From assembly GCA_902798975.1 (NCBI GenBank), contig CADBYT010000011.1:628-64627 (forward strand): a DNA stretch of 64,000 nt, written 5' to 3'. Shown one piece after another: positions 1-64,000 of the stretch. Numbering within the stretch: the stretch's first letter is position 1; every line of letters begins with the position of its first letter. The DNA comes from an uncultured Bacteroidia bacterium (lineage in GTDB: Bacteria > Bacteroidota > Bacteroidia > Bacteroidales > UBA932). Position numbers and translations under genes: made by a program. Under the pieces are notes generated by a model that worked only from the letters and a program-made list of their open reading frames with translations, did no database searches and was not told where the DNA came from.

Positions 1-1895
1 GAGCCGAAGAAGAAGAGCACGATACCCGTCAGGAGGGTGGTCACCTGGCCGTCGATGATGGCGGAGTAGGCGTTCTTGTAACCGTCGGCGACGGCCTTGC
101 CCAGACCCTTGCCGGCCTTGAGCTCTTCCTTGATGCGCTCATAGATGATCACGTTGGCATCCACGGCCATACCCAGGGTCAGGACGAGACCGGCGATACC
201 CGGCAGCGTCAGCACAGCGCCGAAGGCGGACAGGGTGCCGAAGAGGAGCACGACGTTGGACAGCAGCGCGATGTCGGCGGCGATACCGGCTCCCTGGTAG
301 AAGAAGAGCATGTAGAGCAGCACGAGGCAGAACGCGATCAGGAAGGAAATGAGACCGGCGCGGATGGACTCGGCACCGAGGGACGGACCGACGACCTGCT
401 CCTGGACGATCGTAGCCGGGGCGGGAAGCTTACCGGACTTGAGGACGTTGGTAAGGTCGGTGGCCTCGTCGATGGTGAAGTTGCCGGTGATGGAGGAAGA
501 ACCGCCGGTGATTTCGGTCTGGACGGTCGGGTAGGAATACACGGTGCCGTCGAGCACGATGGCGACCTGGCGGTCGATGTTCTCCTTGGTCAGGCGAGCC
601 CAGATGTTGGCGCCCTCGGCGTTCATCGTCATGGACACGCCCGGGTTGCCGCCGCGACGCTGGTCGTAGTCGACATGGGCGTCGGTCACGACACCGCCGT
701 CGAGCGGGGCCTTGCCGTCACGGGACGTAGCCTTGATGGCGACGAGCTCGTAGATATTGTCGCTCTGCATGTAGGAGGACGGCTGGACGGACCACATCGG
801 GCGGAACTCCGCCGGGAACACAGCCTCGATCTCCGGCATGTGGAGGTATTTGTTGATCTGGGCGGTATCCGCAGCGGCGGCGAAGGCGATGCAGGCATTG
901 CCGCGCATGCCGGAGGGGCTCAGGATTGCATAGAGCGGATTGGCCTTGCGGGCGGCGGCCATGTTGGCGTCCTCGGAGGCGGCGTTCTGGGCCTGCAGCT
1001 CCTGGGACACGGCGTCGGTCGCTTCCGGAGCGGCTTCGGCCTCAGGCGCGGCGGTCTCGCCGGCGGACAGGATCTCCGCCAGGCGGGTGTTGGCCTCGTC
1101 GAGGTAGGAAGCCATCTCGTCGTAGGTGAACGTAGGCCAGAACTCGAGGGAAGCGGTGCCCTGGAGCAGCTTGCGCACGCGCTCCGGCTCCTTCACGCCC
1201 GGGAGTTCCACGAGGATGCGGCCGGTGTTGCCGATCTTCTGGATGGACGGCTGCGTGACACCGAAACGGTCGATACGGTTGCGCAGGACGTTGAAGGAGT
1301 TCGCCACGGCGCTCTCCGCTTCTTCCTTGATCACGGTGATGACCTGCTCGTCGGTAGACTCCGGCTTGATGCGGTCGCGCATCTCATACGTACCGAAAAT
1401 CTGGGCGAGGCGGGTGCCGGGGGCAACCTCCTTCCAGGCCTCAGCGAACAGGGTGATGAAGTCGGACTGGGAATTGACGCTGCGCTCCTTGGCCAGGGAA
1501 ATGGCCTTCTGGAACTCCGGCGTCTGGTTGCCTCCGGCCAGCGCGCGGACGAGGTCCTCGAGCTGAACCTGCAGCATGACGTTCATACCGCCCTTGAGGT
1601 CGAGGCCGAGGTTGATTTCCTGGTTCTGAACCTGCTTGAAAGAATAACCCAAATAAACTTTCTCGCCGGAGATGGAATCCGTGTAACGACGGGTTTCGAT
1701 CTTCCGGATGGAATCGAGATAGAAAGCACGGTCCGCCTCGGCGATGGCGTTGAGGTCGGCTGCCATGGCAATCTGCTCAGCGCGCTGGGCGGCCTTCTTG
1801 TTCTGAATGGCCGTCACCGCGGTGAAAGACAGCTGCCAGAGGCAGGCGAGCAGGAGGCAGATCGTGACGAATCTGATAGCACCTTTGCTTTGCAT
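1..1895 (-). CDS. secDF: Protein translocase subunit SecDF (5' part; runs off the window start)
   Basis: Manual translation from ATG 1895: MQSKGAIRFVTICLLLACLWQLSFT..., INLGLDLKGGMNV, LRNRIDRFGVTQP, LKSGKLPAP, GPSLGAESI, TLPGIAGLVLTLGMAVDANVIIYERIKEE. Absent from the ORF track because it has no stop in the window. Confidence 0.95.
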   Translation of the reverse strand, partial: MQSKGAIRFVTICLLLACLWQLSFTAVTAIQNKKAAQRAEQIAMAADLNAIAEADRAFYLDSIRKIETRRYTDSISGEKVYLGYSFKQVQNQEINLGLDLKGGMNVMLQVQLEDLVRALAGGNQTPEFQKAISLAKERSVNSQSDFITLFAEAWKEVAPGTRLAQIFGTYEMRDRIKPESTDEQVITVIKEEAESAVANSFNVLRNRIDRFGVTQPSIQKIGNTGRILVELPGVKEPERVRKLLQGTASLEFWPTFTYDEMASYLDEANTRLAEILSAGETAAPEAEAAPEATDAVSQELQAQNAASEDANMAAARKANPLYAILSPSGMRGNACIAFAAAADTAQINKYLHMPEIEAVFPAEFRPMWSVQPSSYMQSDNIYELVAIKATSRDGKAPLDGGVVTDAHVDYDQRRGGNPGVSMTMNAEGANIWARLTKENIDRQVAIVLDGTVYSYPTVQTEITGGSSSITGNFTIDEATDLTNVLKSGKLPAPATIVQEQVVGPSLGAESIRAGLISFLIAFCLVLLYMLFFYQGAGIAADIALLSNVVLLFGTLSAFGAVLTLPGIAGLVLTLGMAVDANVIIYERIKEELKAGKGLGKAVADGYKNAYSAIIDGQVTTLLTGIVLFFFG

Positions 1896-1933
1896 GATTA
1901 TGGTAAATTAAATATAATTCACAAAATAGCTCG

Positions 1934-1941
1934 CAAAGTTA
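1934..1941 (-). promoter_or_regulatory. Bacteroidetes -7 promoter element (TAacTTTG) for secDF
   Basis: Matches TAnnTTTG about 40 nt upstream of the secDF ATG. Confidence 0.6.
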
Positions 1942-1994
1942 GTATTTTTCTCAAAACAAAGAAACTTTCGGTGCTAAAATATAAATATGTGCCG

Positions 1995-2063
1995 GAGATT
2001 CGCCGGTCAAGCCGGCGAATGACGGGAAGGTCAAGCCGGCGAATGACGGAAGGTCAAGCCGGC
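1995..2063. repeat. CGTC-type REP-like palindrome plus two partial tandem copies
   Basis: GAGATTCGCCGG-TCAAG-CCGGCGAAT-GAC, then gggaaggtcaagccggcgaatgac and ggaaggtcaagccggc; abuts the ccsA stop codon. Confidence 0.85.
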
Positions 2064-3269
2064 CTATGCGTAGCTGTGGATGCCGCCCAGCAGCAGGTTC
2101 ACGCCATAATAGGTGACCAGCACCGCGAGGAAGGCGACGATGCAGAAAGCATGGAAGAAGCGCGGCTTGCGGAAGACCGGCAACGCGTCCCCGTGCAGGG
2201 GGAAGGAATACATCATCAGCGTGATGAGCGCCCAGGTCTCCTTCGGATCCCAGGACCAGTAGTTGCCCCAGGAAATGTTGGCCCACACGCCGCCCAGGAA
2301 GGTGCCGAAGGTCAGCAGGAACACGGCCGGATACAGCACCGACAGGCTCACGTTGCGCATGCGTTCCGATTTCTCCGCCGGCAGCAGCACGCCGATGATG
2401 CCGAGCACCGTGGTCAGGGCGAAGAGCGTGTAGCTGATGATGATGGGCACCACGTGAATGACCAGCAGCGGCGAGCGGAGGACCGGCATCAGATTCCCCT
2501 TCGGGAACACTTTCACCAGCCAGAGCACCAGCAGCGTGATGCTTCCGCCCACGAGCACCCAGGTCCAGATTTTCCGCTTCCGGCCGGGCTCCCTGCGCTT
2601 GCGAAGTGCCGCCCGCGCCGCCCGGAACGCGGAATCCGGGTCGAAGAAATAGGCGATCATGCAGGCGAGCAGCAGCAGGTAGCCGGCATAGGTGATCCCC
2701 ACGCCCCAGGGGTCGTGGCTGACGGCCAGGATGCTTCCCGCCCCGTCTTCGTCGTAGTCCGCCTGGTAGAAGCGGTAGCCGCCGCGCTTGAGGATGTGAT
2801 TCATGGAAATGGTGACCGGCTCGCCGTCGACGGCCACGGCGGAGATGTAGTCGGACGGCATGCGGGAGTCGGGATAATACTCGATGTCGAACGAATCCAG
2901 CCGGATGCTGAATGGGAGCTGGACGTCGTGCCCGTCATCCGCCTCGAAGGCGGAAAGCGTCTCGCCCTCGCGGAGGTGGATGCTGCCGCTCACGCCGCTC
3001 AGGTGCGTCACGAGCGCACCGGCGAGGATCAGCAGGAGCGCGACGTGCAGCAGCACGACGACCGGGCGCTTCCCGCTGCAGCGCAGCAGGTAAGCCATGC
3101 CGGCGACGGCCGTCACCGCCCAGAGGGCGAAGAATACGGGATGATGGTACACCGTCTGCGCTGCCGCGTCGGTGCCGTGGAGTTTCTCGATCACCGTGCC
3201 GGCCATCATCATCGCGATGACGGCCGCCACGGCGCCGTAGCTGAGTATCTTCAAAATCTTAGATTGCAT
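2064..3269 (-). CDS. ccsA: Cytochrome c biogenesis protein, compact ResB(CcsB)-CcsA fusion
   Basis: N-terminal ResB-like TMs (GTVIEK, LLHVALLLILAG, SMNHILKRGGYRFYQ); C-terminal WWD motif WGNYWSWDPKETW and terminal GIHSYA. Confidence 0.85.
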   Translation of the reverse strand: MQSKILKILSYGAVAAVIAMMMAGTVIEKLHGTDAAAQTVYHHPVFFALWAVTAVAGMAYLLRCSGKRPVVVLLHVALLLILAGALVTHLSGVSGSIHLREGETLSAFEADDGHDVQLPFSIRLDSFDIEYYPDSRMPSDYISAVAVDGEPVTISMNHILKRGGYRFYQADYDEDGAGSILAVSHDPWGVGITYAGYLLLLACMIAYFFDPDSAFRAARAALRKRREPGRKRKIWTWVLVGGSITLLVLWLVKVFPKGNLMPVLRSPLLVIHVVPIIISYTLFALTTVLGIIGVLLPAEKSERMRNVSLSVLYPAVFLLTFGTFLGGVWANISWGNYWSWDPKETWALITLMMYSFPLHGDALPVFRKPRFFHAFCIVAFLAVLVTYYGVNLLLGGIHSYA

Positions 3270-3398
3270 CAATGAAAGCGATTACCGCCTCGCGGTCGGA
3301 GGTGGAAAGATAGTAAAATTTTTCCGTAGCCGGATACGCATCGCTCTGTGGGAATAGCGATAGACATTGTCGCTGTAACCGTACGAACAAAACCGCTG

Positions 3399-3406
3399 CA
3401 AAGATA
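3399..3406 (-). promoter_or_regulatory. -7 promoter element (TAtcTTTG) for ccsA, implying a ~125-nt leader
   Basis: Exact TAnnTTTG match upstream of a hairpin-rich 5' region. Confidence 0.6.
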
Positions 3407-3454
3407 CACCGGTGCCGCCGGGTGGTCAATCCCCTTTTTTGGTGAAAATACGCC

Positions 3455-3492
3455 CCCGGGCCGCATCCCCATAAATGAGGATACGGCCCGGG
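3455..3492 (-). terminator. Hairpin downstream of GH77, probable terminator of the PUL enzyme operon
   Basis: Minus strand CCCGGGCCGTATCCTCAT-TT-ATGGGGATGCGGCCCGGG (G-U pairs work on this strand), then a short T tract. Confidence 0.55.
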
Positions 3493-3526
3493 TAAAAAGC
3501 TGTATTTCAGGTTATTGCTGAGGCGC

Positions 3527-5383
3527 TCAGCGGCCACCGTCCTTGACGAGGCCTTCGATGGTGGCGTTCAGCTCGCTCGCGTGCAGCAGCTCGCGGACGT
3601 CGAGATGCAGGCGGAAGCGCCAGTGGTGGTGCGGGTCGGCGGGCTGGTTGATGCGCTCGGCCATGCGGTCGGCGCGGCGTAGGCCCTTGTCCAGGGCCAG
3701 CCAGTCCTGCAGCGGGAAGATGGCGAGCATCGACGGCGAATTCAGGAATTCGCCCAGCATATACTTCACCTCCCACGGCTCCGGATCGTGGTCGCACTGC
3801 ATGCGCAGGGTTTCCATGTCGTGGCTCGACGTGGCGCAGACGGACAGGTATTTCCATTCGCCTTCCTGCTCCATGCTGCGCATCTTCAGCGAGAGGATCT
3901 TCTCGTGGTCCATCACGCCCGGGACGCAGTCCGGCACCATGCCGAGGTCCTCACCGCAGGCGAGCATGCCCGTGGCGCCCAGCAGTTCGGGGAGCTTGCG
4001 CTCCGCGTTGCGGCGCCAGAACTCGTCGTGGCGGTGGTAGAAGAAGTCGTTGTAGAGGGCGCCGAAGCGCTCCTGCTGCCACTGCGGCAGGCTCGCGGAG
4101 GCGGGCGCGATCAGCGGCTGGTACATACCCGGATGGCGCGGATCGGGATGGAAGAGCCCCTCGATGGGCAGCTGCAGGGCATAGATTTCCTCCGGCGAAT
4201 ACGGCAGGGCCGGGTTGAAGTGGCCCATCATGCCGGAGGTGAACTCCTTCGGGATCTCCCAGATGCGGAAGAAGCCGAGGATGTGGTCGATGCGGAACGC
4301 GTCGAAGTAGCAGCTCATCTTGCGCAGGCGCGCCTTCCACCAGGCGAAGTCGTCCTTGGCCATCTCCTCCCAGTTGTAGGTCGGGAAGCCCCAGTTCTGG
4401 CCGTCCGTGCTGAAATAGTCGGGCGGGGCGCCGGTCGAGGAGTCGAGGTTGAAGAGCTCCGGGTGCCAGTAGGCCTCGGCGCTGTCGGCGCTCACGCCGA
4501 TGGGTAGGTCGCCCTTCAGGGAGATGCCCTTGGCGCGCGCGTAGTCCACTTCTTCGCAGAACTGCTTGTCCAGGTGGTACTGCATCCAGCAGTAGTATTC
4601 CGGCTCCAGCTTGTCGCGCCGGGCGCAGAATTCCGCGTACTCCGGCAGCCAGGCGGCATTCTCCTTCACGAACTTCTTATAGGCCGCGGAGGCCATGTCC
4701 TTGGCGCCGCGCGCCTCGAAGGCCTTGCGGATGTAGGCCATCTTGGCCTTGAACACCTTCGGGTAGTCGATCTCCGGCAGGGCGTTCAGCTCGGCCTGCT
4801 GCTTCTTGAAGGCTGCGTCGGCCTTGATGCCGAGCTCCTGCAGGTGGATGTAGAGCGGATGCAGCGCGAAGGTCGAAACCGGGCTGTACGGGTAGGAGTC
4901 CGCCCACTGTCCCTTGCGGGTGGTGTCGTTGACCGGCAGCAGCTGCAGGATGCACTGCCCCGTGGCGGCCGCCCAGTTCACCAGGGGCCGCAGGTCGCGG
5001 AATTCGCCGATGCCGAAGTCGTCGGCGGTGCGCAGGGAGAAGACCGGGATGGCCGTGCCCGCTCCGCGGAAACCGGGCTGGTCGAACTTCGCGGCCTGGT
5101 GCTCGCGCGGGAAGGGGCAGCCCGGGATCGGGCAGTCGATCCAGCGGTCCTGGATCGTCCGCGCCGCCTTGGCGCTGTGGTGGCTCCACTCCGTGCGGAC
5201 GATCAGGCCGTCGCGCATCACGACGTAGGTGTAGTCCTTGAGCGCCGCGGCGGGGCAGTCTTTGACGGACACGCTCCAAATCGCGCCCTCGCCCCACTCC
5301 ATGGGGTATTTCTTGTCCAGAAGGACCAGCGCGAGGCTCTCGCCCCACGCGGTCCGGTATTCGATATTGAATGTAACTGTCAT
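3527..5383 (-). CDS. malQ: 4-alpha-glucanotransferase (GH77, DPE2-like) with short N-terminal CBM20-like region
   Basis: GTAIPVFSLR, QLLPVND, SYPYSPVS, LKGDLPIGV, GAPPDYFS, GQNWGFPTYNW, RIDHILGFFRIW, GEDLG, HDM. Confidence 0.93.
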   Translation of the reverse strand: MTVTFNIEYRTAWGESLALVLLDKKYPMEWGEGAIWSVSVKDCPAAALKDYTYVVMRDGLIVRTEWSHHSAKAARTIQDRWIDCPIPGCPFPREHQAAKFDQPGFRGAGTAIPVFSLRTADDFGIGEFRDLRPLVNWAAATGQCILQLLPVNDTTRKGQWADSYPYSPVSTFALHPLYIHLQELGIKADAAFKKQQAELNALPEIDYPKVFKAKMAYIRKAFEARGAKDMASAAYKKFVKENAAWLPEYAEFCARRDKLEPEYYCWMQYHLDKQFCEEVDYARAKGISLKGDLPIGVSADSAEAYWHPELFNLDSSTGAPPDYFSTDGQNWGFPTYNWEEMAKDDFAWWKARLRKMSCYFDAFRIDHILGFFRIWEIPKEFTSGMMGHFNPALPYSPEEIYALQLPIEGLFHPDPRHPGMYQPLIAPASASLPQWQQERFGALYNDFFYHRHDEFWRRNAERKLPELLGATGMLACGEDLGMVPDCVPGVMDHEKILSLKMRSMEQEGEWKYLSVCATSSHDMETLRMQCDHDPEPWEVKYMLGEFLNSPSMLAIFPLQDWLALDKGLRRADRMAERINQPADPHHHWRFRLHLDVRELLHASELNATIEGLVKDGGR

Positions 5384-5396
5384 ATACTCTTTGGTT

Positions 5397-5423
5397 GAGA
5401 TTCCGGGTCAAGCCCGGAATGAC
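5397..5423. repeat. CGTC-type REP-like palindrome
   Basis: GAGATTCCGGG-TCAAG-CCCGGAAT-GAC; its last base is part of the GH97 stop codon. Confidence 0.85.
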
Positions 5424-7612
5424 TATAATTTCCTAAAGCTGACGGCAAACCCGCCGCCGGGGGCCATCGTGACGGGAAGGGTGGAGTCCGGCGTGACCTG
5501 CAGCTTTGTGATCACGTAGGCCTGAGGGTTCGTGCTGAAATGGGCATCCGCCGCGTCGGCGTACCAGGTCGCCTCATAGGTGCCCGGCTCCAGGAAGTCC
5601 AGTTTCACATCGAAACGCCGTTGCTCCCCGTCTGTCACGCCGCCGCAGAACCACTGGCCCGTGCCCTTGGCTTTGCGCGCCGCGATGATGTATTCCATCG
5701 GCTCGGCATAGAGGTAGCGGCTCTCGCTCCAATCCACAGCCACGTCCTTGATGAACTGGAAGGCGTCCATAAAGCGGCTGTAGTGCTCCGGCGTGTCGGC
5801 CGCCATCTGCAGCGGCGAGTACATCGTCAGGTACAGGCCCAGCTGCCCGCAGATGGTGGAATTGACGTACGAGTCGTTTCCGCACCAGTCCTTCAGGTTC
5901 TGCTCGAAGATACCCGGCGTGTAGTCCATCGGGCCGCCGTTGAGCCGGGTGAAGGGCAGGATGGCCGTATGGCCCGGCGTGATGCCGCCGAAGGCCTGGT
6001 ATTCCGTGCCCATCGCAGACTCGTTGCCGATCAGGTTGGGGTAGGTACGGCAGAGGCCTGTCGGGCGCACCGCCTCGTGGGCGTTCACCATGATATGGTG
6101 CTTCGCGGCCTCGGTGATGCAGTACAGGTAGTGGTTGATCATCCATTGGCTGTAGTGGTGCAGGCCCTGCGGGAGGATGTCGCCCACGTAGCCGGACTTC
6201 ACGGCGTCATAGCCGTAGCGGTTCATCAGCGAATAGGCCGCTTCCAGGTGGCGCTCGTAATTGCGTATACTGGATGAAGTTTCGTGGTGCATCACCAGGC
6301 GGATGCCCTTCTTGTGCGCGTAGGCGTTCAGCGCGTCAATATCAAAGTCAGGGTAAGGAGTCTGGAAATCAAAGACATAGTCCTTGTTGCAGTTGGCCCA
6401 TTCCTCCCAACCGATGTTCCAGCCCTCGATCAGCAGCGCGTCGAAGCCGTGCTCCGCCGCGAAATCAATATAGGCTCGCACGTGCGCGTTATTGGCGCTG
6501 TGGCGGCCGTTCGGCGTCGCTTGGGCGTAGTCGAAATCGTCCAGGTGGATGCCCACCGCGTCGGTGTAGGCCCAGGAGCCCGCGCCTGCGATCATCTCCC
6601 ACCACACGCCCATGTACTTGACCGGGTGGATCCAGCTCACGTCCTCCAGGGCGCAGGGCTCGTTAAGGTTGAGCACCAGGCGGGAGGAGAGCTGGTCCGT
6701 AGCCGAAGCGGCCACCTGCACGGTGCGCCAGGGCGTCCTGGCCGGGGCGGTCAGATTGCCCTTCCAGCCCTCGGCGTCAGGGGTAAGCCAAGCCCGGAGC
6801 GTATGCGCCGGCCCTTCCACGAGCAGGTGCATACAGGGATAGTCGACCAGCGCCGCTTCGTGGATGTTGACATACAGCCCTTCGGGCGTCTTCATCTGCA
6901 GGGAGGTCTGCACGCCGGAGGTGCTGAACGGCGTCTGGCTGCTGTTGTCGCGCAGCTTGTCATGAAAATGTGCCGCGACTTCCGACAGTTTCGTGCAGTT
7001 GTACTCATACTCCTGCGTGTCGTAGTCGCCGGGAATCCACCAGGCAGTCCAGTCGTCCGCACAGGCAAACTCCGTGAGCTCTTCCTGGATCACGAAGTGC
7101 ACAAGGCTTTGCCCGCCGGGGAATTCATAGCGGAAGCCCAGGCCATCGTCGAACAGGCGGAAACGGATGTCCAGCGCCCGCCCGCCGTCCGGCTGCCGCA
7201 GGTGGACCAGCAACTCGTTGTAGTGGTTGCGGATCTGCGATTCCTCGCCCCAGACCGGCTCCCAGACTTCGTCGAAGGAGTCCGTGTCCGTGCCCGCGAA
7301 TTCAAATCCGCGGTCGAAATCGACCGGGGGGACGGCGTCGCTCTTGAGGATGCGCCCGGTGTTGTCCTCGGCCAGCCTTTCAGCCTTCACGGTGCCGCGC
7401 AGCTTGAAGCCCAGGCGGCTGGGGAGCAGGACGTCAACCCCGTCGCGGGACAGCGCGTAATAGGGAACGCCGTCCGCGTCCAGGAAGAATTCCAGGCGCA
7501 GCGCGCCATCCGGGGAGGCAAGTTCCGCCTGCGGCTGCGGCGCAGGAGCAGGATGCGCACAGGCAGCCAGCAGGGCGGCGGCCAGGAAAGGTATCAGGTT
7601 TTTCGTACCCAT
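5423..7612 (-). CDS. susB: GH97 alpha-glucosidase/glucoamylase (SusB-like), lipoprotein signal
   Basis: KYMGVWWEM, LIEGWNIGWE, MHHET, VKSGYVG, AHEAVRPTGLCRTYPN, GPMDYTPG, YSPLQMAAD; lipobox LLAAC. Confidence 0.93.
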   Translation of the reverse strand: MGTKNLIPFLAAALLAACAHPAPAPQPQAELASPDGALRLEFFLDADGVPYYALSRDGVDVLLPSRLGFKLRGTVKAERLAEDNTGRILKSDAVPPVDFDRGFEFAGTDTDSFDEVWEPVWGEESQIRNHYNELLVHLRQPDGGRALDIRFRLFDDGLGFRYEFPGGQSLVHFVIQEELTEFACADDWTAWWIPGDYDTQEYEYNCTKLSEVAAHFHDKLRDNSSQTPFSTSGVQTSLQMKTPEGLYVNIHEAALVDYPCMHLLVEGPAHTLRAWLTPDAEGWKGNLTAPARTPWRTVQVAASATDQLSSRLVLNLNEPCALEDVSWIHPVKYMGVWWEMIAGAGSWAYTDAVGIHLDDFDYAQATPNGRHSANNAHVRAYIDFAAEHGFDALLIEGWNIGWEEWANCNKDYVFDFQTPYPDFDIDALNAYAHKKGIRLVMHHETSSSIRNYERHLEAAYSLMNRYGYDAVKSGYVGDILPQGLHHYSQWMINHYLYCITEAAKHHIMVNAHEAVRPTGLCRTYPNLIGNESAMGTEYQAFGGITPGHTAILPFTRLNGGPMDYTPGIFEQNLKDWCGNDSYVNSTICGQLGLYLTMYSPLQMAADTPEHYSRFMDAFQFIKDVAVDWSESRYLYAEPMEYIIAARKAKGTGQWFCGGVTDGEQRRFDVKLDFLEPGTYEATWYADAADAHFSTNPQAYVITKLQVTPDSTLPVTMAPGGGFAVSFRKL

Positions 7613-7621
7613 GACGTAAAG

Positions 7622-8884
7622 TTATAAAATTTTCCAACCCCACGGTTCCAGGGTGATGTTATTTTCTCCGATGACGATGTTGGCCGGTGCAGCGGAAAGG
7701 TTGGCATAGACCGTGACGGAATCGTCCTGCAGACTGCGGCGGAAGGCGAACACGTCTTCCGGCATATCGGGAATCAAGACGGCCGGGGCCCCTTTCTCTC
7801 CCGCCGCCAGGCAGGGATGGGCGTGCCGGAGAGCAACGAGCTCCCGGATAAAAGCGGTGTATTCGTTCGGACTCCAGTCGGTGATGGGGTCTTTCTCGAA
7901 GAATTCGAGACGGCGCGTGATTCCCACCTCCTGGCCCGTATAGACGAGCGGCTGGCCCTTCGGCAGGGTGAAGCAGAGCACTTCCATCACTTTGGCGGCA
8001 TCGCCCATCCGCTCGAATTCGCTGCCCGACCAGGAATTCTCGTCGTGGTTGGACGTGAACATCAGGCGGAACCCGTCGGTGCCCATCCAGGCGTCATCCT
8101 CGGCCAGATAATTCCGGAGATCCTGCACCGGTTTGGTGCCTTGCGCCACATCGTTGAGCAGGTGATGGAGCTTCCAGGCGTAAGTAGCGTCGAACGAGCC
8201 GGTCAGCTCGGGCGTCTCGGCCTCGGCCAGCAGGTAAATGTCCGGATAGTTCTGCCGGATGCCGGGAAGAATGCTTTTCCAGAAATTGGCTGGCACCTCA
8301 GCAGCCGCGTCGCAGCGGAAGCCGTCCACGCCCTTTTCCAGCCAGAAGCGCATACACTCGTCCTGGGCGGCCCAAACGTCGGTGTTCTCGTAGTTGAGAC
8401 TGCGCGTGTCGGTCCAGTCATATTCCCAGACGGCGTTGCCGAGCGAATCACGCTCGTAAAACCCGGCGGGCTTGTCGGTCATCCAGACATGGTCGGGCGC
8501 GGTCTGGTTGGCGACCCAGTCGAGAATGAGCCGGAAGCCGGCCTCATGGGCGGCGGCGAGCAGCGCCTCGAAGTCCTCCATCGTGCCGAATTCCGGATTG
8601 ACCTTGGTGTAGTCGGAAATGGCATAGTAGGAACCGAGGCTGCCCTTGCGTTCCTCTTTTCCGATTTCGTATATCGGCATCAGCCAGAGGATGTCCACGC
8701 CGAGGTCCTTGAGCCTCGGAAGCTGGGCTTCGACGCCCTTGAAGGTCCCTTCGGGAGAGAACTGGCGGACGTTGACTTCGTAGACGACCGTGTTGTAGGT
8801 CCAGGCTGGGTGCAGATCATGGCGCCTGCACGCTCCGGAAATGAGGGTGAGCGCTGCCAGCGCTACGATGATGATCCTTTTCAT
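7622..8884 (-). CDS. GH13 alpha-amylase family lipoprotein
   Basis: YEVNVRQFSPEGTF, LDWVANQT, GVDGFRCDAA, LAEAE, SNHDEN; lipobox ISGAC. Confidence 0.9.
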   Translation of the reverse strand: MKRIIIVALAALTLISGACRRHDLHPAWTYNTVVYEVNVRQFSPEGTFKGVEAQLPRLKDLGVDILWLMPIYEIGKEERKGSLGSYYAISDYTKVNPEFGTMEDFEALLAAAHEAGFRLILDWVANQTAPDHVWMTDKPAGFYERDSLGNAVWEYDWTDTRSLNYENTDVWAAQDECMRFWLEKGVDGFRCDAAAEVPANFWKSILPGIRQNYPDIYLLAEAETPELTGSFDATYAWKLHHLLNDVAQGTKPVQDLRNYLAEDDAWMGTDGFRLMFTSNHDENSWSGSEFERMGDAAKVMEVLCFTLPKGQPLVYTGQEVGITRRLEFFEKDPITDWSPNEYTAFIRELVALRHAHPCLAAGEKGAPAVLIPDMPEDVFAFRRSLQDDSVTVYANLSAAPANIVIGENNITLEPWGWKIL

Positions 8885-11262
8885 ATCATGCTGATTTTTG
8901 TTTTCTTGAGTCCTTTGCTACGGAGAACGACTACGCCCTTCCCCGGCTTGCCGGTGCGCTCTACGATGACGGTGAGTTTTCCGCTGAACAGGTGCATCTG
9001 AGGCTGCAGGAAAGACTCCAGACAGGTCGCATCGCCGTTCGCGATGGCCTTGAATCTCAGCCCGCGGCCGCGCACCCGCACGCTTACGGGGTTGTTCGCT
9101 GTGGGTACCGGAATGCCTGCTTTGTCCAACACGGATACGGTAATGAAAGAAAGGTCGTCGGAAACGAAAGCGGCCTCGGCTGCAAGTTTGGCAGGAGCCC
9201 CGGCGGTGACTACGCTGTCGCGGCCGGCTTCCTTGCCGTCGGCGTCGTATGCGACCACCAGGACCGTTCCGGGTTCGTAGCGGACGTCTTTCCACATCAG
9301 GCGGTAGCGGTCTTCCACTTCGGCCGTCTGGCTTCCGTCTGTCGCGGGAGCGTCGGTCCGCTTGGTCCGCACGCCCTGGGAGACGCCGTTGATATAAAGT
9401 TCGGCCGAAGGCCAGGAGGTATAGACGAACACAGGGGTTGTTTCCCCCTCTCTGCCCGGCCAGGTCCAATGCGGGAGGATGTGAAGGGTGGGCGAGGCGG
9501 TGTTCCACACGCTGCGGTAGAGCCAGAAGCGGTCCTTGGGAAGGCCGGCCAGGTCCACGATGCCGAAATAGGAGCTGTGGCTGGGCCAGGCGTCCGTGTC
9601 GTAGGGGTGGGGTTCGCCCAAATAGTCGAAGCCGGTCCACACGAACTGCCCGAGATACCAGGGGTAGTCGTCGGCCAGGGCGAAATCGATGTCCGGGATG
9701 TTGCTCCAGGAGCTAGCGTCCTCGTCGTAGGAAGAGCTCTGGAGGTCCGGCGTCGTGGCGCTGAAGACTTTCTCTACCGGGAAATGGTAAACGCCGCGGG
9801 AGCTGACGGTGGAGGCCGTCTCGCTGCCGAGCAGGAATCCCTGCGGAAGCATCCGGATGCCCTCCAGGAAGAAATGCGTGCGGTAGTTGTAGCCCGGGAC
9901 GTCGAGGGCCGCGGCAAAGCCGTTGCGGTTGACCGTCCAGACCTGGTCCATGCCGCAGGTGACCGGACGGGTCGGATCTTCGCGGTGGCAGATATCCTGC
10001 AGGAAGCGGGCCGTCTCGATGCCGCCCGGGATGCCCTGCGAGGGAACCTCGTTGCCGATGCTCCACATCACCACACAAGGGTCGTTGCGATAGTGGCGGA
10101 GCATGTTGACCATGTCGCGCTCCGCCCACGCGTCGAAGAGCCGGTGATAGCCGTTCTCGCACTTGGCGATGTCCCACTCGTCGAAAGGCTCCAGCATCAT
10201 CATGAAACCCATCTCGTTGCAGAGTTTGACCAGTTCGGGCGCCGGCATGTTGTGGGAAGTGCGGATGGCATCGCAGCCCATGTCCTTGAGGATGCTCAGC
10301 TGTCGGCGTATGGCCGATTCGTTCACGGCGGAACCGAGCGGGCCGAGGTCGTGGTGCAGGCAGACGCCCTTGATCTGCCGGCGCTGTCCGTTCAGCTGGA
10401 AGCCACCCCCGGCGGTCACGGAAATGCTCCTTATGCCAAAAACCGTTTCGTAACGGTCGACTTCCTGTTGGTCCTTGCGCAGGATGATCACAGCCTTGTA
10501 CAGATTCGGAGTCTCCGGGCTCCACAGGGCCGGATGCCCGATATCAAGAAGCTGCTCCAAGCGAGCGGCGGCGGGGGTTTCGGCCGATTGGGCAACCACC
10601 TGACCGTCGCGGACGATATCGGTGCGTACAGTCACGCCCGCAAGCGGGCCGTCGACTTCTGTCCTGACAGAAACGAGCGCCTTTTCGGGTGAAACTTCAG
10701 GGGTCGTGATTTGCGTTCCCCAGACGGGAACGCGGGTTTCCGAGGTCTGGATGAGATGGACGTTGCGGTAAAGCCCGGCGCCGGGGTACCAGCGGGAGCT
10801 TCCCGGGAGGTTCTCCAACTCGACGCGGATGGCGTTGCTGCCCGCTTTCACGAACTCCGTGACATCGAAGTAGAAGGAATTATACCCGTAGGGCCATTCG
10901 CCTGCGAAGGCGCCGTTGACATAGACCCTGGCATTGGACATGGCCCCGTCGAAAAGCAGGGTCCATCTCGTTCCCGGTTGCTTGTCCATCTCGACGGTGC
11001 AGTCATAGAAGCCTTTCCCGATCCAGGGAAGTCCGCCGCTGCGGGCGGTTTTCTCGCTCGCTTCGGTCTCACCGTTCTGCAGGATGGCGACCACCTGCAG
11101 GTCGATGCTGCGGTCAAAAGGTCCTCCTATCGCCCAGTCGTGGGGAATACGCACCTGTTCCTTCCCGTTGAAAGTCCAGTCGCGCAGCAAGGTCTCGGTT
11201 CGCTGTGCGTGTGCCGTCAGGGAAAGGGCTGCAAGCAGGAGGATGGTACAGATTCTTTTCAT
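8881..11262 (-). CDS. GH2 beta-galactosidase
   Basis: Signal peptide; HDWAI, SRWYPGAGLYRNV, GVCLHHDLGPLG, IRTSHNMP, WSIGNE, SETAS, WTGFDYLGEP. Confidence 0.9.
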   Translation of the reverse strand: MKRICTILLLAALSLTAHAQRTETLLRDWTFNGKEQVRIPHDWAIGGPFDRSIDLQVVAILQNGETEASEKTARSGGLPWIGKGFYDCTVEMDKQPGTRWTLLFDGAMSNARVYVNGAFAGEWPYGYNSFYFDVTEFVKAGSNAIRVELENLPGSSRWYPGAGLYRNVHLIQTSETRVPVWGTQITTPEVSPEKALVSVRTEVDGPLAGVTVRTDIVRDGQVVAQSAETPAAARLEQLLDIGHPALWSPETPNLYKAVIILRKDQQEVDRYETVFGIRSISVTAGGGFQLNGQRRQIKGVCLHHDLGPLGSAVNESAIRRQLSILKDMGCDAIRTSHNMPAPELVKLCNEMGFMMMLEPFDEWDIAKCENGYHRLFDAWAERDMVNMLRHYRNDPCVVMWSIGNEVPSQGIPGGIETARFLQDICHREDPTRPVTCGMDQVWTVNRNGFAAALDVPGYNYRTHFFLEGIRMLPQGFLLGSETASTVSSRGVYHFPVEKVFSATTPDLQSSSYDEDASSWSNIPDIDFALADDYPWYLGQFVWTGFDYLGEPHPYDTDAWPSHSSYFGIVDLAGLPKDRFWLYRSVWNTASPTLHILPHWTWPGREGETTPVFVYTSWPSAELYINGVSQGVRTKRTDAPATDGSQTAEVEDRYRLMWKDVRYEPGTVLVVAYDADGKEAGRDSVVTAGAPAKLAAEAAFVSDDLSFITVSVLDKAGIPVPTANNPVSVRVRGRGLRFKAIANGDATCLESFLQPQMHLFSGKLTVIVERTGKPGKGVVVLRSKGLKKTKISMI

Positions 11263-13229
11263 TAGCGTTTGAATTCTACGACGAGAGCGCTCTTGGGCGC
11301 GATGGTGACACCGTCCCTGAGGGTGATGTTTTCTCCGGTGAGCACGTCACGGCCATCCACGGGGCCCGCCACGAATTCACGGTAGTGGTTCCAGTCGAGC
11401 GCGCGGGGCTCGAAAGTATTGTTGATGTATACGAAAACCGCGTCCGTGTCCGTGTAGCGAAAATAGGCATAGGTGTTGTCCGTGATGTTCGTGGCCCCGG
11501 TGTTGGCACGTGAAAGGAAATGGAGGGTCTTTCCGTCCTGAACGGCCTTGCAACCCTTGCGCCAGTTGAAGAGCCTGGCGGTGTAGTCATGCAACTCCGC
11601 TGCGTATCTGTAATCGCGGGGCGCCCGCTCGCGCCCGTCCTTGTCAAAGAGATGGACGGTGTCGTCCGGCCATCCTCCCGGGAAGTCGATGCGCTTGGCG
11701 CCGTCGTGGCCCGGCACATCCTTGCGCTCGAGGAACATCATCTCGTCTCCGTAGTAGAGCTGGGGGATGCCACGCAGCGTGGCAAGCAGGGTGATGGCAA
11801 GCTTCATACGGGCCGGGTCTTCGCGGAGCACGTCGCCCGTACGGGCGTGGTCGTGGTTGGCGAAGAAGGTCATCATATGGCTCAGGTCGCGGTAGGCGAA
11901 ATCCTGTGCAATGACGGTATAGATGCGTGTCATACCCTCGTCCCAGTTGACGTAATCCTCGCAGAGGGCTGTCTTGATGGCGCTTTCGAGCGGGAAGTCC
12001 ATGATGGAAGGCAGGTTCGAGTTGAAGCCGTTCACATTGGGGTTGTCCTTCTGCCAGTAGGCGAGTTGCGGAATATTTCTGTCCCAGCACTCGCCGACGA
12101 TGTTCAAATTGGGATACTCGTCGGTCACGGCCTTGCACCATCGCGACATCGGCTCCGGCTCATTGTAAGGGTAGGTGTCCACGCGCAGGCCGTCCAGACC
12201 GGCGTATTCAATCCACCACACGGCCCACTGCTGGAAATACTTCAGCACGTAGGGATTGTCCAGGTTCATGTCCGGCATGGAAGGGACGAACCAGCCGCTC
12301 TCCTGGCGCTCCCGGTCGCGTACGGAGGCGTTCGGGTCCATGTAGACGGAGAAGAGGGCGTTCATCTGCACATACGGCTCGGCCGGGTGGTACCAGTCCG
12401 CGAAGGGGGCGTTCCCCATCCACCAGTGGGCGGTGCCGCAGTGGTTCGTGACGATGTCCATGATGACCTTGATGCCCTTCGCGTGCGCGGCATCCACGAA
12501 CTGTTTGTAGAGCGCGTTGTCACCGAACCGCGGGTCGATGTGATAGTAGTCCGCACAGGCGTAGCCGTGGTAGGACTCCCGGGGCTGGTTGTCGAGCAGC
12601 AGCGGGGTGCACCAGATGGCGGTCACCCCGAGGTCCGCGAGGTAGTCGAGGTGGTCGATCATGCCCTGGATGTCGCCTCCGTGGCGGCATACGGGATCTG
12701 CGCGGTCCACCGCATCCGGCGTTTCGGGCACCTGCCAGGGGCGGGCGGAGCCATCGTCATACTCTTCGCCCGGCCAGGCGGCGTCGTTCCCGCCGGTAGC
12801 CGAGGCGAAGCGGTCGGGCATAATCAGATAGATCATGTCCGCGGTCGTGAAACTCTCTCGCTCCCGGCTGCCGGCCGCGCGCTCGCGGATGACGTAGGGG
12901 TACTTGAACTGTTCCGACCCTTTGGTAAAGACGAGATTGTATTCACCCGGGGCCTTCACCGCCATATCGAGGAAGAGGAAGTCGGGGTTGTCCGCCGGGT
13001 GGACGGCCGTCACGTTCAGGCCACGACCCTCGACGGCCACGTCGAAGGCGCCGATGCCGGGGCCCTGCACCATCAGTTGCAGAGGCGTATTCATGCCGGT
13101 CCACCAGCAAAGGGGTTCTACGCGCTGGATCTGCGCGTCGGAGGCCTCAGGCACGCTGGAATAGTCAGCTGCCGGTTGGCAGCAAATCGCCACCGCGGCC
13201 AGGGTCAATATTGCTAGAAATCTCTTCAT
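11262..13229 (-). CDS. susA: GH13 neopullulanase/cyclomaltodextrinase (SusA-like), lipoprotein signal
   Basis: N-domain RVEPLCWWTGM, YLIMPDRF, HGGDIQG, SYHGY, GWFVPSMPDMN, LRVDTYPY, VGECW, NHD; start taken at MKRFLAIL. Confidence 0.9.
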   Translation of the reverse strand: MKRFLAILTLAAVAICCQPAADYSSVPEASDAQIQRVEPLCWWTGMNTPLQLMVQGPGIGAFDVAVEGRGLNVTAVHPADNPDFLFLDMAVKAPGEYNLVFTKGSEQFKYPYVIRERAAGSRERESFTTADMIYLIMPDRFASATGGNDAAWPGEEYDDGSARPWQVPETPDAVDRADPVCRHGGDIQGMIDHLDYLADLGVTAIWCTPLLLDNQPRESYHGYACADYYHIDPRFGDNALYKQFVDAAHAKGIKVIMDIVTNHCGTAHWWMGNAPFADWYHPAEPYVQMNALFSVYMDPNASVRDRERQESGWFVPSMPDMNLDNPYVLKYFQQWAVWWIEYAGLDGLRVDTYPYNEPEPMSRWCKAVTDEYPNLNIVGECWDRNIPQLAYWQKDNPNVNGFNSNLPSIMDFPLESAIKTALCEDYVNWDEGMTRIYTVIAQDFAYRDLSHMMTFFANHDHARTGDVLREDPARMKLAITLLATLRGIPQLYYGDEMMFLERKDVPGHDGAKRIDFPGGWPDDTVHLFDKDGRERAPRDYRYAAELHDYTARLFNWRKGCKAVQDGKTLHFLSRANTGATNITDNTYAYFRYTDTDAVFVYINNTFEPRALDWNHYREFVAGPVDGRDVLTGENITLRDGVTIAPKSALVVEFKR

Positions 13230-13239
13230 ATTATCATTC

Positions 13240-13265
13240 GTCATTCGCCGGCTCTAACCGGCGAA
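13240..13265. repeat. CGTC-type REP-like palindrome (degenerate end)
   Basis: GTCATTCGCCGG-CTCTAA-CCGGCGAA between GH53 and susA. Confidence 0.75.
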
Positions 13266-13273
13266 ATTCGTTC

Positions 13274-14329
13274 CTATCGTCCAAGCGGGTCCAGCGCTGC
13301 CGTCGGCTTGCCGCCGGAGAAAGCGCCGTAGTCATAGCCGTTGCGGTCATGTTCGGCCTCCGGCTCCCAGTAGAAGATGCCCTGGAAGTAATCGAGCTTC
13401 TGCGTGTTCTGCATCAGGTATTGTAGCGCCGCCTTCGCCTTGGCGGGCTCGCTGGCCGGCATCCCGAACTCCACCAGCAGGACAGGCTTTCCGTAATTCT
13501 GGTACAAGGTCGGCAGGTTGTTCACGAACTGCTGCACCTTCGGGGTCCAGTCGGGGTAGGCGCCGTTCTCCCAGTAGGAGGGATAGAGTGACAGTCCCAG
13601 GATGTCGTATTCCAGCGAACGGCTCTTCATCAGGCCGAGGAACCAGTTCAGCGTGCTGAGGTTCCAGCCGTTGTCCAGGTGCAGGATGACCTGCGCCTGC
13701 GGGAAAACGGCCTTGACGGCTTCCCGCCCGGCATGGAAATAGCTGACAAACTGCCCCACGGACGAGCCGGCCACCTTGCCGCTATCCCAGAGCATGCCGT
13801 TCGTGGTTTCGTTGCCCACCTGCACCCAGGCCACCTCCACTCCGGCGCTCTTGAGCGCCTGCAGAACCTCCTGCGTGTGCGCCTTCACGGCCGCGGTCAT
13901 CGCGGCGGCATCTTTCCCCTGCCAGGCGGCGGGGACATTCTGCTTGCCGGGATCGGCCCAGGAGTCGCTGTAGTGGAAGTCGATCAGCAGCTTCAGGCCC
14001 AGCGCCTGGGCGCGTTTCGCTTTCGCGACCACGTCCGCCTGACCATTCCAGCCACCTTCGGGGTTCACCCACACGCGCAGGCGGATGGCGTTGCAGCCAA
14101 GCTCCTTCATCAGGGCGGTGAGCTCGCGCTCCTGCCCGGCGGCATTATAGAACTTGTAACCGTTTTTCTCCATCTCCGTGACCCAGCTGATGTCAGCGCC
14201 CTTGCAGAAGAAGCTTTCCGGCTCCACTTCAGGCGGGGTCTCCGGGGTGGTTTGAGGTGCTTTTCCGCAGCAGACGCACAAGAAAGCCGCCGCCGCGAGA
14301 AGGGTGAGAATATACTGTTTCCGAATCAT
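13274..14329 (-). CDS. GH53 endo-beta-1,4-galactanase, lipoprotein
   Basis: KGADISW, RLRVWVNP, DFHYSDSWADPGKQ, QVGNE, YWEPE; start re-assigned to MIRKQYIL...LCVCC. Confidence 0.92.
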   Translation of the reverse strand: MIRKQYILTLLAAAAFLCVCCGKAPQTTPETPPEVEPESFFCKGADISWVTEMEKNGYKFYNAAGQERELTALMKELGCNAIRLRVWVNPEGGWNGQADVVAKAKRAQALGLKLLIDFHYSDSWADPGKQNVPAAWQGKDAAAMTAAVKAHTQEVLQALKSAGVEVAWVQVGNETTNGMLWDSGKVAGSSVGQFVSYFHAGREAVKAVFPQAQVILHLDNGWNLSTLNWFLGLMKSRSLEYDILGLSLYPSYWENGAYPDWTPKVQQFVNNLPTLYQNYGKPVLLVEFGMPASEPAKAKAALQYLMQNTQKLDYFQGIFYWEPEAEHDRNGYDYGAFSGGKPTAALDPLGR

Positions 14330-14340
14330 GAGCGTTCTGT

Positions 14341-16602
14341 TTAATTGTGCAGGATGAAAACGGCGGACGAATACGGATCCAGGGTCAGGACGCGGTCGGA
14401 GACCACATCGCCCCGGGAGGTAGTCTTCAAGGTGGCGGTGCCGGTGAGGGCCACGCAGCGGCTGAGGTCCTGCGTGCCGAAAGACGCCGCGGCCTTGCTG
14501 CCGCTGAAATTGTGGACCACGAGCGCCGTCTGTCCGTCTGAAGTCACGGTCCAGGCGCTGAGGGCACTGCTGGACGTATTTACGGGCGTCATTTCGCCGC
14601 CGGCGAGGGCCTTGTATTCGTTGCGGAGCTGCGAGAAGCATTGATAGAGACGCAGCAGCGATGCCTCGTTTTCATTTTGCGCCTCCACGCTGATCTCGGC
14701 AGAGAGCATATTGTTGTCCACTTTACCGCTCAGGGCTGCGGAAGGCACGGCACCGCTGCGCGTCCACTTGATGGGTGTGCGGACGTACTCGTCTCCCTTG
14801 CCTTTGCTGCCCCAGTAGCCGAGTTCTTCGCCCTGATAGATGTAGGGCTTGCCCGGTGAGGTCAGCAGCACGGCGGCGGCCAGTTTTTCCTTGGCCAGGC
14901 TCCGGCCGAGATCCTCGGCGGCGCGGTCCTCGTCATGGTTGGAGAGTTTGATGGCGTCGATGAAGTCGGAACGGTATTTTCTGAACTGTTTCTGGAAAGA
15001 AACGAGCGTCGTCGCGAAATCATCGCCCTTGCCCTTGCCGATGCGGTCCTTGAGGGTGTACCAGTAGTAGAAATTGAAGTTGGACGGCAGCCCCTCGTAG
15101 TAGGGCGCCATCTCCTCCGCGTTGTCGCACCAGGCCTCGCCCACCATATAGAAATCCCCCTGGCCGCCGTTGGCCTTCCAGAGGGTGTTGCAGCTGTCAT
15201 ACCACTGTTTGAGGAAGGCCACGTTGGCCGTGGTGTTTTTCTGGTAGATCCAGATCACGGCGTCGAGGCGCAGGCCCGCCACGCCCAGTTGGATCCACTT
15301 GTCGACGGAAGCCACAAGGTCCTTGAAGGCCGGTGACGTGGCGGCGCTGGCGGCCGGGCCGTAATACAGGTCGGGCATCGAAGCGTCGAAGCTCGCGTAA
15401 TACTGGACGGATGTGCCCCCGAAGATGAGATCGTTGGCGGCGCTTCCCTTGACCAGGGTTTTGGGCGTGCCGAATTCGACCAGTTTGTCGTCCGCCCGGG
15501 CTCCCCACTTGTGGTCGTCCCACAGCGTGGCGTCATCCTTGACCAGGACGCCCCAGTCATTGTTGATGGAGAGCGTGATCTCGAAGATGTTGTTCCCGGT
15601 CTTGTACATCCGGATGGCGTTGTTGTCGTAGATGAACCACTTGACCGAAGTGTCCGTGTTTCCGCTCTGTGCGTTGTCGGTCGTTTTCGTGATGGTCAGT
15701 TTGGGCTGCGAGGCATTCGTGGCGTCCAACTTGAAATGCAGCAGGCCGTGGTAGCCGAGCTCGCCGCTGGAAGACGAGTACCATTGGCCCATCCCGCCGG
15801 TGACGGATTCGCCGGGTTTGTCTTCAAACACATAATAGTTGCGATACGGGCTGCCTGGATTGACGCAGGCAGCCTTGAACCAGGGATTTTCGTTGCCGGT
15901 ATGGTTCAGCACATAGTCCATATAAATTTTGATACCCCGGGCTTTGGCCATGTCGATTAATTCCCGGAAATCGTCCTCCGTGCCGAGCTTGGGATTAATC
16001 TCGTTGTAGTCAATGACATCGTATCCGTGGTAGGACATGGAAGTCTGCACCGGAGACAGCCAGAGGGCGCTTACGCCGAGCTCGTCGAAGTAGTCGAGGT
16101 GCTGCGTCACGCCGCGCAGGTCGCCCCATCCGTCTCCGTCGGAGTCGGCAAAGCTGTACACGTTCAGCTGGTAAGTGACATTGGCGCGTTTCTCCCCGTC
16201 CCAGGACAGGTCTTCGGCCGTGAGCGTCTGCGTGACGGTTTTGTCCTGGGCCTCGCCCGCCACCTGGCTGACGCTGACGGAGACAGGAGAGCAGCCGCTC
16301 GCCGCAAACGTGATTTCGGTCGTACGGGGCTGGTCTGTCAGGTTGGTGACGGCGGTGACGTCCAAGGTGGCGTTGCCTTCGCCGGTATAGGCGGACAGGG
16401 AACACCAGGAGCCGCCGTTGGCCACGGTGGCGGTCCAGCGGATGTTGCTGGAGACGGTCAGGGAGAGTTTAGACTCCCCGGCGGTCTGGAAAGAAAGGGA
16501 TTTGGGGGAGACGGAGAGCGTGTTCTGCTGCTCCGCTCCGGTCGGCTTCTCGCAGGCGGCCAGCAGCGCCATCCCTGCCAAAAATATGAGGAATCTTTTC
16601 AT
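14341..16602 (-). CDS. susG: SusG-like surface alpha-amylase (BACON-like domain + GH13 with inserted CBM58-like domain)
   Basis: Lipobox LLAAC; YSFADSDGDGWGD, SYHGYDV, YVLNHTG, insert GLLHFKLD...NNIFEITL...WGVLV, RLDAV, VGE, LSNHDEDR. Confidence 0.88.
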   Translation of the reverse strand: MKRFLIFLAGMALLAACEKPTGAEQQNTLSVSPKSLSFQTAGESKLSLTVSSNIRWTATVANGGSWCSLSAYTGEGNATLDVTAVTNLTDQPRTTEITFAASGCSPVSVSVSQVAGEAQDKTVTQTLTAEDLSWDGEKRANVTYQLNVYSFADSDGDGWGDLRGVTQHLDYFDELGVSALWLSPVQTSMSYHGYDVIDYNEINPKLGTEDDFRELIDMAKARGIKIYMDYVLNHTGNENPWFKAACVNPGSPYRNYYVFEDKPGESVTGGMGQWYSSSSGELGYHGLLHFKLDATNASQPKLTITKTTDNAQSGNTDTSVKWFIYDNNAIRMYKTGNNIFEITLSINNDWGVLVKDDATLWDDHKWGARADDKLVEFGTPKTLVKGSAANDLIFGGTSVQYYASFDASMPDLYYGPAASAATSPAFKDLVASVDKWIQLGVAGLRLDAVIWIYQKNTTANVAFLKQWYDSCNTLWKANGGQGDFYMVGEAWCDNAEEMAPYYEGLPSNFNFYYWYTLKDRIGKGKGDDFATTLVSFQKQFRKYRSDFIDAIKLSNHDEDRAAEDLGRSLAKEKLAAAVLLTSPGKPYIYQGEELGYWGSKGKGDEYVRTPIKWTRSGAVPSAALSGKVDNNMLSAEISVEAQNENEASLLRLYQCFSQLRNEYKALAGGEMTPVNTSSSALSAWTVTSDGQTALVVHNFSGSKAAASFGTQDLSRCVALTGTATLKTTSRGDVVSDRVLTLDPYSSAVFILHN

Positions 16603-16634
16603 GGCGAAATGATTGTTTTCTGCAGGGAAATTTA

Positions 16635-16642
16635 CAAATATA
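16635..16642 (-). promoter_or_regulatory. Internal -7 promoter (TAtaTTTG) for the susG-to-malQ enzyme block
   Basis: Exact consensus just past the terminator, about 30 nt before the susG ATG. Confidence 0.6.
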
Positions 16643-16652
16643 CAAAAAAAAC

Positions 16653-16683
16653 AAAAGCGCCAACCCGAAGATTGGCGCTTTTT
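16653..16683. terminator. Intrinsic terminator after the susF-like gene
   Basis: AAAAGCGCCAA-cccgaaga-TTGGCGCTTTTT with A/T tracts on both sides. Confidence 0.8.
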
Positions 16684-16704
16684 GTCATGGAGCCGGGAGA
16701 ACGA

Positions 16705-19365
16705 TTATTCGATCACGCCCGTGCCGGCATTGAAGTCGTAAATGATCTTCTGGCCGGCCGTGACAGGGACGTCGGCGGGATCACCGCCGGTGGCGCGATA
16801 CGAGATCTCGCCGTTCAGCGGAACGAACTCGGCATGCCACCAGTTGTCCACGGAAGGCAGGAGCGCGCTGTGGACAAAGGTGCGGACAGTGCCGTCACTG
16901 GATGCGGTGCCGACGAGCGTCGTTCCATCAACGGTGAAGAGATTGTCCGCATCGGCCGGGATCCAGTCCCCGTCCCATGCCGTTCCGATGCCGTACACCT
17001 TGGCGGGCTCGACAATGAGCCTGCTGCCGTCCATGTCGATGCCGATGCAGTAGATGCCGGTCTCGGAGACATAGCAATTGCCTCCGTCGACCGTGAAGCC
17101 CTCGTTGGTGTCCAGCTGGCAGAAATCCTTGCCCCAGCCGGCCTCCGGCGCGAACTTGAAGCCCTTGCCCGCCTCGATGTAGCGGATGGCCCAGAACATG
17201 CCGGCCTGCGAATGGAACGGCGTCATCGGGAGGAAGGTGCTCCAGTCCACGATACCTTCGCCGACCATGAACATTTCCTCCGGGAGTTCCGGATCCGGGG
17301 ATTCGCCGACCTTGGTGAGGGTCAGCTTGAACGGGCGGGTTGCGATGGAGAGAGTCAGGTCATAGATGCCGCTCTCGGCAACCGACATGTTGCCGCCGTG
17401 CTCGACGAGATTGTCGAAACTCTTGTCCTCGCCGAAGCCCAGGTTGGCCCGGAAGAAGTCGTCGTTGTCCCAACTCTGGTTGGAGCGGATCTTCCACTCG
17501 ATGCCCTTCTGAATTTCGACCCGGGAGGCGGTCCAGACGTTGTTCTGTTCGTCATAGGTGAAGGTCGCGTAATCCTCGGACCAGCCGTTGAAACCGCCGA
17601 TGATGCCCAGGGTGTTCACGGGGACCGTGCGGACCTCCAGGTTCTCCAGATCGACCCGGATGTAGCTGTAGGCCGTCGTGGTGCCCTCCTCGATATTGCC
17701 GCCGTCCTCCATGATGCCGAAAATGATCGTGCCGGTCACGTCATCCGTGACCACGGCCACGTCGTCGTTCCGGCCCCAGACCGTCGCGCCGTCGTCTTTC
17801 CAGCACGGCAGGCTGGTAAGCTTGAAGCCCCACTCGCCGCCGATCTTGGCAAAGCCCTCGTAGTGGCCTTCGCCGTCACCGGTGAGGACCGTTGCGGTGT
17901 GGTCCCAGCCGTTGTGGGAGCCGGGGACGTAAAGCTTCTCCGGGAAGGACATGTTGGCGAATTTCACCGTGTACGGGTGGCTGCCCATATCAACGGTCAC
18001 TTTGTAGTTGCCGGACAGGGAGGTCTCGTAGTTGCTGCCGCCGCCGTTCACGCCGTTGGAGTTGTCGATGGAGAAGTCCCAGTCGTTGTTGAGGCGGAAC
18101 TTGTACTCACCCGGGACGATGTCCGCGGTCACGGTGAATACATTGTTTTCCTTGTCCCATTCCATCGGGACTTCCTGATCCCAGCTGCCGAACGCGGTGC
18201 CGATGGCACCCAGGCTCTTGATGCTGATCATCCGGAGCTTGTTCAGCTTCTTGTTGAGCTGGATCAGGTAGATGTCGGACGGGACTTCGATGTTGGTGCT
18301 CGCGCCCACGGTGCCGTCTGCGAGGACATAGACGCCTTCCTTGCCGCCGATGGTCACGGCGCCGCCGAAGTCGTTGCCCCAGTCGGGCTCCGGGCAGAAC
18401 TTGAACTGGGTGTTGCCGCCGTCCTGGTTGGTCAGGTCAACGATGCCCTCGTAATAGCCCTTGACCGAGCCGGAGAGCTTCAGCGTAGGAGCCGTCGACG
18501 GCGTCCAACCCTGATAGTTGCCCGGGAGGTACAGGACCTCCGCGAAGGTGGCGACAAAGGTCGTGACGGTCATCCCTGCGTCCGCCTTGATGCCTTCCGG
18601 CATGGAGTCGCAGAAGGCTTCCACGAGGAATTTGACGGGCACGGCGGCCGCTTCGGCGCCGCCGGCGGCGATGACGGCCTCGTTGAGAGCGTCCACCGTC
18701 ATGGAGAACGAGGTCTCGGTAAGGCCTTCGGCCAGCAGGACCTCTCCCCGCTCAAGGGCGCGGGTGGCCATCATGGCCTCGGTCACGGTGCTCAGATAGA
18801 CATTGTATTTCACCTTTTCACCATAGACGAGACGGGCGGGCTCCCAGGAGAGGAGTGCCACCTCTTCCATCGCCCTGGCCGGATCGAGCACCAGTTCTTC
18901 CTGGGCCGGCGTGATGACGGGGGCGATGGCGTCGCCGTAGGCGTAGATGGTCACGCCCATCGCGTTGGACGCATACTCCTTGCCGTTATCGTCGGTAACG
19001 GAAACCTGGAACGACAGGACGAAGGTGTCGTTGACGGGCAGCGTCGGGAAGGTGGTGTACAGGAGGTTCTTGAAATCCGTCTTGGTGGTCTTGTAGATAG
19101 TCTGCGGAAGGGTCAGCAGCACCTTCGTGTCTTCGATATACGTCGCCTTGAGGGTGTAGTTCAATCCTTCCGGGAGGAATCGGTAGGCCGTCCAGGTGAA
19201 GTTCACGTCCTCGTCCATCGTGTTCTCGGTCATCAGGATATCTCCGTGGGCCAGGAACTCGGGAGCGACGGGATCCGTCGAGAAGGCGTCTTCCTGGAGG
19301 ATGGTGCAGGAGACACCACCGACGAGCAGGGCGGCAAGGGCCAGTATGTGTTTGATCTTTTTCAT
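16705..19365 (-). CDS. SusF/SusE-like multidomain starch-binding outer-membrane lipoprotein
   Basis: Lipobox GGVSC; repeated modules LYLPGNYQGW, LYVPGSHNGW, LGIIGGFNGW, GEYKFRLNNDW; position after susE-like gene. Confidence 0.8.
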   Translation of the reverse strand: MKKIKHILALAALLVGGVSCTILQEDAFSTDPVAPEFLAHGDILMTENTMDEDVNFTWTAYRFLPEGLNYTLKATYIEDTKVLLTLPQTIYKTTKTDFKNLLYTTFPTLPVNDTFVLSFQVSVTDDNGKEYASNAMGVTIYAYGDAIAPVITPAQEELVLDPARAMEEVALLSWEPARLVYGEKVKYNVYLSTVTEAMMATRALERGEVLLAEGLTETSFSMTVDALNEAVIAAGGAEAAAVPVKFLVEAFCDSMPEGIKADAGMTVTTFVATFAEVLYLPGNYQGWTPSTAPTLKLSGSVKGYYEGIVDLTNQDGGNTQFKFCPEPDWGNDFGGAVTIGGKEGVYVLADGTVGASTNIEVPSDIYLIQLNKKLNKLRMISIKSLGAIGTAFGSWDQEVPMEWDKENNVFTVTADIVPGEYKFRLNNDWDFSIDNSNGVNGGGSNYETSLSGNYKVTVDMGSHPYTVKFANMSFPEKLYVPGSHNGWDHTATVLTGDGEGHYEGFAKIGGEWGFKLTSLPCWKDDGATVWGRNDDVAVVTDDVTGTIIFGIMEDGGNIEEGTTTAYSYIRVDLENLEVRTVPVNTLGIIGGFNGWSEDYATFTYDEQNNVWTASRVEIQKGIEWKIRSNQSWDNDDFFRANLGFGEDKSFDNLVEHGGNMSVAESGIYDLTLSIATRPFKLTLTKVGESPDPELPEEMFMVGEGIVDWSTFLPMTPFHSQAGMFWAIRYIEAGKGFKFAPEAGWGKDFCQLDTNEGFTVDGGNCYVSETGIYCIGIDMDGSRLIVEPAKVYGIGTAWDGDWIPADADNLFTVDGTTLVGTASSDGTVRTFVHSALLPSVDNWWHAEFVPLNGEISYRATGGDPADVPVTAGQKIIYDFNAGTGVIE

Positions 19366-19384
19366 AATGCGTACTGTCAAAAGG

Positions 19385-20506
19385 TTACTGCGCGATATAG
19401 GTAATCACGAGCGGCGTGCGGTTGGCATAGAGCCGGACGATGTAGTTGCCTGCGCCGGGGGACTTGATGTTGGCGGCCGTGGCGCCGTTCTCAAGCTCGA
19501 AGCCGCCTTCGACCGAGCTGCTGGGCGAGGTGGCGGTGCCGTATTTGTTCTCGCCGTCCCAGTTGGCGTTGAGGCGGACAAGGAACTCGTCGCCGGCGGT
19601 GAAGGTCAGGACGGGCGTCTCCCAGACGTTGTTGACGTTGTCATAGACGAAGGAGACTTCCTGGTCGTCCGACCAGCTGCAGAAGGAGCCGATGAGGCCG
19701 ACCTTGGTGACATGCTGGCGGGTACCCTTCTTGGTGGTCATGTTGACCTCGATGAAGTTGATCGGTTCCGAAGCGGGTGTAGCCCAGTTGCCGTCGTCGT
19801 TCACGAAGATGCGGCCCCAGGCGGGTTCATAACCGTCGTTGTAGCCAAGCCAGGCACCGTTTGCAAAGATCTTGAACGGGCAGAAACCCTTACCGGCGTC
19901 CCAGTCCGCTTCCTTGAGCTGGACGAGGGTGCGGTATTTCTTGTTGCCGCCGTCGGTCTCCCATACTTTCCACTCTTCCTTTTCATTGCTGTCGCCCCAG
20001 CCGTTATAGACGCCCGGGAGGAAGATCCAGTCTTTCGCCGCCTCGAAGGTCGTGACGTCGAAACTGATCGAGTTGGACGTGTTCTTCATGGCGAAGGAAC
20101 TGGACGGCGTCGGGCCGGTGTAGACCTCGGCGACGACCTTGGCGCCTACGGTGCCGGTGCCGTTCTTCGGAATGCCGAGCGCCACGGCGCCGGAGTTGAT
20201 GGAAGCTTTCTCCACGGCCACGGAGGTCGAGAAGGTCTGTCCGATCAGGTAGTCGGCCTGGCCCGGACGGGTCAGGTAGAGCGTGTACTGGATCTGGACC
20301 GGCGCGCCGAAGGAGGCGGGCGACCAGTTGAATATCACGGATTCAACCTTGGCATTGTTGGCGTCGATACTCTGGTCGCTGACGCCCTGGAGAACCGGGG
20401 CGATGGACTCCGTGCCGACTTCGCTCATGGCATATTCCCGTTCGCAGGAAGCGAAAGTGAATACGGCAATGAAGGCCAACAGGATGATATAGATAGCTTT
20501 TTTCAT
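19385..20506 (-). CDS. SusE-like outer-membrane lipoprotein
   Basis: Lipobox TFASC; FNWSPASFG, IFLPGVYNGW, VGLIGSFCSW, EFLVRLNANWD. Confidence 0.8.
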   Translation of the reverse strand: MKKAIYIILLAFIAVFTFASCEREYAMSEVGTESIAPVLQGVSDQSIDANNAKVESVIFNWSPASFGAPVQIQYTLYLTRPGQADYLIGQTFSTSVAVEKASINSGAVALGIPKNGTGTVGAKVVAEVYTGPTPSSSFAMKNTSNSISFDVTTFEAAKDWIFLPGVYNGWGDSNEKEEWKVWETDGGNKKYRTLVQLKEADWDAGKGFCPFKIFANGAWLGYNDGYEPAWGRIFVNDDGNWATPASEPINFIEVNMTTKKGTRQHVTKVGLIGSFCSWSDDQEVSFVYDNVNNVWETPVLTFTAGDEFLVRLNANWDGENKYGTATSPSSSVEGGFELENGATAANIKSPGAGNYIVRLYANRTPLVITYIAQ

Positions 20507-20533
20507 CTTTCTGTGTATTTAAAGTGACTGCAA

Positions 20534-22192
20534 TCAATAACCGGGATTCTGCTTGAGGTTCGAATTGGCATTGATATCCGAAACAAGGAGCGGATAGATG
20601 GTGCGGTAGGCGGGCAGGGAAACCTTGCCGTTCGGCACGCCGCCCTTGCCGGCCCACGGGAACGAAGCGGAGGTGAAATAGCCGTAGCGGATGAGGTCCG
20701 TGCGGCGGTGACCCTCCAGCATCAGTTCGCGGGCGCGCTCGTCGAGCAGCCAGTCGAGGGTGACGGCATCCGGCATTTCCACGCCGGCACGGTCGCGCAG
20801 GGCCTGGATGTAGCCGAGGGCCGTCGGATCGGTCGTCTCGCCGCCATGCAGGCGGGCGTCCGCCTCAGCATAGATCAGGTACATTTCCGCGAGGCGGAAG
20901 ATCGGGAAGTCGCAGGAGGAGAACTTGAAGTTCGCGCTGGAACGGTCGAGGATCGTGCCGTCGGACTTGAGGCTGCTCCATTTCCAGCAGCGCCAGCCGG
21001 TCTTGGTGGTCGTGGCGATGAACTCGGGCTCGCCCTCGTTGAAGAAGAACGCTCGCTTGTCGGAACGCTCGCGGTCGTAGCCGAATCCGGTGCCGTCCCA
21101 GTTCTCACCCTTGAGTTCGAAGCGGGCGACATAGTCGGGAGCCACGTGATAGCCGTCCCAACTTTCGGGCATGATCGTATCGCTCAAGCCGAGCAGGGAG
21201 CTGATCTTGGAATTGGCGGCACCTCCGACGAAAGCGGAACACATCGTAGTCGTGCCGCCCCAGCTCTGGGCATGGTCGCGGTCGTACTCGACGGCGAAGA
21301 TGAATTCGTCGGCCGCAGCGCCGCTCTCGGTGTTGTCCTGCATGAAGAGTTCCTGGTATTTCGGGTGGAGTACATAGCCCATGTCGATGACGGCCTTGGC
21401 CGCATCCTTGGCGTCCTGCCACCGGGCCGTGCCGGTGTAAACCTCAGCGTTGAGGTACATGCGGGCGAGGAGGGCCTGGACGGAACCCTTGGTCGGACGC
21501 GGATAGGGAACGGCGCCCTTGGCCGGCATGTCATTGCCGGACAGGAGATCGTTGCACTCCGTCTCGATCCAGGTGAACAGTTCTGCGCGCTGGATCTGCT
21601 TGGGAGCCTCACCCATGATGTTTTCAGGCATCGGGAACGGCGGGTTGCCGAAGAGGTCCATCAGCATATAATAGAACAGGGCCCGGTGGAATCGGGCTTC
21701 AGCCCGGTAGCCGGCGATGTCTCCCGCCAGGTTCTCGTGTCCGCGGGCGGCGAGTTGTTCCGGTGCGGTCTGAAGCAGGAATTCGTTGACGAGGGTGATC
21801 CCCTTCAGGCAGCGGGTATAAACAGCAATCGTAGCGGCGTTCTCCGTGGCCGTCCAGCGGTTGTTCTGAAGCTCGGAGACGTAGCTGTCTCCCGTCCAGC
21901 TGCACTTGAAGGAGTCGACGGAAAGTTCGTTGAGGTTGATATACTGGCGGACCAGTTCGCTCTGGCCGGCATCCTTGACGCTGATGTCAGGGGATCCCGG
22001 GTCGCTGGAGCTGACGAAATTGTAGAAAGCGTTGATGTAGGTCAGGGCCGACAGGTAATCCGCCCCGGTCTGATAGGCATCGTCCGCCGTCGTTTCGGTC
22101 TCGTTGAGCAGGTGGGTGTTGAGGTCCCAGACGCAGGAAGAGAGAACCAGGGCGGCAAGCGCCACAAGCGTGATATTGAGTATCTTTTTCAT
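20534..22192 (-). CDS. susD: SusD/RagB family lipoprotein (starch type)
   Basis: Lipobox LSSC; AEARFHRA, DLFGNPPF, LARMYLNAEVYTG, FRLAEMYLIYAEA, ERARELMLEGHRRTDLIRYG, QNPGY. Confidence 0.95.
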   Translation of the reverse strand: MKKILNITLVALAALVLSSCVWDLNTHLLNETETTADDAYQTGADYLSALTYINAFYNFVSSSDPGSPDISVKDAGQSELVRQYINLNELSVDSFKCSWTGDSYVSELQNNRWTATENAATIAVYTRCLKGITLVNEFLLQTAPEQLAARGHENLAGDIAGYRAEARFHRALFYYMLMDLFGNPPFPMPENIMGEAPKQIQRAELFTWIETECNDLLSGNDMPAKGAVPYPRPTKGSVQALLARMYLNAEVYTGTARWQDAKDAAKAVIDMGYVLHPKYQELFMQDNTESGAAADEFIFAVEYDRDHAQSWGGTTTMCSAFVGGAANSKISSLLGLSDTIMPESWDGYHVAPDYVARFELKGENWDGTGFGYDRERSDKRAFFFNEGEPEFIATTTKTGWRCWKWSSLKSDGTILDRSSANFKFSSCDFPIFRLAEMYLIYAEADARLHGGETTDPTALGYIQALRDRAGVEMPDAVTLDWLLDERARELMLEGHRRTDLIRYGYFTSASFPWAGKGGVPNGKVSLPAYRTIYPLLVSDINANSNLKQNPGY

Positions 22193-22204
22193 ATCCGTTG
22201 CCAA

Positions 22205-25162
22205 TTAGAAGTTGATGTTGAGACGGATCGTGTAGAGGCGCGGGCGCGGGAACATGTTGTTGTCCACGCCGTCGACACCCTGAAGCTCGGGATCCAGGCC
22301 CCGGTACTTGGTGAAGGTGGCCACGTTCTGGATGGAAGCAGCCACGCGGATCGACTCGGCGAAGCGCTTGAGGTGGAAGGTGTAGCCGAGATTGATGTCG
22401 TCGATCTTGAAGAACGAGGTGTTCTCGACGAACATGTCGGAGTATTTCTGGACGGTCTGCGGGAGATCCGACCAGCCCGGGATCAGGTACGTGTTGCTCC
22501 AGTTCTGGATGAAGTTCTTGGAGGCGTCCTCGGAGATGGCGGCGCTGTAGCCCATGGCCACGCGGTTGAGGGCGTAGCTGCCGACGGAACCGTGGCCGTT
22601 GATGCTGAAGTCCCAGTTCTTGTAGCTCAGGTGCGTGTTGACGCCGAAGAACATCCAGGGATTCGGACTGTAGCCGGTCACGTAGCGGTCGGACTCGGAG
22701 ATGGTGCCGTCGCCGTTACGGTCGACGAGCACGTTCTCGATCGGCCGGCCGAGCGTGTCGTAGGCCTGCTCGTAGAGATAGAAGGTATAAGGGGCGAAGC
22801 CGACCCGGTGCAGGGAGGTGTAGCCGTCGGTGCCGCCGAGGTTCGGGCCCGTGGTCACGCCGAGGTAGCCGGCGATGTTCTTCGCCGTCAGCTTGGTGAT
22901 CCTGGTGTCCTGGAAGGTGACGTTGCCGCCGATGGACCAGTGCCAGTCCTTGGTCTCGACCGGGACGGTGTTGAGGGTGATTTCAACACCCTTGTTGACC
23001 ATCTCGCCGATGTTGTCGATCAGCATGTTGGTGAAGTTGGTACCCATCGGGAAATTGATGGAGTTCAACAGGTCGAAGGTGCGACGGTAGTAGGCCTCCA
23101 CGGTACCGGTGAGGCGGTCGCCGAAGAAGCCGAAGTCGAGGCCGGCGTTCCAGGTCTCGGTGGTTTCCCACTTGATGTCGGGATTGTAGGCCACCGGGCC
23201 GAGGACGTTACTGTTGTCGTTGCCCATGTTGTAGCGCATACGCTGGTCCGTGGCCTGGTAGTAGCGGGCGACGTACGGGTAGTAGTCGCCACCGATGTCC
23301 TGCTGGCCGGTGCGGCCCCAGCCGAGGCGGAGCTTCAGCGCGGACACGTTGCGGACACCCTTCAGGAAGTCCTCGTTGGCGATGTTCCAGGCGAAGGCCG
23401 CGGACGGGAAGAATCCCCAGCGGTTCTTCGGGGAGAAGCGGGAAGAGGCATCCTCGCGGACGGTAAAAGTGAAGAGGTACTTCGACCGGATCGCCCAGTT
23501 GACGCGCCCGAAGAAGGAAATCAGCACATATTCCCGGGCGTCGAAAGGCTTGACCTCGTAGATGTCGGCATCCTGCCAGCGCGGTTCCTTGTTATAGTAC
23601 TGCGTGTTGTCGTAGCGGACGTAGTTTCGCTGCCAGGAGTAACCGGCCATCGCGTCGAGTGTGCACCAGTCGAACTCATGGTTGTAGTCGGCGTAGGCCT
23701 CGAGCAACAGGTTGCGGTTGTAGTTCTTGTAGATGACCGCATAGTCCGGCGTGGCGCGCAGGGAGCTGTAGGAACCGATCTCATTGTACTGATTGCCGAC
23801 CGTGCCTGCGATATCGTAGCCGAGGTTGAGGTTGAAACGGAGATCCTCCAGGCCGTGGACCTTGTAATCCACCTGCATGTTGCCGATGCTGCGGAGGGTC
23901 TGGCCCTGGTTGTAGTAGTCATACAGGACGGACAGCGGGTTGGTGGAAGCCATGGTGTTGGGCGTCCCATTCGCGTTGTACCAGTTCCAGGGGGTGCCGT
24001 CGGCGCGGTAGACAGGGTGGGTCGGATCGTAAGCAACGGCCGCGCCCACGGCGCCGCTGTTGGCCCAGACGGTCTTCTGGTAGATACCCTTCAGGTTCAC
24101 ATTGACGGAGAGGTGGTCATCCAGGAATTTCGGCGAGAGGCTCAGGTCGGCGTTGACGCGGTTGTTGTCGCCGAGCTTGATGGTGGCCTGGTCGAGGTTG
24201 TAGCCGACGCTGACGCGGAACGGAAGTTTGTTGCCGCCGTAAACGCTGAGGTTGTGGTCGGTGGACACGCCGATGCGGTAGATCTGGTCCTGCCAGTTGG
24301 TACTGTCCTCGCCGAGCAGGGAGCTATACTCCGGGTGATAGGCTTTCACGGCGCCGCGGAACTGATAGCCGTTCATCATATCGAGCGTGGCGATGTTCTG
24401 TTTGGCGCTGACGCTGCCGTTGTAGGTGACCCTGATCCGGCCGCCGTTGCCCTTCTTGGTGGTGATGATGATGACGCCGTTGGAGGCGCGGGAGCCGTAG
24501 ATGGCGGTCGCGGAGGCATCCTTCAGCACGGAGAAACTCTCGATGTCGTTCGGGTTCACGGAAGCGAGCGGATCGCCCATGCCGGCACCGCCGTCACCGG
24601 TCACGGGCACGCCGTCGATGACGATGAGCGGGTCGTTGCTGGCGGTCAGGGAGGCGGCGCCGCGGATGCGGATCATCGCGCCGTCACCGGGCTGGCCGGA
24701 AGCCGGCACGATGTGCAGACCGGATACCTTGCCCATGAGGGCCTGGCTCGGGGATGTGATGGCGCCGCGGTTCATCTCGTCGTTCTTGATGGCGACCACG
24801 GAACCGGTCATATCGCTCTTCTTGACTGTGCCGTAACCGATCACCACGACCTCGTCGAGGAACTCATTGTCCTCGTGGAGGGTGATCGTGGACGGCATCT
24901 CAGAAGCCTTGAAACTGAGAGAGGTGTAGCCGATGCAGCTTACCTCGACGGTGGCATCGGGAGAAGACACCCTGATGGAGAAGGTGCCGTCCAGGTCGGT
25001 CACGGCGCCGTTGGTCGTGCCTGCCTCGAGGACAGCCGCACCGATCACCGGACCCATCTGGTCGACAACCACACCCTGGACCGTGAAGCCTTGTGCGCTC
25101 GCGGTGAGGGACATCACGCCCGAGAGCGCGATGGCCGCAAGGAGGGATAGGATCTTTTTCAT
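22205..25162 (-). CDS. susC: SusC/RagA TonB-dependent transporter
   Basis: LDEVVVIGYG, VLKDASATAIYGSRASNGVIIITTKKG, IKWETTETWNAG, C-terminal LNINF. Confidence 0.97.
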   Translation of the reverse strand: MKKILSLLAAIALSGVMSLTASAQGFTVQGVVVDQMGPVIGAAVLEAGTTNGAVTDLDGTFSIRVSSPDATVEVSCIGYTSLSFKASEMPSTITLHEDNEFLDEVVVIGYGTVKKSDMTGSVVAIKNDEMNRGAITSPSQALMGKVSGLHIVPASGQPGDGAMIRIRGAASLTASNDPLIVIDGVPVTGDGGAGMGDPLASVNPNDIESFSVLKDASATAIYGSRASNGVIIITTKKGNGGRIRVTYNGSVSAKQNIATLDMMNGYQFRGAVKAYHPEYSSLLGEDSTNWQDQIYRIGVSTDHNLSVYGGNKLPFRVSVGYNLDQATIKLGDNNRVNADLSLSPKFLDDHLSVNVNLKGIYQKTVWANSGAVGAAVAYDPTHPVYRADGTPWNWYNANGTPNTMASTNPLSVLYDYYNQGQTLRSIGNMQVDYKVHGLEDLRFNLNLGYDIAGTVGNQYNEIGSYSSLRATPDYAVIYKNYNRNLLLEAYADYNHEFDWCTLDAMAGYSWQRNYVRYDNTQYYNKEPRWQDADIYEVKPFDAREYVLISFFGRVNWAIRSKYLFTFTVREDASSRFSPKNRWGFFPSAAFAWNIANEDFLKGVRNVSALKLRLGWGRTGQQDIGGDYYPYVARYYQATDQRMRYNMGNDNSNVLGPVAYNPDIKWETTETWNAGLDFGFFGDRLTGTVEAYYRRTFDLLNSINFPMGTNFTNMLIDNIGEMVNKGVEITLNTVPVETKDWHWSIGGNVTFQDTRITKLTAKNIAGYLGVTTGPNLGGTDGYTSLHRVGFAPYTFYLYEQAYDTLGRPIENVLVDRNGDGTISESDRYVTGYSPNPWMFFGVNTHLSYKNWDFSINGHGSVGSYALNRVAMGYSAAISEDASKNFIQNWSNTYLIPGWSDLPQTVQKYSDMFVENTSFFKIDDINLGYTFHLKRFAESIRVAASIQNVATFTKYRGLDPELQGVDGVDNNMFPRPRLYTIRLNINF

Positions 25163-25189
25163 GTTAGAAAATGGTTAGTATTAAATGGA

Positions 25190-26524
25190 TTAGTTGTTTT
25201 TCTCTTTCACGAGCGCCACGGCGAAGCTACCGCAGACGAGCAATGCGCCGGCGACCACCAGCATGTGCGCCTGTACGCCGCCGACCCACTTCAGCACCAC
25301 GCCGCCCAGGGCCGCCGCCACGATCTGCGGCAGGCAGATGGTACAGTTGAAGAGCCCGAGGTACGATCCCATGTGGCTGCCGCTCAGTGAGTTCGTGAGC
25401 AAGGTAAAAGGAAGCGCCAGCATTGCCGCCCAGGCCGCTCCGATCAGGAAGTACGACACGAACAGCAGATACTGGTTGTGCACAAACGCGACGGAGATGA
25501 ATCCGGTCGCGCCGATCAGCAGGCTCACGACGTAGGCGAGCCTCAGGGATTTGAATTTCGGCAGCACGATGGCCCAGAGGATGGATCCCACCGCCTGCAC
25601 GGCGAAGACGACCCCCACCCAGTTGCCGGCGGCCTGGTAGCCCTCGGATGCGGGATCCGTGGTGCCCCAGCAGTTCGCCGCCACGGCGCCGTTGGTGTAG
25701 GTCCACATATACATAAAGGCCGCCCAGCAGAAGAACTGCACCAGTCCCACGGTCCAGAAGGTCTTCGGCGCGTGCAGCAGGAGCTTGAAGAGCCCCGGCT
25801 TGTTCTGCTCGTCCTCGGCCTGCTTCTGCGGATCGATGCTGTGGAAGGCGGCGTACTCTGCCGGCGGCATCTCCTTCACCTTGGCGAAGGTGTACAGCAC
25901 GCAGAGGATCAGGATGGCGGCGCCGCAGTAGAAGCTCCACACCACGGAAGGCGGGATGACGCCCTTGGGGGCGGTGTTGGCGATGCCGATCCAGGTGAAG
26001 AAAATCGGGAAAAGGTAGCCCACCAGGCTGCCGGCGTTGCAGAGCAGCGACTGGATCGAATAGGCCGTCGCCTTCTGCTCCTCGTCCACCATATCGCCGA
26101 CCATCATCTTAAAAGGCTGCATGGCCACATTGATCGAGGTGTCGAGGAAGATCAGCGAGAAGAGCCCGAACCACATGGCGCCGTTCAGGCCCAACAGCAG
26201 ACGGCTGCTGAAATTGAGGCTGCCCGCATTGGGCAGGAGGAGCATCACCAGCACAGCCACGACGGCGCCGACCAGCAGGTACGGCTTGCGGCGGCCCATC
26301 CGGCACCAGGTGCGGTCGGAATACTTGCCGATGAGGGGTTGGACGATCATGCCCATCAACGGGGGCAGGATCCAGAAGAAGCTGAGCTGGTGCGGGTCCG
26401 CACCCAGCGTTGCGAATATTCGGCTGATGTTGGCGCTCTGCAGGGCATAGGCGATCTGCACTCCGAAAAATCCGAAGCTGAGGTTCCACATCTGCCAGAA
26501 AGTGAGGTATTTCTTGGGTTGCAT
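25190..26524 (-). CDS. MFS sugar transporter (maltose/sucrose permease type)
   Basis: MWNLSFGFFGVQ, GKYSDRTWCRMGRRKPY, GLFNCTICLPQI; about 12 hydrophobic segments; start re-assigned to MQPKK. Confidence 0.9.
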   Translation of the reverse strand: MQPKKYLTFWQMWNLSFGFFGVQIAYALQSANISRIFATLGADPHQLSFFWILPPLMGMIVQPLIGKYSDRTWCRMGRRKPYLLVGAVVAVLVMLLLPNAGSLNFSSRLLLGLNGAMWFGLFSLIFLDTSINVAMQPFKMMVGDMVDEEQKATAYSIQSLLCNAGSLVGYLFPIFFTWIGIANTAPKGVIPPSVVWSFYCGAAILILCVLYTFAKVKEMPPAEYAAFHSIDPQKQAEDEQNKPGLFKLLLHAPKTFWTVGLVQFFCWAAFMYMWTYTNGAVAANCWGTTDPASEGYQAAGNWVGVVFAVQAVGSILWAIVLPKFKSLRLAYVVSLLIGATGFISVAFVHNQYLLFVSYFLIGAAWAAMLALPFTLLTNSLSGSHMGSYLGLFNCTICLPQIVAAALGGVVLKWVGGVQAHMLVVAGALLVCGSFAVALVKEKNN

Positions 26525-26602
26525 TTTAGTGTTATTCTGCGACCAAGATAGAAAGCTTTTCCCTTCTTTAATACACACGTGCGACGGACTGCGGAGAATA
26601 AT

Positions 26603-26635
26603 CGGATGAATTTTGCGTATTTCCGGATGAATTTT
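26603..26635. promoter_or_regulatory. Direct repeat CGGATGAATTTT x2, 21-bp period (probable LytTR binding site)
   Basis: Copies at 26603-26614 and 26624-26635; abuts TAacTTTG (26636-26643, +) and lies upstream of TAtcTTGG (26543-26550, -). Confidence 0.65.
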
Positions 26636-26663
26636 TAACTTTGACGGACAGAAACGCCGCTTT

Positions 26664-27407
26664 ATGGATAAATTGCGCACCAGAAGATCCGTTTGGATGG
26701 TGATCATCTTCACCGTCCTTCACGCGCTGACCTGTATAGCCTGCCGCTCGCTGGGAGTGGAGGATACGCAGGCCCTGACGCTGCTGACGCTCGCCATGGT
26801 GTTCATCATCTGTAGCCTGAGCGGCATCAAGATCTATTATTCCCTTGTGGTCCTGGTGCTCGTGAACGTGCTGGCGTACCTGATCGGCAATGCACTGCCT
26901 GCGCTCCTGGACCCCTGGTTGGGGGAAGGAAGTATATGGGTTCACGTGATTTCGACGTCGGTGACGACGTTTTTACTGGGCGGAGCGCTCGTGTTCGCCC
27001 TACAGCGAGTTACCCCCCCCAATACCGTCTTCAACAATCAGCAGGATAATAAGACCTCCAGGCACTATCGCGTGCGTTGGATCGTCCGGCTGGGCAACCG
27101 GATCGTGCCCGTGATGACGGACCAGATCGCTTGCTTCTTCTCGGAGGATAAGAGCAATTATCTGATGACCTTCGATGGTGAGCGCTACATCGTGGACGCC
27201 ACGATGGACGCCATCTCTGAGGAGTTGGATCCGGAACTTTTTTTCCGGATCAACCGCAGCTGCATCCCTGCGCTCGGCGCCATCGGGAGCGCTGTCGTGA
27301 ACGCCGGCCGCTACGCGGTGGAGATACACCCCAAACCGGGCGACGTGTCCACGGTCGTCACGCGCTCCCGCGAGAGCGACTTCCTGCATTGGCTGGAAAA
27401 AGGCTGA
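26664..27407 (+). CDS. Membrane-anchored LytTR-family regulator (about 4 TM + LytTR, no receiver domain)
   Basis: Hydrophobic N-terminal half; IACFFSEDKSNYL, LDPELFFRINRSCI, VVTRSR. Confidence 0.85.
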   Translation: MDKLRTRRSVWMVIIFTVLHALTCIACRSLGVEDTQALTLLTLAMVFIICSLSGIKIYYSLVVLVLVNVLAYLIGNALPALLDPWLGEGSIWVHVISTSVTTFLLGGALVFALQRVTPPNTVFNNQQDNKTSRHYRVRWIVRLGNRIVPVMTDQIACFFSEDKSNYLMTFDGERYIVDATMDAISEELDPELFFRINRSCIPALGAIGSAVVNAGRYAVEIHPKPGDVSTVVTRSRESDFLHWLEKG

Positions 27408-27433
27408 TCCGTTTTGTGGACCAGCCTTTTTTC

Positions 27434-27463
27434 GTCATTCGCCGGCTCCGACCGGCGAATCTC
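27434..27463. repeat. CGTC-type REP-like palindrome
   Basis: GTCATTCGCCGG-CTCCGA-CCGGCGAAT-CTC between convergent genes, abutting the SDR stop. Confidence 0.85.
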
Positions 27464-28258
27464 CTACAACTTATAGTAGCTCCCCAGGATCGCCGCGAAC
27501 CAGCTCGGCGGCAGAAGCTTCTTCAGCGTCACGGAGAGGCGCTGCTCCAGCGTCGAGATGATGTAATGGTAGCGCGGCCGTTTCTTGCAAACGATTTTGG
27601 CAATCTTGCCCGCCAGGTATTCCGGCTTCAGGCCGGTGGTCTCGTCCTTCTCGATGCTCGCGAGCGACTTCTCGTAAGCCTTGTACACAGCGTACGCCTC
27701 GGGATTGGCAACGCTCTTGCGCTGCGCCGTGAAGGAGGTGGCGAAGTCGCCCGGCTCGATCACGACCACCTGGATGCCGAAGGCCTTCGTCTCCAGGCGA
27801 AGCGCCTCGCAATAACCCTCGATGGCGAATTTCGAGGCGGAATAGAGTCCCTGGAACGGAAGCCCCATCAGGCCGCCGATCGAGCTGAAACAGAGGATCT
27901 TGCCGCCGCCCTGGGTACGCATGACGGGCAGGACGTAGTGCAGGAAACGCACCATTCCCATCCAGTTCACGTCCATCTGGCGCTCCGCGTCCTCCAGCGA
28001 GGAGAACTCGAGCGGGCCGCCGATGCCCATGCCGGCGTTGTTGATGAACACGTCGATGCGGCCTTCCGCGTCAACCACCTGTTTCACCGCCGCCTCGCAG
28101 TCTGCCGGATTCTGGGCGTCGGCCTTGATGTAGGTGACGCCGGGCAGGAATTCCGTCGCTTTGCGATGGGTGCCGTAGACCTTGTGGCCGTCGGCGCTCA
28201 GCCGGGCGGCCATCGCCTTGCCGAAGCCGGAGGTGATGCCGGTGATCAGGATGATCAT
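27464..28258 (-). CDS. Short-chain dehydrogenase/reductase
   Basis: TGITSGFG, INNAG, SSIGG, YSASK, IEPG. Confidence 0.93.
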   Translation of the reverse strand: MIILITGITSGFGKAMAARLSADGHKVYGTHRKATEFLPGVTYIKADAQNPADCEAAVKQVVDAEGRIDVFINNAGMGIGGPLEFSSLEDAERQMDVNWMGMVRFLHYVLPVMRTQGGGKILCFSSIGGLMGLPFQGLYSASKFAIEGYCEALRLETKAFGIQVVVIEPGDFATSFTAQRKSVANPEAYAVYKAYEKSLASIEKDETTGLKPEYLAGKIAKIVCKKRPRYHYIISTLEQRLSVTLKKLLPPSWFAAILGSYYKL

Positions 28259-28259
28259 A

Positions 28260-29453
28260 TTACTTGATGATGCCGAGTTCGCGGAAGATGCGGGTCAGCA
28301 CGGCCACGGCCTCGTCCACCTGCTCGGTGGTGTGGGTGGCCATGAGGGCGAAGCGGATGAGCACGTCGCTCTCCGGCACGGCCGGCGCGATGACCGGGGT
28401 GATGAACACGCCCTGCTCGTAGGCCAGGCGCACGATCTTCATCGCCTTGATCGTGTCGCGCACGAAGAGCGGGATGATCGGGGACTGGGTGTGGCCCGTG
28501 TCGAAGCCGGCCTTCTTGAAGGCCTCCTGGGCGTGGCGCGTGACCTTCCAGAGGTTCTCGCGGCGCTCCGGCTCTTCGATCATGATGTCCAGGGCCTTGC
28601 TGGCGGCGGCCACGGCGGCCGGGGTCATGGAGGCGCTGAAGATCAGCGAACGGGAGTTGTGCTTGAGGTAGGTGAGGACTTCCTTGTCGCCGGCGATGAA
28701 GCCGCCCAGCGAACCGAAGCTCTTGGAGAAGGTGCCCATGATGAGGTCGGTCTCCTTCGTCAGGCCGAAGTGGCTGGCGGTGCCGGAGCCATTCTCTCCG
28801 ATCACGCCGAGACCGTGGGCGTCGTCGACCATGACGGCAGCCCGGTATTTCCTGGCCAGGCGCACGATGTCGGGCAGCGGGGCGATGTCGCCTTCCATCG
28901 AGTAGACGCCGTCCACCACGATGAGCTTCGGAGCGTTCTTCGGGGTCAGGAAGAGCTTGCGTTCCAGGGCGCCCATGTCGTTGTGGGCGAACTTGCGCAC
29001 CTCGCTGAAACTCAGACGGCTGCCGTCGATGATGCAGGCGTGGTCCAGGGAGTCCAGGAAGATGTAGCCGCCGCGGAAACCGAGGCAACCCACGACGCCC
29101 AGGTTCACCTGGAATCCGGTGCTGTAGGTCACGGCTTCTTCCTTGCCCACGAACTTCGCCAGTTTCTCTTCCAGCTCCTCGTGGATGTCGAGGGTACCGT
29201 TGAGGAAACGGCTGCCGGAGCAGCTGGTGCCATATTTCTCTATTGCTTTGATTGCGGCCTCCTTGAGGCGGGGGTCATCGGATAGTCCAAGATAGGAGTT
29301 CGAGCCGAACATCAGGACTTTGCTGCCGTCAGCCATGGTGACGAGGGGATCCTGACCGGAGGAAATGGGGCGGTAGTAGGGATAGATCCCTGCGGCCTTG
29401 GCCTCTGCTGCACGAGTGTCTTTCATGCAGAGCTCATTCAAAATCTTTTTCAT
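28260..29453 (-). CDS. spt: Serine palmitoyltransferase (alpha-oxoamine synthase family)
   Basis: YPYYRPI, VLMFGSNSYLGL, GSRFLNGTLDIH, STGFQVNLG, DDAHG, GTFSKS (PLP Lys); pattern recalls Bacteroides SPT more than BioF or Kbl. Confidence 0.8.
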   Translation of the reverse strand: MKKILNELCMKDTRAAEAKAAGIYPYYRPISSGQDPLVTMADGSKVLMFGSNSYLGLSDDPRLKEAAIKAIEKYGTSCSGSRFLNGTLDIHEELEEKLAKFVGKEEAVTYSTGFQVNLGVVGCLGFRGGYIFLDSLDHACIIDGSRLSFSEVRKFAHNDMGALERKLFLTPKNAPKLIVVDGVYSMEGDIAPLPDIVRLARKYRAAVMVDDAHGLGVIGENGSGTASHFGLTKETDLIMGTFSKSFGSLGGFIAGDKEVLTYLKHNSRSLIFSASMTPAAVAAASKALDIMIEEPERRENLWKVTRHAQEAFKKAGFDTGHTQSPIIPLFVRDTIKAMKIVRLAYEQGVFITPVIAPAVPESDVLIRFALMATHTTEQVDEAVAVLTRIFRELGIIK

Positions 29454-29481
29454 TCAGTACGGTTAAATTTAGTACAACATG

Positions 29482-29516
29482 CAAATATACACATTTTATC
29501 GAAAACCGTATATTTG
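29482..29516. promoter_or_regulatory. Back-to-back -7 promoters (TAtaTTTG on each strand) for spt and the flavoprotein
   Basis: caaatata at 29482-29489 and tatatttg at 29509-29516. Confidence 0.65.
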
Positions 29517-29520
29517 TGGT

Positions 29521-30777
29521 ATGGACCCTTTGCGGATTGCAATCATCGGCGGCGGGGCGGCCGGGGGCTTTTGCGCCATCGGCCTGAAGCGCCGTCTGCC
29601 CGGTGCTGACGTCACGATTTACGAGGCCGGCCCCAGGCTGCTGGCCAAGGTGGCCGTGACGGGCGGAGGTCGCTGCAATCTCACCAATTCTTTCCGCGAC
29701 GTGGCGCGGCTCGGCGAGGTGTATCCCCGCGGGGAGCAGCTGATGCGGCGCGCCCTGGCGGCATTCAGCCACGAGGACACGATGCGCTGGTTCGAGGCGG
29801 AGGGCGTCCGGCTCGTCGTGCAGGAGGACCAGTGCGTCTTCCCCGTCAGCCAGGATGCGATGCAGATTGTGCGGACGCTGGAGCGCTGCCTGCGGGAAAC
29901 GGGGGTGCGCGTCCGGCTGAATGCGCCCGTCGAGAGGCTTGAAGCGCAGCCGGACGGGTTCCGGTTGGAGATGCCCGATCGGGTCGGGCATGACATCAGT
30001 CATTCCCGGCTTGACCGGGAATCTCTTTACGACCGGATCGTGGTGACCGTCGGCGGGACGTCCCGGGAGAAGTTGGAGCGGCTGCTGCCGGATGGCGTCA
30101 AAGTCACCGACACCGTGCCGTCGCTCTTCACCCTGAAGATCCCCGACGCCGGCCTGCGCGCCCTGATGGGCACGGTCGTGGAGCAGGCGTCGCTGGCCCT
30201 GGCCGGGACCAAATTCCGCGCAGCGGGCACCCTGCTGCTGACCGACTGGGGCGTGAGCGGACCCGCGACGCTGCGCCTGTCTTCCTACGCCGCCCGCCAC
30301 CTGGCGGAAAACGGCTACGCCGGGACGTTGCTGGTCGACTGGCTGGATGCACCCGAGGCGGCCGCCCGGGAATGGATCAGCGCCACCGCGGCCGCGAATG
30401 CGAAAAAACAAGCCGCCAGCACGCCTCCGGACGGCATCACCGCCCGGCTCTGGCGCCACCTGCTGGGGCGTGCCGGGCTGCGGGAGGACCTGCGCTGGGC
30501 GGAGCTCGGCAGCAAGGGCGCGGCTCGGCTCGCAGCCACGTTGATCGCCGACGCCTATCCCGTCGCCGGCCGCGCCCGCTTCAAGGAGGAGTTCGTGACC
30601 TGCGGGGGCGTGGACCTCTCGGGAATCAATCTTAATACGCTGGAATCGAAAGCCTGCCCCGGACTCTATTTCGCCGGGGAGGCGCTGGATGTCGACGCCG
30701 TCACGGGCGGCTTCAATCTGCAGGCCGCCTGGTCTACCGCCGCGCTCGTGGCCGCAGCGATTACTTCAGGGTCTTGA
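29521..30777 (+). CDS. HI0933/YhiN-family NAD(P)/FAD-dependent oxidoreductase with in-frame REP insertion
   Basis: IIGGGAAG, KVAVTGGGRCNLTN, GVSGPA, VTCGGV, GLYFAGE, TGGFNLQAAW; start re-assigned to MDPLR. Confidence 0.92.
   Translation: MDPLRIAIIGGGAAGGFCAIGLKRRLPGADVTIYEAGPRLLAKVAVTGGGRCNLTNSFRDVARLGEVYPRGEQLMRRALAAFSHEDTMRWFEAEGVRLVVQEDQCVFPVSQDAMQIVRTLERCLRETGVRVRLNAPVERLEAQPDGFRLEMPDRVGHDISHSRLDRESLYDRIVVTVGGTSREKLERLLPDGVKVTDTVPSLFTLKIPDAGLRALMGTVVEQASLALAGTKFRAAGTLLLTDWGVSGPATLRLSSYAARHLAENGYAGTLLVDWLDAPEAAAREWISATAAANAKKQAASTPPDGITARLWRHLLGRAGLREDLRWAELGSKGAARLAATLIADAYPVAGRARFKEEFVTCGGVDLSGINLNTLESKACPGLYFAGEALDVDAVTGGFNLQAAWSTAALVAAAITSGS
29968..30025. repeat. Inverted doublet of CGTC-type REPs inside the coding sequence
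   Basis: GAGATGCCCGA-TCGGG-TCGGGCAT-GAC (29968-29994) and GTCATTCCCGG-CTTGA-CCGGGAAT-CTC (29999-30025). Confidence 0.9.
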
Positions 30778-30780
30778 TGC

Positions 30781-31110
30781 TTATTTTTCGTAGGAGGCTT
30801 CGTTGCCCGGGGATTCCTCCACCTCGACCTTGTAGCAGCCCGGGATCTGGTCGCAGATCCAGCGGGCGAGGTTTTCGGTGGTGGGGTTGCAGGGCATGAT
30901 GTCGTTGAGGTCGGCGTGGTCCAGGGTGCCGCAGATGCGCCTTTCGATGTCGCAGAAGTCCACCACCATGCCGTCGGCGTCCAGCGTCTCGGACGCGCAG
31001 TACACGGTGATTTTCCAGTTGTGCCCGTGGTCGGGCTCCGTCTGCGTGCCGCCCGCGAAGGAAATGTGGTGGCTGGCCGCGACGCTCATCGTTTTCTTGA
31101 CCTTATACAT
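30781..31110 (-). CDS. 6-pyruvoyl-tetrahydropterin synthase paralog with ExxHGH motif (PTPS-III type, predicted FolB bypass)
   Basis: AASHH, TEPDHGHNW, GMVVDF, LDH, PTTENLA. Confidence 0.8.
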   Translation of the reverse strand: MYKVKKTMSVAASHHISFAGGTQTEPDHGHNWKITVYCASETLDADGMVVDFCDIERRICGTLDHADLNDIMPCNPTTENLARWICDQIPGCYKVEVEESPGNEASYEK

Positions 31111-31696
31111 TGCCGCTCTTGTCGATGTAGCTGAGGAATTCGTTGCGGGTCTGGGGGTTGGTGCGGAAGGAGCCGGTCAGGTAGGTCGAGGTCATCACGC
31201 CGCTCTTGCGCACGCCGCGGCTCTCCTTGCACATGTGACGGCCGCGCATCATCAGCGCCATGCCGCGAGGCGGATTCTCGTCTCCGAGCGCTTCGGTCAG
31301 CATCTCCACCACGTCGTGCACCAGGCGCTCCTGCACCTGCAGCCGCGCGGCGCAGTAGTCCACCACGCGCCCGATCTTGCTCAGGCCGAGGATGCGGCCC
31401 CTGGGGTTGGGCAGGTAGGCGAACCAGTAGTCGCCGAAGAAGGTGCGGCAATGGTGCTCGCAGACGGAGTAGAAGGGGCCGCAGTCCACGACCATGTCGT
31501 CGTAGATGATGCCGTCCTGCCCGTTGGGGAAGGTGGTCACGACCGGCGCCTGGGCCGGGTCGTAGCCGCGGAACATCTCGCGGAACATCCGGACCATGCG
31601 GTCGGGCGTCTCCAGGAGGCCCGTGCGGTTCGGGTCTTCGCCGATGAATTCAAGCAGTTCGCGAATGTGCTGTTTGGCTTGTTCTTCCGTAATCAT
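31103..31696 (-). CDS. folE: GTP cyclohydrolase I
   Basis: GLLETPDR, SVCEHH, GLSKIGRVV, RLQVQERL, HMCKESRG. Confidence 0.96.
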   Translation of the reverse strand: MITEEQAKQHIRELLEFIGEDPNRTGLLETPDRMVRMFREMFRGYDPAQAPVVTTFPNGQDGIIYDDMVVDCGPFYSVCEHHCRTFFGDYWFAYLPNPRGRILGLSKIGRVVDYCAARLQVQERLVHDVVEMLTEALGDENPPRGMALMMRGRHMCKESRGVRKSGVMTSTYLTGSFRTNPQTRNEFLSYIDKSGNV

Positions 31697-32022
31697 AATT
31701 CGTAGGTTGCCGTGTTGTCTTCCGTTTCCTTGACGGTGACTTTGTAGCAGTCCGGGATCTGTTCGCAGATCCAGCGGGCCAGGTTTTCCGCGGTGGGGTT
31801 GAAGGGCAGGACTTCGTTGAGGTTGCGGTGGTCGAGCTGGTCGGTCACGCGTTCCTTGATGGTCTTGAAGTCTACCACCATCCCGTTCACGTCAAGGTCC
31901 TTAGACTTGCAGAAGACCTCGATCTCGTAGTTGTGCCCGTGCGGCCGGGCGCACTTGGTGGGGTAATCCACCTCCAGGTGGTGGCTCGCCGCGATGCGTA
32001 TCTTTTTGGAAACGTAAAACAT
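31693..32022 (-). CDS. queD: 6-carboxytetrahydropterin synthase (PTPS-I, CxxxHGH)
   Basis: KCARPHGHNY, GMVVDF, LDH, PTAENLA; start re-assigned to MFYVSKK, 7 nt after TAtcTTTG (32030-32037). Confidence 0.85.
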   Translation of the reverse strand: MFYVSKKIRIAASHHLEVDYPTKCARPHGHNYEIEVFCKSKDLDVNGMVVDFKTIKERVTDQLDHRNLNEVLPFNPTAENLARWICEQIPDCYKVTVKETEDNTATYEL

Positions 32023-32162
32023 GGTGCCGCAAAGATAGCAAAAAATCATTACTCCCTGATTTGCTTCCCCCACGCGGCGTCGGCAGCTTTGTTCTGCCCG
32101 GGCCAACAAAATGGCCCGTCCAGAATGAACAGCCGCCCGCCTTCTACAACGCCCGCGCACTA

Positions 32163-32270
32163 CTGTTTTTCGCATATTGCTGAAAGATAGTGTTTTATGA
32201 AAGTAACCGTGTCTCCAGGGGCCTGGTTACTTTCATAACTAATTCTGCTTGAAGCCTTTGAGAAAAACGG
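32163..32270. repeat. 108-bp symmetric element, copy 1
   Basis: Ends ctgtttt...aaaacgg; central AAGTAACC-N16-GGTTACTT at 32201-32232. Confidence 0.8.
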
Positions 32271-32287
32271 ACGTTTCAGGAAATTGG

Positions 32288-35212
32288 CTACTTTTTTCGC
32301 TGGGGACCGCGGATGGCATCGGCTTCGAGGGGGTTGTCGGGCCAGGCGTGTTTGGGGTAGCGGCGGCGCAGTTCTTTGCGGACTTCGAAGTAGGTGTTGC
32401 TCCAGAAGCTCCGCAGGTCGGCGGTCAGCTGGACCGGCTTGTAGCCGGGCGAGAGCAGTTCCATCAGGATGGGGCGACGGCCGTCGTCCACGCGGGGTGT
32501 GTCCAGCAGCCCGAAGCATTCCTGCAGGCGGACGCGCAGGATGGGGGCTTCGGCGCCCTGGCGGTATTCCACGCGGATGCGGCTGCCGGTCGGCACGGCG
32601 ATGTGTGACGGCGCGAGCCGCTCCACTGCCTGCTGCTGAGCGTAGTCCAGCAGGGTCCAGAGGGCCGCGCAGAGGTCGATCTTTTTCAGTTCCGCGACGG
32701 TGGTGGCGCGGCCCACGAAAGGCGGCAGCCAGTCCGGGGCGCTCCGCAGCACGGCCTCCGTCGACAGGTCCGGCAGCGCCAGTTCCGGGTGCCACGCGGC
32801 CACGGCGGCGACTCGGCGCTGCAGGTTCCCGACCTCTTCCGAGAAATCGAGCATGGCCGTTCCCTCCTTCTGCGCCGCTTCGCAGATGGCGCGCGTGAGC
32901 TGGTCCCGGACGCCCTCCGACAGGGTTTTGGCATCCACCAGCAGGCTGCCGATGCGGCGTTCGCGCTGGGCCACGGCGGCGCCGGATTTGCTGTCCCAGA
33001 CCACGCGGTCGCGGGTCCGGATCAGCTCCGGCAGGTCATCGGGGTCGACCGGCGCCGCCAGGAAAATGCGTCCTTCCCGGCCCGGACGGACACTCACGGA
33101 CGCCACGGCCAGCCATTCGCAGGCGGAGAGGGCGTCTTCCGGGTTGACGGCCGCCAGCTCGCCGCTTGCGAGCTGGAAATGGCCACGGCCTTCCGGCCGC
33201 GCTTTCGCTACCCGCTCGGGGTACGCCGCCGCCAGCAATCGTCCGACGAGATACGGGGAAGGTCTGCTTTCAGCCCTGACACCTTCCCCATCGAGAAAGC
33301 TTCCCGGTGGGTTCTGTGGCCGATTCTGCGGGGAAGATCCAGGCTCTGAAAAGAGACCTTCCCCATTTCTTCCGGTAGGGTAGGATTGTTGGCATCGATT
33401 TTTGGGCTTTTTCGGTGCCGACTTTTCTTTTCCCTCGTTCGCCGACGCCGATCGGCGAATCTCCTCCCGTTCCGCCAGCATCCGGTACTGCTCGGCCATC
33501 TGGGAGATGCGGCCCCAGCGGCCGCTGCGTCCGGCGCGGTGCAGGGCATCAAGGCGCGTCGTCAGCGACGCGTTGCTCTCCAGCGCCGCCAGCGGATCCC
33601 GTTCCTCCAGCAGCGCAGCGATCTCCGCCGCCAGGGCCGTTTGGCCTGGCACCGGGATTATCAGGCGGGAATCCTGGCTCTGATTTCGGCCTTTTTCAAT
33701 CCAACCCCCAGCTAATTCTTTTGGGGTTGCATCGATTTCGCCAGTTTTCGATGCCACGCTATTCGCGGCCAGGAGCATTTTGGCGATACGGGGATGGCAG
33801 GGCAGGGCGGCGAGGGCCCGGCCGTGCGGGGTGATGCGCCCCGCCTCGTCGAGGGCGCCCAGGAGCTCCAGTAACTGCCGGGCCTGGGCCACGTGCGCGG
33901 CGGGCGGCGGGGTCAGCCAGGGGAGCCGCTCCAGCTGGCTTTCGCCCCAGGCGGCGGCATCCAGCAGGGTTCCCGCCAGGTCCGCTTCAAGGATCTCCGG
34001 CACGCGCGTCGCGGCCATGCGGGCCTGCGATGCCGGACTCCAGAGCCGGTAGCAAATGCCCGCTGCCACCCGTCCCGCGCGGCCGCTGCGCTGGTCTGCC
34101 ATGTCGCGGCTGATGCGCACCGTCTCCAGGCGGCTCAGGGCGTTCTGCGGATCGAAAACAAGCCTCCGGCAGAAGCCGCCGTCCACGACGACCCGCACGC
34201 CTTCGATGGTCAGCGAGGTCTCGGCGATGGGCGTGGCGAGGACCACCTTGCGGCTTCCTGCCGGGCTCGGGGCGATGGCGGCCCGTTGCTGTTCCGGCGG
34301 CAGCAGGCCGTAGAGGGGATAGATGGTTACGTCATTCCCGGCTTGACCGGGAATCTCAGATGGCCGATCAGGTCGGCCATGACAAGCCCCGACGCTCCCC
34401 AGCAGTTCCGCGCAGCGGCGGATCTCCCCCTCGCCGGGCAGGAACGCCAGGATGTCGCCGTCATGCTCGCGGAGCGCCACCCGCACCCAGTGCGCCACGC
34501 GCTCTGCCACGTTCTCGGCCGTGGCCTCTTCCGGCGTATGCTTGATCTCCACCGGGTACATCCGCCCGGCGCTCTCGAGCAGCGGGGCGTCCAGTTCCCG
34601 GCACAGCACTTCCGTGTCGATGGTTGCGGACATCAGCAGGATGCGCAGGTCGGGCCGCAGCAGCGACTGCGCCTCGCGGGTCAGCGCCAGGGCCACGTCG
34701 CTTTGCAGGCTCCGCTCGTGGAATTCGTCAAAAATCACGACGCCCACGCCCTCCAGGGCCGGGTCGTCTACCAGCATCCGCGTCAGGATGCCCTCGGTCA
34801 GCACCTCGATCCGCGTCGCTGCGCTCACGCGGCTCTCGAAACGGATCCGGTAGCCCACCGTCCGTCCGACCGGTTCGCCCAGCAGCGTGGCCATCCGTTC
34901 CGCGATCTGCCGCGCGGCAATTCTCCGGGGTTCCAAAATAATTATTTTTCCAGCGATGCCAGCCTTCCTTTCCCCGCTATCCGCCGACTCGCTTTTTCCG
35001 TCATTCGCCGGGTTGTATTTCCCGTCATTCACCGGGTTGTATTTTCCGTCATTCGCCGACCCCGATCGGCGAATCTCCTCCAGAATGGTCAGCGGCAGCA
35101 CCGTCGACTTGCCGGCCCCCGGGGGCGCCGTGACCACCAGACGCGGCGAGACCGCCAGCGCCTCGTTCACGGCGCCGGCGATCTCCATCACAGGCAGGTC
35201 GACCGGAATCAT
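32288..35212 (-). CDS. hrpB: ATP-dependent helicase HrpB with four in-frame palindrome-derived inserts
   Basis: APPGAGKST, LEPRRIAAR, DEFHERS, MSAT, ATPIAETSLT, QRSGRAGR, C-terminal RRYPKHAWP; start at MIPVDLP. Confidence 0.95.
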   Translation of the reverse strand: MIPVDLPVMEIAGAVNEALAVSPRLVVTAPPGAGKSTVLPLTILEEIRRSGSANDGKYNPVNDGKYNPANDGKSESADSGERKAGIAGKIIILEPRRIAARQIAERMATLLGEPVGRTVGYRIRFESRVSAATRIEVLTEGILTRMLVDDPALEGVGVVIFDEFHERSLQSDVALALTREAQSLLRPDLRILLMSATIDTEVLCRELDAPLLESAGRMYPVEIKHTPEEATAENVAERVAHWVRVALREHDGDILAFLPGEGEIRRCAELLGSVGACHGRPDRPSEIPGQAGNDVTIYPLYGLLPPEQQRAAIAPSPAGSRKVVLATPIAETSLTIEGVRVVVDGGFCRRLVFDPQNALSRLETVRISRDMADQRSGRAGRVAAGICYRLWSPASQARMAATRVPEILEADLAGTLLDAAAWGESQLERLPWLTPPPAAHVAQARQLLELLGALDEAGRITPHGRALAALPCHPRIAKMLLAANSVASKTGEIDATPKELAGGWIEKGRNQSQDSRLIIPVPGQTALAAEIAALLEERDPLAALESNASLTTRLDALHRAGRSGRWGRISQMAEQYRMLAEREEIRRSASANEGKEKSAPKKPKNRCQQSYPTGRNGEGLFSEPGSSPQNRPQNPPGSFLDGEGVRAESRPSPYLVGRLLAAAYPERVAKARPEGRGHFQLASGELAAVNPEDALSACEWLAVASVSVRPGREGRIFLAAPVDPDDLPELIRTRDRVVWDSKSGAAVAQRERRIGSLLVDAKTLSEGVRDQLTRAICEAAQKEGTAMLDFSEEVGNLQRRVAAVAAWHPELALPDLSTEAVLRSAPDWLPPFVGRATTVAELKKIDLCAALWTLLDYAQQQAVERLAPSHIAVPTGSRIRVEYRQGAEAPILRVRLQECFGLLDTPRVDDGRRPILMELLSPGYKPVQLTADLRSFWSNTYFEVRKELRRRYPKHAWPDNPLEADAIRGPQRKK
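33255..33463. repeat. Cluster of palindromes inside hrpB (insert 4)
   Basis: GGGGAAG...CTTCCCC 35-mers at 33255-33289 and 33330-33364; GTTGGCATCGA...TCGGTGCCGAC at 33388-33422; REP variant at 33434-33463. Confidence 0.75.
34331..34383. repeat. Inverted doublet of CGTC-type REPs inside hrpB (insert 2)
   Basis: GTCATTCCCGGCTTGACCGGGAATCTC (identical to 29999-30025) followed by AGATGGCCGATCAGGTCGGCCATGAC. Confidence 0.9.
34996..35077. repeat. REP plus 24-bp tandem partial copies inside hrpB (insert 1)
   Basis: ttccgtcattcgccgggttgtatt / tcccgtcattcaccgggttgtatt / ttccGTCATTCGCCGACCCCGATCGGCGAATCTC; encodes NDGKYNP repeats. Confidence 0.85.
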
Positions 35213-35254
35213 ACACACAAAGGTACGGAATAATCTCCATCCTCAAAACAGACC

Positions 35255-35326
35255 CGGCCCAGTCATCCCCCGGCAGTACGGCCCAGTCAACCACCGGCTG
35301 TACGACCCGGTTAGCCCCTGGCAGGA
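35255..35326. repeat. Three 24-bp degenerate tandem repeats upstream of hrpB
   Basis: cggcccagtcatcccccggcagta / cggcccagtcaaccaccggctgta / cgacccggttagcccctggcagga. Confidence 0.7.
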
Positions 35327-35526
35327 CACCCGAGATTGCTGTGAGCCGTAACAAACGGATAATCTGTCAAATAACGAATCGTACTCCCCCGAAAATCGGG
35401 AGAGTATAAACAAGTAAGTAATTAATTCACAATTTGATACAGCTCACAATGGCGCGAAAGGCGGGGAACCTGCGAGAGGCTGAAAACCCTTGACGGAGGA
35501 AATACACCGGAAGGCAGCCAAGCGGG

Positions 35527-35634
35527 GTGTTTTTGACAACAATCAGACTCTCAGTAAATTACATAAGTAACCGGGGACCAGAGTACCCGGTTACTTTCAG
35601 AAAAACCTTTATATCAGCGATTTGCGGAAAACGG
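35527..35634. repeat. 108-bp symmetric element, copy 2
   Basis: gtgtttt...aaaacgg; central AAGTAACC-N16-GGTTACTT at 35565-35596. Confidence 0.8.
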
Positions 35635-35681
35635 CGCCGGCTGGGACCCGGGGCGGGAAGCGCCGGGGCCGTCCCCACAAG

Positions 35682-37218
35682 CTAGCGAACTCTCGGCTGT
35701 GGGTTGTTTCTCATCTCCATCTCGGTGATGTTCAGCGGCACCGCCATCTGGATGGTCTCCAGCTCTTCCGGTGTCAGCTCCGCGAGGGCCTTGCCGTAGC
35801 GGCTGTGCGCCTGCTCGTCGCGGACCTCGTCGAACGCCTGCTTGAGCACTTTCTGGATGGAGTAGAACTTCATATAAGAAGAACCATAGTCCATGCCCAG
35901 CGAAATGATGGCTCTGGGTGCGCGCTCCCGGATGAAATCCTTGCTGCGCGCCAGCAGATCCGCATCCGTAGCGGACACCGAATTACCGGCGAACACCTTG
36001 TCGGCAGAATTGACCCGCACGACGAAAACATTGTTGCGGTCGACGCCTTTCATCGCTTCCGACGGAGTGACGGTCCCGCCCACGCCGACCGGCGGCGGCA
36101 AGCGGCGCGAGACAGCCGGTTCCTTCGGCGCAGAGTACATAATCTTCAGTTGCCCGATCGACCGCAGGACGTTCCTGACATCGTCAAGGATGCCCATCTT
36201 GGCATATTCGTCGCCGCGAATGGCGACGCACTGGACCGGGCCTTCGGTGGCAATCAGATTCTCGAGGTGGGCTTTGAGGTCTTTCAGGGCCACGGTCTCA
36301 CCGTCGACCTGGACAAGCTCGGAGCCAGAGGAAATTTCAATTCGAATGACTTTATCCTGCTCCACAAGGGCTTGATCGGGGCCCTGCGGCACGGGAGACA
36401 CAGGTCGGGCGGTGGCGCCGAAGGCAATCAGCAGCCCGGCAAACAGGGGGAGCGCCGCGCCGAAGCGCAGCCAGGAGAGGGAACCTCTCGGAGCTTGATT
36501 CATCATGGTAAAGCGTTTTTTAGTGTCTGTAGTTGTCAACAGAATAGCCCGCGCGCAGCACGTCCTCGTCGGCCTCGTACTCCTGCACTTCCGAGAGCAT
36601 GCGCTCCATCATCCAGAAGAAGGGATTGAACCAGCAGAGCGCCTTCAGGACGCCGAGGGCGACTTTGTCGCGTGAATGGCGGTGGCGGATGTGCGCGGCT
36701 TCGTGCGCGACGATCATCGCCCGCTGGCCCGCGTCGGGGCGCTCCTCCTGCCGGAGGAAAATGGTGCGCCAGAAGGAGAAGGGCGACTGGACGCGCGGGT
36801 GCTCCGCGAGCGTGTAGTCGCGCAGCGGCGTGAGCCGGGAGGCTTGCCGCAAGCGGCGGATGCGGACCAGGTTGCGGACGAGGACTGCGAGCAGCAGCAA
36901 GGCCACGGCGCCGTACAGCGCGGCGAGGACCCCCTGCCAGGGGAACGCCGCCGCGGCCGCGACCGGCGCTGCGACCTCCTCTGCCGGGGCGATGGCACCT
37001 GTCGGCTCCGCACCCACCGGGATCTGCAGGTACACCGTTTCCGCCGGCAGGATGGGCAGGCGCAGCAGCGGAATCAGCACCGACAGCAGCGCCGACGCCA
37101 GCAGGAAGTGGCGCGCGGCCCGGTACGGGACCTTCCGCGCCAGAAGGAACTGGTAGAACGCCAGCAGCAGGCCGCTGCAGACAATCACCTCCAACATATA
37201 TATCCCTGCGGGTTTCAT
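35682..37218 (-). pseudogene. BlaR1/MecR1-like M56 metallopeptidase fused to two ExbD-like periplasmic domains, split by a frameshift near 36520-36539
   Basis: ORF 36520-37218: SPFSF, HEAAHIRHRHS, WFNPF, EYEAD, ends YSVDNYRH*. ORF 35682-36539 continues TKKRFTMM, a TM helix, then VAIRGDEYAKMG and ISLGMDYGSSY...PLNITE. Confidence 0.7.
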
Positions 37219-37598
37219 TTTTTCAGCATGTTGAGGATCTCGTTCACCTCTCCGGCCGGAATGGACTCCTGCTCGGAGAAGAAGCTCACCAGGCGGCTCA
37301 GCGAGCCGTCAAAGAAATTGTCCAGCACGGTGGTCATGTACCGTTGCGTGTACGCTTCCTTGGACACAAGGGGGAAGTACTCATAGGTCCGGCCGTACGC
37401 CTTGTGGCCCACAAAGCCCTTCTGCTCCAGGATGCGCACGATCGTCGACACGGTGTTGTAGGCCGGTTTCGGCTCCGGGAGTACGTCCAGGATATCGTGG
37501 ACCAGGACCTTCTCCTTGTCCCAGATCACCTGCATCAACTCCAGTTCCGCCTTCGTCAGCTCCTGCTGCGCCTCGACGTTCATTTTCTTTCTGACCAT
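37215..37598 (-). CDS. BlaI/MecI/CopY family repressor
   Basis: LTKAELELMQVIW, AYNTVSTIVRILEQKGFV, FFDGS; ATGA overlap with the M56 gene. Confidence 0.93.
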   Translation of the reverse strand: MVRKKMNVEAQQELTKAELELMQVIWDKEKVLVHDILDVLPEPKPAYNTVSTIVRILEQKGFVGHKAYGRTYEYFPLVSKEAYTQRYMTTVLDNFFDGSLSRLVSFFSEQESIPAGEVNEILNMLKK

Positions 37599-37623
37599 AA
37601 CGCTTTGATTCTAGTATTCGATA

Positions 37624-37688
37624 CAAAGGTATAACTAATTTTTTAGTTTCAAAACAAATTCGCCAAAAATTTAACTAAAATTTTAGTT
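37624..37688 (-). promoter_or_regulatory. blaI-like promoter (TAccTTTG 37624-37631) with two AACTAA-N4-TTAGTT operators
   Basis: Palindromes at 37633-37648 and 37673-37688. Confidence 0.75.
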
Positions 37689-37732
37689 GACACCCTTTTT
37701 CACCCACTTCCCAACCCAATTTTCCTCTCCAG

Positions 37733-37840
37733 CCGTTTCTTGCAATAACCAGAATCACAGCCAATTACAAAACTAACTGGATCCCTGAGTCTCCGGTTAC
37801 TTTCGGAACAATCACGAAATCAGTTGTTTATAAATAACAG
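37733..37840. repeat. 108-bp symmetric element, copy 3
   Basis: ccgtttc...ataacag; central AACTAACT-N16-GGTTACTT at 37771-37802. Confidence 0.75.
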
Positions 37841-37849
37841 TGCCTGCGA

Positions 37850-37957
37850 CTGTTTTTCATAACAATTAGTCAATCAATAAAATACAAAAGTAACCAGGTA
37901 CCTGGGGTCCTAGTTACTTCCGGAATCTGCTATGGATCAGCGACTTGTGCAAAACGG
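37850..37957. repeat. 108-bp symmetric element, copy 4
   Basis: ctgtttt...aaaacgg; central AAGTAACC-N16-AGTTACTT at 37888-37919. Confidence 0.8.
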
Positions 37958-37985
37958 CGCACAGCCGCAAGCGGGCGGAGCGGGG

Positions 37986-39482
37986 CTACGGCCGGGCGCC
38001 GAAGGCCGGGCGCGGCGGCACCAGCGGCTCGCCCATCGCGGAGGCCTCGGCATCCGCCTCGTCCAGCTTCCACACCATGAACTGCGGGGTGGCAGCCGTG
38101 TACGGAGTCCATTCGCCGCCGTCGGGGCCGTTCGGATCGCCGTATTTGGCGAAATTGGACCAGGCCGTCAGCATGCGCTCGGACAGATCCCAGTCGCCCT
38201 GCGTCCAGGGACGCCAGCAGTGCTCCAGCGACTTGAACACGAACCAGAGGTCAGAAGAGTGGAAAGCGCCCTGCAGCACGTTCGGCCGGCCGTCGGTCGG
38301 CAGCGGACGCGCGAACTGGTAGGCGTAGGCCTTGCCGCCCATCTCCTCGCGGTTGAGGCAGAAGGTGCGGATCTGGTCGCCCATGTTGCCGGAATCATTC
38401 AGCGTGTAGCCGATCATATAGGGCACCTGCGCCAGCGTACCGTCGATGCAGGCCTCGTCGAAGCTCTCGGGGAGCACGTAGCCGTCGATATACGGACTGA
38501 TGGGCATGGCGGAGAGGATGCTGCGCTTGCCGGTGACGGAGGTGTAGATGCCGCCGAGCGCGTAGATCGTCTCGGTGGAGGCGGCGCGCATTTTCTTCAG
38601 GTCGGTCAGGTTCGCCCAGTCCATCACCTCTTTGACGGATTTCTCCGCATCGGCGAGGGTGGCGTTCTGCTGCGCCGGGAGGGCCGGGCCGCCCGGGAAC
38701 ATCGGCTGCGCGGGCTTGCGCGGATCCACGAGACCGCTGCCGCTCATGATGACGGCCTTGTTGAAGAGGCCCTTGGTCAGCGGCGAGGCGCTCAGGAACT
38801 TCACGCTGCGGGAACCGGCGCTCTGGCCGAAAATCATCACGTTGTCCGGATCGCCGCCGAACTGGGCGATGTTTTTCTTGACCCATTTCAGGACCTCGAT
38901 CTGGTCCAGGGTGCCCCAGTTGCCGGTGGCGTGCTCCGGATCCTCGGCCGAGATCTCAGGATGGGCGAGGAAGCCGAACGGGCCCACGCGGTAGTTGAAA
39001 GTCACCAGGACGACATCCTTCGCGCCCCAGTTCTTGCCGTCGAACTCCGGCTCGGAGCCCCAGCCTTCGCGGAGGCCGCCACCGAAGATCCACACGGCCA
39101 CGGGGAGCTTCTTGTCCACCTGGCCGGGCGCCTTGGTCCAGACGTTCAGGTAGAGGCAATCCTCGCTGTAGGGGGCTTCGTCGCCATAACCCCACTCCGT
39201 GGTGTAGCCGCCGGGATAGTGGGCCGCCTGGAACGGCGGATGATTGAATTTGTCGCAGACCTTCACGCCCTCCCAGGGGACGACGGGCTGCGGCGCGCGC
39301 CAGCGGTTCTCGCCCAGCGGCGGAGCGGCGTAAGGGATGCCGCGGAAGACGGTGACGCCGGGGGCGTCGTCGAGCAGGACACCCTGCACCTGACCGCCCT
39401 CGATGGTGAGGACGGGGTTTTCCGGCACGGAAGAGCACGCGGCGAGGGCCAGCGCGCTGAGGAGAACAAGTATCTTTCTCAT
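37986..39482 (-). CDS. Carboxylesterase/lipase (type B) lipoprotein
   Basis: Lipobox LAAC; FRGIPYAAPP, SEDCLYLNVW, NYRVGPFGF, FGGDPDNVMIFGQSAG, AFHSSD. Confidence 0.92.
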   Translation of the reverse strand: MRKILVLLSALALAACSSVPENPVLTIEGGQVQGVLLDDAPGVTVFRGIPYAAPPLGENRWRAPQPVVPWEGVKVCDKFNHPPFQAAHYPGGYTTEWGYGDEAPYSEDCLYLNVWTKAPGQVDKKLPVAVWIFGGGLREGWGSEPEFDGKNWGAKDVVLVTFNYRVGPFGFLAHPEISAEDPEHATGNWGTLDQIEVLKWVKKNIAQFGGDPDNVMIFGQSAGSRSVKFLSASPLTKGLFNKAVIMSGSGLVDPRKPAQPMFPGGPALPAQQNATLADAEKSVKEVMDWANLTDLKKMRAASTETIYALGGIYTSVTGKRSILSAMPISPYIDGYVLPESFDEACIDGTLAQVPYMIGYTLNDSGNMGDQIRTFCLNREEMGGKAYAYQFARPLPTDGRPNVLQGAFHSSDLWFVFKSLEHCWRPWTQGDWDLSERMLTAWSNFAKYGDPNGPDGGEWTPYTAATPQFMVWKLDEADAEASAMGEPLVPPRPAFGARP

Positions 39483-39636
39483 ATCGATAGGTTTAACTTT
39501 CGTTTCAGCCAAGTTAGAAAGAGAATCCCGCCCGCGCAAGAGCCCGTCCGCCCGTTGACCAAAAAATAAAACAAAATGACGCATAACGGCGAAAATTCCC
39601 TAACTTAGGACCGGAAAGTACAAACATGCAACATAA

Positions 39637-42090
39637 ATGAGAAAAAGAATCGCATTTGTTACGGCCGCGCTGCTCGCCTTCTGTTTCGTGGCGGGCGCCC
39701 AGGGCCGTAAACCCGGCCCGGCGCCGGAGGCCCCCAAGGACAACGACAAGAAGGAAGAAGCCGTCGAACTGACCATGACCCCCGGCCTGTTCGGCGTGGC
39801 GCAGCACGAGAACGACTGGTATTTCGAAGTGCCCGACTCGCTGCTCGGCCGCCGCATGCTCGCCGTGACCCGCTTCGTGAGCAATACCGTCGATGCCGGC
39901 GAGTACGGCGGCGAGGAGGTCAACGAGCAGATGATCTACTGGGAGAAAGCCGCCAACGGCAACCTGCTGCTCCGCACTCACGTGCTCAGCATCCAGGCCG
40001 CCGAGGACCAGGAAATCAGCAAAGCCGTGAAGGTGAGCTCCGAGAATCCCATCGTGGCCTCCTTCAAGCCGGAAAAGAACAGCCCGGAAGGCGCCACGCG
40101 CGTCAAGGTGAACAGCCTCTTCGAGGGCGACATCCAGGTCTTCTCGCTGACGCCGGGCGACAAGCGCGGCTACAACCTCGGCGGCGTCAAGGGCGACGCC
40201 TCCTTCATCGAAAGCATCCGCACCTATCCGATCAACACGGAGGTCACGGTGACCAAGACCTTCAATTATAACGCGCCCGCGGGCGGTCCCGGCGGCGGCG
40301 CGCAACAGCAACAGGCCCGCAATCTCCCCGCAGGCCGCCAGGCAGGTACGGTCACCGTCGTGCTGAACACCTCCATTCTCCTGCTGCCGGAGACCCCGAT
40401 GCAGCAGCGCTGGTTCGACCCGCGCGTGGGCTATTTCGCCGGCGGCTACAGCGAATTCTCCGACGACCAGCAGGGCGTCAAGAACATCCGCTTCATTGCC
40501 CGCTGGCGTCTCGAAGCCCGTCCCGGGGACGTGGAGAAGCAGAAGCGCGGCGAGCTCGTGGAGCCGGTCAAGCCCATCGTGTACTACATCGACCCGGCCA
40601 CGCCGAAACAGTGGCGCAAGTACCTCATCGCGGGCGTGAACGACTGGCAGGTGGCCTTCGAGCAGGCCGGCTGGAAGAACGCCATCCACGCCGAGGAATG
40701 GCCGGAGAATGCCGAGGAGCTGGGCATGAGCCTGGAGGACGCCCGTTTCTCCGTGATCCGCTACCTCGCGTCTCCGATCGCGAACGCCTACGGTCCCAAC
40801 GTGCACGACCCCCGTTCCGGGGAAATCCTGGAGAGCCACATCGGCTGGTACCACAACGTGATGACCCTCGTCCACGACTGGTACCAGGTCCAGGCCGGTG
40901 CCGTGGACCCGCGCGCCCGCAAGATCAAATTCGACGAAGAGCTGATGGGCGACCTGATCCGTTTCGTCTCCTCACACGAGGTGGGCCACACCCTCGGCCT
41001 GCGCCATAACATGGGCTCCAGCTCCCAGACGCCCGTCGAGAAACTGCGCGACAAGGCCTGGGTGGAGGAGCATGGTCACACCGTGTCCATCATGGACTAT
41101 GCCCGCTTCAACTACGTCGCCCAGCCGGAAGACAACATCGGCAAGGCCGGCCTCTATCCGCGTATCAACGACTACGACAAGTGGGCCATCGAATTCGGCT
41201 ACAAGCCGACCTACTTGCAGACCGCCAAGGAGGACCACCTCTACTGGAACAAGGTCATCATCGAGCGCCTGGCGGCGAATCCGCGCCTGTGGTTCGGCGG
41301 CGAAGGCCGTGACAACGATCCGCGCGCGCTGACCGAGGACCTCGGCGACGACGCCGTGGCGGCCAGCACCTACGGCATCATGAACCTCAAGCGCATTCTC
41401 CCGCAGATTCCGGAATGGAACAAGGAGGAAGCCGACATGTACGACAACGTGTCCCGCATGTACGACGCCGTCGTGAGCCAGTTCAACCGCTACCTGGGCC
41501 ACGTCTCCGCCAACATCGGCGGCCGCTTCATCACCAACCACAGCATCGAGCAGCCCGACGTCGTGAAGTACGCCCCCGTGCCCAGGCAGCGCCAGAAAGC
41601 GGCCCTGAAATGGCTCGACGAGAACATCTTCCACGAACCGTCCTGGCTGCTGGGCGTGCCCTACATCTGGGAAATCACCGACCGTCCGGATACTTACTGG
41701 TCCCGCCTGATCGGCGGCGTGGTCAGTTCCGGTAACCTGCTCAGCGTCGCGAAAATCGGCCGCCTGGCCCAGTTCGCGGACTCCGACCCCGCCAATTACA
41801 AGCCCGAGGAGTACCTCGACGATCTCGAGGGAATGATTTTCTCCGAGCTCGCCAAGGGCGGCAAGGTCGATGCCTACCGCCGCTTCCTGCAGCGCCACTA
41901 CATCACGGTAGCCCTGGAGGTTGCCGCTACCGCCCCGGCCCGCAATACGGACGTGCGCGCCCTGCTGCTCGCCCAGCTGGACGGCATACGCAAGCGTGCG
42001 GCCAAGGCCAAATCTTCCGACGCGCTGACCCAGGCCCACTGGCAGACCCTCGCCCGGCAGATCGAAACGGGACTCAAGGACCTGAAATAG
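39637..42090 (+). CDS. Zinc-dependent metalloprotease (DUF5117/DUF4953 met-zincin type)
   Basis: Signal peptide; DPRVGYF, KPIVYYIDPATP, DPRSGEI, HEVGHTLGLRHN, SIMDY. Confidence 0.9.
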   Translation: MRKRIAFVTAALLAFCFVAGAQGRKPGPAPEAPKDNDKKEEAVELTMTPGLFGVAQHENDWYFEVPDSLLGRRMLAVTRFVSNTVDAGEYGGEEVNEQMIYWEKAANGNLLLRTHVLSIQAAEDQEISKAVKVSSENPIVASFKPEKNSPEGATRVKVNSLFEGDIQVFSLTPGDKRGYNLGGVKGDASFIESIRTYPINTEVTVTKTFNYNAPAGGPGGGAQQQQARNLPAGRQAGTVTVVLNTSILLLPETPMQQRWFDPRVGYFAGGYSEFSDDQQGVKNIRFIARWRLEARPGDVEKQKRGELVEPVKPIVYYIDPATPKQWRKYLIAGVNDWQVAFEQAGWKNAIHAEEWPENAEELGMSLEDARFSVIRYLASPIANAYGPNVHDPRSGEILESHIGWYHNVMTLVHDWYQVQAGAVDPRARKIKFDEELMGDLIRFVSSHEVGHTLGLRHNMGSSSQTPVEKLRDKAWVEEHGHTVSIMDYARFNYVAQPEDNIGKAGLYPRINDYDKWAIEFGYKPTYLQTAKEDHLYWNKVIIERLAANPRLWFGGEGRDNDPRALTEDLGDDAVAASTYGIMNLKRILPQIPEWNKEEADMYDNVSRMYDAVVSQFNRYLGHVSANIGGRFITNHSIEQPDVVKYAPVPRQRQKAALKWLDENIFHEPSWLLGVPYIWEITDRPDTYWSRLIGGVVSSGNLLSVAKIGRLAQFADSDPANYKPEEYLDDLEGMIFSELAKGGKVDAYRRFLQRHYITVALEVAATAPARNTDVRALLLAQLDGIRKRAAKAKSSDALTQAHWQTLARQIETGLKDLK

Positions 42091-42099
42091 AAACCCGTC

Positions 42100-43278
42100 G
42101 TGAGAAGATTGGCAATCGTGTTGCTGGCGCTTATGGCGCTGGCCGCGGGATCGTTCCCGGCAGGCGCACAGACGTTCGGGCAGCGCCTGGGCGACTTGTG
42201 GCAGCGTCTCTGCGGTCCGAACCCGAGCCTGGATTCCACCCGCATCTTCCAGCCCTTCAAAGGTTGGGGTGCGGGTGTGGTCTACAGCATGACCGGCGAA
42301 CAGGTCCGCATCAACACCGATGGCGATTTCACCTCCGGCGAACACGGGGGCCATGTCCTCTCCACAATCAATCTCTACCTCCTGAACGATGTCGGACACT
42401 CCGTCGGCGTCTATGGCCGCTATGGCCCCATCCAGCTGGGTTTCAACCGCCATATCGGCCGCCAGGAAGGCTATCACCGGTCTTTCAACTTCAAATGGCT
42501 GGGCAACTTCTTCTGCCTGGACGCCCGGTACATCTCTTATCAGTCGTTGCTGGGCGGAGACATTTCCATGCGCGCCGTGGGCTATCCGAATACCTCGCTC
42601 ACCGGATACCGGTCCTCCATTGAAGTGGACCGACGCTCCATCGCCACCATTTCCACGGCCGTGGTCAACGGCATCTACGCCTTCAACCGCAAGCGTTTCG
42701 CCTACCGCGCCGCCTACAACGGCCGCGTGGTCCAGCGCCGCAGCGCCGGCTCGTTCCTCGTCGCCGCGAAATACATGTATGGCAATTTCCAGCTGGACGC
42801 TTCGGACATGGTTCTGGTCTCCCTGGTCAACGGACTGGCCCGCTTCGAGACCAGCCAGTTCTCGCTGGGAGCGGGCTATTCCTTCAACTGGGTGCCGTAC
42901 CACCGCGACGCCGTCAGCCAGCACGATCTGCGCGGACTGCGCAACCTGACCTTCAACCTGACGGCCGTTCCGATGCTGACCCTGTTCAACGCCATCACCT
43001 CGCACCAGTACGCGTTCAGGAGCGAGACCTTCGACTATGTGATGGACGATGCGCAGAAGTATCGGTCCTTCAGCCGCATCCAGCCGAATTTCACCACCCG
43101 CGCCGCCGTCTGCTACAACACCGGCCGCTTCTACGTCAACCTTTGGGCCGACTACACCCGTTTCGTCTTCCAGAACCGGAACCGCACGTTCCCCGTTTCC
43201 ACCGGCGAAATGGATCTGGCTCAGCGCGGGGATTTCTCCTCCTGGATGGTCAACTTGCAGTTAAATTACAGATTTTAA
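42100..43278 (+). CDS. Outer-membrane beta-barrel protein (DUF4421-like)
   Basis: Signal peptide; YAFNRKRFAYRAAY, QRRSAGS, GAGYSFNW, C-terminal LNYRF. Confidence 0.7.
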   Translation: MRRLAIVLLALMALAAGSFPAGAQTFGQRLGDLWQRLCGPNPSLDSTRIFQPFKGWGAGVVYSMTGEQVRINTDGDFTSGEHGGHVLSTINLYLLNDVGHSVGVYGRYGPIQLGFNRHIGRQEGYHRSFNFKWLGNFFCLDARYISYQSLLGGDISMRAVGYPNTSLTGYRSSIEVDRRSIATISTAVVNGIYAFNRKRFAYRAAYNGRVVQRRSAGSFLVAAKYMYGNFQLDASDMVLVSLVNGLARFETSQFSLGAGYSFNWVPYHRDAVSQHDLRGLRNLTFNLTAVPMLTLFNAITSHQYAFRSETFDYVMDDAQKYRSFSRIQPNFTTRAAVCYNTGRFYVNLWADYTRFVFQNRNRTFPVSTGEMDLAQRGDFSSWMVNLQLNYRF

Positions 43279-43303
43279 AATTATTGCTATCTTTGCAGCA
43301 CAG

Positions 43304-43816
43304 ATGAGACGCAATACTACAAAATGGCTGGGAGCCCTGATAGTGCTGGTCGTCCTCGCGGCGGGCTGTGGCGCGTTGCGCCAGAGCGCCGCTGAGCGCA
43401 AGGCCGAAGAGTCCCGCGTCGCGGCGCTCGTCCAGCAGAAGCTGGACGCCCGCAAGTACACGATCAAGGTCGATTTTATGAACCCCACCCGCGGTGCAAG
43501 CCGCAACGTCGGCGGGGAAGGCTACTCGCTGACCGTCGACGGCGACAAGGTCAACTCGCACCTGCCCTATGCGGGCGTCTCCACCTCCGTCCCTTACGGT
43601 GGCGGCAAGGTGCTTACGTTCGTGGACGATATCGATGAATACAAGGAGCTGCAGGCCAAATCCGATCGCCGCGTCTTCGTGTTCACGACCGACAACGACG
43701 AGGATGTCGTCACCTTCGAGGTGACCGTTTTCGACAATGGCCAGGCGGATATTTCGGTCCGCAGTCAGAACCGGGAACAGATTTCGTTCCGCGGCCAGCT
43801 CGAGACAGAGGAATAA
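43304..43816 (+). CDS. DUF4251-like lipoprotein
   Basis: Lipobox LAAGC; SHLPYAG, VPYGGG, VFDNGQA, ISFRG. Confidence 0.7.
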   Translation: MRRNTTKWLGALIVLVVLAAGCGALRQSAAERKAEESRVAALVQQKLDARKYTIKVDFMNPTRGASRNVGGEGYSLTVDGDKVNSHLPYAGVSTSVPYGGGKVLTFVDDIDEYKELQAKSDRRVFVFTTDNDEDVVTFEVTVFDNGQADISVRSQNREQISFRGQLETEE

Positions 43817-43819
43817 TCC

Positions 43820-44662
43820 TTATTCAGCGGATTTGCTCGACACGATGGCTGTCATGCCGGGCATGAGGTGCGGATGCGGCTTGAGCGCCGCTTCCAGATG
43901 CACCATGCCGTTCTTCTCCACCACGGGGCTGATGGCCGACACCCTGGCCTCGTGCACCTCGGCCGGGTAGGCGATGGAAATCACCTGGATGTCCGTCCCC
44001 GGCTGGAACTTGTGGAGTTCGTTTTCCAGCACGTCGAAACATACTTTCAGATGCTCGGTGTCCACGATGTAGAACAGGGGCACGCCGGGCGTGGCTGCGC
44101 TGTACAGCGTCGTCTCCACGCGGCTCACGGCACCCGTGAGGGGGGCGGTGATGGTGCAGTAGGTGAGCTCGTGCTCCAGCTGCTGCAGGGAGGCTTTCGC
44201 GGTGTTGTAGCCGCTGTTGATACGGGCCTGCCGCTTGATTTCCTCGGGAGCCTGCTCCAGCTCGTTGCGCTTGTAGCCCTGTCCCATCAGGATGGCCTGG
44301 TATTGGAATTCGGCCCGTTCCAGCTCCGCGCGGTTGCTGGCGATCCTGTCGTTCAGCGCGTCCGGGCTCAGCCGGACCACCACCTGGCCCTTGCGTACGC
44401 GCTGTCCCAGTTCGATGTCAAAGCTCACGATCTGCTCGTTGATCCGGCTGTACACCGGCACTTCGGTGACCGCCTGGATGGTTCCCTTGCTGGAGAATCC
44501 TTCCGCTTCGATGGTGCGCTGGAGGTTGGCCCCCTGCGCCTGGGGCGCGGCGGATTGCTCCGGAGCGGTGTCGGACGGGCCTTCCTGAACGGAAGCCGAC
44601 GGGCGGGATTGGCAGGCCGAAAAGACGGCGAGCAGGCAGATGAGAAGCGGAAGCCTATTCAT
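43820..44662 (-). CDS. Efflux periplasmic adaptor (RND-type MFP), lipoprotein
   Basis: Lipobox FSAC; GQRVRKGQ, coiled-coil segment, TITAPLTGAV, LMPGMT. Confidence 0.85.
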   Translation of the reverse strand: MNRLPLLICLLAVFSACQSRPSASVQEGPSDTAPEQSAAPQAQGANLQRTIEAEGFSSKGTIQAVTEVPVYSRINEQIVSFDIELGQRVRKGQVVVRLSPDALNDRIASNRAELERAEFQYQAILMGQGYKRNELEQAPEEIKRQARINSGYNTAKASLQQLEHELTYCTITAPLTGAVSRVETTLYSAATPGVPLFYIVDTEHLKVCFDVLENELHKFQPGTDIQVISIAYPAEVHEARVSAISPVVEKNGMVHLEAALKPHPHLMPGMTAIVSSKSAE

Positions 44663-46070
44663 ACTGGGTGAGGGTTAGCAGGTGGTAGTAGGTGGTCCAG
44701 TACCCGGCCAGGGCCGAGAGGTGCTGGTTGTAGGCGTTGTCCCGCCGGTTCTGGGCGAGGGAGTAGGTATTGATGTCGCAGAGGCCGTTGGCGTAGTTCT
44801 CGGCCGTGAGTTCGAATACCTCGTCGGCCAGGGCCACCGCCTCGGCGGTGTGGGCGAGCATCTGCTCGTGGGAGCGGAGATTGTCCATCGTCGTCCGCAC
44901 ATCTTCTTCTAGCGCGCGTTCCGCTTCCCGGAGGGCCTGTTCTTCGCGGGCGACCCAGGCGGCCGCGGCGGCATTTCCGCGTTTGGCGGCGCCGTGGTCC
45001 ATCAGCGGAATCCGCAGGGACACGGATCCCAGCATGAAGAACTGCGGGTGCTGGTAGGCGCCCAGGAAGGTGTTGCTGAGCTGCTGCATGCCCATGCTCA
45101 GGTCCACGCCCAGTTTCACGCCCTGCTCCCGGCGGGTCTTTTGCTGCTGCTGGAGCGCTTCGCTGAGTTCCGTCTGTTTCTGCAGGACGGCCGGGTTGTG
45201 GGTGCGGGCCATGTCGAGGGCGTCTTCTTCGGAAAGATAGACCATCCTGGTGTGCTCGGGAACCGGGAGCCGTCCGTCCAGGTAGTGATCGTCGGTGCGG
45301 AGGTAGGACGCCAGGGATTCCCGGGCCAGCTGCTCCTCGTTGCGGGCGTTCAGGAGCGCATTGGCGGCATTGAGCCGCTGCAGCTCCAGGGAGCGGAGTT
45401 CGGCCAGGGAGACCATGGCGATGCTCGCCTTCTCCTTGGCGATGGCGTACAGCGTGTCGGCCGTCTGCTTGTTGCGCAGGCACATGTCCAGCGTGCCCTG
45501 GGCGCAGGCCAGGCGGAAATAGCGGGCCGTGGCCTCTTCCGCGATGCGGCGCAGGCCGTAGTCGAGCTGCTTGCGCGCCGCTTCCAGCCGCTGGCTTTCG
45601 ACCGTCTTCTCCCAACGGTGGGGATTGTAACCCAGCAGGGGCTGCTGGTATCCGACGGCAAAGGGCAGCGCGACGATGTCCCGCGGCCGGTCGGCAGCGT
45701 CGCGGCCGAAATATTCGCTCCAGATGGCCTGGCTCTCCACATAGGCGTCACCGCCCCAGTTCAGGACCTTCTGGCTCAGCTTAAGCTGCGCGGCGGCGGA
45801 GAAACGGTCGTAGTTGCGCAGGTACACGTAGTTGCGCGTCGGATCGCTGATCAGGCGCTGGTAGTTGGGCGTGACGGTGAGCTCCAGCTGCGGCTTGCGG
45901 AGCGCCTCGAACTGGGCGTAGCGCTGCAGGTGGTATTCGAACTGGTAGCGGCTCTGGAAGGCCGTGAGGGTACTGTCCTGGGCCAGGCGGATCACCTCTT
46001 CCAGGCTCTGAGCCGGGCAGAGGAACGGAGCGCTCACAAGGAGGAGGATGCCGAAAAACCACTTTCTCAT
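44655..46070 (-). CDS. TolC-family outer-membrane channel
   Basis: Start re-assigned to MRKWFFGILL (ATGA overlap with the ABC gene); SLEEVIRLA, YQQPLLGYNP, SLRIPLMDHG, AENYANG. Confidence 0.88.
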   Translation of the reverse strand: MRKWFFGILLLVSAPFLCPAQSLEEVIRLAQDSTLTAFQSRYQFEYHLQRYAQFEALRKPQLELTVTPNYQRLISDPTRNYVYLRNYDRFSAAAQLKLSQKVLNWGGDAYVESQAIWSEYFGRDAADRPRDIVALPFAVGYQQPLLGYNPHRWEKTVESQRLEAARKQLDYGLRRIAEEATARYFRLACAQGTLDMCLRNKQTADTLYAIAKEKASIAMVSLAELRSLELQRLNAANALLNARNEEQLARESLASYLRTDDHYLDGRLPVPEHTRMVYLSEEDALDMARTHNPAVLQKQTELSEALQQQQKTRREQGVKLGVDLSMGMQQLSNTFLGAYQHPQFFMLGSVSLRIPLMDHGAAKRGNAAAAAWVAREEQALREAERALEEDVRTTMDNLRSHEQMLAHTAEAVALADEVFELTAENYANGLCDINTYSLAQNRRDNAYNQHLSALAGYWTTYYHLLTLTQYE

Positions 46071-48172
46071 ACCGTCTGCCGTTTGATGATGTCGGTGAAG
46101 AATCCGCCCTTGGCCAGCAGCTCCTCGTAGTTGCCGTCCTCGGCCACCTTGCCGTCCGCGAGGACGATGATGCGGTTGCACTGGCGTATGGTGCTCATAC
46201 GGTGCGCAATGGTGATGCGGGTGCACTTCATCTTGGCCAGGTTCTCCGTGATGATGTGCTGGCTGATGTTGTCCAGGGCCGAGGTGGCTTCGTCCAGGAA
46301 GACAATCTTGGGCTTGCGGATCAGGGCGCGGGCGATGAGGATGCGCTGGCGCTGGCCGCCGGACACGCCCTGGCCGTCGGCCGAGATGCGGGTGTCCAGC
46401 CCCAGCGGCATGCCCTGGAGATCCTTTTCCAGGGCTGCATTCCGGGCGGCTTCCCAGACGTCGTTGTCGTCGTGGCCGTCGTTGCCGAAGAGGATGTTGT
46501 CCCGGATGGTCCCTTCGATCAACTGCCCGTCCTGCAGGCAGATGCTCATGCAGTAACGGCGCAGGCTGGGCTTGTTGATATCGGACAGGTTGTGCTCGTC
46601 GTAGAAGATGGAGCCGTTCTCGGGTGTCTCGAATCCCAGCATCAGGCGCACCAGGGTGGACTTGCCGCAACCCGAAGGGCCCACCAGCGCCACATAGTCC
46701 CCGGCGCCGATGTGCAGGTTCAGGTTGTTGAAGAGGTAGGGCATTTCCTCGTCGTACCGGAACTTCAAGCCGCGGATGTCGATGTTGCCGCTCACGTCCT
46801 TGAGGAACACGGAGCCGTTCTCCGATTCCGATTCGGCTTCCAGGAGGGGGCTGCACAGCCGGATTTCCGGCGCCAGCTGCGCCAGGACCTTGGTGATGCG
46901 CTGGAACTGCTGGATGGCCTCGGTGGCAATCGCGAGCACGCTGCAATAGGCGATGTAGTCCGACAGGCCCAGTCCGTAGTGCCAGGCGGCCAGCATGGTC
47001 ACGATCAGCGGCACCATACGGAAATTGTAGCTGATGGAGTTGCTGTAGTTGAACAGCGCCGGATAGCGGCTGCCGTCGGGGTCGGACGGTTCGTAGGCTT
47101 CCGCCCAATGCCGGAAGGCCCGGATCTCGGCCCCGTTGGTGCGGATCTTCTGGCCGCCGGTCGTCAGGTTGTACAGCAGACCGGTCAGCTTGGAGGCGTA
47201 CCCGTTGGCCTGGTCCTGCACCTTCTTGCGGCAGGAGTACTGGACATAGATGGTGAGCATGTACAGCGCCATCACCAGGATGCCCGTCCAGAGCAGCGGT
47301 CCGCCGTAGGTAAAGAACTGGATGAACATCACTGCCGTGAACAGCAGGGTGAGGATGGTGGACAGCATGTCCTCCGTGAGCTGGGTGGAGAAGCGCACCA
47401 CCGCGAGAGCGCGGTTGGAAAGCTCTCCGGGGGAAAACTTTTTGAAGAATCCGGTGGGCAGCGACAGCAGGCGCGTCATGAGCGAAGACTGCATGGCGTA
47501 CTCGGTCTTGTCTTTCATTCTGACCACCAGGAAATTGCGGGACATCTGGACCATGACTAACCCGGCCGCCGCGCTGAACAGGAGCACGGCGATGGGAGTA
47601 ATCTGGGAGGCGTCGCCCGACGGGATGACCTCGTTGAAGAGCAGCTTGCACGCGTACGGCGTGAACATCGTGAGCAGCACCACGCCCAGGCAGGCCAGCA
47701 GGGCATAGATGCCGTCGTAAACGCTCAACTGGCGCAGGGAATGCGCCAGAAAGGAGCGGATGGTGAGCTTTTCCTTGGGCAGCGGGTAGCATAGGGTGAA
47801 GGCCTCCGGCTTGAGGAGGTCCATGTGCGTGCGGGCGTTGCAGCGATGCCCCGTCCGGGGATGGATAAAGGTATAGTCGGCGAAGCCGGGAGTGAGAATG
47901 ACCGGCGTGTCGTCATCGGCAGAGAAAGCCAGCAGCTTGCCCGTGCAGCGCGTCCACCATTTGCCTTCCAACTTGACCTGCCGGAAAAAGATCTGGTGCC
48001 GGTAGAACAGTTCTTCCAGCTGGTCGATGCTCTCCGGGATTTCCCGTTTCAGGGTGAGTTTCCTCCACACCCGGCGGTCGATCATGCCCCGGAAGAGCTC
48101 GGCCGCCTGGTTCATTGCCTTGCGGTCGCCTTCAATACGCTGGACCAATTGTTCGAAGAAGAGATTGTTCAT
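46067..48172 (-). CDS. NHLM-bacteriocin-type ABC transporter, second subunit (degenerate peptidase-like N-domain)
   Basis: RQVKLEGKWWTRCTGKLLAF, RLLSLPTGFFKKFSPGEL, GPSGCGKST, VSGGQRQR, LDEATSALD. Confidence 0.88.
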   Translation of the reverse strand: MNNLFFEQLVQRIEGDRKAMNQAAELFRGMIDRRVWRKLTLKREIPESIDQLEELFYRHQIFFRQVKLEGKWWTRCTGKLLAFSADDDTPVILTPGFADYTFIHPRTGHRCNARTHMDLLKPEAFTLCYPLPKEKLTIRSFLAHSLRQLSVYDGIYALLACLGVVLLTMFTPYACKLLFNEVIPSGDASQITPIAVLLFSAAAGLVMVQMSRNFLVVRMKDKTEYAMQSSLMTRLLSLPTGFFKKFSPGELSNRALAVVRFSTQLTEDMLSTILTLLFTAVMFIQFFTYGGPLLWTGILVMALYMLTIYVQYSCRKKVQDQANGYASKLTGLLYNLTTGGQKIRTNGAEIRAFRHWAEAYEPSDPDGSRYPALFNYSNSISYNFRMVPLIVTMLAAWHYGLGLSDYIAYCSVLAIATEAIQQFQRITKVLAQLAPEIRLCSPLLEAESESENGSVFLKDVSGNIDIRGLKFRYDEEMPYLFNNLNLHIGAGDYVALVGPSGCGKSTLVRLMLGFETPENGSIFYDEHNLSDINKPSLRRYCMSICLQDGQLIEGTIRDNILFGNDGHDDNDVWEAARNAALEKDLQGMPLGLDTRISADGQGVSGGQRQRILIARALIRKPKIVFLDEATSALDNISQHIITENLAKMKCTRITIAHRMSTIRQCNRIIVLADGKVAEDGNYEELLAKGGFFTDIIKRQTV

Positions 48173-48175
48173 GGG

Positions 48176-49903
48176 TCAAGCGTATTTCATGAGTTCGTGG
48201 TAGAGGCCTTCCTGCTGCATCAATTCCTCGTGGGTGCCTTGCTGCAGGATCTGCCCCTTCTCCATCACAAAGATGCAGTCGCAGTCGCGGATGGTGCTCA
48301 GTCGATGGGCGATGAGCACCATGGAGATGCCCAGGTTGCTGATGTGCCGCATCACCAGTTCTTCGGTCTTGGGGTCCAGGGCGGAGGTTCCTTCGTCCAT
48401 GATGAGGATGGAGGGATCCTTCGCCAGGGCGGTGGCGATTTCGATGCGCTGGCGCTGCCCGCCGCTGAAGTTCTTGCCGTTCTCGGTCAGCACGGACTGG
48501 TAGGCGCCGGGGCGTTCGGCGATCTCGTCGTGGATCTGGGCGTCGTGGGCGGCCATCACCATGGAGAAATCCTCGATGGACTCGTCCCACATCTTGATGT
48601 TGTCCGCGATGGTGCCTTCGAAGAGGGTGATGTCCTGGTTGACGACCGACAGGGAGTTGATCCTGACGGCGCGGTTCACCTGCTGCACGGGAATGCCGTC
48701 CAGCAGCACTTCTCCCTCCCAGGGCTCATAGAGCCCGGAAATGAGTTTGGCGATGGTGCTCTTGCCGCAGCCGGAGAAGCCCACGAAGGCGACACGCTCT
48801 CCCGCCTTGATCTTCAGGGAGAGATTCTGGATGACCGGGGGCAGGTTGCGGTCATAGCCGAAGGTCACGTTCCGCAGCTCGATGTCTCCCCGCAGCTTGG
48901 CATGTTCCGGAAGCTCTTCCAGGCTGGACAGCTCCAGGCTGTGCCCCTGGCAGGCGTCTTCCACCTCTTCCAGGCGCTCCATGGCGGCCTGGCTGCGGTA
49001 GACGCTCTGGGTGGACTTGACCGCCGAGTTGATGGGGTAGATAATGCTGGCGGCCAGGGCCTGCGAGGCCAGCAGCATACCCGGCGTCAGTTCTCCCTGC
49101 AGGATATACCAGGCGCCCAGGATCAGGATGAGGGCGTTGCTCAGCTGCAGGACCAGCAAGGGAATGGAGCCAGTTCCCATCATGCTCATGGTGGAGCGGA
49201 CCCGCACGTTGAGGGCCTGGACGAAGGATTCTTCCCACCTGCCGTAGAAGGCGCGTTCGCCGCCCATGGACTTGATGGTCTCCATGTTCTTCATGCCCGT
49301 CATCGTCACGCTCTGCAGGCGGGCGTCGGTGACTTCCGTTCCCTTGGCCTTTTTCTTCATGCTCTCAGCCGTGACGCGCATCACGATGACGAGGATGGAC
49401 ATGGACAGCAGCACCACCAGCCCGAGTTTCCAGCTGTACATCATCAGCAGCGCGGCACTGATGATGGATTGCACGATGAAGATGAGGCCGATGGAGAACT
49501 GGTCCATCGTGCGCGTGATGCTGGTGATGCTGGAGTAGCGGGCCACCAGCTCGCCGGACGTGAAACGGTCCAGCGTCAGCATGGGCAGCTCCAGGATGCT
49601 CAGGACAAAGCGGGACGAGCTGAGGAGTCCCATCTTGGTAAAATGCCTTCTGCGAAGGAGGTTCATGGACATCCACACGCCCAGTTCCAGCAGGAACAGC
49701 AGGATGTAGCAGGCCATCAGGGGCCCGAACCATTCCGGATTCTTCCGGGTGATGATGTTGTCGGTGTAGATCTGTTGGAAGAAGGGAGCCAGCAGGTAGG
49801 CGACGATGTCCACAAAATACAGCAGGAACGTGACCCAGTAGAAGGCCATGCATCCCCGCATGAAATGACGGATGAGCGCCGCTGTGGACTTGTTCTTACT
49901 CAT
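48176..49903 (-). CDS. NHLM-bacteriocin-type ABC transporter, first subunit, lacking the C39 peptidase domain
   Basis: Begins directly with the TMD; GMKNMETIKSMG, GFSGCGKSTIAKLISGLYEPW, FSGGQRQRIEIA. Confidence 0.88.
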   Translation of the reverse strand: MSKNKSTAALIRHFMRGCMAFYWVTFLLYFVDIVAYLLAPFFQQIYTDNIITRKNPEWFGPLMACYILLFLLELGVWMSMNLLRRRHFTKMGLLSSSRFVLSILELPMLTLDRFTSGELVARYSSITSITRTMDQFSIGLIFIVQSIISAALLMMYSWKLGLVVLLSMSILVIVMRVTAESMKKKAKGTEVTDARLQSVTMTGMKNMETIKSMGGERAFYGRWEESFVQALNVRVRSTMSMMGTGSIPLLVLQLSNALILILGAWYILQGELTPGMLLASQALAASIIYPINSAVKSTQSVYRSQAAMERLEEVEDACQGHSLELSSLEELPEHAKLRGDIELRNVTFGYDRNLPPVIQNLSLKIKAGERVAFVGFSGCGKSTIAKLISGLYEPWEGEVLLDGIPVQQVNRAVRINSLSVVNQDITLFEGTIADNIKMWDESIEDFSMVMAAHDAQIHDEIAERPGAYQSVLTENGKNFSGGQRQRIEIATALAKDPSILIMDEGTSALDPKTEELVMRHISNLGISMVLIAHRLSTIRDCDCIFVMEKGQILQQGTHEELMQQEGLYHELMKYA

Positions 49904-50763
49904 TCGAAACGGAGTTTGGCGCCCCGGAAGCGCGTCCGGGTTTCTTCGAACAGGTATTGGAACATGCTGCGGCGCCGGGTTTCACTCAGCACCGAGCAGT
50001 AGGTGCCCACGTTCATGTTGACGTTCCGGGGTTCGCCGAAGGACCAGTCGTAGCGGGTCGGGTCCGTCGGAGAAGTGAACAATTCGATACTGACCTGGTA
50101 CATCATTTCTCCCGAGGCCAGCAGCCGGCGCGCCATCTCTTCGCTCTTGAGCGTTTGGCTCACCTCGCTCGCGGTCACGGGGTAGCGGTCGACGCGCACC
50201 ACTTTCCCCTTGACATAGCCGATCTCGTCCCGTTTCTCATTCTCCGGCCACACCTGCGCCATCATCCCCTCGCGCAGATCGCGCTGGCCGGCATTGTCGA
50301 TGTAGGCGATGAGCATGGCGCGCTGCGACTGTTCATTGCCGCCGACCACGCTGATGATGGGCTCGAAGGCCTCGAAAGGCTCGTTGTCGTCCTTGGTGCT
50401 GATCACCGTCCCGTCCACCGTGCTGGTCAGGATGCTGTAGCTGTCCTCCATGGAGATGAGGGCCAGCGTCTGCCCCTGAGAGACGTGGTCTCCGTTGCGC
50501 ACGAACACGGTGCGGACCATGCCCCGGTTGGGCAGCGACACGTCCGTCGTGCCCTCGAGGGGGAACACCACACCGCTGTAATAGACCTTGTCCGAAACGC
50601 TTCCGAGGAATCCCCACACGAAGAAGGCGATCATCAGCAGCAGGGCCGTGCATGCGAGAAGGTACGTCGGCAGCGCCGTGACTTTGAGGGTGTTGCCAAT
50701 CTGGTCGGGGGACTGCAGCCGTTGCTCTCGGCTCTCAGCGGAAAGAGGGTTCCGGTCAGCCAT
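49900..50763 (-). CDS. NHLM-type secretion protein (short HlyD-like adaptor)
   Basis: QRLQSPDQIGNTLKVT, TM ending WGFLGSV, GYVKGKVVRVDRYPVT, YDWSFG, ETRRRSMFQYLF. Confidence 0.8.
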   Translation of the reverse strand: MADRNPLSAESREQRLQSPDQIGNTLKVTALPTYLLACTALLLMIAFFVWGFLGSVSDKVYYSGVVFPLEGTTDVSLPNRGMVRTVFVRNGDHVSQGQTLALISMEDSYSILTSTVDGTVISTKDDNEPFEAFEPIISVVGGNEQSQRAMLIAYIDNAGQRDLREGMMAQVWPENEKRDEIGYVKGKVVRVDRYPVTASEVSQTLKSEEMARRLLASGEMMYQVSIELFTSPTDPTRYDWSFGEPRNVNMNVGTYCSVLSETRRRSMFQYLFEETRTRFRGAKLRFE

Positions 50764-50775
50764 GGGATGTGGGAT

Positions 50776-51627
50776 TTATTTTCTCTTCTTGCTGTAGATG
50801 TAGTGCTTGTATCCCACCTGGACGGAGAGGAAGTCTACGTTGCGGGCAATCTTGAAATTGTTGATATGGGCGTTGTTGTTCGTTTTTTCCTTGTGCTGCT
50901 GGGTATGGCTGTAAGTAGCGCCGACGAGCGGGACGCTGATGGTCACGGCGCTGTTGTCCCTCAGGCGGATGCACAGGCCGGCGGCCAGCTTCAGGCCGGC
51001 GGAGTAGACGTCCGACGTGCGCAGTTTGGTCTCCACATAGGCGCCATTTTCGTCAATCGGGCAGGAGATGGTGCGTCCGTAGTTGCCATACAGGCGGACT
51101 TCGCCGAAAATGGCGAAGGTACGGCTGCCGAAGAAAGAGATGTATTTGCGCAGGTCCGTCGAGATGCCCCAGGCGTTGTGCACCATGTGGCGGTTGGAGA
51201 TGCGGAGGTTCAGGAGATCGTCCAGTTCCTGCTTCAGTTCCGGATCGTCACCGGCCAGCTCGCCCAGGTTGACGACGTTGCGAAGGTCCAGGCGCAGGTC
51301 GGTGTTCAGCGTGTATCCGCTGTAGTCCAGTCGGATGCCCAGGGCGAGGTCGTCTGCCACGAAAAAGGAGAAGCGCGGGCTGACGTTGTAGACGGACAGG
51401 CGTCCCTGGCCGATGTTCAGCAGGGACATGATGGCGTAGCCGTCTCCGAGCACGTCTCCGCCGATGTCTAAGCTCCGGTATGCACCCGAGATGCCGATGG
51501 CGCGGCCTCCTTTCTCAATAAAAGTGATTTTGCCTGTTACCGGATCGTCGAAGCGGTCGAGGATACCCTGTCCCAGGGCGTTGATGGACAAAAGGCACAG
51601 CAGCGTGAGGCAGAAAATTCTCTTCAT
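50776..51627 (-). CDS. Outer-membrane beta-barrel protein, first gene of the exporter operon
   Basis: Signal peptide; amphipathic strands (VSPRFSFFVADDLALGIRLDY, LRKYISF, VQVGYKHYIY). Confidence 0.65.
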   Translation of the reverse strand: MKRIFCLTLLCLLSINALGQGILDRFDDPVTGKITFIEKGGRAIGISGAYRSLDIGGDVLGDGYAIMSLLNIGQGRLSVYNVSPRFSFFVADDLALGIRLDYSGYTLNTDLRLDLRNVVNLGELAGDDPELKQELDDLLNLRISNRHMVHNAWGISTDLRKYISFFGSRTFAIFGEVRLYGNYGRTISCPIDENGAYVETKLRTSDVYSAGLKLAAGLCIRLRDNSAVTISVPLVGATYSHTQQHKEKTNNNAHINNFKIARNVDFLSVQVGYKHYIYSKKRK

Positions 51628-51704
51628 AGGTTACGTGTTTTGTTTTAGAATGCGGCTATTTCAACAAAAATGATGTTTTTTTATGAAAAAACAAAATGGC
51701 GTTG

Positions 51705-51712
51705 TATTTTTG
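51705..51712 (+). promoter_or_regulatory. -7 promoter (TAttTTTG) for the large exported protein
   Basis: 10 nt upstream of ATG 51723 in an AT-rich divergent intergenic region. Confidence 0.55.
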
Positions 51713-51722
51713 GTCGTTTATT

Positions 51723-54700
51723 ATGCGTAGACTACTTTACCCGCTTCTCGTCCGTGTGCTGCTGGTTGTAGGACTGACGGCAGCATGGACGCCGGCCATG
51801 GCGACGCCCTATATCCGGGACGTGATGCTGGTCGGCGGAAGCGCGGAGGAAATAGTAACATGGACGGCTACGCTGATCCCGCAAGGTTGGAAAATGATCG
51901 GCCAGGACCTGAACAAGGGGGCCGGAGGCGATTACGTCCATCTGTTCTACAAGACGGAAAGCATCGACGACGGTTTTAACTACGGCGCCATCACGGGTTT
52001 CATCATCGCCAAGAATTATTCCGACAAGATAGAATACGAAGGTCGTTCCTACTTTCCCGTTCCCTACGATGGCGGGACCAGCTTCAAAACCAGCAAGGGC
52101 AACGTCAACAACGGCACAGGCGGCACGAACATTTATCTTTACTACACCCGCGACTACTTTTCGGACAAGCGTGTCGTTACCGGCATCTTTTTCAACAGCA
52201 CCCCGACGGGTGCAGTACGCTCGATCAACAGCACGACCTTCAACAACTGGGGTTATAGCCTGAATGCCGGCAACAACGGAGATCTCATCTATATGCACGT
52301 CACCACCGCCACGGCCCTGGAGCCCGTGCAGATAGGCAACGGTACGACCGGTACGGACTTCATTCCTTTCTATTTGGGTAATACTTCTTATCCCTATTCC
52401 CTGTCGCAACAGATCTATACAGCCGAAGAGATCGGAACGGCCGGCAGCATCAAAGCCATTTCCTTCTTCCACCGGAAGGATGACATGTCATTGAATATGA
52501 ATGGAGTCCAAATCTATATGAAGCACACGGACAAGGATTCCTTTTCCGGAACGGATCTGGATCCGAAGGAGGGCTTCACCAAGGTATTTGATGGGAATAT
52601 CGCTGTCTCCGGCCAGCAATGGCTGACGATCATTCTGGACACGCCTTTCAATTATGACGGCAACAGCAACCTGATGATCTGCTGCTACGTCCCTGTAGTC
52701 ACCTCGCCGCAGCCGCACGGCAACACGTTTTCGTATCATTATGCCGACAACAAGATGCGTCGTGTGGCTTCCGGCTCGCCCATCAATTGGAACAACCAGC
52801 AATTGACTGGAAGCAGCGCAACGATGCGCAACAACATCCGGATCAACATCGTTCCCAACCCTTATCGCAATCCCGTCAGTCTGGCCGTAACGGAGCTTTC
52901 GGACAATGCGGCGACCGTAAGCTGGCAGGCGCCTGCAGGTGAGCATCCCACCATTCAACGCTATGAATGGCAGTACAAAAAGTCCACGGATGCAGCCTGG
53001 TCAGGCCAGACCTCCACGAGCGGCACGAGCGCATCCTTCAACGGGTTGTCGGCTTTCACTGAATACCAGTTCCGCGTCAAAATCATTTATGCCGGCGGAG
53101 AAAGCAGTTTTTCCCTCCTGCGTTTCACCACGGCCGTGTCACTGCCTCACTTCTGCGGTTTTGAAAACGGAATGCCCGGCTGGAGCCAGGCGAACCACAA
53201 TCACCTCTTGAACATTGACTATACCGGCATCTTCGGGGAAGCCAAACACGAGGGGAATTATGGCTATAAGTTCCAGCCCTACAGCGATGAAACGCCCCAA
53301 TATCTGATCAGTCCCCGGCTGCCGGGAAACACCGCTGTCAGGGTGTCGTTCTATTATTGCAGGAGCTCCACCTCGGCTTCACAGATTGGAAAATTCAAAG
53401 TGGGCTACTCCACTTCGACCAGCGATATCAACGATTTCCACTGGGAAGACGAACTGACCGTTGAGGGATCAGACTGGATGCAGTACGACAAGGACTTTCC
53501 TTCCGGTACCCGCTTCGTGGCCATTCAATCCTATGCCCAGAATACCGATCTGTATCTGGATGACTTCCAATTTGATGCATACTCCTCCCTGGCCAGACCC
53601 ACGGGTCTTTCCGTGAGCGAGTTGGGCGATCAGCGCGTTACGCTGAAGTGGAATGCAGCCGACGGAGCCACGGAGTATGTCTATCAATACCGGACGGAGA
53701 ATGCCGACAGCTGGTCGTCCGAGGCATCCGTGAGCGGCACAAGCGTAACCCTTAACGGCCTGACGGCCAACACGACCTATGTGTTCCGCGTCAAAGCCCA
53801 CTACGCCAGTGGATACAGCAATTTTGTGACTTTCCAGTTCCTGACCGAAGGTCCGATGGTGGACATCCCGCATTCGCAGGATTTCGAGAACGGGATGGGG
53901 GGCTGGCGCCTGGAAAACGGGTCCGGCCGGTCGGGCATCTCCACACGTGCGAAACACGGAGGTTCGTATAGTTTCGAATTCGACGAAGGAAGTCCGGAAG
54001 CCCAATGCCTTCGCTCCCCCCTGCTGCAAGGGAACGGTGCAGAGAAGGTGGTCTCGTTCTATTTCAAGAACCATGCTGAGAATCCTGAGCCGGGAAGCTC
54101 GTCGCTCATTTCGTATGCCTCCTCTTTCCAGGTGGGCTGGTCCACGAATACCAATCAACTCTCCGACTTTGTCGGAACCACGGAACTGGCAGCCGAGAAC
54201 GGGGAGTGGGTGCATTTCTCGCTTCAGGTACCGGCAGACGCCAAATACGTCATGATCCGGGTCAAAGACCATCAGGCCTGGCTCTACGTGGATGACATCA
54301 GTATCACGACGGTTCCCCAGCCCGTAGCCACGGCAGCCAGCGTGATGGGCGATATCCAGTATGCCGCCACATTCTATGACGGGTCCCGGAGCTGGCAGCT
54401 GCCGAAAGGCGGGCTGGCATACACGGTTCAGCAGGAAGGCAATGATTACGTGTTTTACTGCATCGGCGACGTGATTCCGGCCGGAAAGCCGGTGATCATC
54501 CTGCTGGACAAGCAGGCGGGAGACACGGGATCCACCAAGGTCATCCCGCTGAGTGTGACAAGCTATACCAATGTGCCCGTCCTGTACAATATCCTGATAG
54601 GAACGGATTCGCCGGTGACTGTCAGCAACGGCAAGATAGGGAATGATAAGGTATATGTATTAGGCATCAAGAACGGGAAACTGGGATTCTATCCCTTCTC

Positions 54701-54746
54701 CGGAAACGCGATCCCGGCAGGGAAAGCTTATATTTTGGGTGAATGA
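51723..54746 (+). CDS. Large exported protein: MABP-like beta-prism, beta-sandwich, 2x FN3, 2x cleaved-adhesin/MAM-like, C-terminal KAY domain
   Basis: Sec signal (TPAMA); repeats DLNKGAGGDYVHLFY / NVNNGTGGTNIYLYY / SLNAGNNGDLIYMHV; SQQIYTAEEIG; ATVSWQ..YQFRVK; GFENG..W..YLISP..LYLDDF; ends IPAGKAYILGE. Confidence 0.75.
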   Translation: MRRLLYPLLVRVLLVVGLTAAWTPAMATPYIRDVMLVGGSAEEIVTWTATLIPQGWKMIGQDLNKGAGGDYVHLFYKTESIDDGFNYGAITGFIIAKNYSDKIEYEGRSYFPVPYDGGTSFKTSKGNVNNGTGGTNIYLYYTRDYFSDKRVVTGIFFNSTPTGAVRSINSTTFNNWGYSLNAGNNGDLIYMHVTTATALEPVQIGNGTTGTDFIPFYLGNTSYPYSLSQQIYTAEEIGTAGSIKAISFFHRKDDMSLNMNGVQIYMKHTDKDSFSGTDLDPKEGFTKVFDGNIAVSGQQWLTIILDTPFNYDGNSNLMICCYVPVVTSPQPHGNTFSYHYADNKMRRVASGSPINWNNQQLTGSSATMRNNIRINIVPNPYRNPVSLAVTELSDNAATVSWQAPAGEHPTIQRYEWQYKKSTDAAWSGQTSTSGTSASFNGLSAFTEYQFRVKIIYAGGESSFSLLRFTTAVSLPHFCGFENGMPGWSQANHNHLLNIDYTGIFGEAKHEGNYGYKFQPYSDETPQYLISPRLPGNTAVRVSFYYCRSSTSASQIGKFKVGYSTSTSDINDFHWEDELTVEGSDWMQYDKDFPSGTRFVAIQSYAQNTDLYLDDFQFDAYSSLARPTGLSVSELGDQRVTLKWNAADGATEYVYQYRTENADSWSSEASVSGTSVTLNGLTANTTYVFRVKAHYASGYSNFVTFQFLTEGPMVDIPHSQDFENGMGGWRLENGSGRSGISTRAKHGGSYSFEFDEGSPEAQCLRSPLLQGNGAEKVVSFYFKNHAENPEPGSSSLISYASSFQVGWSTNTNQLSDFVGTTELAAENGEWVHFSLQVPADAKYVMIRVKDHQAWLYVDDISITTVPQPVATAASVMGDIQYAATFYDGSRSWQLPKGGLAYTVQQEGNDYVFYCIGDVIPAGKPVIILLDKQAGDTGSTKVIPLSVTSYTNVPVLYNILIGTDSPVTVSNGKIGNDKVYVLGIKNGKLGFYPFSGNAIPAGKAYILGE

Positions 54747-55693
54747 TGAAAAGAGGCTTGCTAATAGGAATCGCACTGGCTTGTGTGTGGACCGGTTGCA
54801 TGGAAGAGGAACTGTTGCCGGAGGAGCAGACCGCCGAGGCGGCGTCCGAGTGGACGTTGACTTTGCAGGCGGTGAAGCAGGATGCGTCTGAAACGAAGGG
54901 GCTGGCCATCGGAGGGGGAGATTCAGAGGCGAGCACCACGATCCTGCAGTCCATCTGGAAGGCCGACGAGCCGGTGGAAGTCTATCTGGCGGGTACGCAT
55001 ATCGGTACCCTGACGGCGACGCCCGACGCCACGAATGCTCACTATGCGACCCTCTCCGGAACCGTCACCACGACCGGCATCAATCCCGGGACGACAGAAC
55101 TTACCCTGCTCACTCCCCGTCAGGAATGGGATTACACCGGGCAGGTAGGCCGGCTTCTGCTGCATGACGATCCCAACAATAAGGTGGAAGACAACCGGTC
55201 CATCGAAAAGAAATACCATTACACCATGGCCGAAAACGTCCTGGTGACGGCCGCTTCCAACGGAACCATCACCACGGACCAGGCATCTTTTGCCAATCAG
55301 CAGAGCATCTATCGGCTCAACTTCCGTTTCCAGCACAACGGAACGGGCAACAAGTACAACATCACCGCCAAGCGGATTTGGATTGCGGCCGAGGGCGGCG
55401 GACTGGTGAAGACCCGGACATTGGGCAGTTCTTCCGTCACCGGCACCATCGAGGTTCTTTTGGACAATTCCACCGAGAATCCTTTCTTCGTCGCCCTTCG
55501 CAACAACAATACGACAACGGAAGAAAAGCTCGTGTTCAAGGTGATGGACAGTGAAGGCATCACCTACTTCGGCACCAAGACCATCCCCGCTGAGTACAAA
55601 CCCAACGGAACTTTCGTGAGTATGAAAAACGCCACCCTCACCGGGCGCCTGGAATTAGCCCTCCATACAGAAACGGTAACGGAGGCTTTATAA
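54743..55693 (+). CDS. Fimbrillin/type V pilin-like lipoprotein
   Basis: Lipobox WTGC, acidic linker, first strand WTLTLQAVK, ETK|G, WKADEPVEVY, FANQQSIYRLNF; ATGA overlap with the upstream gene. Confidence 0.6.
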   Translation: MMKRGLLIGIALACVWTGCMEEELLPEEQTAEAASEWTLTLQAVKQDASETKGLAIGGGDSEASTTILQSIWKADEPVEVYLAGTHIGTLTATPDATNAHYATLSGTVTTTGINPGTTELTLLTPRQEWDYTGQVGRLLLHDDPNNKVEDNRSIEKKYHYTMAENVLVTAASNGTITTDQASFANQQSIYRLNFRFQHNGTGNKYNITAKRIWIAAEGGGLVKTRTLGSSSVTGTIEVLLDNSTENPFFVALRNNNTTTEEKLVFKVMDSEGITYFGTKTIPAEYKPNGTFVSMKNATLTGRLELALHTETVTEAL

Positions 55694-55727
55694 TTAATCA
55701 GGTAACAGATAAAGTTGCAGCAACCAA

Positions 55728-55856
55728 TTACGGTTCATTCAGATCGCCGTAATGATAATCTTCGGTCGACGGACTCCCGCACACAATCCCCTCCACCTTC
55801 ACCTCCACCACGGAGACAGAAGGGGCCTCATACGGTTCTTTGTTGCAACTAAACAC
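55728..55856 (-). CDS. 42-aa peptide with YxxP leader motif and ExxxCxS
   Basis: GTG start: MFSCNKEPYEAPSVSVVEVKVEGIVCGSPSTEDYHYGDLNEP; own TAtaTTTG promoter at 55877-55884. Confidence 0.65.
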   Translation of the reverse strand: MFSCNKEPYEAPSVSVVEVKVEGIVCGSPSTEDYHYGDLNEP

Positions 55857-56000
55857 TTCTAACCAAAATCTGTTGCCAAATATACTGATTATCAAGGAAA
55901 CCGCCAAAAGCCCCAATCAGAACAACATATTCCACGCGGCCTGCTGCGCCCTTGCACTGTGGGCGGCATTCATCTTGCCGAAGTTCACATTTATACTATT

Positions 56001-56030
56001 CCACAAAATTGTGGACCACAAAATTGTGGA
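56001..56030. repeat. Tandem 15-bp repeat CCACAAAATTGTGGA x2 (each quasi-palindromic)
   Basis: Read directly; lies downstream of the tRNA. Confidence 0.8.
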
Positions 56031-56113
56031 AAAAGGGGTCTGTGGATTCGGAGAGGACGCAGTCTCTTCATCTCCAAAAGACCTGGTGCGACAACGGTGC
56101 GATGAAATTGCAC

Positions 56114-56147
56114 AAAAAAGGGCTCTCAGATGCCTGAGAGCCCTTTT
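56114..56147 (-). terminator. Intrinsic terminator of tRNA-Ser
   Basis: AAAAGGGCTCTCAG-gcat-CTGAGAGCCCTTTTTT on the minus strand. Confidence 0.85.
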
Positions 56148-56151
56148 GATG

Positions 56152-56239
56152 CGGAGAGGACGAGATTCGAACTCGTGGTACGCTTGAGACGTACGTCGGT
56201 TTAGCAAACCGGTGGTTTCAGCCACTCACCCACCTCTCC
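56152..56239 (-). tRNA. tRNA-Ser(GCT)
   Basis: GGAGAGG...CCTCTCC-G acceptor stem, anticodon loop TT-GCT-AA, long variable arm, GTTCGAATC T-loop; CCA not encoded; promoter TAacTTTG at 56290-56297. Confidence 0.96.
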
Positions 56240-56348
56240 AATCCTTCCCTTCGGTCTCCAAACTAGGATCTCCGTTTTGTTCGGGACGACAAAGTTACAA
56301 CAATTTCTTGTTTTTCCAATTGTCCGGCCTCATTTCACCCAGATTTCG

Positions 56349-56504
56349 TCAATGAAGATGAAGCCGGGGACGGGTATCGGGGCTCAGCTGCACCATGCCG
56401 AACGGCGCCACGGCCCCGGGAAAGGTCTGCCCGTGCGCGTCGGTGCCGACAAACGGGTTGACGTAGGGAAGCAGGCTAAGGAGGAAAGTGGTCAGCAGGT
56501 TCAT
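56349..56504 (-). pseudogene. Truncated GH92 alpha-mannosidase (N-terminal 51 aa only)
   Basis: MNLLTTFLLSLLPYVNPFVGTDAHGQTFPGAVAPFGMVQLSPDTRPRLHLH*; promoter TAtcTTTG at 56524-56531. Confidence 0.8.
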
Positions 56505-56568
56505 CGCGGCGCAAGTGTTTCTGCAAAGATAGCTTTTTAACGCAAAAATGTTTTAACTTTGCCTCGTT

Positions 56569-58197
56569 ATGCCACATAAGTCCGTTTCCCTGACCATCCT
56601 GCTGCTGACCGCGCTCCTGTCCGTCTCCTGTGCGGAACGGACGGCTCCGTTGTCCCGTGAACTGGCGGAGCTGGAGGGCTACATCGCCGCGCGCCCTGTG
56701 TACGAAACGCGCAAGAAGGACCAGCTGGAAGGCATACGCAAGATGGCGGAGTCCACGACCAACCGCCGGCGCCTCTTCGATTACGGGATGTACGCGGCCA
56801 ACGAGTATTTCTCTTACAGTTTCGATTCCACGGCATTCTACCTGAAGAAGTGCCTGGACCTTGCCGGGGAGCTCCGGGATACGGACCGCTACAATCAGGC
56901 GTCCATCCTGCTCGGGCACCTGTATGCGAAGGCGGGCCACTACATGGAGGCCTACAACCGCCTGTTCAACCAGATCGATACGAGCACGCTCTCACAGGCC
57001 CACCGGGTGGACTACCTGATGGCGCTGTACGATTTCAGCCGGGACCTGGCCGGCAATTCCGGCATGGTGGAGCGACCGCCCATCCAGGAGCGGGACGTGT
57101 ACCGGCAGCAGCTGTATTCCCTGTTGCCGAGGGATTCCCGGCAATGGCGGGAACTCCGGCTGGACGAGCTGCTCACGGAAGAGAAGTTCGAAGCGGCCGA
57201 CAGTCTGGTGCAGATCCTGCTGGCCGGCACCAGGCCGGACGAGCACAACTACGCCATCTATGCCTATGAGCGTTCGGTGATCGCGGAACGCAGCGGCCGT
57301 CCGGACGACCGGCTGAGCTGGCTGATCAAGTCGGCGGAGAGCGACATCATCAATGCCGTCAAGGACTACGCTTCGCTGACCGTCATCTCGCAGATCGTAC
57401 TCCCGACCGATGTCGTGCGTTCGTTCAGCTACCTGCGGATCGCGCAGGAAGATGCCATCGCCTACAACGCCAAGCTGCGTCCCTGGCAGATCTCGCAGTT
57501 CTTCATGGAGATCGAGGACGCGTATGCGGCGCGGCGCACCCAGGCGCATCAGCGCATGACGGTGTTTTCCATCCTGCTGGGCGTGCTGGCCGTCCTCCTG
57601 CTGGTGCTGGCCTGGTTCCTGGTGAAGCGCTCCCGGAAACTTTCCCGGATGCGGCAGGACCTGGAGGAACGCAACAGCCAGCTGGCGTCGGCCAACGATT
57701 CGCTGGCCCTGCTGAACAGGGAGCTCTCGCGCGCGGACCAGGTCAAGGAGCGCTACATCGTGGACTTCCTCCGCCGGCTGTCCAACAACGTGTCCCAGAT
57801 CCAGGGCGAGGAGAATTATGCCCGGAACCTGCTCAAGCAGGGACGGTCGGAGCAGCTGCTCAAGGAGATATCCCTTTCCACCCGTTCGGAAAAGACGCTC
57901 AAGGAGTTCTGCCGGGATTTCGACGCGACCTTCCTGCAGGCGATCTGCCCGGATTTCGTGGCCCGTTTCAACGCGCTGCTCCGGGAGGACGCCCGCTTCC
58001 ATCCCAAGCCCGGATCGCTGACGACCGAACTGCGCATCTTCGCCCTGATTCGCCTGGGCGTGGACGATTCACGCGAAATCGCGAACATTCTCCATTACTC
58101 GCACAGCACGATCTACAACTACAAGGTCTCCGTCAAGAACGCGGCGCTGGGCGACCGGGACAGCTTTGAGGAAAAGGTGAAAATGATAGGAAAGTAG
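56569..58197 (+). CDS. SusR-like (DUF6377) membrane-spanning transcriptional regulator
   Basis: Periplasmic TPR-like region (YSFDST, SDIINAVKD), one TM, C-terminal FDATFL, LTTELRIFALIRLGV, YSHSTIYNYK. Confidence 0.9.
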   Translation: MPHKSVSLTILLLTALLSVSCAERTAPLSRELAELEGYIAARPVYETRKKDQLEGIRKMAESTTNRRRLFDYGMYAANEYFSYSFDSTAFYLKKCLDLAGELRDTDRYNQASILLGHLYAKAGHYMEAYNRLFNQIDTSTLSQAHRVDYLMALYDFSRDLAGNSGMVERPPIQERDVYRQQLYSLLPRDSRQWRELRLDELLTEEKFEAADSLVQILLAGTRPDEHNYAIYAYERSVIAERSGRPDDRLSWLIKSAESDIINAVKDYASLTVISQIVLPTDVVRSFSYLRIAQEDAIAYNAKLRPWQISQFFMEIEDAYAARRTQAHQRMTVFSILLGVLAVLLLVLAWFLVKRSRKLSRMRQDLEERNSQLASANDSLALLNRELSRADQVKERYIVDFLRRLSNNVSQIQGEENYARNLLKQGRSEQLLKEISLSTRSEKTLKEFCRDFDATFLQAICPDFVARFNALLREDARFHPKPGSLTTELRIFALIRLGVDDSREIANILHYSHSTIYNYKVSVKNAALGDRDSFEEKVKMIGK

Positions 58198-58217
58198 TCC
58201 TTTCCAAGTTCAACAAG

Positions 58218-58337
58218 CACTACTAAATTCGCTTTATCTGTTTTATTCAACCACCTGATTGTCAGGTGGTTGATTTTTTCATTCCACTACTATTTCATTC
58301 TTGCCGGCGGAAGGGATATTGCATCCGTCTATATTTG
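58218..58337 (+). promoter_or_regulatory. susC upstream region: CACTACTA direct repeats flanking a palindrome with 12-bp arms, then TAtaTTTG
   Basis: CACTACTA at 58218 and 58285; TCAACCACCTGA-ttg-TCAGGTGGTTGA at 58247-58273; -7 element at 58330-58337. Confidence 0.6.
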
Positions 58338-58403
58338 CCGTCGACACAAGGTCGAAAACCTTTGACTTTTAATAACCAACGCACACAACTTTTCAAAAAG
58401 CGT

Positions 58404-61400
58404 ATGAAAAAAATTTTCACCCTGATCCTCTCGTTAGGATTGAGCCTGGTCGCCCTGGCCCAGAACGTCTCCGTGAAGGGAGTCGTTGTGGATGCCGACG
58501 GCCAGCCGATTGTCGGCGCTTTCGTGGTTGAGCGGGGGACGACCAACGGCACCATGACCGACGTGGACGGAACTTTTTCCTTCCGCGCGACCGAAGGTAG
58601 CTCGCTGGAGGTTTCCTGCATCGGCTACGTAAGCCAGAACGTGACCGCCACCGCGGCCCGTGAACTCCGCATCGTCCTCGCGGACGACGCCCAAATGCTG
58701 GAAGAGACCGTGGTCGTGGGCTACGGCGTCCAGAAGAAGAGCGTCGTGACGGCCTCCATCTCCAAGGTGGACGGCGACGCCCTCAACACGGTCCGCGCAT
58801 CGACGATCAACGACGCCCTCAAGGGCAAGGTGTCCGGCGTGCAGATCACCCAGGCATCCGGCCAGCCGGGTTCCGGCTCCCAGATCAAGATCCGCGGTAT
58901 CGGCACCGTCAACAACTCCGATCCTCTTTATATTGTGGACGGCATGCCTGTTGACGGCGGCATCGATTACCTGAACCCGAGCGATATCGCCTCCGTCGAA
59001 ATCCTGAAGGATGCCGCCTCCGCGGCCATCTACGGCGCCCGCGCCGCCAACGGCGTGGTCCTCGTGACCACCCGCAGCGGCAAGAAGGGTCAGGCATCCG
59101 TTACGTACAGCGGCAGCTACGGCTGGCAGAATCCCTGGAAGAAGAAGGAAGTCCTCAATGCCACCGAATACATGGTGATCATGAACGAGGGCCGTATCAA
59201 TGACGGCGGCGCCCCGCTCTACTCCGCAGCCGAGATCGCCGCGGCGGGCAAGGGCACCGACTGGCAGGACCAGACCTTCAACTACAACGCGCCGATCACG
59301 CAGCACCAGCTGTCCGTGAGCGGCGGCACCGACAGGGTCACCTACTTCGTGTCCCTCGGCTACTTCAAGCAGGACGGTATCGTGGGCGGCAACTACGGCA
59401 AGTCCAACTACGACCGCCTCACCCTCCGTTCCAACAACACCTACGTGCCGTTCGAGACGGATAACCGTAACTTCCTGAACAAGCTGACCCTCACGGCCAA
59501 CATCGCTTATTCCAACATCAATTCGACGGGTATCACCACCAACTCCGAGTTCGGTTCCATCCTGGGCTCCGCCGTGGCCTTCAACCCGTCCATTCCGGTG
59601 TTCGCCTCCGAGGCCGAGGCCGCCCGCATCCTGGCGGAGCACCCGACCGCGATCGTGGCCGCCGACGGCCGCGTCTACTCCCTGCCGCCGACCGGCTATC
59701 AGGAACTGACCAACCCGGTGGCCAACCTGGACACCCCTTCCAACACACTCTACAAGACCCACAAGTTCGTGGCCAACTTCGCCGCCGAACTGGACATCCT
59801 CCCGGGTCTCAAGTTCAAGAGCAGCTACGGCGTGGACCTGGCCTTCTGGCGCAACCGCGGCTATGGTTTCGAGCAGTACAAGAGCTCGATGAACCAGACG
59901 CTCACCAGCTGGGTGAACATGGGCATGAACGAAGGCCTCCGCTGGCAGACGGAGAATTACTTCTCCTACAGCAAGCAGCTCGGCAAGCACTACATCAGCG
60001 CTGTGCTCGGCCAGTCCGCGATGAGCTATTCCTACACCTATGTCTCCGGCACCGACTATCAGCTGAAGGAGACGAACCCGTCCATGGCCTACATCGACTC
60101 CGCCATCGGCTCCACCGATGACGAGCGCACCAGCGGCGGTACCGGCGGCTACGACGTGCAGCGCCTGGCCTCCTACTTCTTCCGCTTCGACTACAACTAC
60201 GACGAGCGCTACATGCTCGAATTCACGATCCGCCGCGACGGTTCTTCCCGCTTCGGCCCCGGCCACAAGTGGGCCACCTTCCCGGCCGCTTCCGTCGGTT
60301 GGAACATCACCAACGAGCCCTGGTTCAAGAACAACCGTCCGGGCTGGATCGACCAGCTCAAGCTGCGCGCCAGCTGGGGTAAGAACGGTAACGAGAACAT
60401 CGGTAATTTCCGCTACGCGTCCCTGATGGATACCGGCCAGGAGTACTACTTCGGCAACGACGGCGAATACGGCACCATGCAGCCGGGTTCTTCCCCGGCG
60501 GCCCTCGCCAACCCGTCCATCCGCTGGGAGGAGTCCGAGCAGCTCGACCTCGGTTTCGACGCCCGCTTCTTCCGCGACCGGCTGACCTTCGGCTTCGACT
60601 TCTACAACAAGAAGACCAACGGCATGCTGATGAACAAGCCCATCCCGTCCTACGTAGGCCAGGGCGCCCCGATGTCCAACCTGGGCGACATGCGCAACTG
60701 GGGTTATGAATTCGAGATCGGCTGGCAGCAGCAGGTCGGCGACTTCCACTACGCCATCAACGCCAATGCCTCCCTGCTCCGCAACCGCCTGATCAACCTC
60801 GGCAACGAGTCCGGCGAGGCGGTCTACCAGAGCAACGGCGCCTCCGGCGTGGGTGACTATGTGAAGGGTTCCAACGGCGAAGTCTGGCCGTACTTCTACG
60901 GTATGAAGACCGACGGCCTCTTCCAGAACTGGAACGAGGTGTACGCCTACAAGGACAAGGACGGCAACCTGATGCAGCCCAACGCCCAGCCGGGTGATGT
61001 CCGCTTCGTGGACAACAACGGCGACGGTTATGTCAATGACGACGACCGCACCAAGATCGGCAAGGGTATGCCGGACTGGACCTACGGTATCACCTTCTCC
61101 GCCGACTGGAAGGGCTTCGACCTCAACCTGTTCTTCCAGGGCAGCATCGGCAACCAGATCTTCGACTACTCGATGCGTGGTGACATCCCGGCGATGAACC
61201 GCCCGGCCTGGATCCTCGACCGCTGGATCGGCGAGGGTTCGTCCACCCGCATTCCGCGCATGACCAACGCCAACCCGAACCAGAACTGGCGTTCCTCCGA
61301 CCTCTGGGTCAAGGACGGCTCCTACCTCCGCCTCAAGACCGTGCAGCTCGGCTACACCCTGCCGGAGAGCCTTCTCCGCTCCATCGCCATCAAGAGCGTG

Positions 61401-61556
61401 CGCGTCTACGTGGCAGGCGAGAACCTGCTCACCTTCACCAAGTACGACGGTTTCGACCCGGAAATGGCCTCCGACGGCTACACCACCATCGGCGTGGACC
61501 GCGGTATCTACCCGCAGGCCCGGACCATCACCGTGGGCGCTTCCATCTCCTTCTAA
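58404..61556 (+). CDS. susC: SusC/RagA TonB-dependent transporter (second PUL)
   Basis: LEETVVVGYG, ILKDAASAAIYGARAANGVVLVTT, IRWEESEQ, YPQART, terminal F; start re-assigned to MKKIFTL. Confidence 0.97.
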   Translation: MKKIFTLILSLGLSLVALAQNVSVKGVVVDADGQPIVGAFVVERGTTNGTMTDVDGTFSFRATEGSSLEVSCIGYVSQNVTATAARELRIVLADDAQMLEETVVVGYGVQKKSVVTASISKVDGDALNTVRASTINDALKGKVSGVQITQASGQPGSGSQIKIRGIGTVNNSDPLYIVDGMPVDGGIDYLNPSDIASVEILKDAASAAIYGARAANGVVLVTTRSGKKGQASVTYSGSYGWQNPWKKKEVLNATEYMVIMNEGRINDGGAPLYSAAEIAAAGKGTDWQDQTFNYNAPITQHQLSVSGGTDRVTYFVSLGYFKQDGIVGGNYGKSNYDRLTLRSNNTYVPFETDNRNFLNKLTLTANIAYSNINSTGITTNSEFGSILGSAVAFNPSIPVFASEAEAARILAEHPTAIVAADGRVYSLPPTGYQELTNPVANLDTPSNTLYKTHKFVANFAAELDILPGLKFKSSYGVDLAFWRNRGYGFEQYKSSMNQTLTSWVNMGMNEGLRWQTENYFSYSKQLGKHYISAVLGQSAMSYSYTYVSGTDYQLKETNPSMAYIDSAIGSTDDERTSGGTGGYDVQRLASYFFRFDYNYDERYMLEFTIRRDGSSRFGPGHKWATFPAASVGWNITNEPWFKNNRPGWIDQLKLRASWGKNGNENIGNFRYASLMDTGQEYYFGNDGEYGTMQPGSSPAALANPSIRWEESEQLDLGFDARFFRDRLTFGFDFYNKKTNGMLMNKPIPSYVGQGAPMSNLGDMRNWGYEFEIGWQQQVGDFHYAINANASLLRNRLINLGNESGEAVYQSNGASGVGDYVKGSNGEVWPYFYGMKTDGLFQNWNEVYAYKDKDGNLMQPNAQPGDVRFVDNNGDGYVNDDDRTKIGKGMPDWTYGITFSADWKGFDLNLFFQGSIGNQIFDYSMRGDIPAMNRPAWILDRWIGEGSSTRIPRMTNANPNQNWRSSDLWVKDGSYLRLKTVQLGYTLPESLLRSIAIKSVRVYVAGENLLTFTKYDGFDPEMASDGYTTIGVDRGIYPQARTITVGASISF

Positions 61557-61577
61557 TCCTTTAATGCAGATAAGAAT

Positions 61578-63128
61578 ATGAAACTCTATAAATTATTGGC
61601 AGCCTTTGTCGTGGGCGCGGTCCTGACCAGCTGTGGGGATGAGTTCCTCACCGCCCATGCCACCCATCAGGGCGAGGCGGGTGCGGAAGCGACCGAAAGC
61701 GCGATCCTGTCCTACCTGACGGCGACCTATCAGCCGCTCCTGATGGATTCCTACGCGAATTACAACTACAACCACATCCTGCTGCTTTCCGACCTCCGTT
61801 CCGACGACATCTACAAGGGTGGCGGCGACGCCGGCGACCAGTCCTGGATGTATCACATGTCCCTGTTCCAGATCCCCGCCTCCGAGAGCCCGTCCGGCAT
61901 CTGGAGTCTCTACTACACCGCCATCGCCCGCGCCAACAACACGGTCATGGCCATCGACAACGCGGTCGGTTTCGACAGTGACGCCGCCAAGGCCCGCCTG
62001 GCCGGCTACCGCGCCGAGGCGCTCTTCCTGCGCGCCTACTACCTCCACCATCTGTGGAAGCTCTTCGGCAACATTCCTTTCTTCACCGAGCCCCTGGAGG
62101 ATCCCTTCATGGCTCCGCAGAAGAGCGCCGACGAGATCTACAACTACATCATGCAGGACATCAAGGATGCCGAGACGGCCGCCGGCATGGCTGGCAGCGA
62201 GTTCCCGCTCTACACCAACGGTTCCGCCAAGCAGGCCCGCGCCAACCTGGCCGCCCTGTACATGCTCAAGGCCCGCGTGGTGATGTACCAGAACGACCAG
62301 TCCAAGTTCAGCGAGGTGGCTTCCAACATGGCCGAGATCATCAACAGCGGCTCCTACCGCCTGATTGACTTTGACGCCCTGTGGACCGGCGCCGACGCGA
62401 ACGACTTCACGCCGGAGTCCATCTTCGAGAGCAACCAGATTTCCGACGGCAAGCGCGACTGGGGCAATGCCTGGTCCGGATGCGGCACCAACCTGCCGGC
62501 CTACATCTCGCCCAACGAGCTGAGCGACGCCGTTTTCTGCGGCGGCTGGGGCTTCGGTCCCGTGCGCCAGGCCACCTGGGATATGTATGAGGACGGCGAC
62601 GTCCGTCGCGAGGGCTCCATCAACAAGTTCGAAGACGGCACCTACGGTCCCCGTTTCCAGAACACCGGCCTCTTCCAGAAGAAATATGCCGCCCGTACCG
62701 CCCTGCGTTCGCCGATCGGTACCGTGGACCTCAACTATCCCAATAACCTGATCCTCTTCCGCTACGCCGAGACCCTGCTCAACTATGCCGAGCTCGTCGG
62801 CCTGCAGGGCAATGCTCCGGCCGGTGGCGTGTCCGCCCAGGACTGCCTCGACCAGATCCGCACCCGTGCCGGCCTGGGTTCCATTCCCCTGACCTGGGAA
62901 AACCTCAAGGCCGAGCGCCGCAAGGAGTTCGTCGGCGAAGGCATGCGCTTCTGGGACCTCATCCGCTGGGGTGACGCACAGACCGTGCTGACCGAGCGCG
63001 ACGACGCCCACCAGAGCGTCCGCACCTTCGACCCGTCCAAGGACAAGTACCTGCCTATCCCGCAGAGCGAGATGAGCCGCACCGCCGGCACCGGCGAGTT
63101 CGAGCTCCGGCAGAACCCTGGTTATTAA
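61578..63128 (+). CDS. susD: SusD/RagB family lipoprotein
   Basis: Lipobox LTSC; AEALFLRAYY, FRYAETLLNYAE, ERRKEFVGEGMRFWDLIRWG, QNPGY. Confidence 0.95.
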   Translation: MKLYKLLAAFVVGAVLTSCGDEFLTAHATHQGEAGAEATESAILSYLTATYQPLLMDSYANYNYNHILLLSDLRSDDIYKGGGDAGDQSWMYHMSLFQIPASESPSGIWSLYYTAIARANNTVMAIDNAVGFDSDAAKARLAGYRAEALFLRAYYLHHLWKLFGNIPFFTEPLEDPFMAPQKSADEIYNYIMQDIKDAETAAGMAGSEFPLYTNGSAKQARANLAALYMLKARVVMYQNDQSKFSEVASNMAEIINSGSYRLIDFDALWTGADANDFTPESIFESNQISDGKRDWGNAWSGCGTNLPAYISPNELSDAVFCGGWGFGPVRQATWDMYEDGDVRREGSINKFEDGTYGPRFQNTGLFQKKYAARTALRSPIGTVDLNYPNNLILFRYAETLLNYAELVGLQGNAPAGGVSAQDCLDQIRTRAGLGSIPLTWENLKAERRKEFVGEGMRFWDLIRWGDAQTVLTERDDAHQSVRTFDPSKDKYLPIPQSEMSRTAGTGEFELRQNPGY

Positions 63129-63150
63129 TCGTTGAAAATAGAACAGCAAT

Positions 63151-64000
63151 ATGAAAAAGATATTCAACTCCATCCTCCTGGTCGTGGCTGCAGGCGCCCT
63201 GCTGGTTTCCTGCAACCCGATGGATCCGGACGCCCACAAGCTGGGCCCGGCGCCCTCGGAGAACCAGCTCGCGTTCACCTCGACTCCGTCGGCTGCGACC
63301 CCGAATATCATCGAGCTCCAGAACACCTCGTCCGTGCCCGGTGTCGCCCTTTGGGACCTCGGCAACGGCACGACCGTCAAGGGAGACAATGTTTCCGCCA
63401 CGTACCCCTTCAAGGGTGACTACACCGTGACGATGTCCCTCTATACGACCGGTGGCTCCGCCACCATCTCCCAGGTGATCACGATCGCTGCCGACGACTA
63501 CGGCCTGCTGGATACGCCGGGCTTCAACGCCCTCACCGGCGGCGCCGACGCCCTGGAAGGCAAGACCTGGGTCTTCGCCCGCTATACCAAGGGCCACTTC
63601 GGCGTGGGCGACGTGAATGCGGCTCCCGAAGTGAACGGACCGGCCTGGTGGCAGTGCGATCCCAAGGGCAAGGAGGGCTGCTCGCTCTATGACAACGAGT
63701 ACACCTTCATCCAGCGGGGCACCAAGCTCATCTGGAAAAACCAGGGCTACATCTACACGAACGAAAACGGCATGAACCACCTCGGCATCCCCGGTACGGC
63801 CAATCCGGCCGTCGGTGACTTCGACGTGCCCTATCTGCCGGACGAAAACCTCACGTTCACCCTGGATGAGGCCAACAACAAGCTCCTTCTCGGAGGCAAC
63901 GCCTTCTTCGGTTTTTACACCGGCGTGAGCGAGTACAACATCATCAAGCTCGACGAGCACATGCTGTACGTGTGGTGCCGCAGCGAGGCCGAGCCGGGCA
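63151..64000 (+). CDS. PKD-domain surface glycan-binding lipoprotein (partial; runs off the window end)
   Basis: Manual translation MKKIFNSILLVVAAGALLVSC..., WDLGNG, YPFKGDYTVTM, LTGG...KTWV. Confidence 0.8.
   Translation, partial: MKKIFNSILLVVAAGALLVSCNPMDPDAHKLGPAPSENQLAFTSTPSAATPNIIELQNTSSVPGVALWDLGNGTTVKGDNVSATYPFKGDYTVTMSLYTTGGSATISQVITIAADDYGLLDTPGFNALTGGADALEGKTWVFARYTKGHFGVGDVNAAPEVNGPAWWQCDPKGKEGCSLYDNEYTFIQRGTKLIWKNQGYIYTNENGMNHLGIPGTANPAVGDFDVPYLPDENLTFTLDEANNKLLLGGNAFFGFYTGVSEYNIIKLDEHMLYVWCRSEAEPG

What the first reader, a model, noticed from the sequence alone, without database searches (positions are those of the whole stretch)
43820..55884. Candidate new system: enzyme-free NHLM-type type I exporter with beta-barrel, adhesin, pilin-like lipoprotein and leader-bearing peptide
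Seen: a tightly coupled six-gene operon (beta-barrel, short NHLM-HlyD, ABC1, ABC2, TolC, second MFP) diverges from a 1007-aa MABP/FN3/adhesin protein and an overlapping pilin-like lipoprotein. A convergent YxxP peptide gene and tRNA-Ser follow. Known: NHLM transporter trios normally accompany nitrile-hydratase- or Nif11-leader precursors and YcaO, LanM or radical-SAM enzymes. None of these is in the window. Inference: the bacteriocin exporter has been repurposed, either to export the small peptide (matured in trans) or to surface-display the adhesin and pilin, which have no T9SS tail. The substrate cannot be determined from sequence alone.
Basis: partly seen in the sequence, partly recalled or inferred. 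Interest (0 to 1): 0.85.

Follow-up and report, generated by a model that had tools for sequence, protein, structure and literature searches.

The report
Peptidase-less orphan peptide-exporter cassette, rumen Bacteroidales
The real unit is a conserved five-gene ABC export pump that descends from a bacteriocin (RiPP) exporter and has lost its leader-cutting peptidase; the neighbouring adhesin-like protein, lipoprotein and small peptide ORF are not conserved partners and are unlikely to be its cargo.

Summary
The six tightly coupled minus-strand genes are real. Comparative data split them into a five-gene cassette and a lineage-specific add-on.

- **Cassette:** a hairpin-less, membrane-anchored HlyD; ABC1 without a C39 peptidase; ABC2 with a probable degenerate C39-like domain; a TolC-type OEP; and a lipoprotein RND-type adaptor.
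- **Conservation:** the five genes keep the same order in about 50 rumen or herbivore-gut Bacteroidales species. No other neighbour is shared by more than 6 of 57 loci.
- **Barrel gene:** it is coupled to the cassette only in the window's closest lineage. Its homologues elsewhere sit in unrelated contexts.
- **Adhesin-like protein and lipoprotein:** both carry Sec or lipoprotein signals and are not conserved neighbours.
- **YxxP peptide ORF:** it looks non-coding (GC3 0.57 against 0.80-0.88 for real genes).
- **Ancestry:** relatives with all five parts exist in which ABC1 keeps C39. One of them sits beside a Nif11-like precursor, a GG peptide and a radical-SAM/SPASM maturase. On an ABC1 tree the C39-less forms make one clade nested inside the C39-bearing ones.

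This is a derived, orphan NHLM-type exporter, a new variant of a known kind. Its cargo is unknown. I favour an uncleaved peptide encoded elsewhere or made by other organisms. The earlier-scan note on exporter architecture agrees with this reading. The lasso-leader reading of the peptide ORF is not supported.

The parts
49900..50763 (-). G2: short HlyD-type adaptor (287 aa) with an N-terminal membrane anchor and no alpha-helical hairpin
   Evidence: TIGR03794 scores 129 bits against a cut-off of 156, in two stretches. Residues 110-262 match model positions 254-406, and the N-terminal stretch matches TIGR01843 positions 6-75, so about 140 central model positions are absent. It is 52-88% identical in 56 species loci.
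48176..49903 (-). G3: ABC1, permease plus ATPase (575 aa), lacking the C39 peptidase domain
   Evidence: TIGR03796 positions 138-709 only, 555 bits against a cut-off of 853. The open frame is 601 aa. Its 49 orthologues are 571-606 aa long. Walker A, signature, Walker B (DE) and H-loop are intact. The C39-less forms make one clade nested inside C39-bearing ABC1.
46067..48172 (-). G4: ABC2, permease plus ATPase (701 aa), with an N-terminal domain of about 135 aa (nt ~47768-48172) that is probably a degenerate C39-like domain
   Evidence: TIGR03797 positions 27-685, 591 bits against a cut-off of 709. The N-terminal model has three helices and a six-stranded sheet. Its top structural matches are the PCAT1, HlyB, ComA and LahT C39/CLD domains: Foldseek E 5e-3 to 0.1 and VIA Z 5-6.2 over 104-109 residues. 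The alignment shows no invariant His and no Cys in the helical part.
44655..46070 (-). G5: TolC-family outer-membrane efflux protein (471 aa) with a signal peptide
   Evidence: PF02321 OEP, two repeats, E 1.8e-21. Conserved in the cassette at 47-84% identity.
43820..44662 (-). G6: lipoprotein periplasmic adaptor of RND_mfp type (280 aa) with a short alpha-hairpin
   Evidence: TIGR01730 scores 102 bits against a cut-off of 95. It aligns to TriA, MacA and MexJ through the lipoyl, hairpin and barrel regions. The lipobox Cys is invariant in all orthologues.
50776..51627 (-). G1: small outer-membrane beta-barrel (283 aa). A lineage-specific upstream add-on, not part of the conserved cassette.
   Evidence: AF2 pLDDT 79 with about 10 long strands. 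Foldseek matches OmpW, OprG, OmpA and OmpT at E about 1e-5. It is coupled to HlyD in the window and in a sister lineage (63% identity, context). It is loosely linked in L033 and absent from the other cassette loci. Its homologues sit beside an MS channel, a sigma factor or TamB elsewhere.
51696..54746 (+). G7: 1016-aa secreted multidomain surface-type protein (beta-prism/MABP-like N-terminus, two FN3 domains, CBM-like modules). An unrelated neighbour.
   Evidence: fn3 E 1e-20; weak CBM_4_9. Residues 61-99 match Mpf2Ba1 at E 4e-8. It has an N-terminal signal peptide. GC3 is 0.69. No homologue in 56 cassette loci.
54743..55693 (+). G8: 316-aa lipoprotein of no known family, overlapping the G7 stop by 4 nt. 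An unrelated neighbour.
   Evidence: Lipobox ...VWTGC followed by MEEE. No Pfam, NCBIfam or PDB match. One homologue (34% identity) lies near the cassette in L012, paired with a different giant surface protein.
55728..55916 (-). G9: 62-codon ORF (the 'YxxP peptide'), probably not a gene
   Evidence: GC3 0.57 and overall GC 0.48, against GC3 0.80-0.88 for neighbouring genes. No tblastn match in 56 loci. No family hit.
56151..56239 (-). tRNA-Ser (GCT), followed by a hairpin plus T-run
   Evidence: ARAGORN; sequence read.

Best explanation
**What it is.** The functional unit is a self-contained five-gene, envelope-spanning ABC exporter (window 43820-50763). It descends from the NHLM class of RiPP and bacteriocin exporters.

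**Proposed mechanism**
- ABC1 and ABC2 form a heterodimeric pump. Both have intact ATP-site motifs.
- Cargo docks at the degenerate C39-like domain that only ABC2 retains. Because ABC1 has lost its C39 peptidase, no leader is cut.
- The membrane-anchored HlyD has no hairpin and surrounds the pump.
- The lipoprotein adaptor supplies the alpha-hairpin that reaches the TolC-type channel.

**Status of the neighbours.** The cassette is an orphan. It travels without precursor or maturase genes, sits at different genomic places, and is patchily spread among herbivore-gut Bacteroidales. The barrel gene is a local add-on. G7, G8 and the small ORF are bystanders.

**Shown:** gene content, conservation, loss of C39, nesting within C39-bearing relatives, and lack of conserved neighbours.

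**Inferred:** heterodimer formation, the split-adaptor assembly, and cargo docking at the C39-like domain.

**Biological role (open).** An uncleaved peptide made elsewhere in the genome, about 0.35. Expulsion of foreign or competitor peptides, that is immunity or resistance, about 0.3. Small molecules, about 0.25.
For: - The order HlyD-ABC1-ABC2-OEP-MFP2 with tight spacing is kept in about 50 of 56 species loci at 47-90% identity.
- The same five parts occur in a permuted order in Ca. Cacconaster at 29-42% identity, among sugar-metabolism genes.
- No ORF cluster outside the cassette is shared by more than 6 of 57 loci. There is no conserved upstream small ORF.
- L081 carries a GG peptide, a Nif11-like 113-aa precursor, a rSAM/SPASM maturase, a short HlyD, ABC1 with C39 (944 bits, above the 853 cut-off), ABC2 (724 bits, above 709), a 278-aa RND-type adaptor and an OEP. 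L080 has the same five parts with C39.
- All five window proteins are 31-43% identical to the L080 and L081 counterparts.
- On the ABC1 tree rooted with ABC2, the 49 C39-less sequences form one clade (SH-aLRT 99) inside the C39-bearing ones.
- The ABC2 N-terminal fold best matches C39/CLD domains.
- No NHLP or Nif11 leader reaches its cut-off in the own genome or in five carriers. No C39, YcaO or LanC was found in the own genome.
- Only G000 among 401 sampled genomes of the order has the HlyD, and 0 of 3 same-genus genomes do.
Against: - No cargo has been identified.
- The C39-like assignment rests on a mediocre model (mean pLDDT 65) and middling scores (Z 5-6.2, Foldseek E at or above 5e-3).
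- Heterodimer formation and two-adaptor assembly are inferred from co-occurrence only.
- The own genome is only 71% complete, so an unlinked precursor or peptidase could be missed.
- The barrel gene is translationally coupled in the window's own lineage, so it may have a local role I cannot exclude.
- The tree is a quick search with long branches for the few C39-bearing outgroups.
Confidence: 0.6

Rival explanations
1. One reading: the exporter has been repurposed to export the neighbouring YxxP peptide, or to surface-display the adjacent adhesin-like protein and lipoprotein.
For: The genes are physically adjacent and divergently arranged in this window. A G8 homologue also lies near the cassette in one related locus, L012.
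Against: - G7 and G9 are absent from all 56 cassette loci, and G8 is present in one.
- A sister lineage that has both barrel and cassette carries AraC and an MS channel upstream instead of G7/G8.
- G7 has a Sec signal peptide. G8 has a lipobox followed by acidic residues, which is the pattern Bacteroidota use for surface lipoproteins (my own knowledge). Both would leave the cytoplasm by Sec, not through an ABC type I route.
- G9 has GC3 0.57, against 0.80-0.88 for real genes.
- G7 and G8 have GC3 0.69 and 0.72, which suggests a separate origin.
Confidence: 0.04
2. A general small-molecule (multidrug, plant-toxin or ionophore) tripartite efflux pump that merely descends from a peptide exporter.
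For: - There is no linked peptide or enzyme in any locus.
- The peptidase is lost.
- An RND-type adaptor and an OEP are typical of drug pumps.
- The nearest solved full-length ABC homologues by sequence are ABCB1-type multidrug exporters.
- Restriction to one habitat and a patchy spread fit a selectable resistance trait.
Against: - The N-terminal C39-like domain of ABC2 is retained and conserved, with 11 invariant and 28 nearly invariant columns across 28-84% identity. In HlyB and PCAT-type systems this domain handles peptide cargo (PMC6363468).
- The closest family models are the bacteriocin-export ones.
- Carriers include wild deer and reindeer, so feed ionophores alone cannot explain the spread.
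Confidence: 0.25
3. A decaying remnant of a RiPP cluster with no current function.
For: C39, the precursor and the maturase have been lost relative to L081.
Against: - All five genes are intact, with overlapping start and stop codons.
- Both ABC proteins have canonical Walker A, Walker B, signature and H-loop motifs.
- Identity is 47-90% across about 50 species, and no stops were seen inside the aligned genes, apart from a few truncated or rearranged loci (L036, L055, L059).
Confidence: 0.03

Closest known systems
NHLM (NHLP/Nif11-class) RiPP export trio, TIGR03794/TIGR03796/TIGR03797 (Haft et al. 2010, PMC2887384)
   Same: The best-scoring family for HlyD, ABC1 and ABC2. The paired ABC1 and ABC2 paralogues are encoded after a HlyD-type protein. 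The ABC2 N-terminal region is covered by the family model.
   Different: - All three scores are below the curated cut-offs.
- ABC1 lacks the defining C39 peptidase.
- HlyD lacks about 140 central (hairpin) positions.
- A lipoprotein adaptor and an OEP are added.
- There are no NHLP or Nif11 precursors and no maturases beside it or in the genomes tested.
Five-part C39-bearing relatives found here in metagenome contigs (L081, L080)
   Same: The same five components: a short HlyD with the same two-stretch TIGR03794 match, ABC1, ABC2, a ~278-aa RND-type adaptor and an OEP. Identity to the window proteins is 31-43%.
   Different: - ABC1 keeps the C39 domain with its QMExxECGAASL motif.
- In L081, ABC1 and ABC2 pass the NHLM cut-offs. 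In L080, ABC1 falls just short (826 against 853).
- L081 has a Nif11-like precursor, a GG peptide and a rSAM/SPASM maturase directly upstream.
- The gene order is MFP2 then OEP, not OEP then MFP2.
HlyB-HlyD-TolC type I secretion system
   Same: An ABC exporter with a non-catalytic N-terminal C39-like domain, a periplasmic adaptor and a TolC-family channel. HlyB is among the best structural matches to the ABC2 N-terminus.
   Different: HlyB is a homodimer, and HlyD has a long hairpin and is the only adaptor. The substrate gene is normally in the operon and carries a C-terminal signal. Here there is a heterodimer in which only one CLD is retained, two adaptors and no linked substrate.
PCAT1 / ComA / LahT peptidase-containing ABC transporters
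   Same: The same transmembrane and ATPase architecture. PCAT1 matches ABC1 at E 4e-72. Its peptidase domain is the top structural match to the ABC2 N-terminus.
   Different: Those cut a double-glycine leader during export. The window system has no catalytic Cys/His pair anywhere.
TriABC-OpmH (two-adaptor RND pump) and BesA (hairpin-less adaptor)
   Same: Precedents for two different adaptors in one operon and for an adaptor without a hairpin (PMC8277102). The fused TriA-TriB chain is the best PDB sequence match to G6.
   Different: Those are RND, proton-driven pumps. Here the energiser is an ABC heterodimer, and the two adaptors belong to different subfamilies: one HlyD-type and membrane-anchored, one RND-type lipoprotein.

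Membership tests
NHLM RiPP export system (TIGR03794/03796/03797) | ABC1 carries an N-terminal C39 double-glycine peptidase | tested here: not met
   Only model positions 138-709 are matched. The open frame is 601 aa. HlyD coding sequence lies directly upstream. All 49 orthologues are 571-606 aa.
NHLM RiPP export system (TIGR03794/03796/03797) | Each of the three proteins scores above the curated equivalog cut-off | tested here: not met
   HlyD 129.1 against 156.2; ABC1 554.8 against 853.3; ABC2 590.9 against 709.4.
NHLM RiPP export system (TIGR03794/03796/03797) | Co-occurrence with NHLP (TIGR03793) or Nif11-type (TIGR03798) precursors | tested here: not met
   No match at E<=1 in the own genome, which is 71% complete. 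Nothing above the cut-off in five carrier genomes. No conserved small ORF beside 53 loci.
NHLM RiPP export system (TIGR03794/03796/03797) | Descent from the same ABC1/ABC2/HlyD lineage | tested here: met
   These are the best family hits for all three proteins. On the ABC1 tree the window's clade is nested inside C39-bearing ABC1, one of which (L081) passes the NHLM cut-off.
Type I secretion system (HlyB/HlyD/TolC type) | ABC exporter with an N-terminal C39-like, non-catalytic domain | tested here: inconclusive
   The ABC2 1-165 model has mean pLDDT 65. Matches to HlyB and PCAT1 reach Z 6.0-6.2 and Foldseek E 5e-3. The hits are consistent but weak.
Type I secretion system (HlyB/HlyD/TolC type) | A single HlyD-type adaptor with a long alpha-helical hairpin | tested here: not met
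   G2 lacks the central ~140 positions of TIGR03794. TIGR01843 matches positions 6-75 only. A second, RND-type adaptor is present.
Type I secretion system (HlyB/HlyD/TolC type) | TolC-family outer-membrane factor | tested here: met
   PF02321, two repeats, E 1.8e-21.
Type I secretion system (HlyB/HlyD/TolC type) | Substrate gene in or beside the operon, lacking an N-terminal signal peptide | tested here: not met
   No conserved neighbour. The local candidates G7 and G8 have N-terminal signal or lipoprotein peptides.
MacAB-TolC type tripartite ABC efflux pump | MacB/FtsX-type permease with a large periplasmic domain | tested here: not met
   Both permeases are ABC_membrane (PF00664) exporter-type.
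Two-adaptor tripartite pumps (TriABC-OpmH) | Two distinct periplasmic adaptor genes in one operon with an OMF | tested here: met
   G2 and G6 co-occur with G5 in about 50 loci, and in L080, L081 and L062 despite different gene orders.
Two-adaptor tripartite pumps (TriABC-OpmH) | RND inner-membrane transporter | tested here: not met
   The cassette contains no RND gene. The energiser genes are two ABC half-transporters.

The most novel reading that the evidence does not exclude
Two ideas fall under this heading.
- A peptide exporter that has shed its peptidase, precursor and maturase now circulates among herbivore-gut Bacteroidales as a stand-alone module. It either expels competitors' RiPP bacteriocins (an 'orphan immunity' pump) or secretes an uncleaved signal peptide encoded elsewhere.
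- It uses a split-adaptor design not described for ABC exporters. A hairpin-less, membrane-anchored HlyD grips the pump, and a separate lipoprotein adaptor supplies the hairpin that opens the TolC-type channel.
Probability: 0.3. Interest if true: 0.6.

Novelty: new variant of a known kind. Interest (0 to 1): 0.4.

Why it matters
- **Annotation.** Genome pipelines call these proteins generic 'ATP-binding cassette domain-containing protein' or 'bacteriocin exporter with double-glycine peptidase'. The second name is wrong for this clade. A five-part, C39-less subfamily could be given its own models.
- **Biology.** An exporter kept at 50-90% identity in about 50 rumen species, with no linked cargo, points to an unrecognised trait in rumen competition. 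That trait could be peptide resistance, signalling or toxin tolerance.
- **Mechanism.** The pairing of a hairpin-less HlyD with a hairpin-bearing lipoprotein adaptor would show how an ABC peptide exporter with a hairpin-less HlyD reaches across an outer membrane.
- **Tractability.** It is testable in a cultured carrier, Xylanibacter ruminicola KHT3.

Tried and rejected
- **Complex prediction.** The periplasmic parts of G2 and G6 were submitted (searches found the machine busy; submitted; collected). The result was 'no answer' (score 0.00) and is not evidence either way.
- **Same-genus synteny.** DNA comparison to map an insertion boundary found only the tRNA and SusC-type matches, because the genus is too diverged. 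Protein searches for the barrel gave only 26-34% homologues, and DUF4251 gave none.
- **Family searches for G1 and G8.** Pfam, NCBIfam and PDB sequence searches, including E up to 10 and a scan of 25 barrel homologues, found nothing usable.
- **Upstream peptide gene.** No conserved small ORF was found in the 400 nt before HlyD in 53 loci.
- **Conserved regulator.** An AraC-type gene abuts the cassette in L012 and lies near it in one sister contig, but it is not generally present.
- **My own Q8-x5-E14-G15 reading.** I considered this a relic of the C39 Q-x5-C-G motif and dropped it. The model is unreliable for residues 1-17, and the structural alignment puts the Cys position elsewhere.
- **Canonical NHLM loci elsewhere in the phylum.** 22 of 401 sampled genomes had them. 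The three I inspected have the long-HlyD trio, and no homologue of the cassette's second adaptor or OEP scored above 60 bits in the ~19-kb regions. They are therefore not the direct model for this cassette.
- **Literature.** Four searches found no description of this variant.
Full report
**1. What is in the sequence**

The window has 61% GC, so long spurious ORFs are common. I chose genes by family hits and codon-position GC.

Six genes lie head to tail on the minus strand:

| Gene | Coordinates | Size | Identity |
|---|---|---|---|
| G1 | 50776-51627 | 283 aa | outer-membrane beta-barrel |
| G2 | 49900-50763 | 287 aa | short HlyD-type adaptor |
| G3 | 48176-49903 | 575 aa | ABC1 |
| G4 | 46067-48172 | 701 aa | ABC2 |
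| G5 | 44655-46070 | 471 aa | TolC-type OEP |
| G6 | 43820-44662 | 280 aa | lipoprotein adaptor |

The junctions are a 12-nt gap, a 4-nt overlap, a 3-nt gap, a 4-nt overlap and an 8-nt overlap.

Diverging from G1 are G7 (51696-54746, 1016 aa) and G8 (54743-55693, 316 aa), which overlap by 4 nt. A 62-codon ORF, G9 (55728-55916, minus strand), and tRNA-Ser (56151-56239, minus strand) follow.

**2. Family assignments**

- G2, G3 and G4 hit the NHLM families TIGR03794, TIGR03796 and TIGR03797 best. All three fall below the curated cut-offs: 129 against 156, 555 against 853, and 591 against 709 bits.
- G3 aligns only to model positions 138-709, so the C39 peptidase is missing. The stop-to-stop frame is 601 aa, and G2 coding sequence lies directly upstream, so there is no room for a hidden peptidase.
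- G2 matches TIGR03794 in two stretches, with about 140 central positions absent. Those positions are the helical hairpin.
- G5 is an OEP/TolC-family protein.
- G6 passes the RND_mfp model. It aligns to TriA, MacA and MexJ across the lipoyl, short-hairpin and barrel regions, and it has a lipobox.
- Both ABC proteins keep Walker A, the signature motif, Walker B with the catalytic Glu, and the H-loop.
- G1 has no family hit, but it folds confidently as a small outer-membrane barrel (pLDDT 79). Its nearest structures are OmpW, OprG, OmpA and OmpT.

**3. The ABC2 N-terminal domain**

Residues 1-156 of G4 have no PDB sequence match.

I modelled residues 1-165 from a 32-sequence alignment. The mean pLDDT is 65, and the core (residues 60-130) reaches about 72-89. 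The model has three helices followed by a six-stranded sheet.

- Foldseek's top hits are the HlyB C39-like domain, HlyB/D, PCAT1, a Vibrio C39-like domain, ComA and LahT. E-values run from 5e-3 to about 0.1.
- VIA-align gives Z 6.2 to PCAT1 (109 residues, rmsd 4.1) and Z 6.0 to HlyB (104 residues, rmsd 3.9).

These scores are middling. However, the hits are consistent, they sit at the equivalent position of homologous transporters, and the layout matches the published description of C39 domains (PMC8277102).

The alignment has no invariant His and no conserved Cys in the helical part. I read this as a probable non-catalytic C39-like domain. In HlyB such a domain tethers the cargo (PMC6363468).

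**4. Are the neighbours conserved?**

- A scan of one genome per species found 56 loci encoding a relative of G2. Almost all come from rumen or other herbivore-gut Bacteroidales: Ca. Cryptobacteroides, Prevotella, the cultured Xylanibacter ruminicola KHT3, and Ca. Cacconaster from horse.
- tblastn with all nine window proteins shows G2-G3-G4-G5-G6 in the same order and spacing in essentially every locus long enough to hold them. Identity is 47-90%.
- G7 and G9 are found in none, G8 in one (L012, 34%) and G1 in one (L033, 45%).
- All-against-all clustering of every ORF of 30 aa or more in the 57 loci finds no family outside the cassette in more than 6 loci.
- The 400 nt upstream of HlyD hold no recurring small ORF.
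- Barrel homologues at 44-68% identity lie beside a mechanosensitive channel, a sigma factor or TamB, with no transporter nearby.
- There is one exception. In a sister lineage (HlyD 86% identical) a 282-aa gene overlaps the HlyD start. A partial copy from the same lineage is 63% identical to G1. That contig has AraC and an MS channel upstream, not G7/G8.

The barrel is therefore a lineage-specific add-on, and G7, G8 and G9 are bystanders.

**5. Why G7, G8 and G9 are poor cargo candidates**

- G7 begins with a Sec signal peptide.
- G8 has a lipobox Cys followed by MEEE. Acidic residues after the lipidated Cys are the known surface-export signal of Bacteroidota lipoproteins (my own knowledge, not tested here).
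- Both would therefore cross the inner membrane by Sec. ABC type I exporters take cargo from the cytoplasm.
- G7 does have two FN3 domains and a segment matching the beta-prism domain of Mpf2Ba1. 'MABP/FN3 adhesin-like' is a fair description.
- G8 has no detectable family, so 'pilin-like' is untested.
- In L012 a G8 homologue is paired with a quite different giant surface protein carrying Listeria-Bacteroides repeats and GLUG motifs.
- G9 has GC3 0.57, against 0.80-0.88 for all surrounding genes. It has no homologue in the loci searched. I regard it as non-coding.
- G7 and G8 have GC3 0.69 and 0.72, which hints at a separate origin.

**6. Where the cassette comes from**

A profile search of 1.8 billion representative proteins found many short, single-stretch HlyD relatives, alongside the canonical ~420-aa ones that carry an inserted hairpin. 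Their contexts are informative:

| Locus | Content |
|---|---|
| L078, L076 | short HlyD, ABC1 with C39, ABC2; L078 adds two 88-aa ORFs and a radical-SAM enzyme |
| L081 | 43-aa GG-type peptide (TIGR03949 above cut-off), 113-aa Nif11-like peptide (E 1e-6, just under cut-off), rSAM/SPASM maturase, short HlyD (same two-stretch match as G2), ABC1 with C39 (944 > 853), ABC2 (724 > 709), 278-aa RND-type adaptor, OEP |
| L080 | the same five parts, with C39 |
| L079, Ca. Cacconaster (L062, L064) | C39-less |

All five window proteins are 31-43% identical to their L080 and L081 counterparts.

An ABC1 tree rooted with ABC2 paralogues places all 49 C39-less sequences in one clade (SH-aLRT 99). That clade is nested within the C39-bearing ones, which indicates a single loss. 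This is a quick search, and the outgroup branches are long.

The two-adaptor-plus-OEP design is therefore inherited from a RiPP exporter. What is new in the window's clade is the loss of the peptidase and of the linked precursor and maturase.

**7. Distribution**

- In 401 genomes sampled evenly across the order, only the window's own genome has the HlyD. Three same-genus genomes of 99-100% completeness lack it.
- Prevotellaceae fall into two separate clades on the ABC1 tree.
- This patchiness, together with the restriction to herbivore guts, fits horizontal spread plus loss. I have not tested that formally.
- Canonical NHLM ABC1 (above the cut-off) occurs in 22 of 401 sampled genomes of the phylum. 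The three I inspected have the long-HlyD trio, and no homologue of the cassette's second adaptor or OEP scored above 60 bits in the ~19-kb regions.

**8. Precursors or enzymes in trans?**

- The own genome is 71% complete. It has no NHLP or Nif11 leader at E<=1, and no C39, YcaO or LanC-like gene. It has only two weak (28% identity) radical-SAM matches to the L081 maturase.
- Five carrier genomes, including the cultured strain, have no NHLP or Nif11 leader above the cut-off. Two of them carry unrelated PCAT-type C39 transporters.
- A canonical NHLP cluster supplying the substrate is therefore not seen. Incompleteness forbids a firm negative.

**9. Mechanism proposed**

- **Shown:** five co-inherited genes encoding two ABC half-transporters, two different adaptors and an OMF; no peptidase; no linked cargo.
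- **Inferred, from the NHLM family's paired ABC1/ABC2 genes, HlyB, PCAT1, TriABC and BesA (PMC2887384, PMC6363468, PMC8277102):**
  - ABC1 and ABC2 form a heterodimer.
  - The ABC2 C39-like domain binds a peptide cargo that is exported uncut.
  - G2 rings the pump in the inner membrane.
  - G6 bridges to G5 with its hairpin.
- **Role:** the biological role is open. I split it roughly as own unlinked peptide 0.35, protection against foreign peptides 0.3, small-molecule efflux 0.25, and neighbour cargo or dead remnant below 0.1.

**10. Verdict**

The proposed system boundary and cargo are not supported. The cassette is a new variant of a known kind: an orphan, peptidase-less, five-part NHLM-type exporter. 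It is of moderate interest, mainly for its split-adaptor architecture and its unexplained maintenance in rumen Bacteroidales.

I found no paper describing this variant. An earlier scan note on the exporter architecture (e1-5521765) agrees with what I measured. The lasso-leader reading of the small ORF (e1-5521767) is not supported.

Noticed in passing
L081:3-9568: A metagenome contig carries what looks like a complete diderm RiPP cluster. It has a GG-type 43-aa peptide, a 113-aa Nif11-like precursor, a rSAM/SPASM maturase, a short HlyD, ABC1 with C39, ABC2, an RND-type lipoprotein adaptor and an OEP. It is the best available model of the ancestor of the window's cassette.
   Followed up: partly
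window 56001-56029: Just downstream of tRNA-Ser and its hairpin, two adjacent copies of CCACAATTTTGTGG occur one base apart. The arms CCACAA and TTGTGG are inverted repeats. This could be an operator or recombination site.
   Followed up: no
L012:4573-5652 and the 13.4-kb contig: An AraC-family regulator gene abuts the cassette in the nearest Ca. Cryptobacteroides locus, where it overlaps the HlyD start. One lies upstream of the barrel gene in a sister lineage. It is not found near the cassette in other loci.
   Followed up: partly
window 51696-55693 and L012:2-4198: G8-family lipoproteins (34% identity) are paired with large but unrelated surface proteins in two genomes. The partner is MABP/FN3/CBM-like here and has Listeria-Bacteroides repeats, Calx-beta and GLUG in L012. 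This may be a lipoprotein-plus-variable-adhesin module in its own right. G7 and G8 have lower GC3 (0.69 and 0.72) than their neighbours.
   Followed up: partly
window 39637-43816: Convergent on the cassette's end are a DUF5117/DUF4953 Met-zincin (817 aa), a DUF4421 protein and a DUF4251 protein. On the other side lie a DUF6377 regulator-like protein and a SusC-type TonB-dependent receptor (56569-61556). There is no integrase or transposase within about 8 kb on either side.
   Followed up: partly
L070:10001-15391; L065:1286-4807: Homologues of the G1 barrel sit immediately upstream of a TamB-family gene in one Bacteroidales MAG. In several contigs they sit upstream of an ~890-aa mechanosensitive-channel gene. 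The same MS-channel family lies near the barrel in the sister lineage that also has the cassette.
   Followed up: no
G001 (Xylanibacter ruminicola KHT3) C21:1392-1836 and C23:1705-1892: Tandem small ORFs of 41-64 aa weakly match the double-glycine end of the NHLP leader model (E about 0.02). The genome also has a separate C39-bearing ABC transporter (C30). This is probably an unrelated GG-bacteriocin locus.
   Followed up: no
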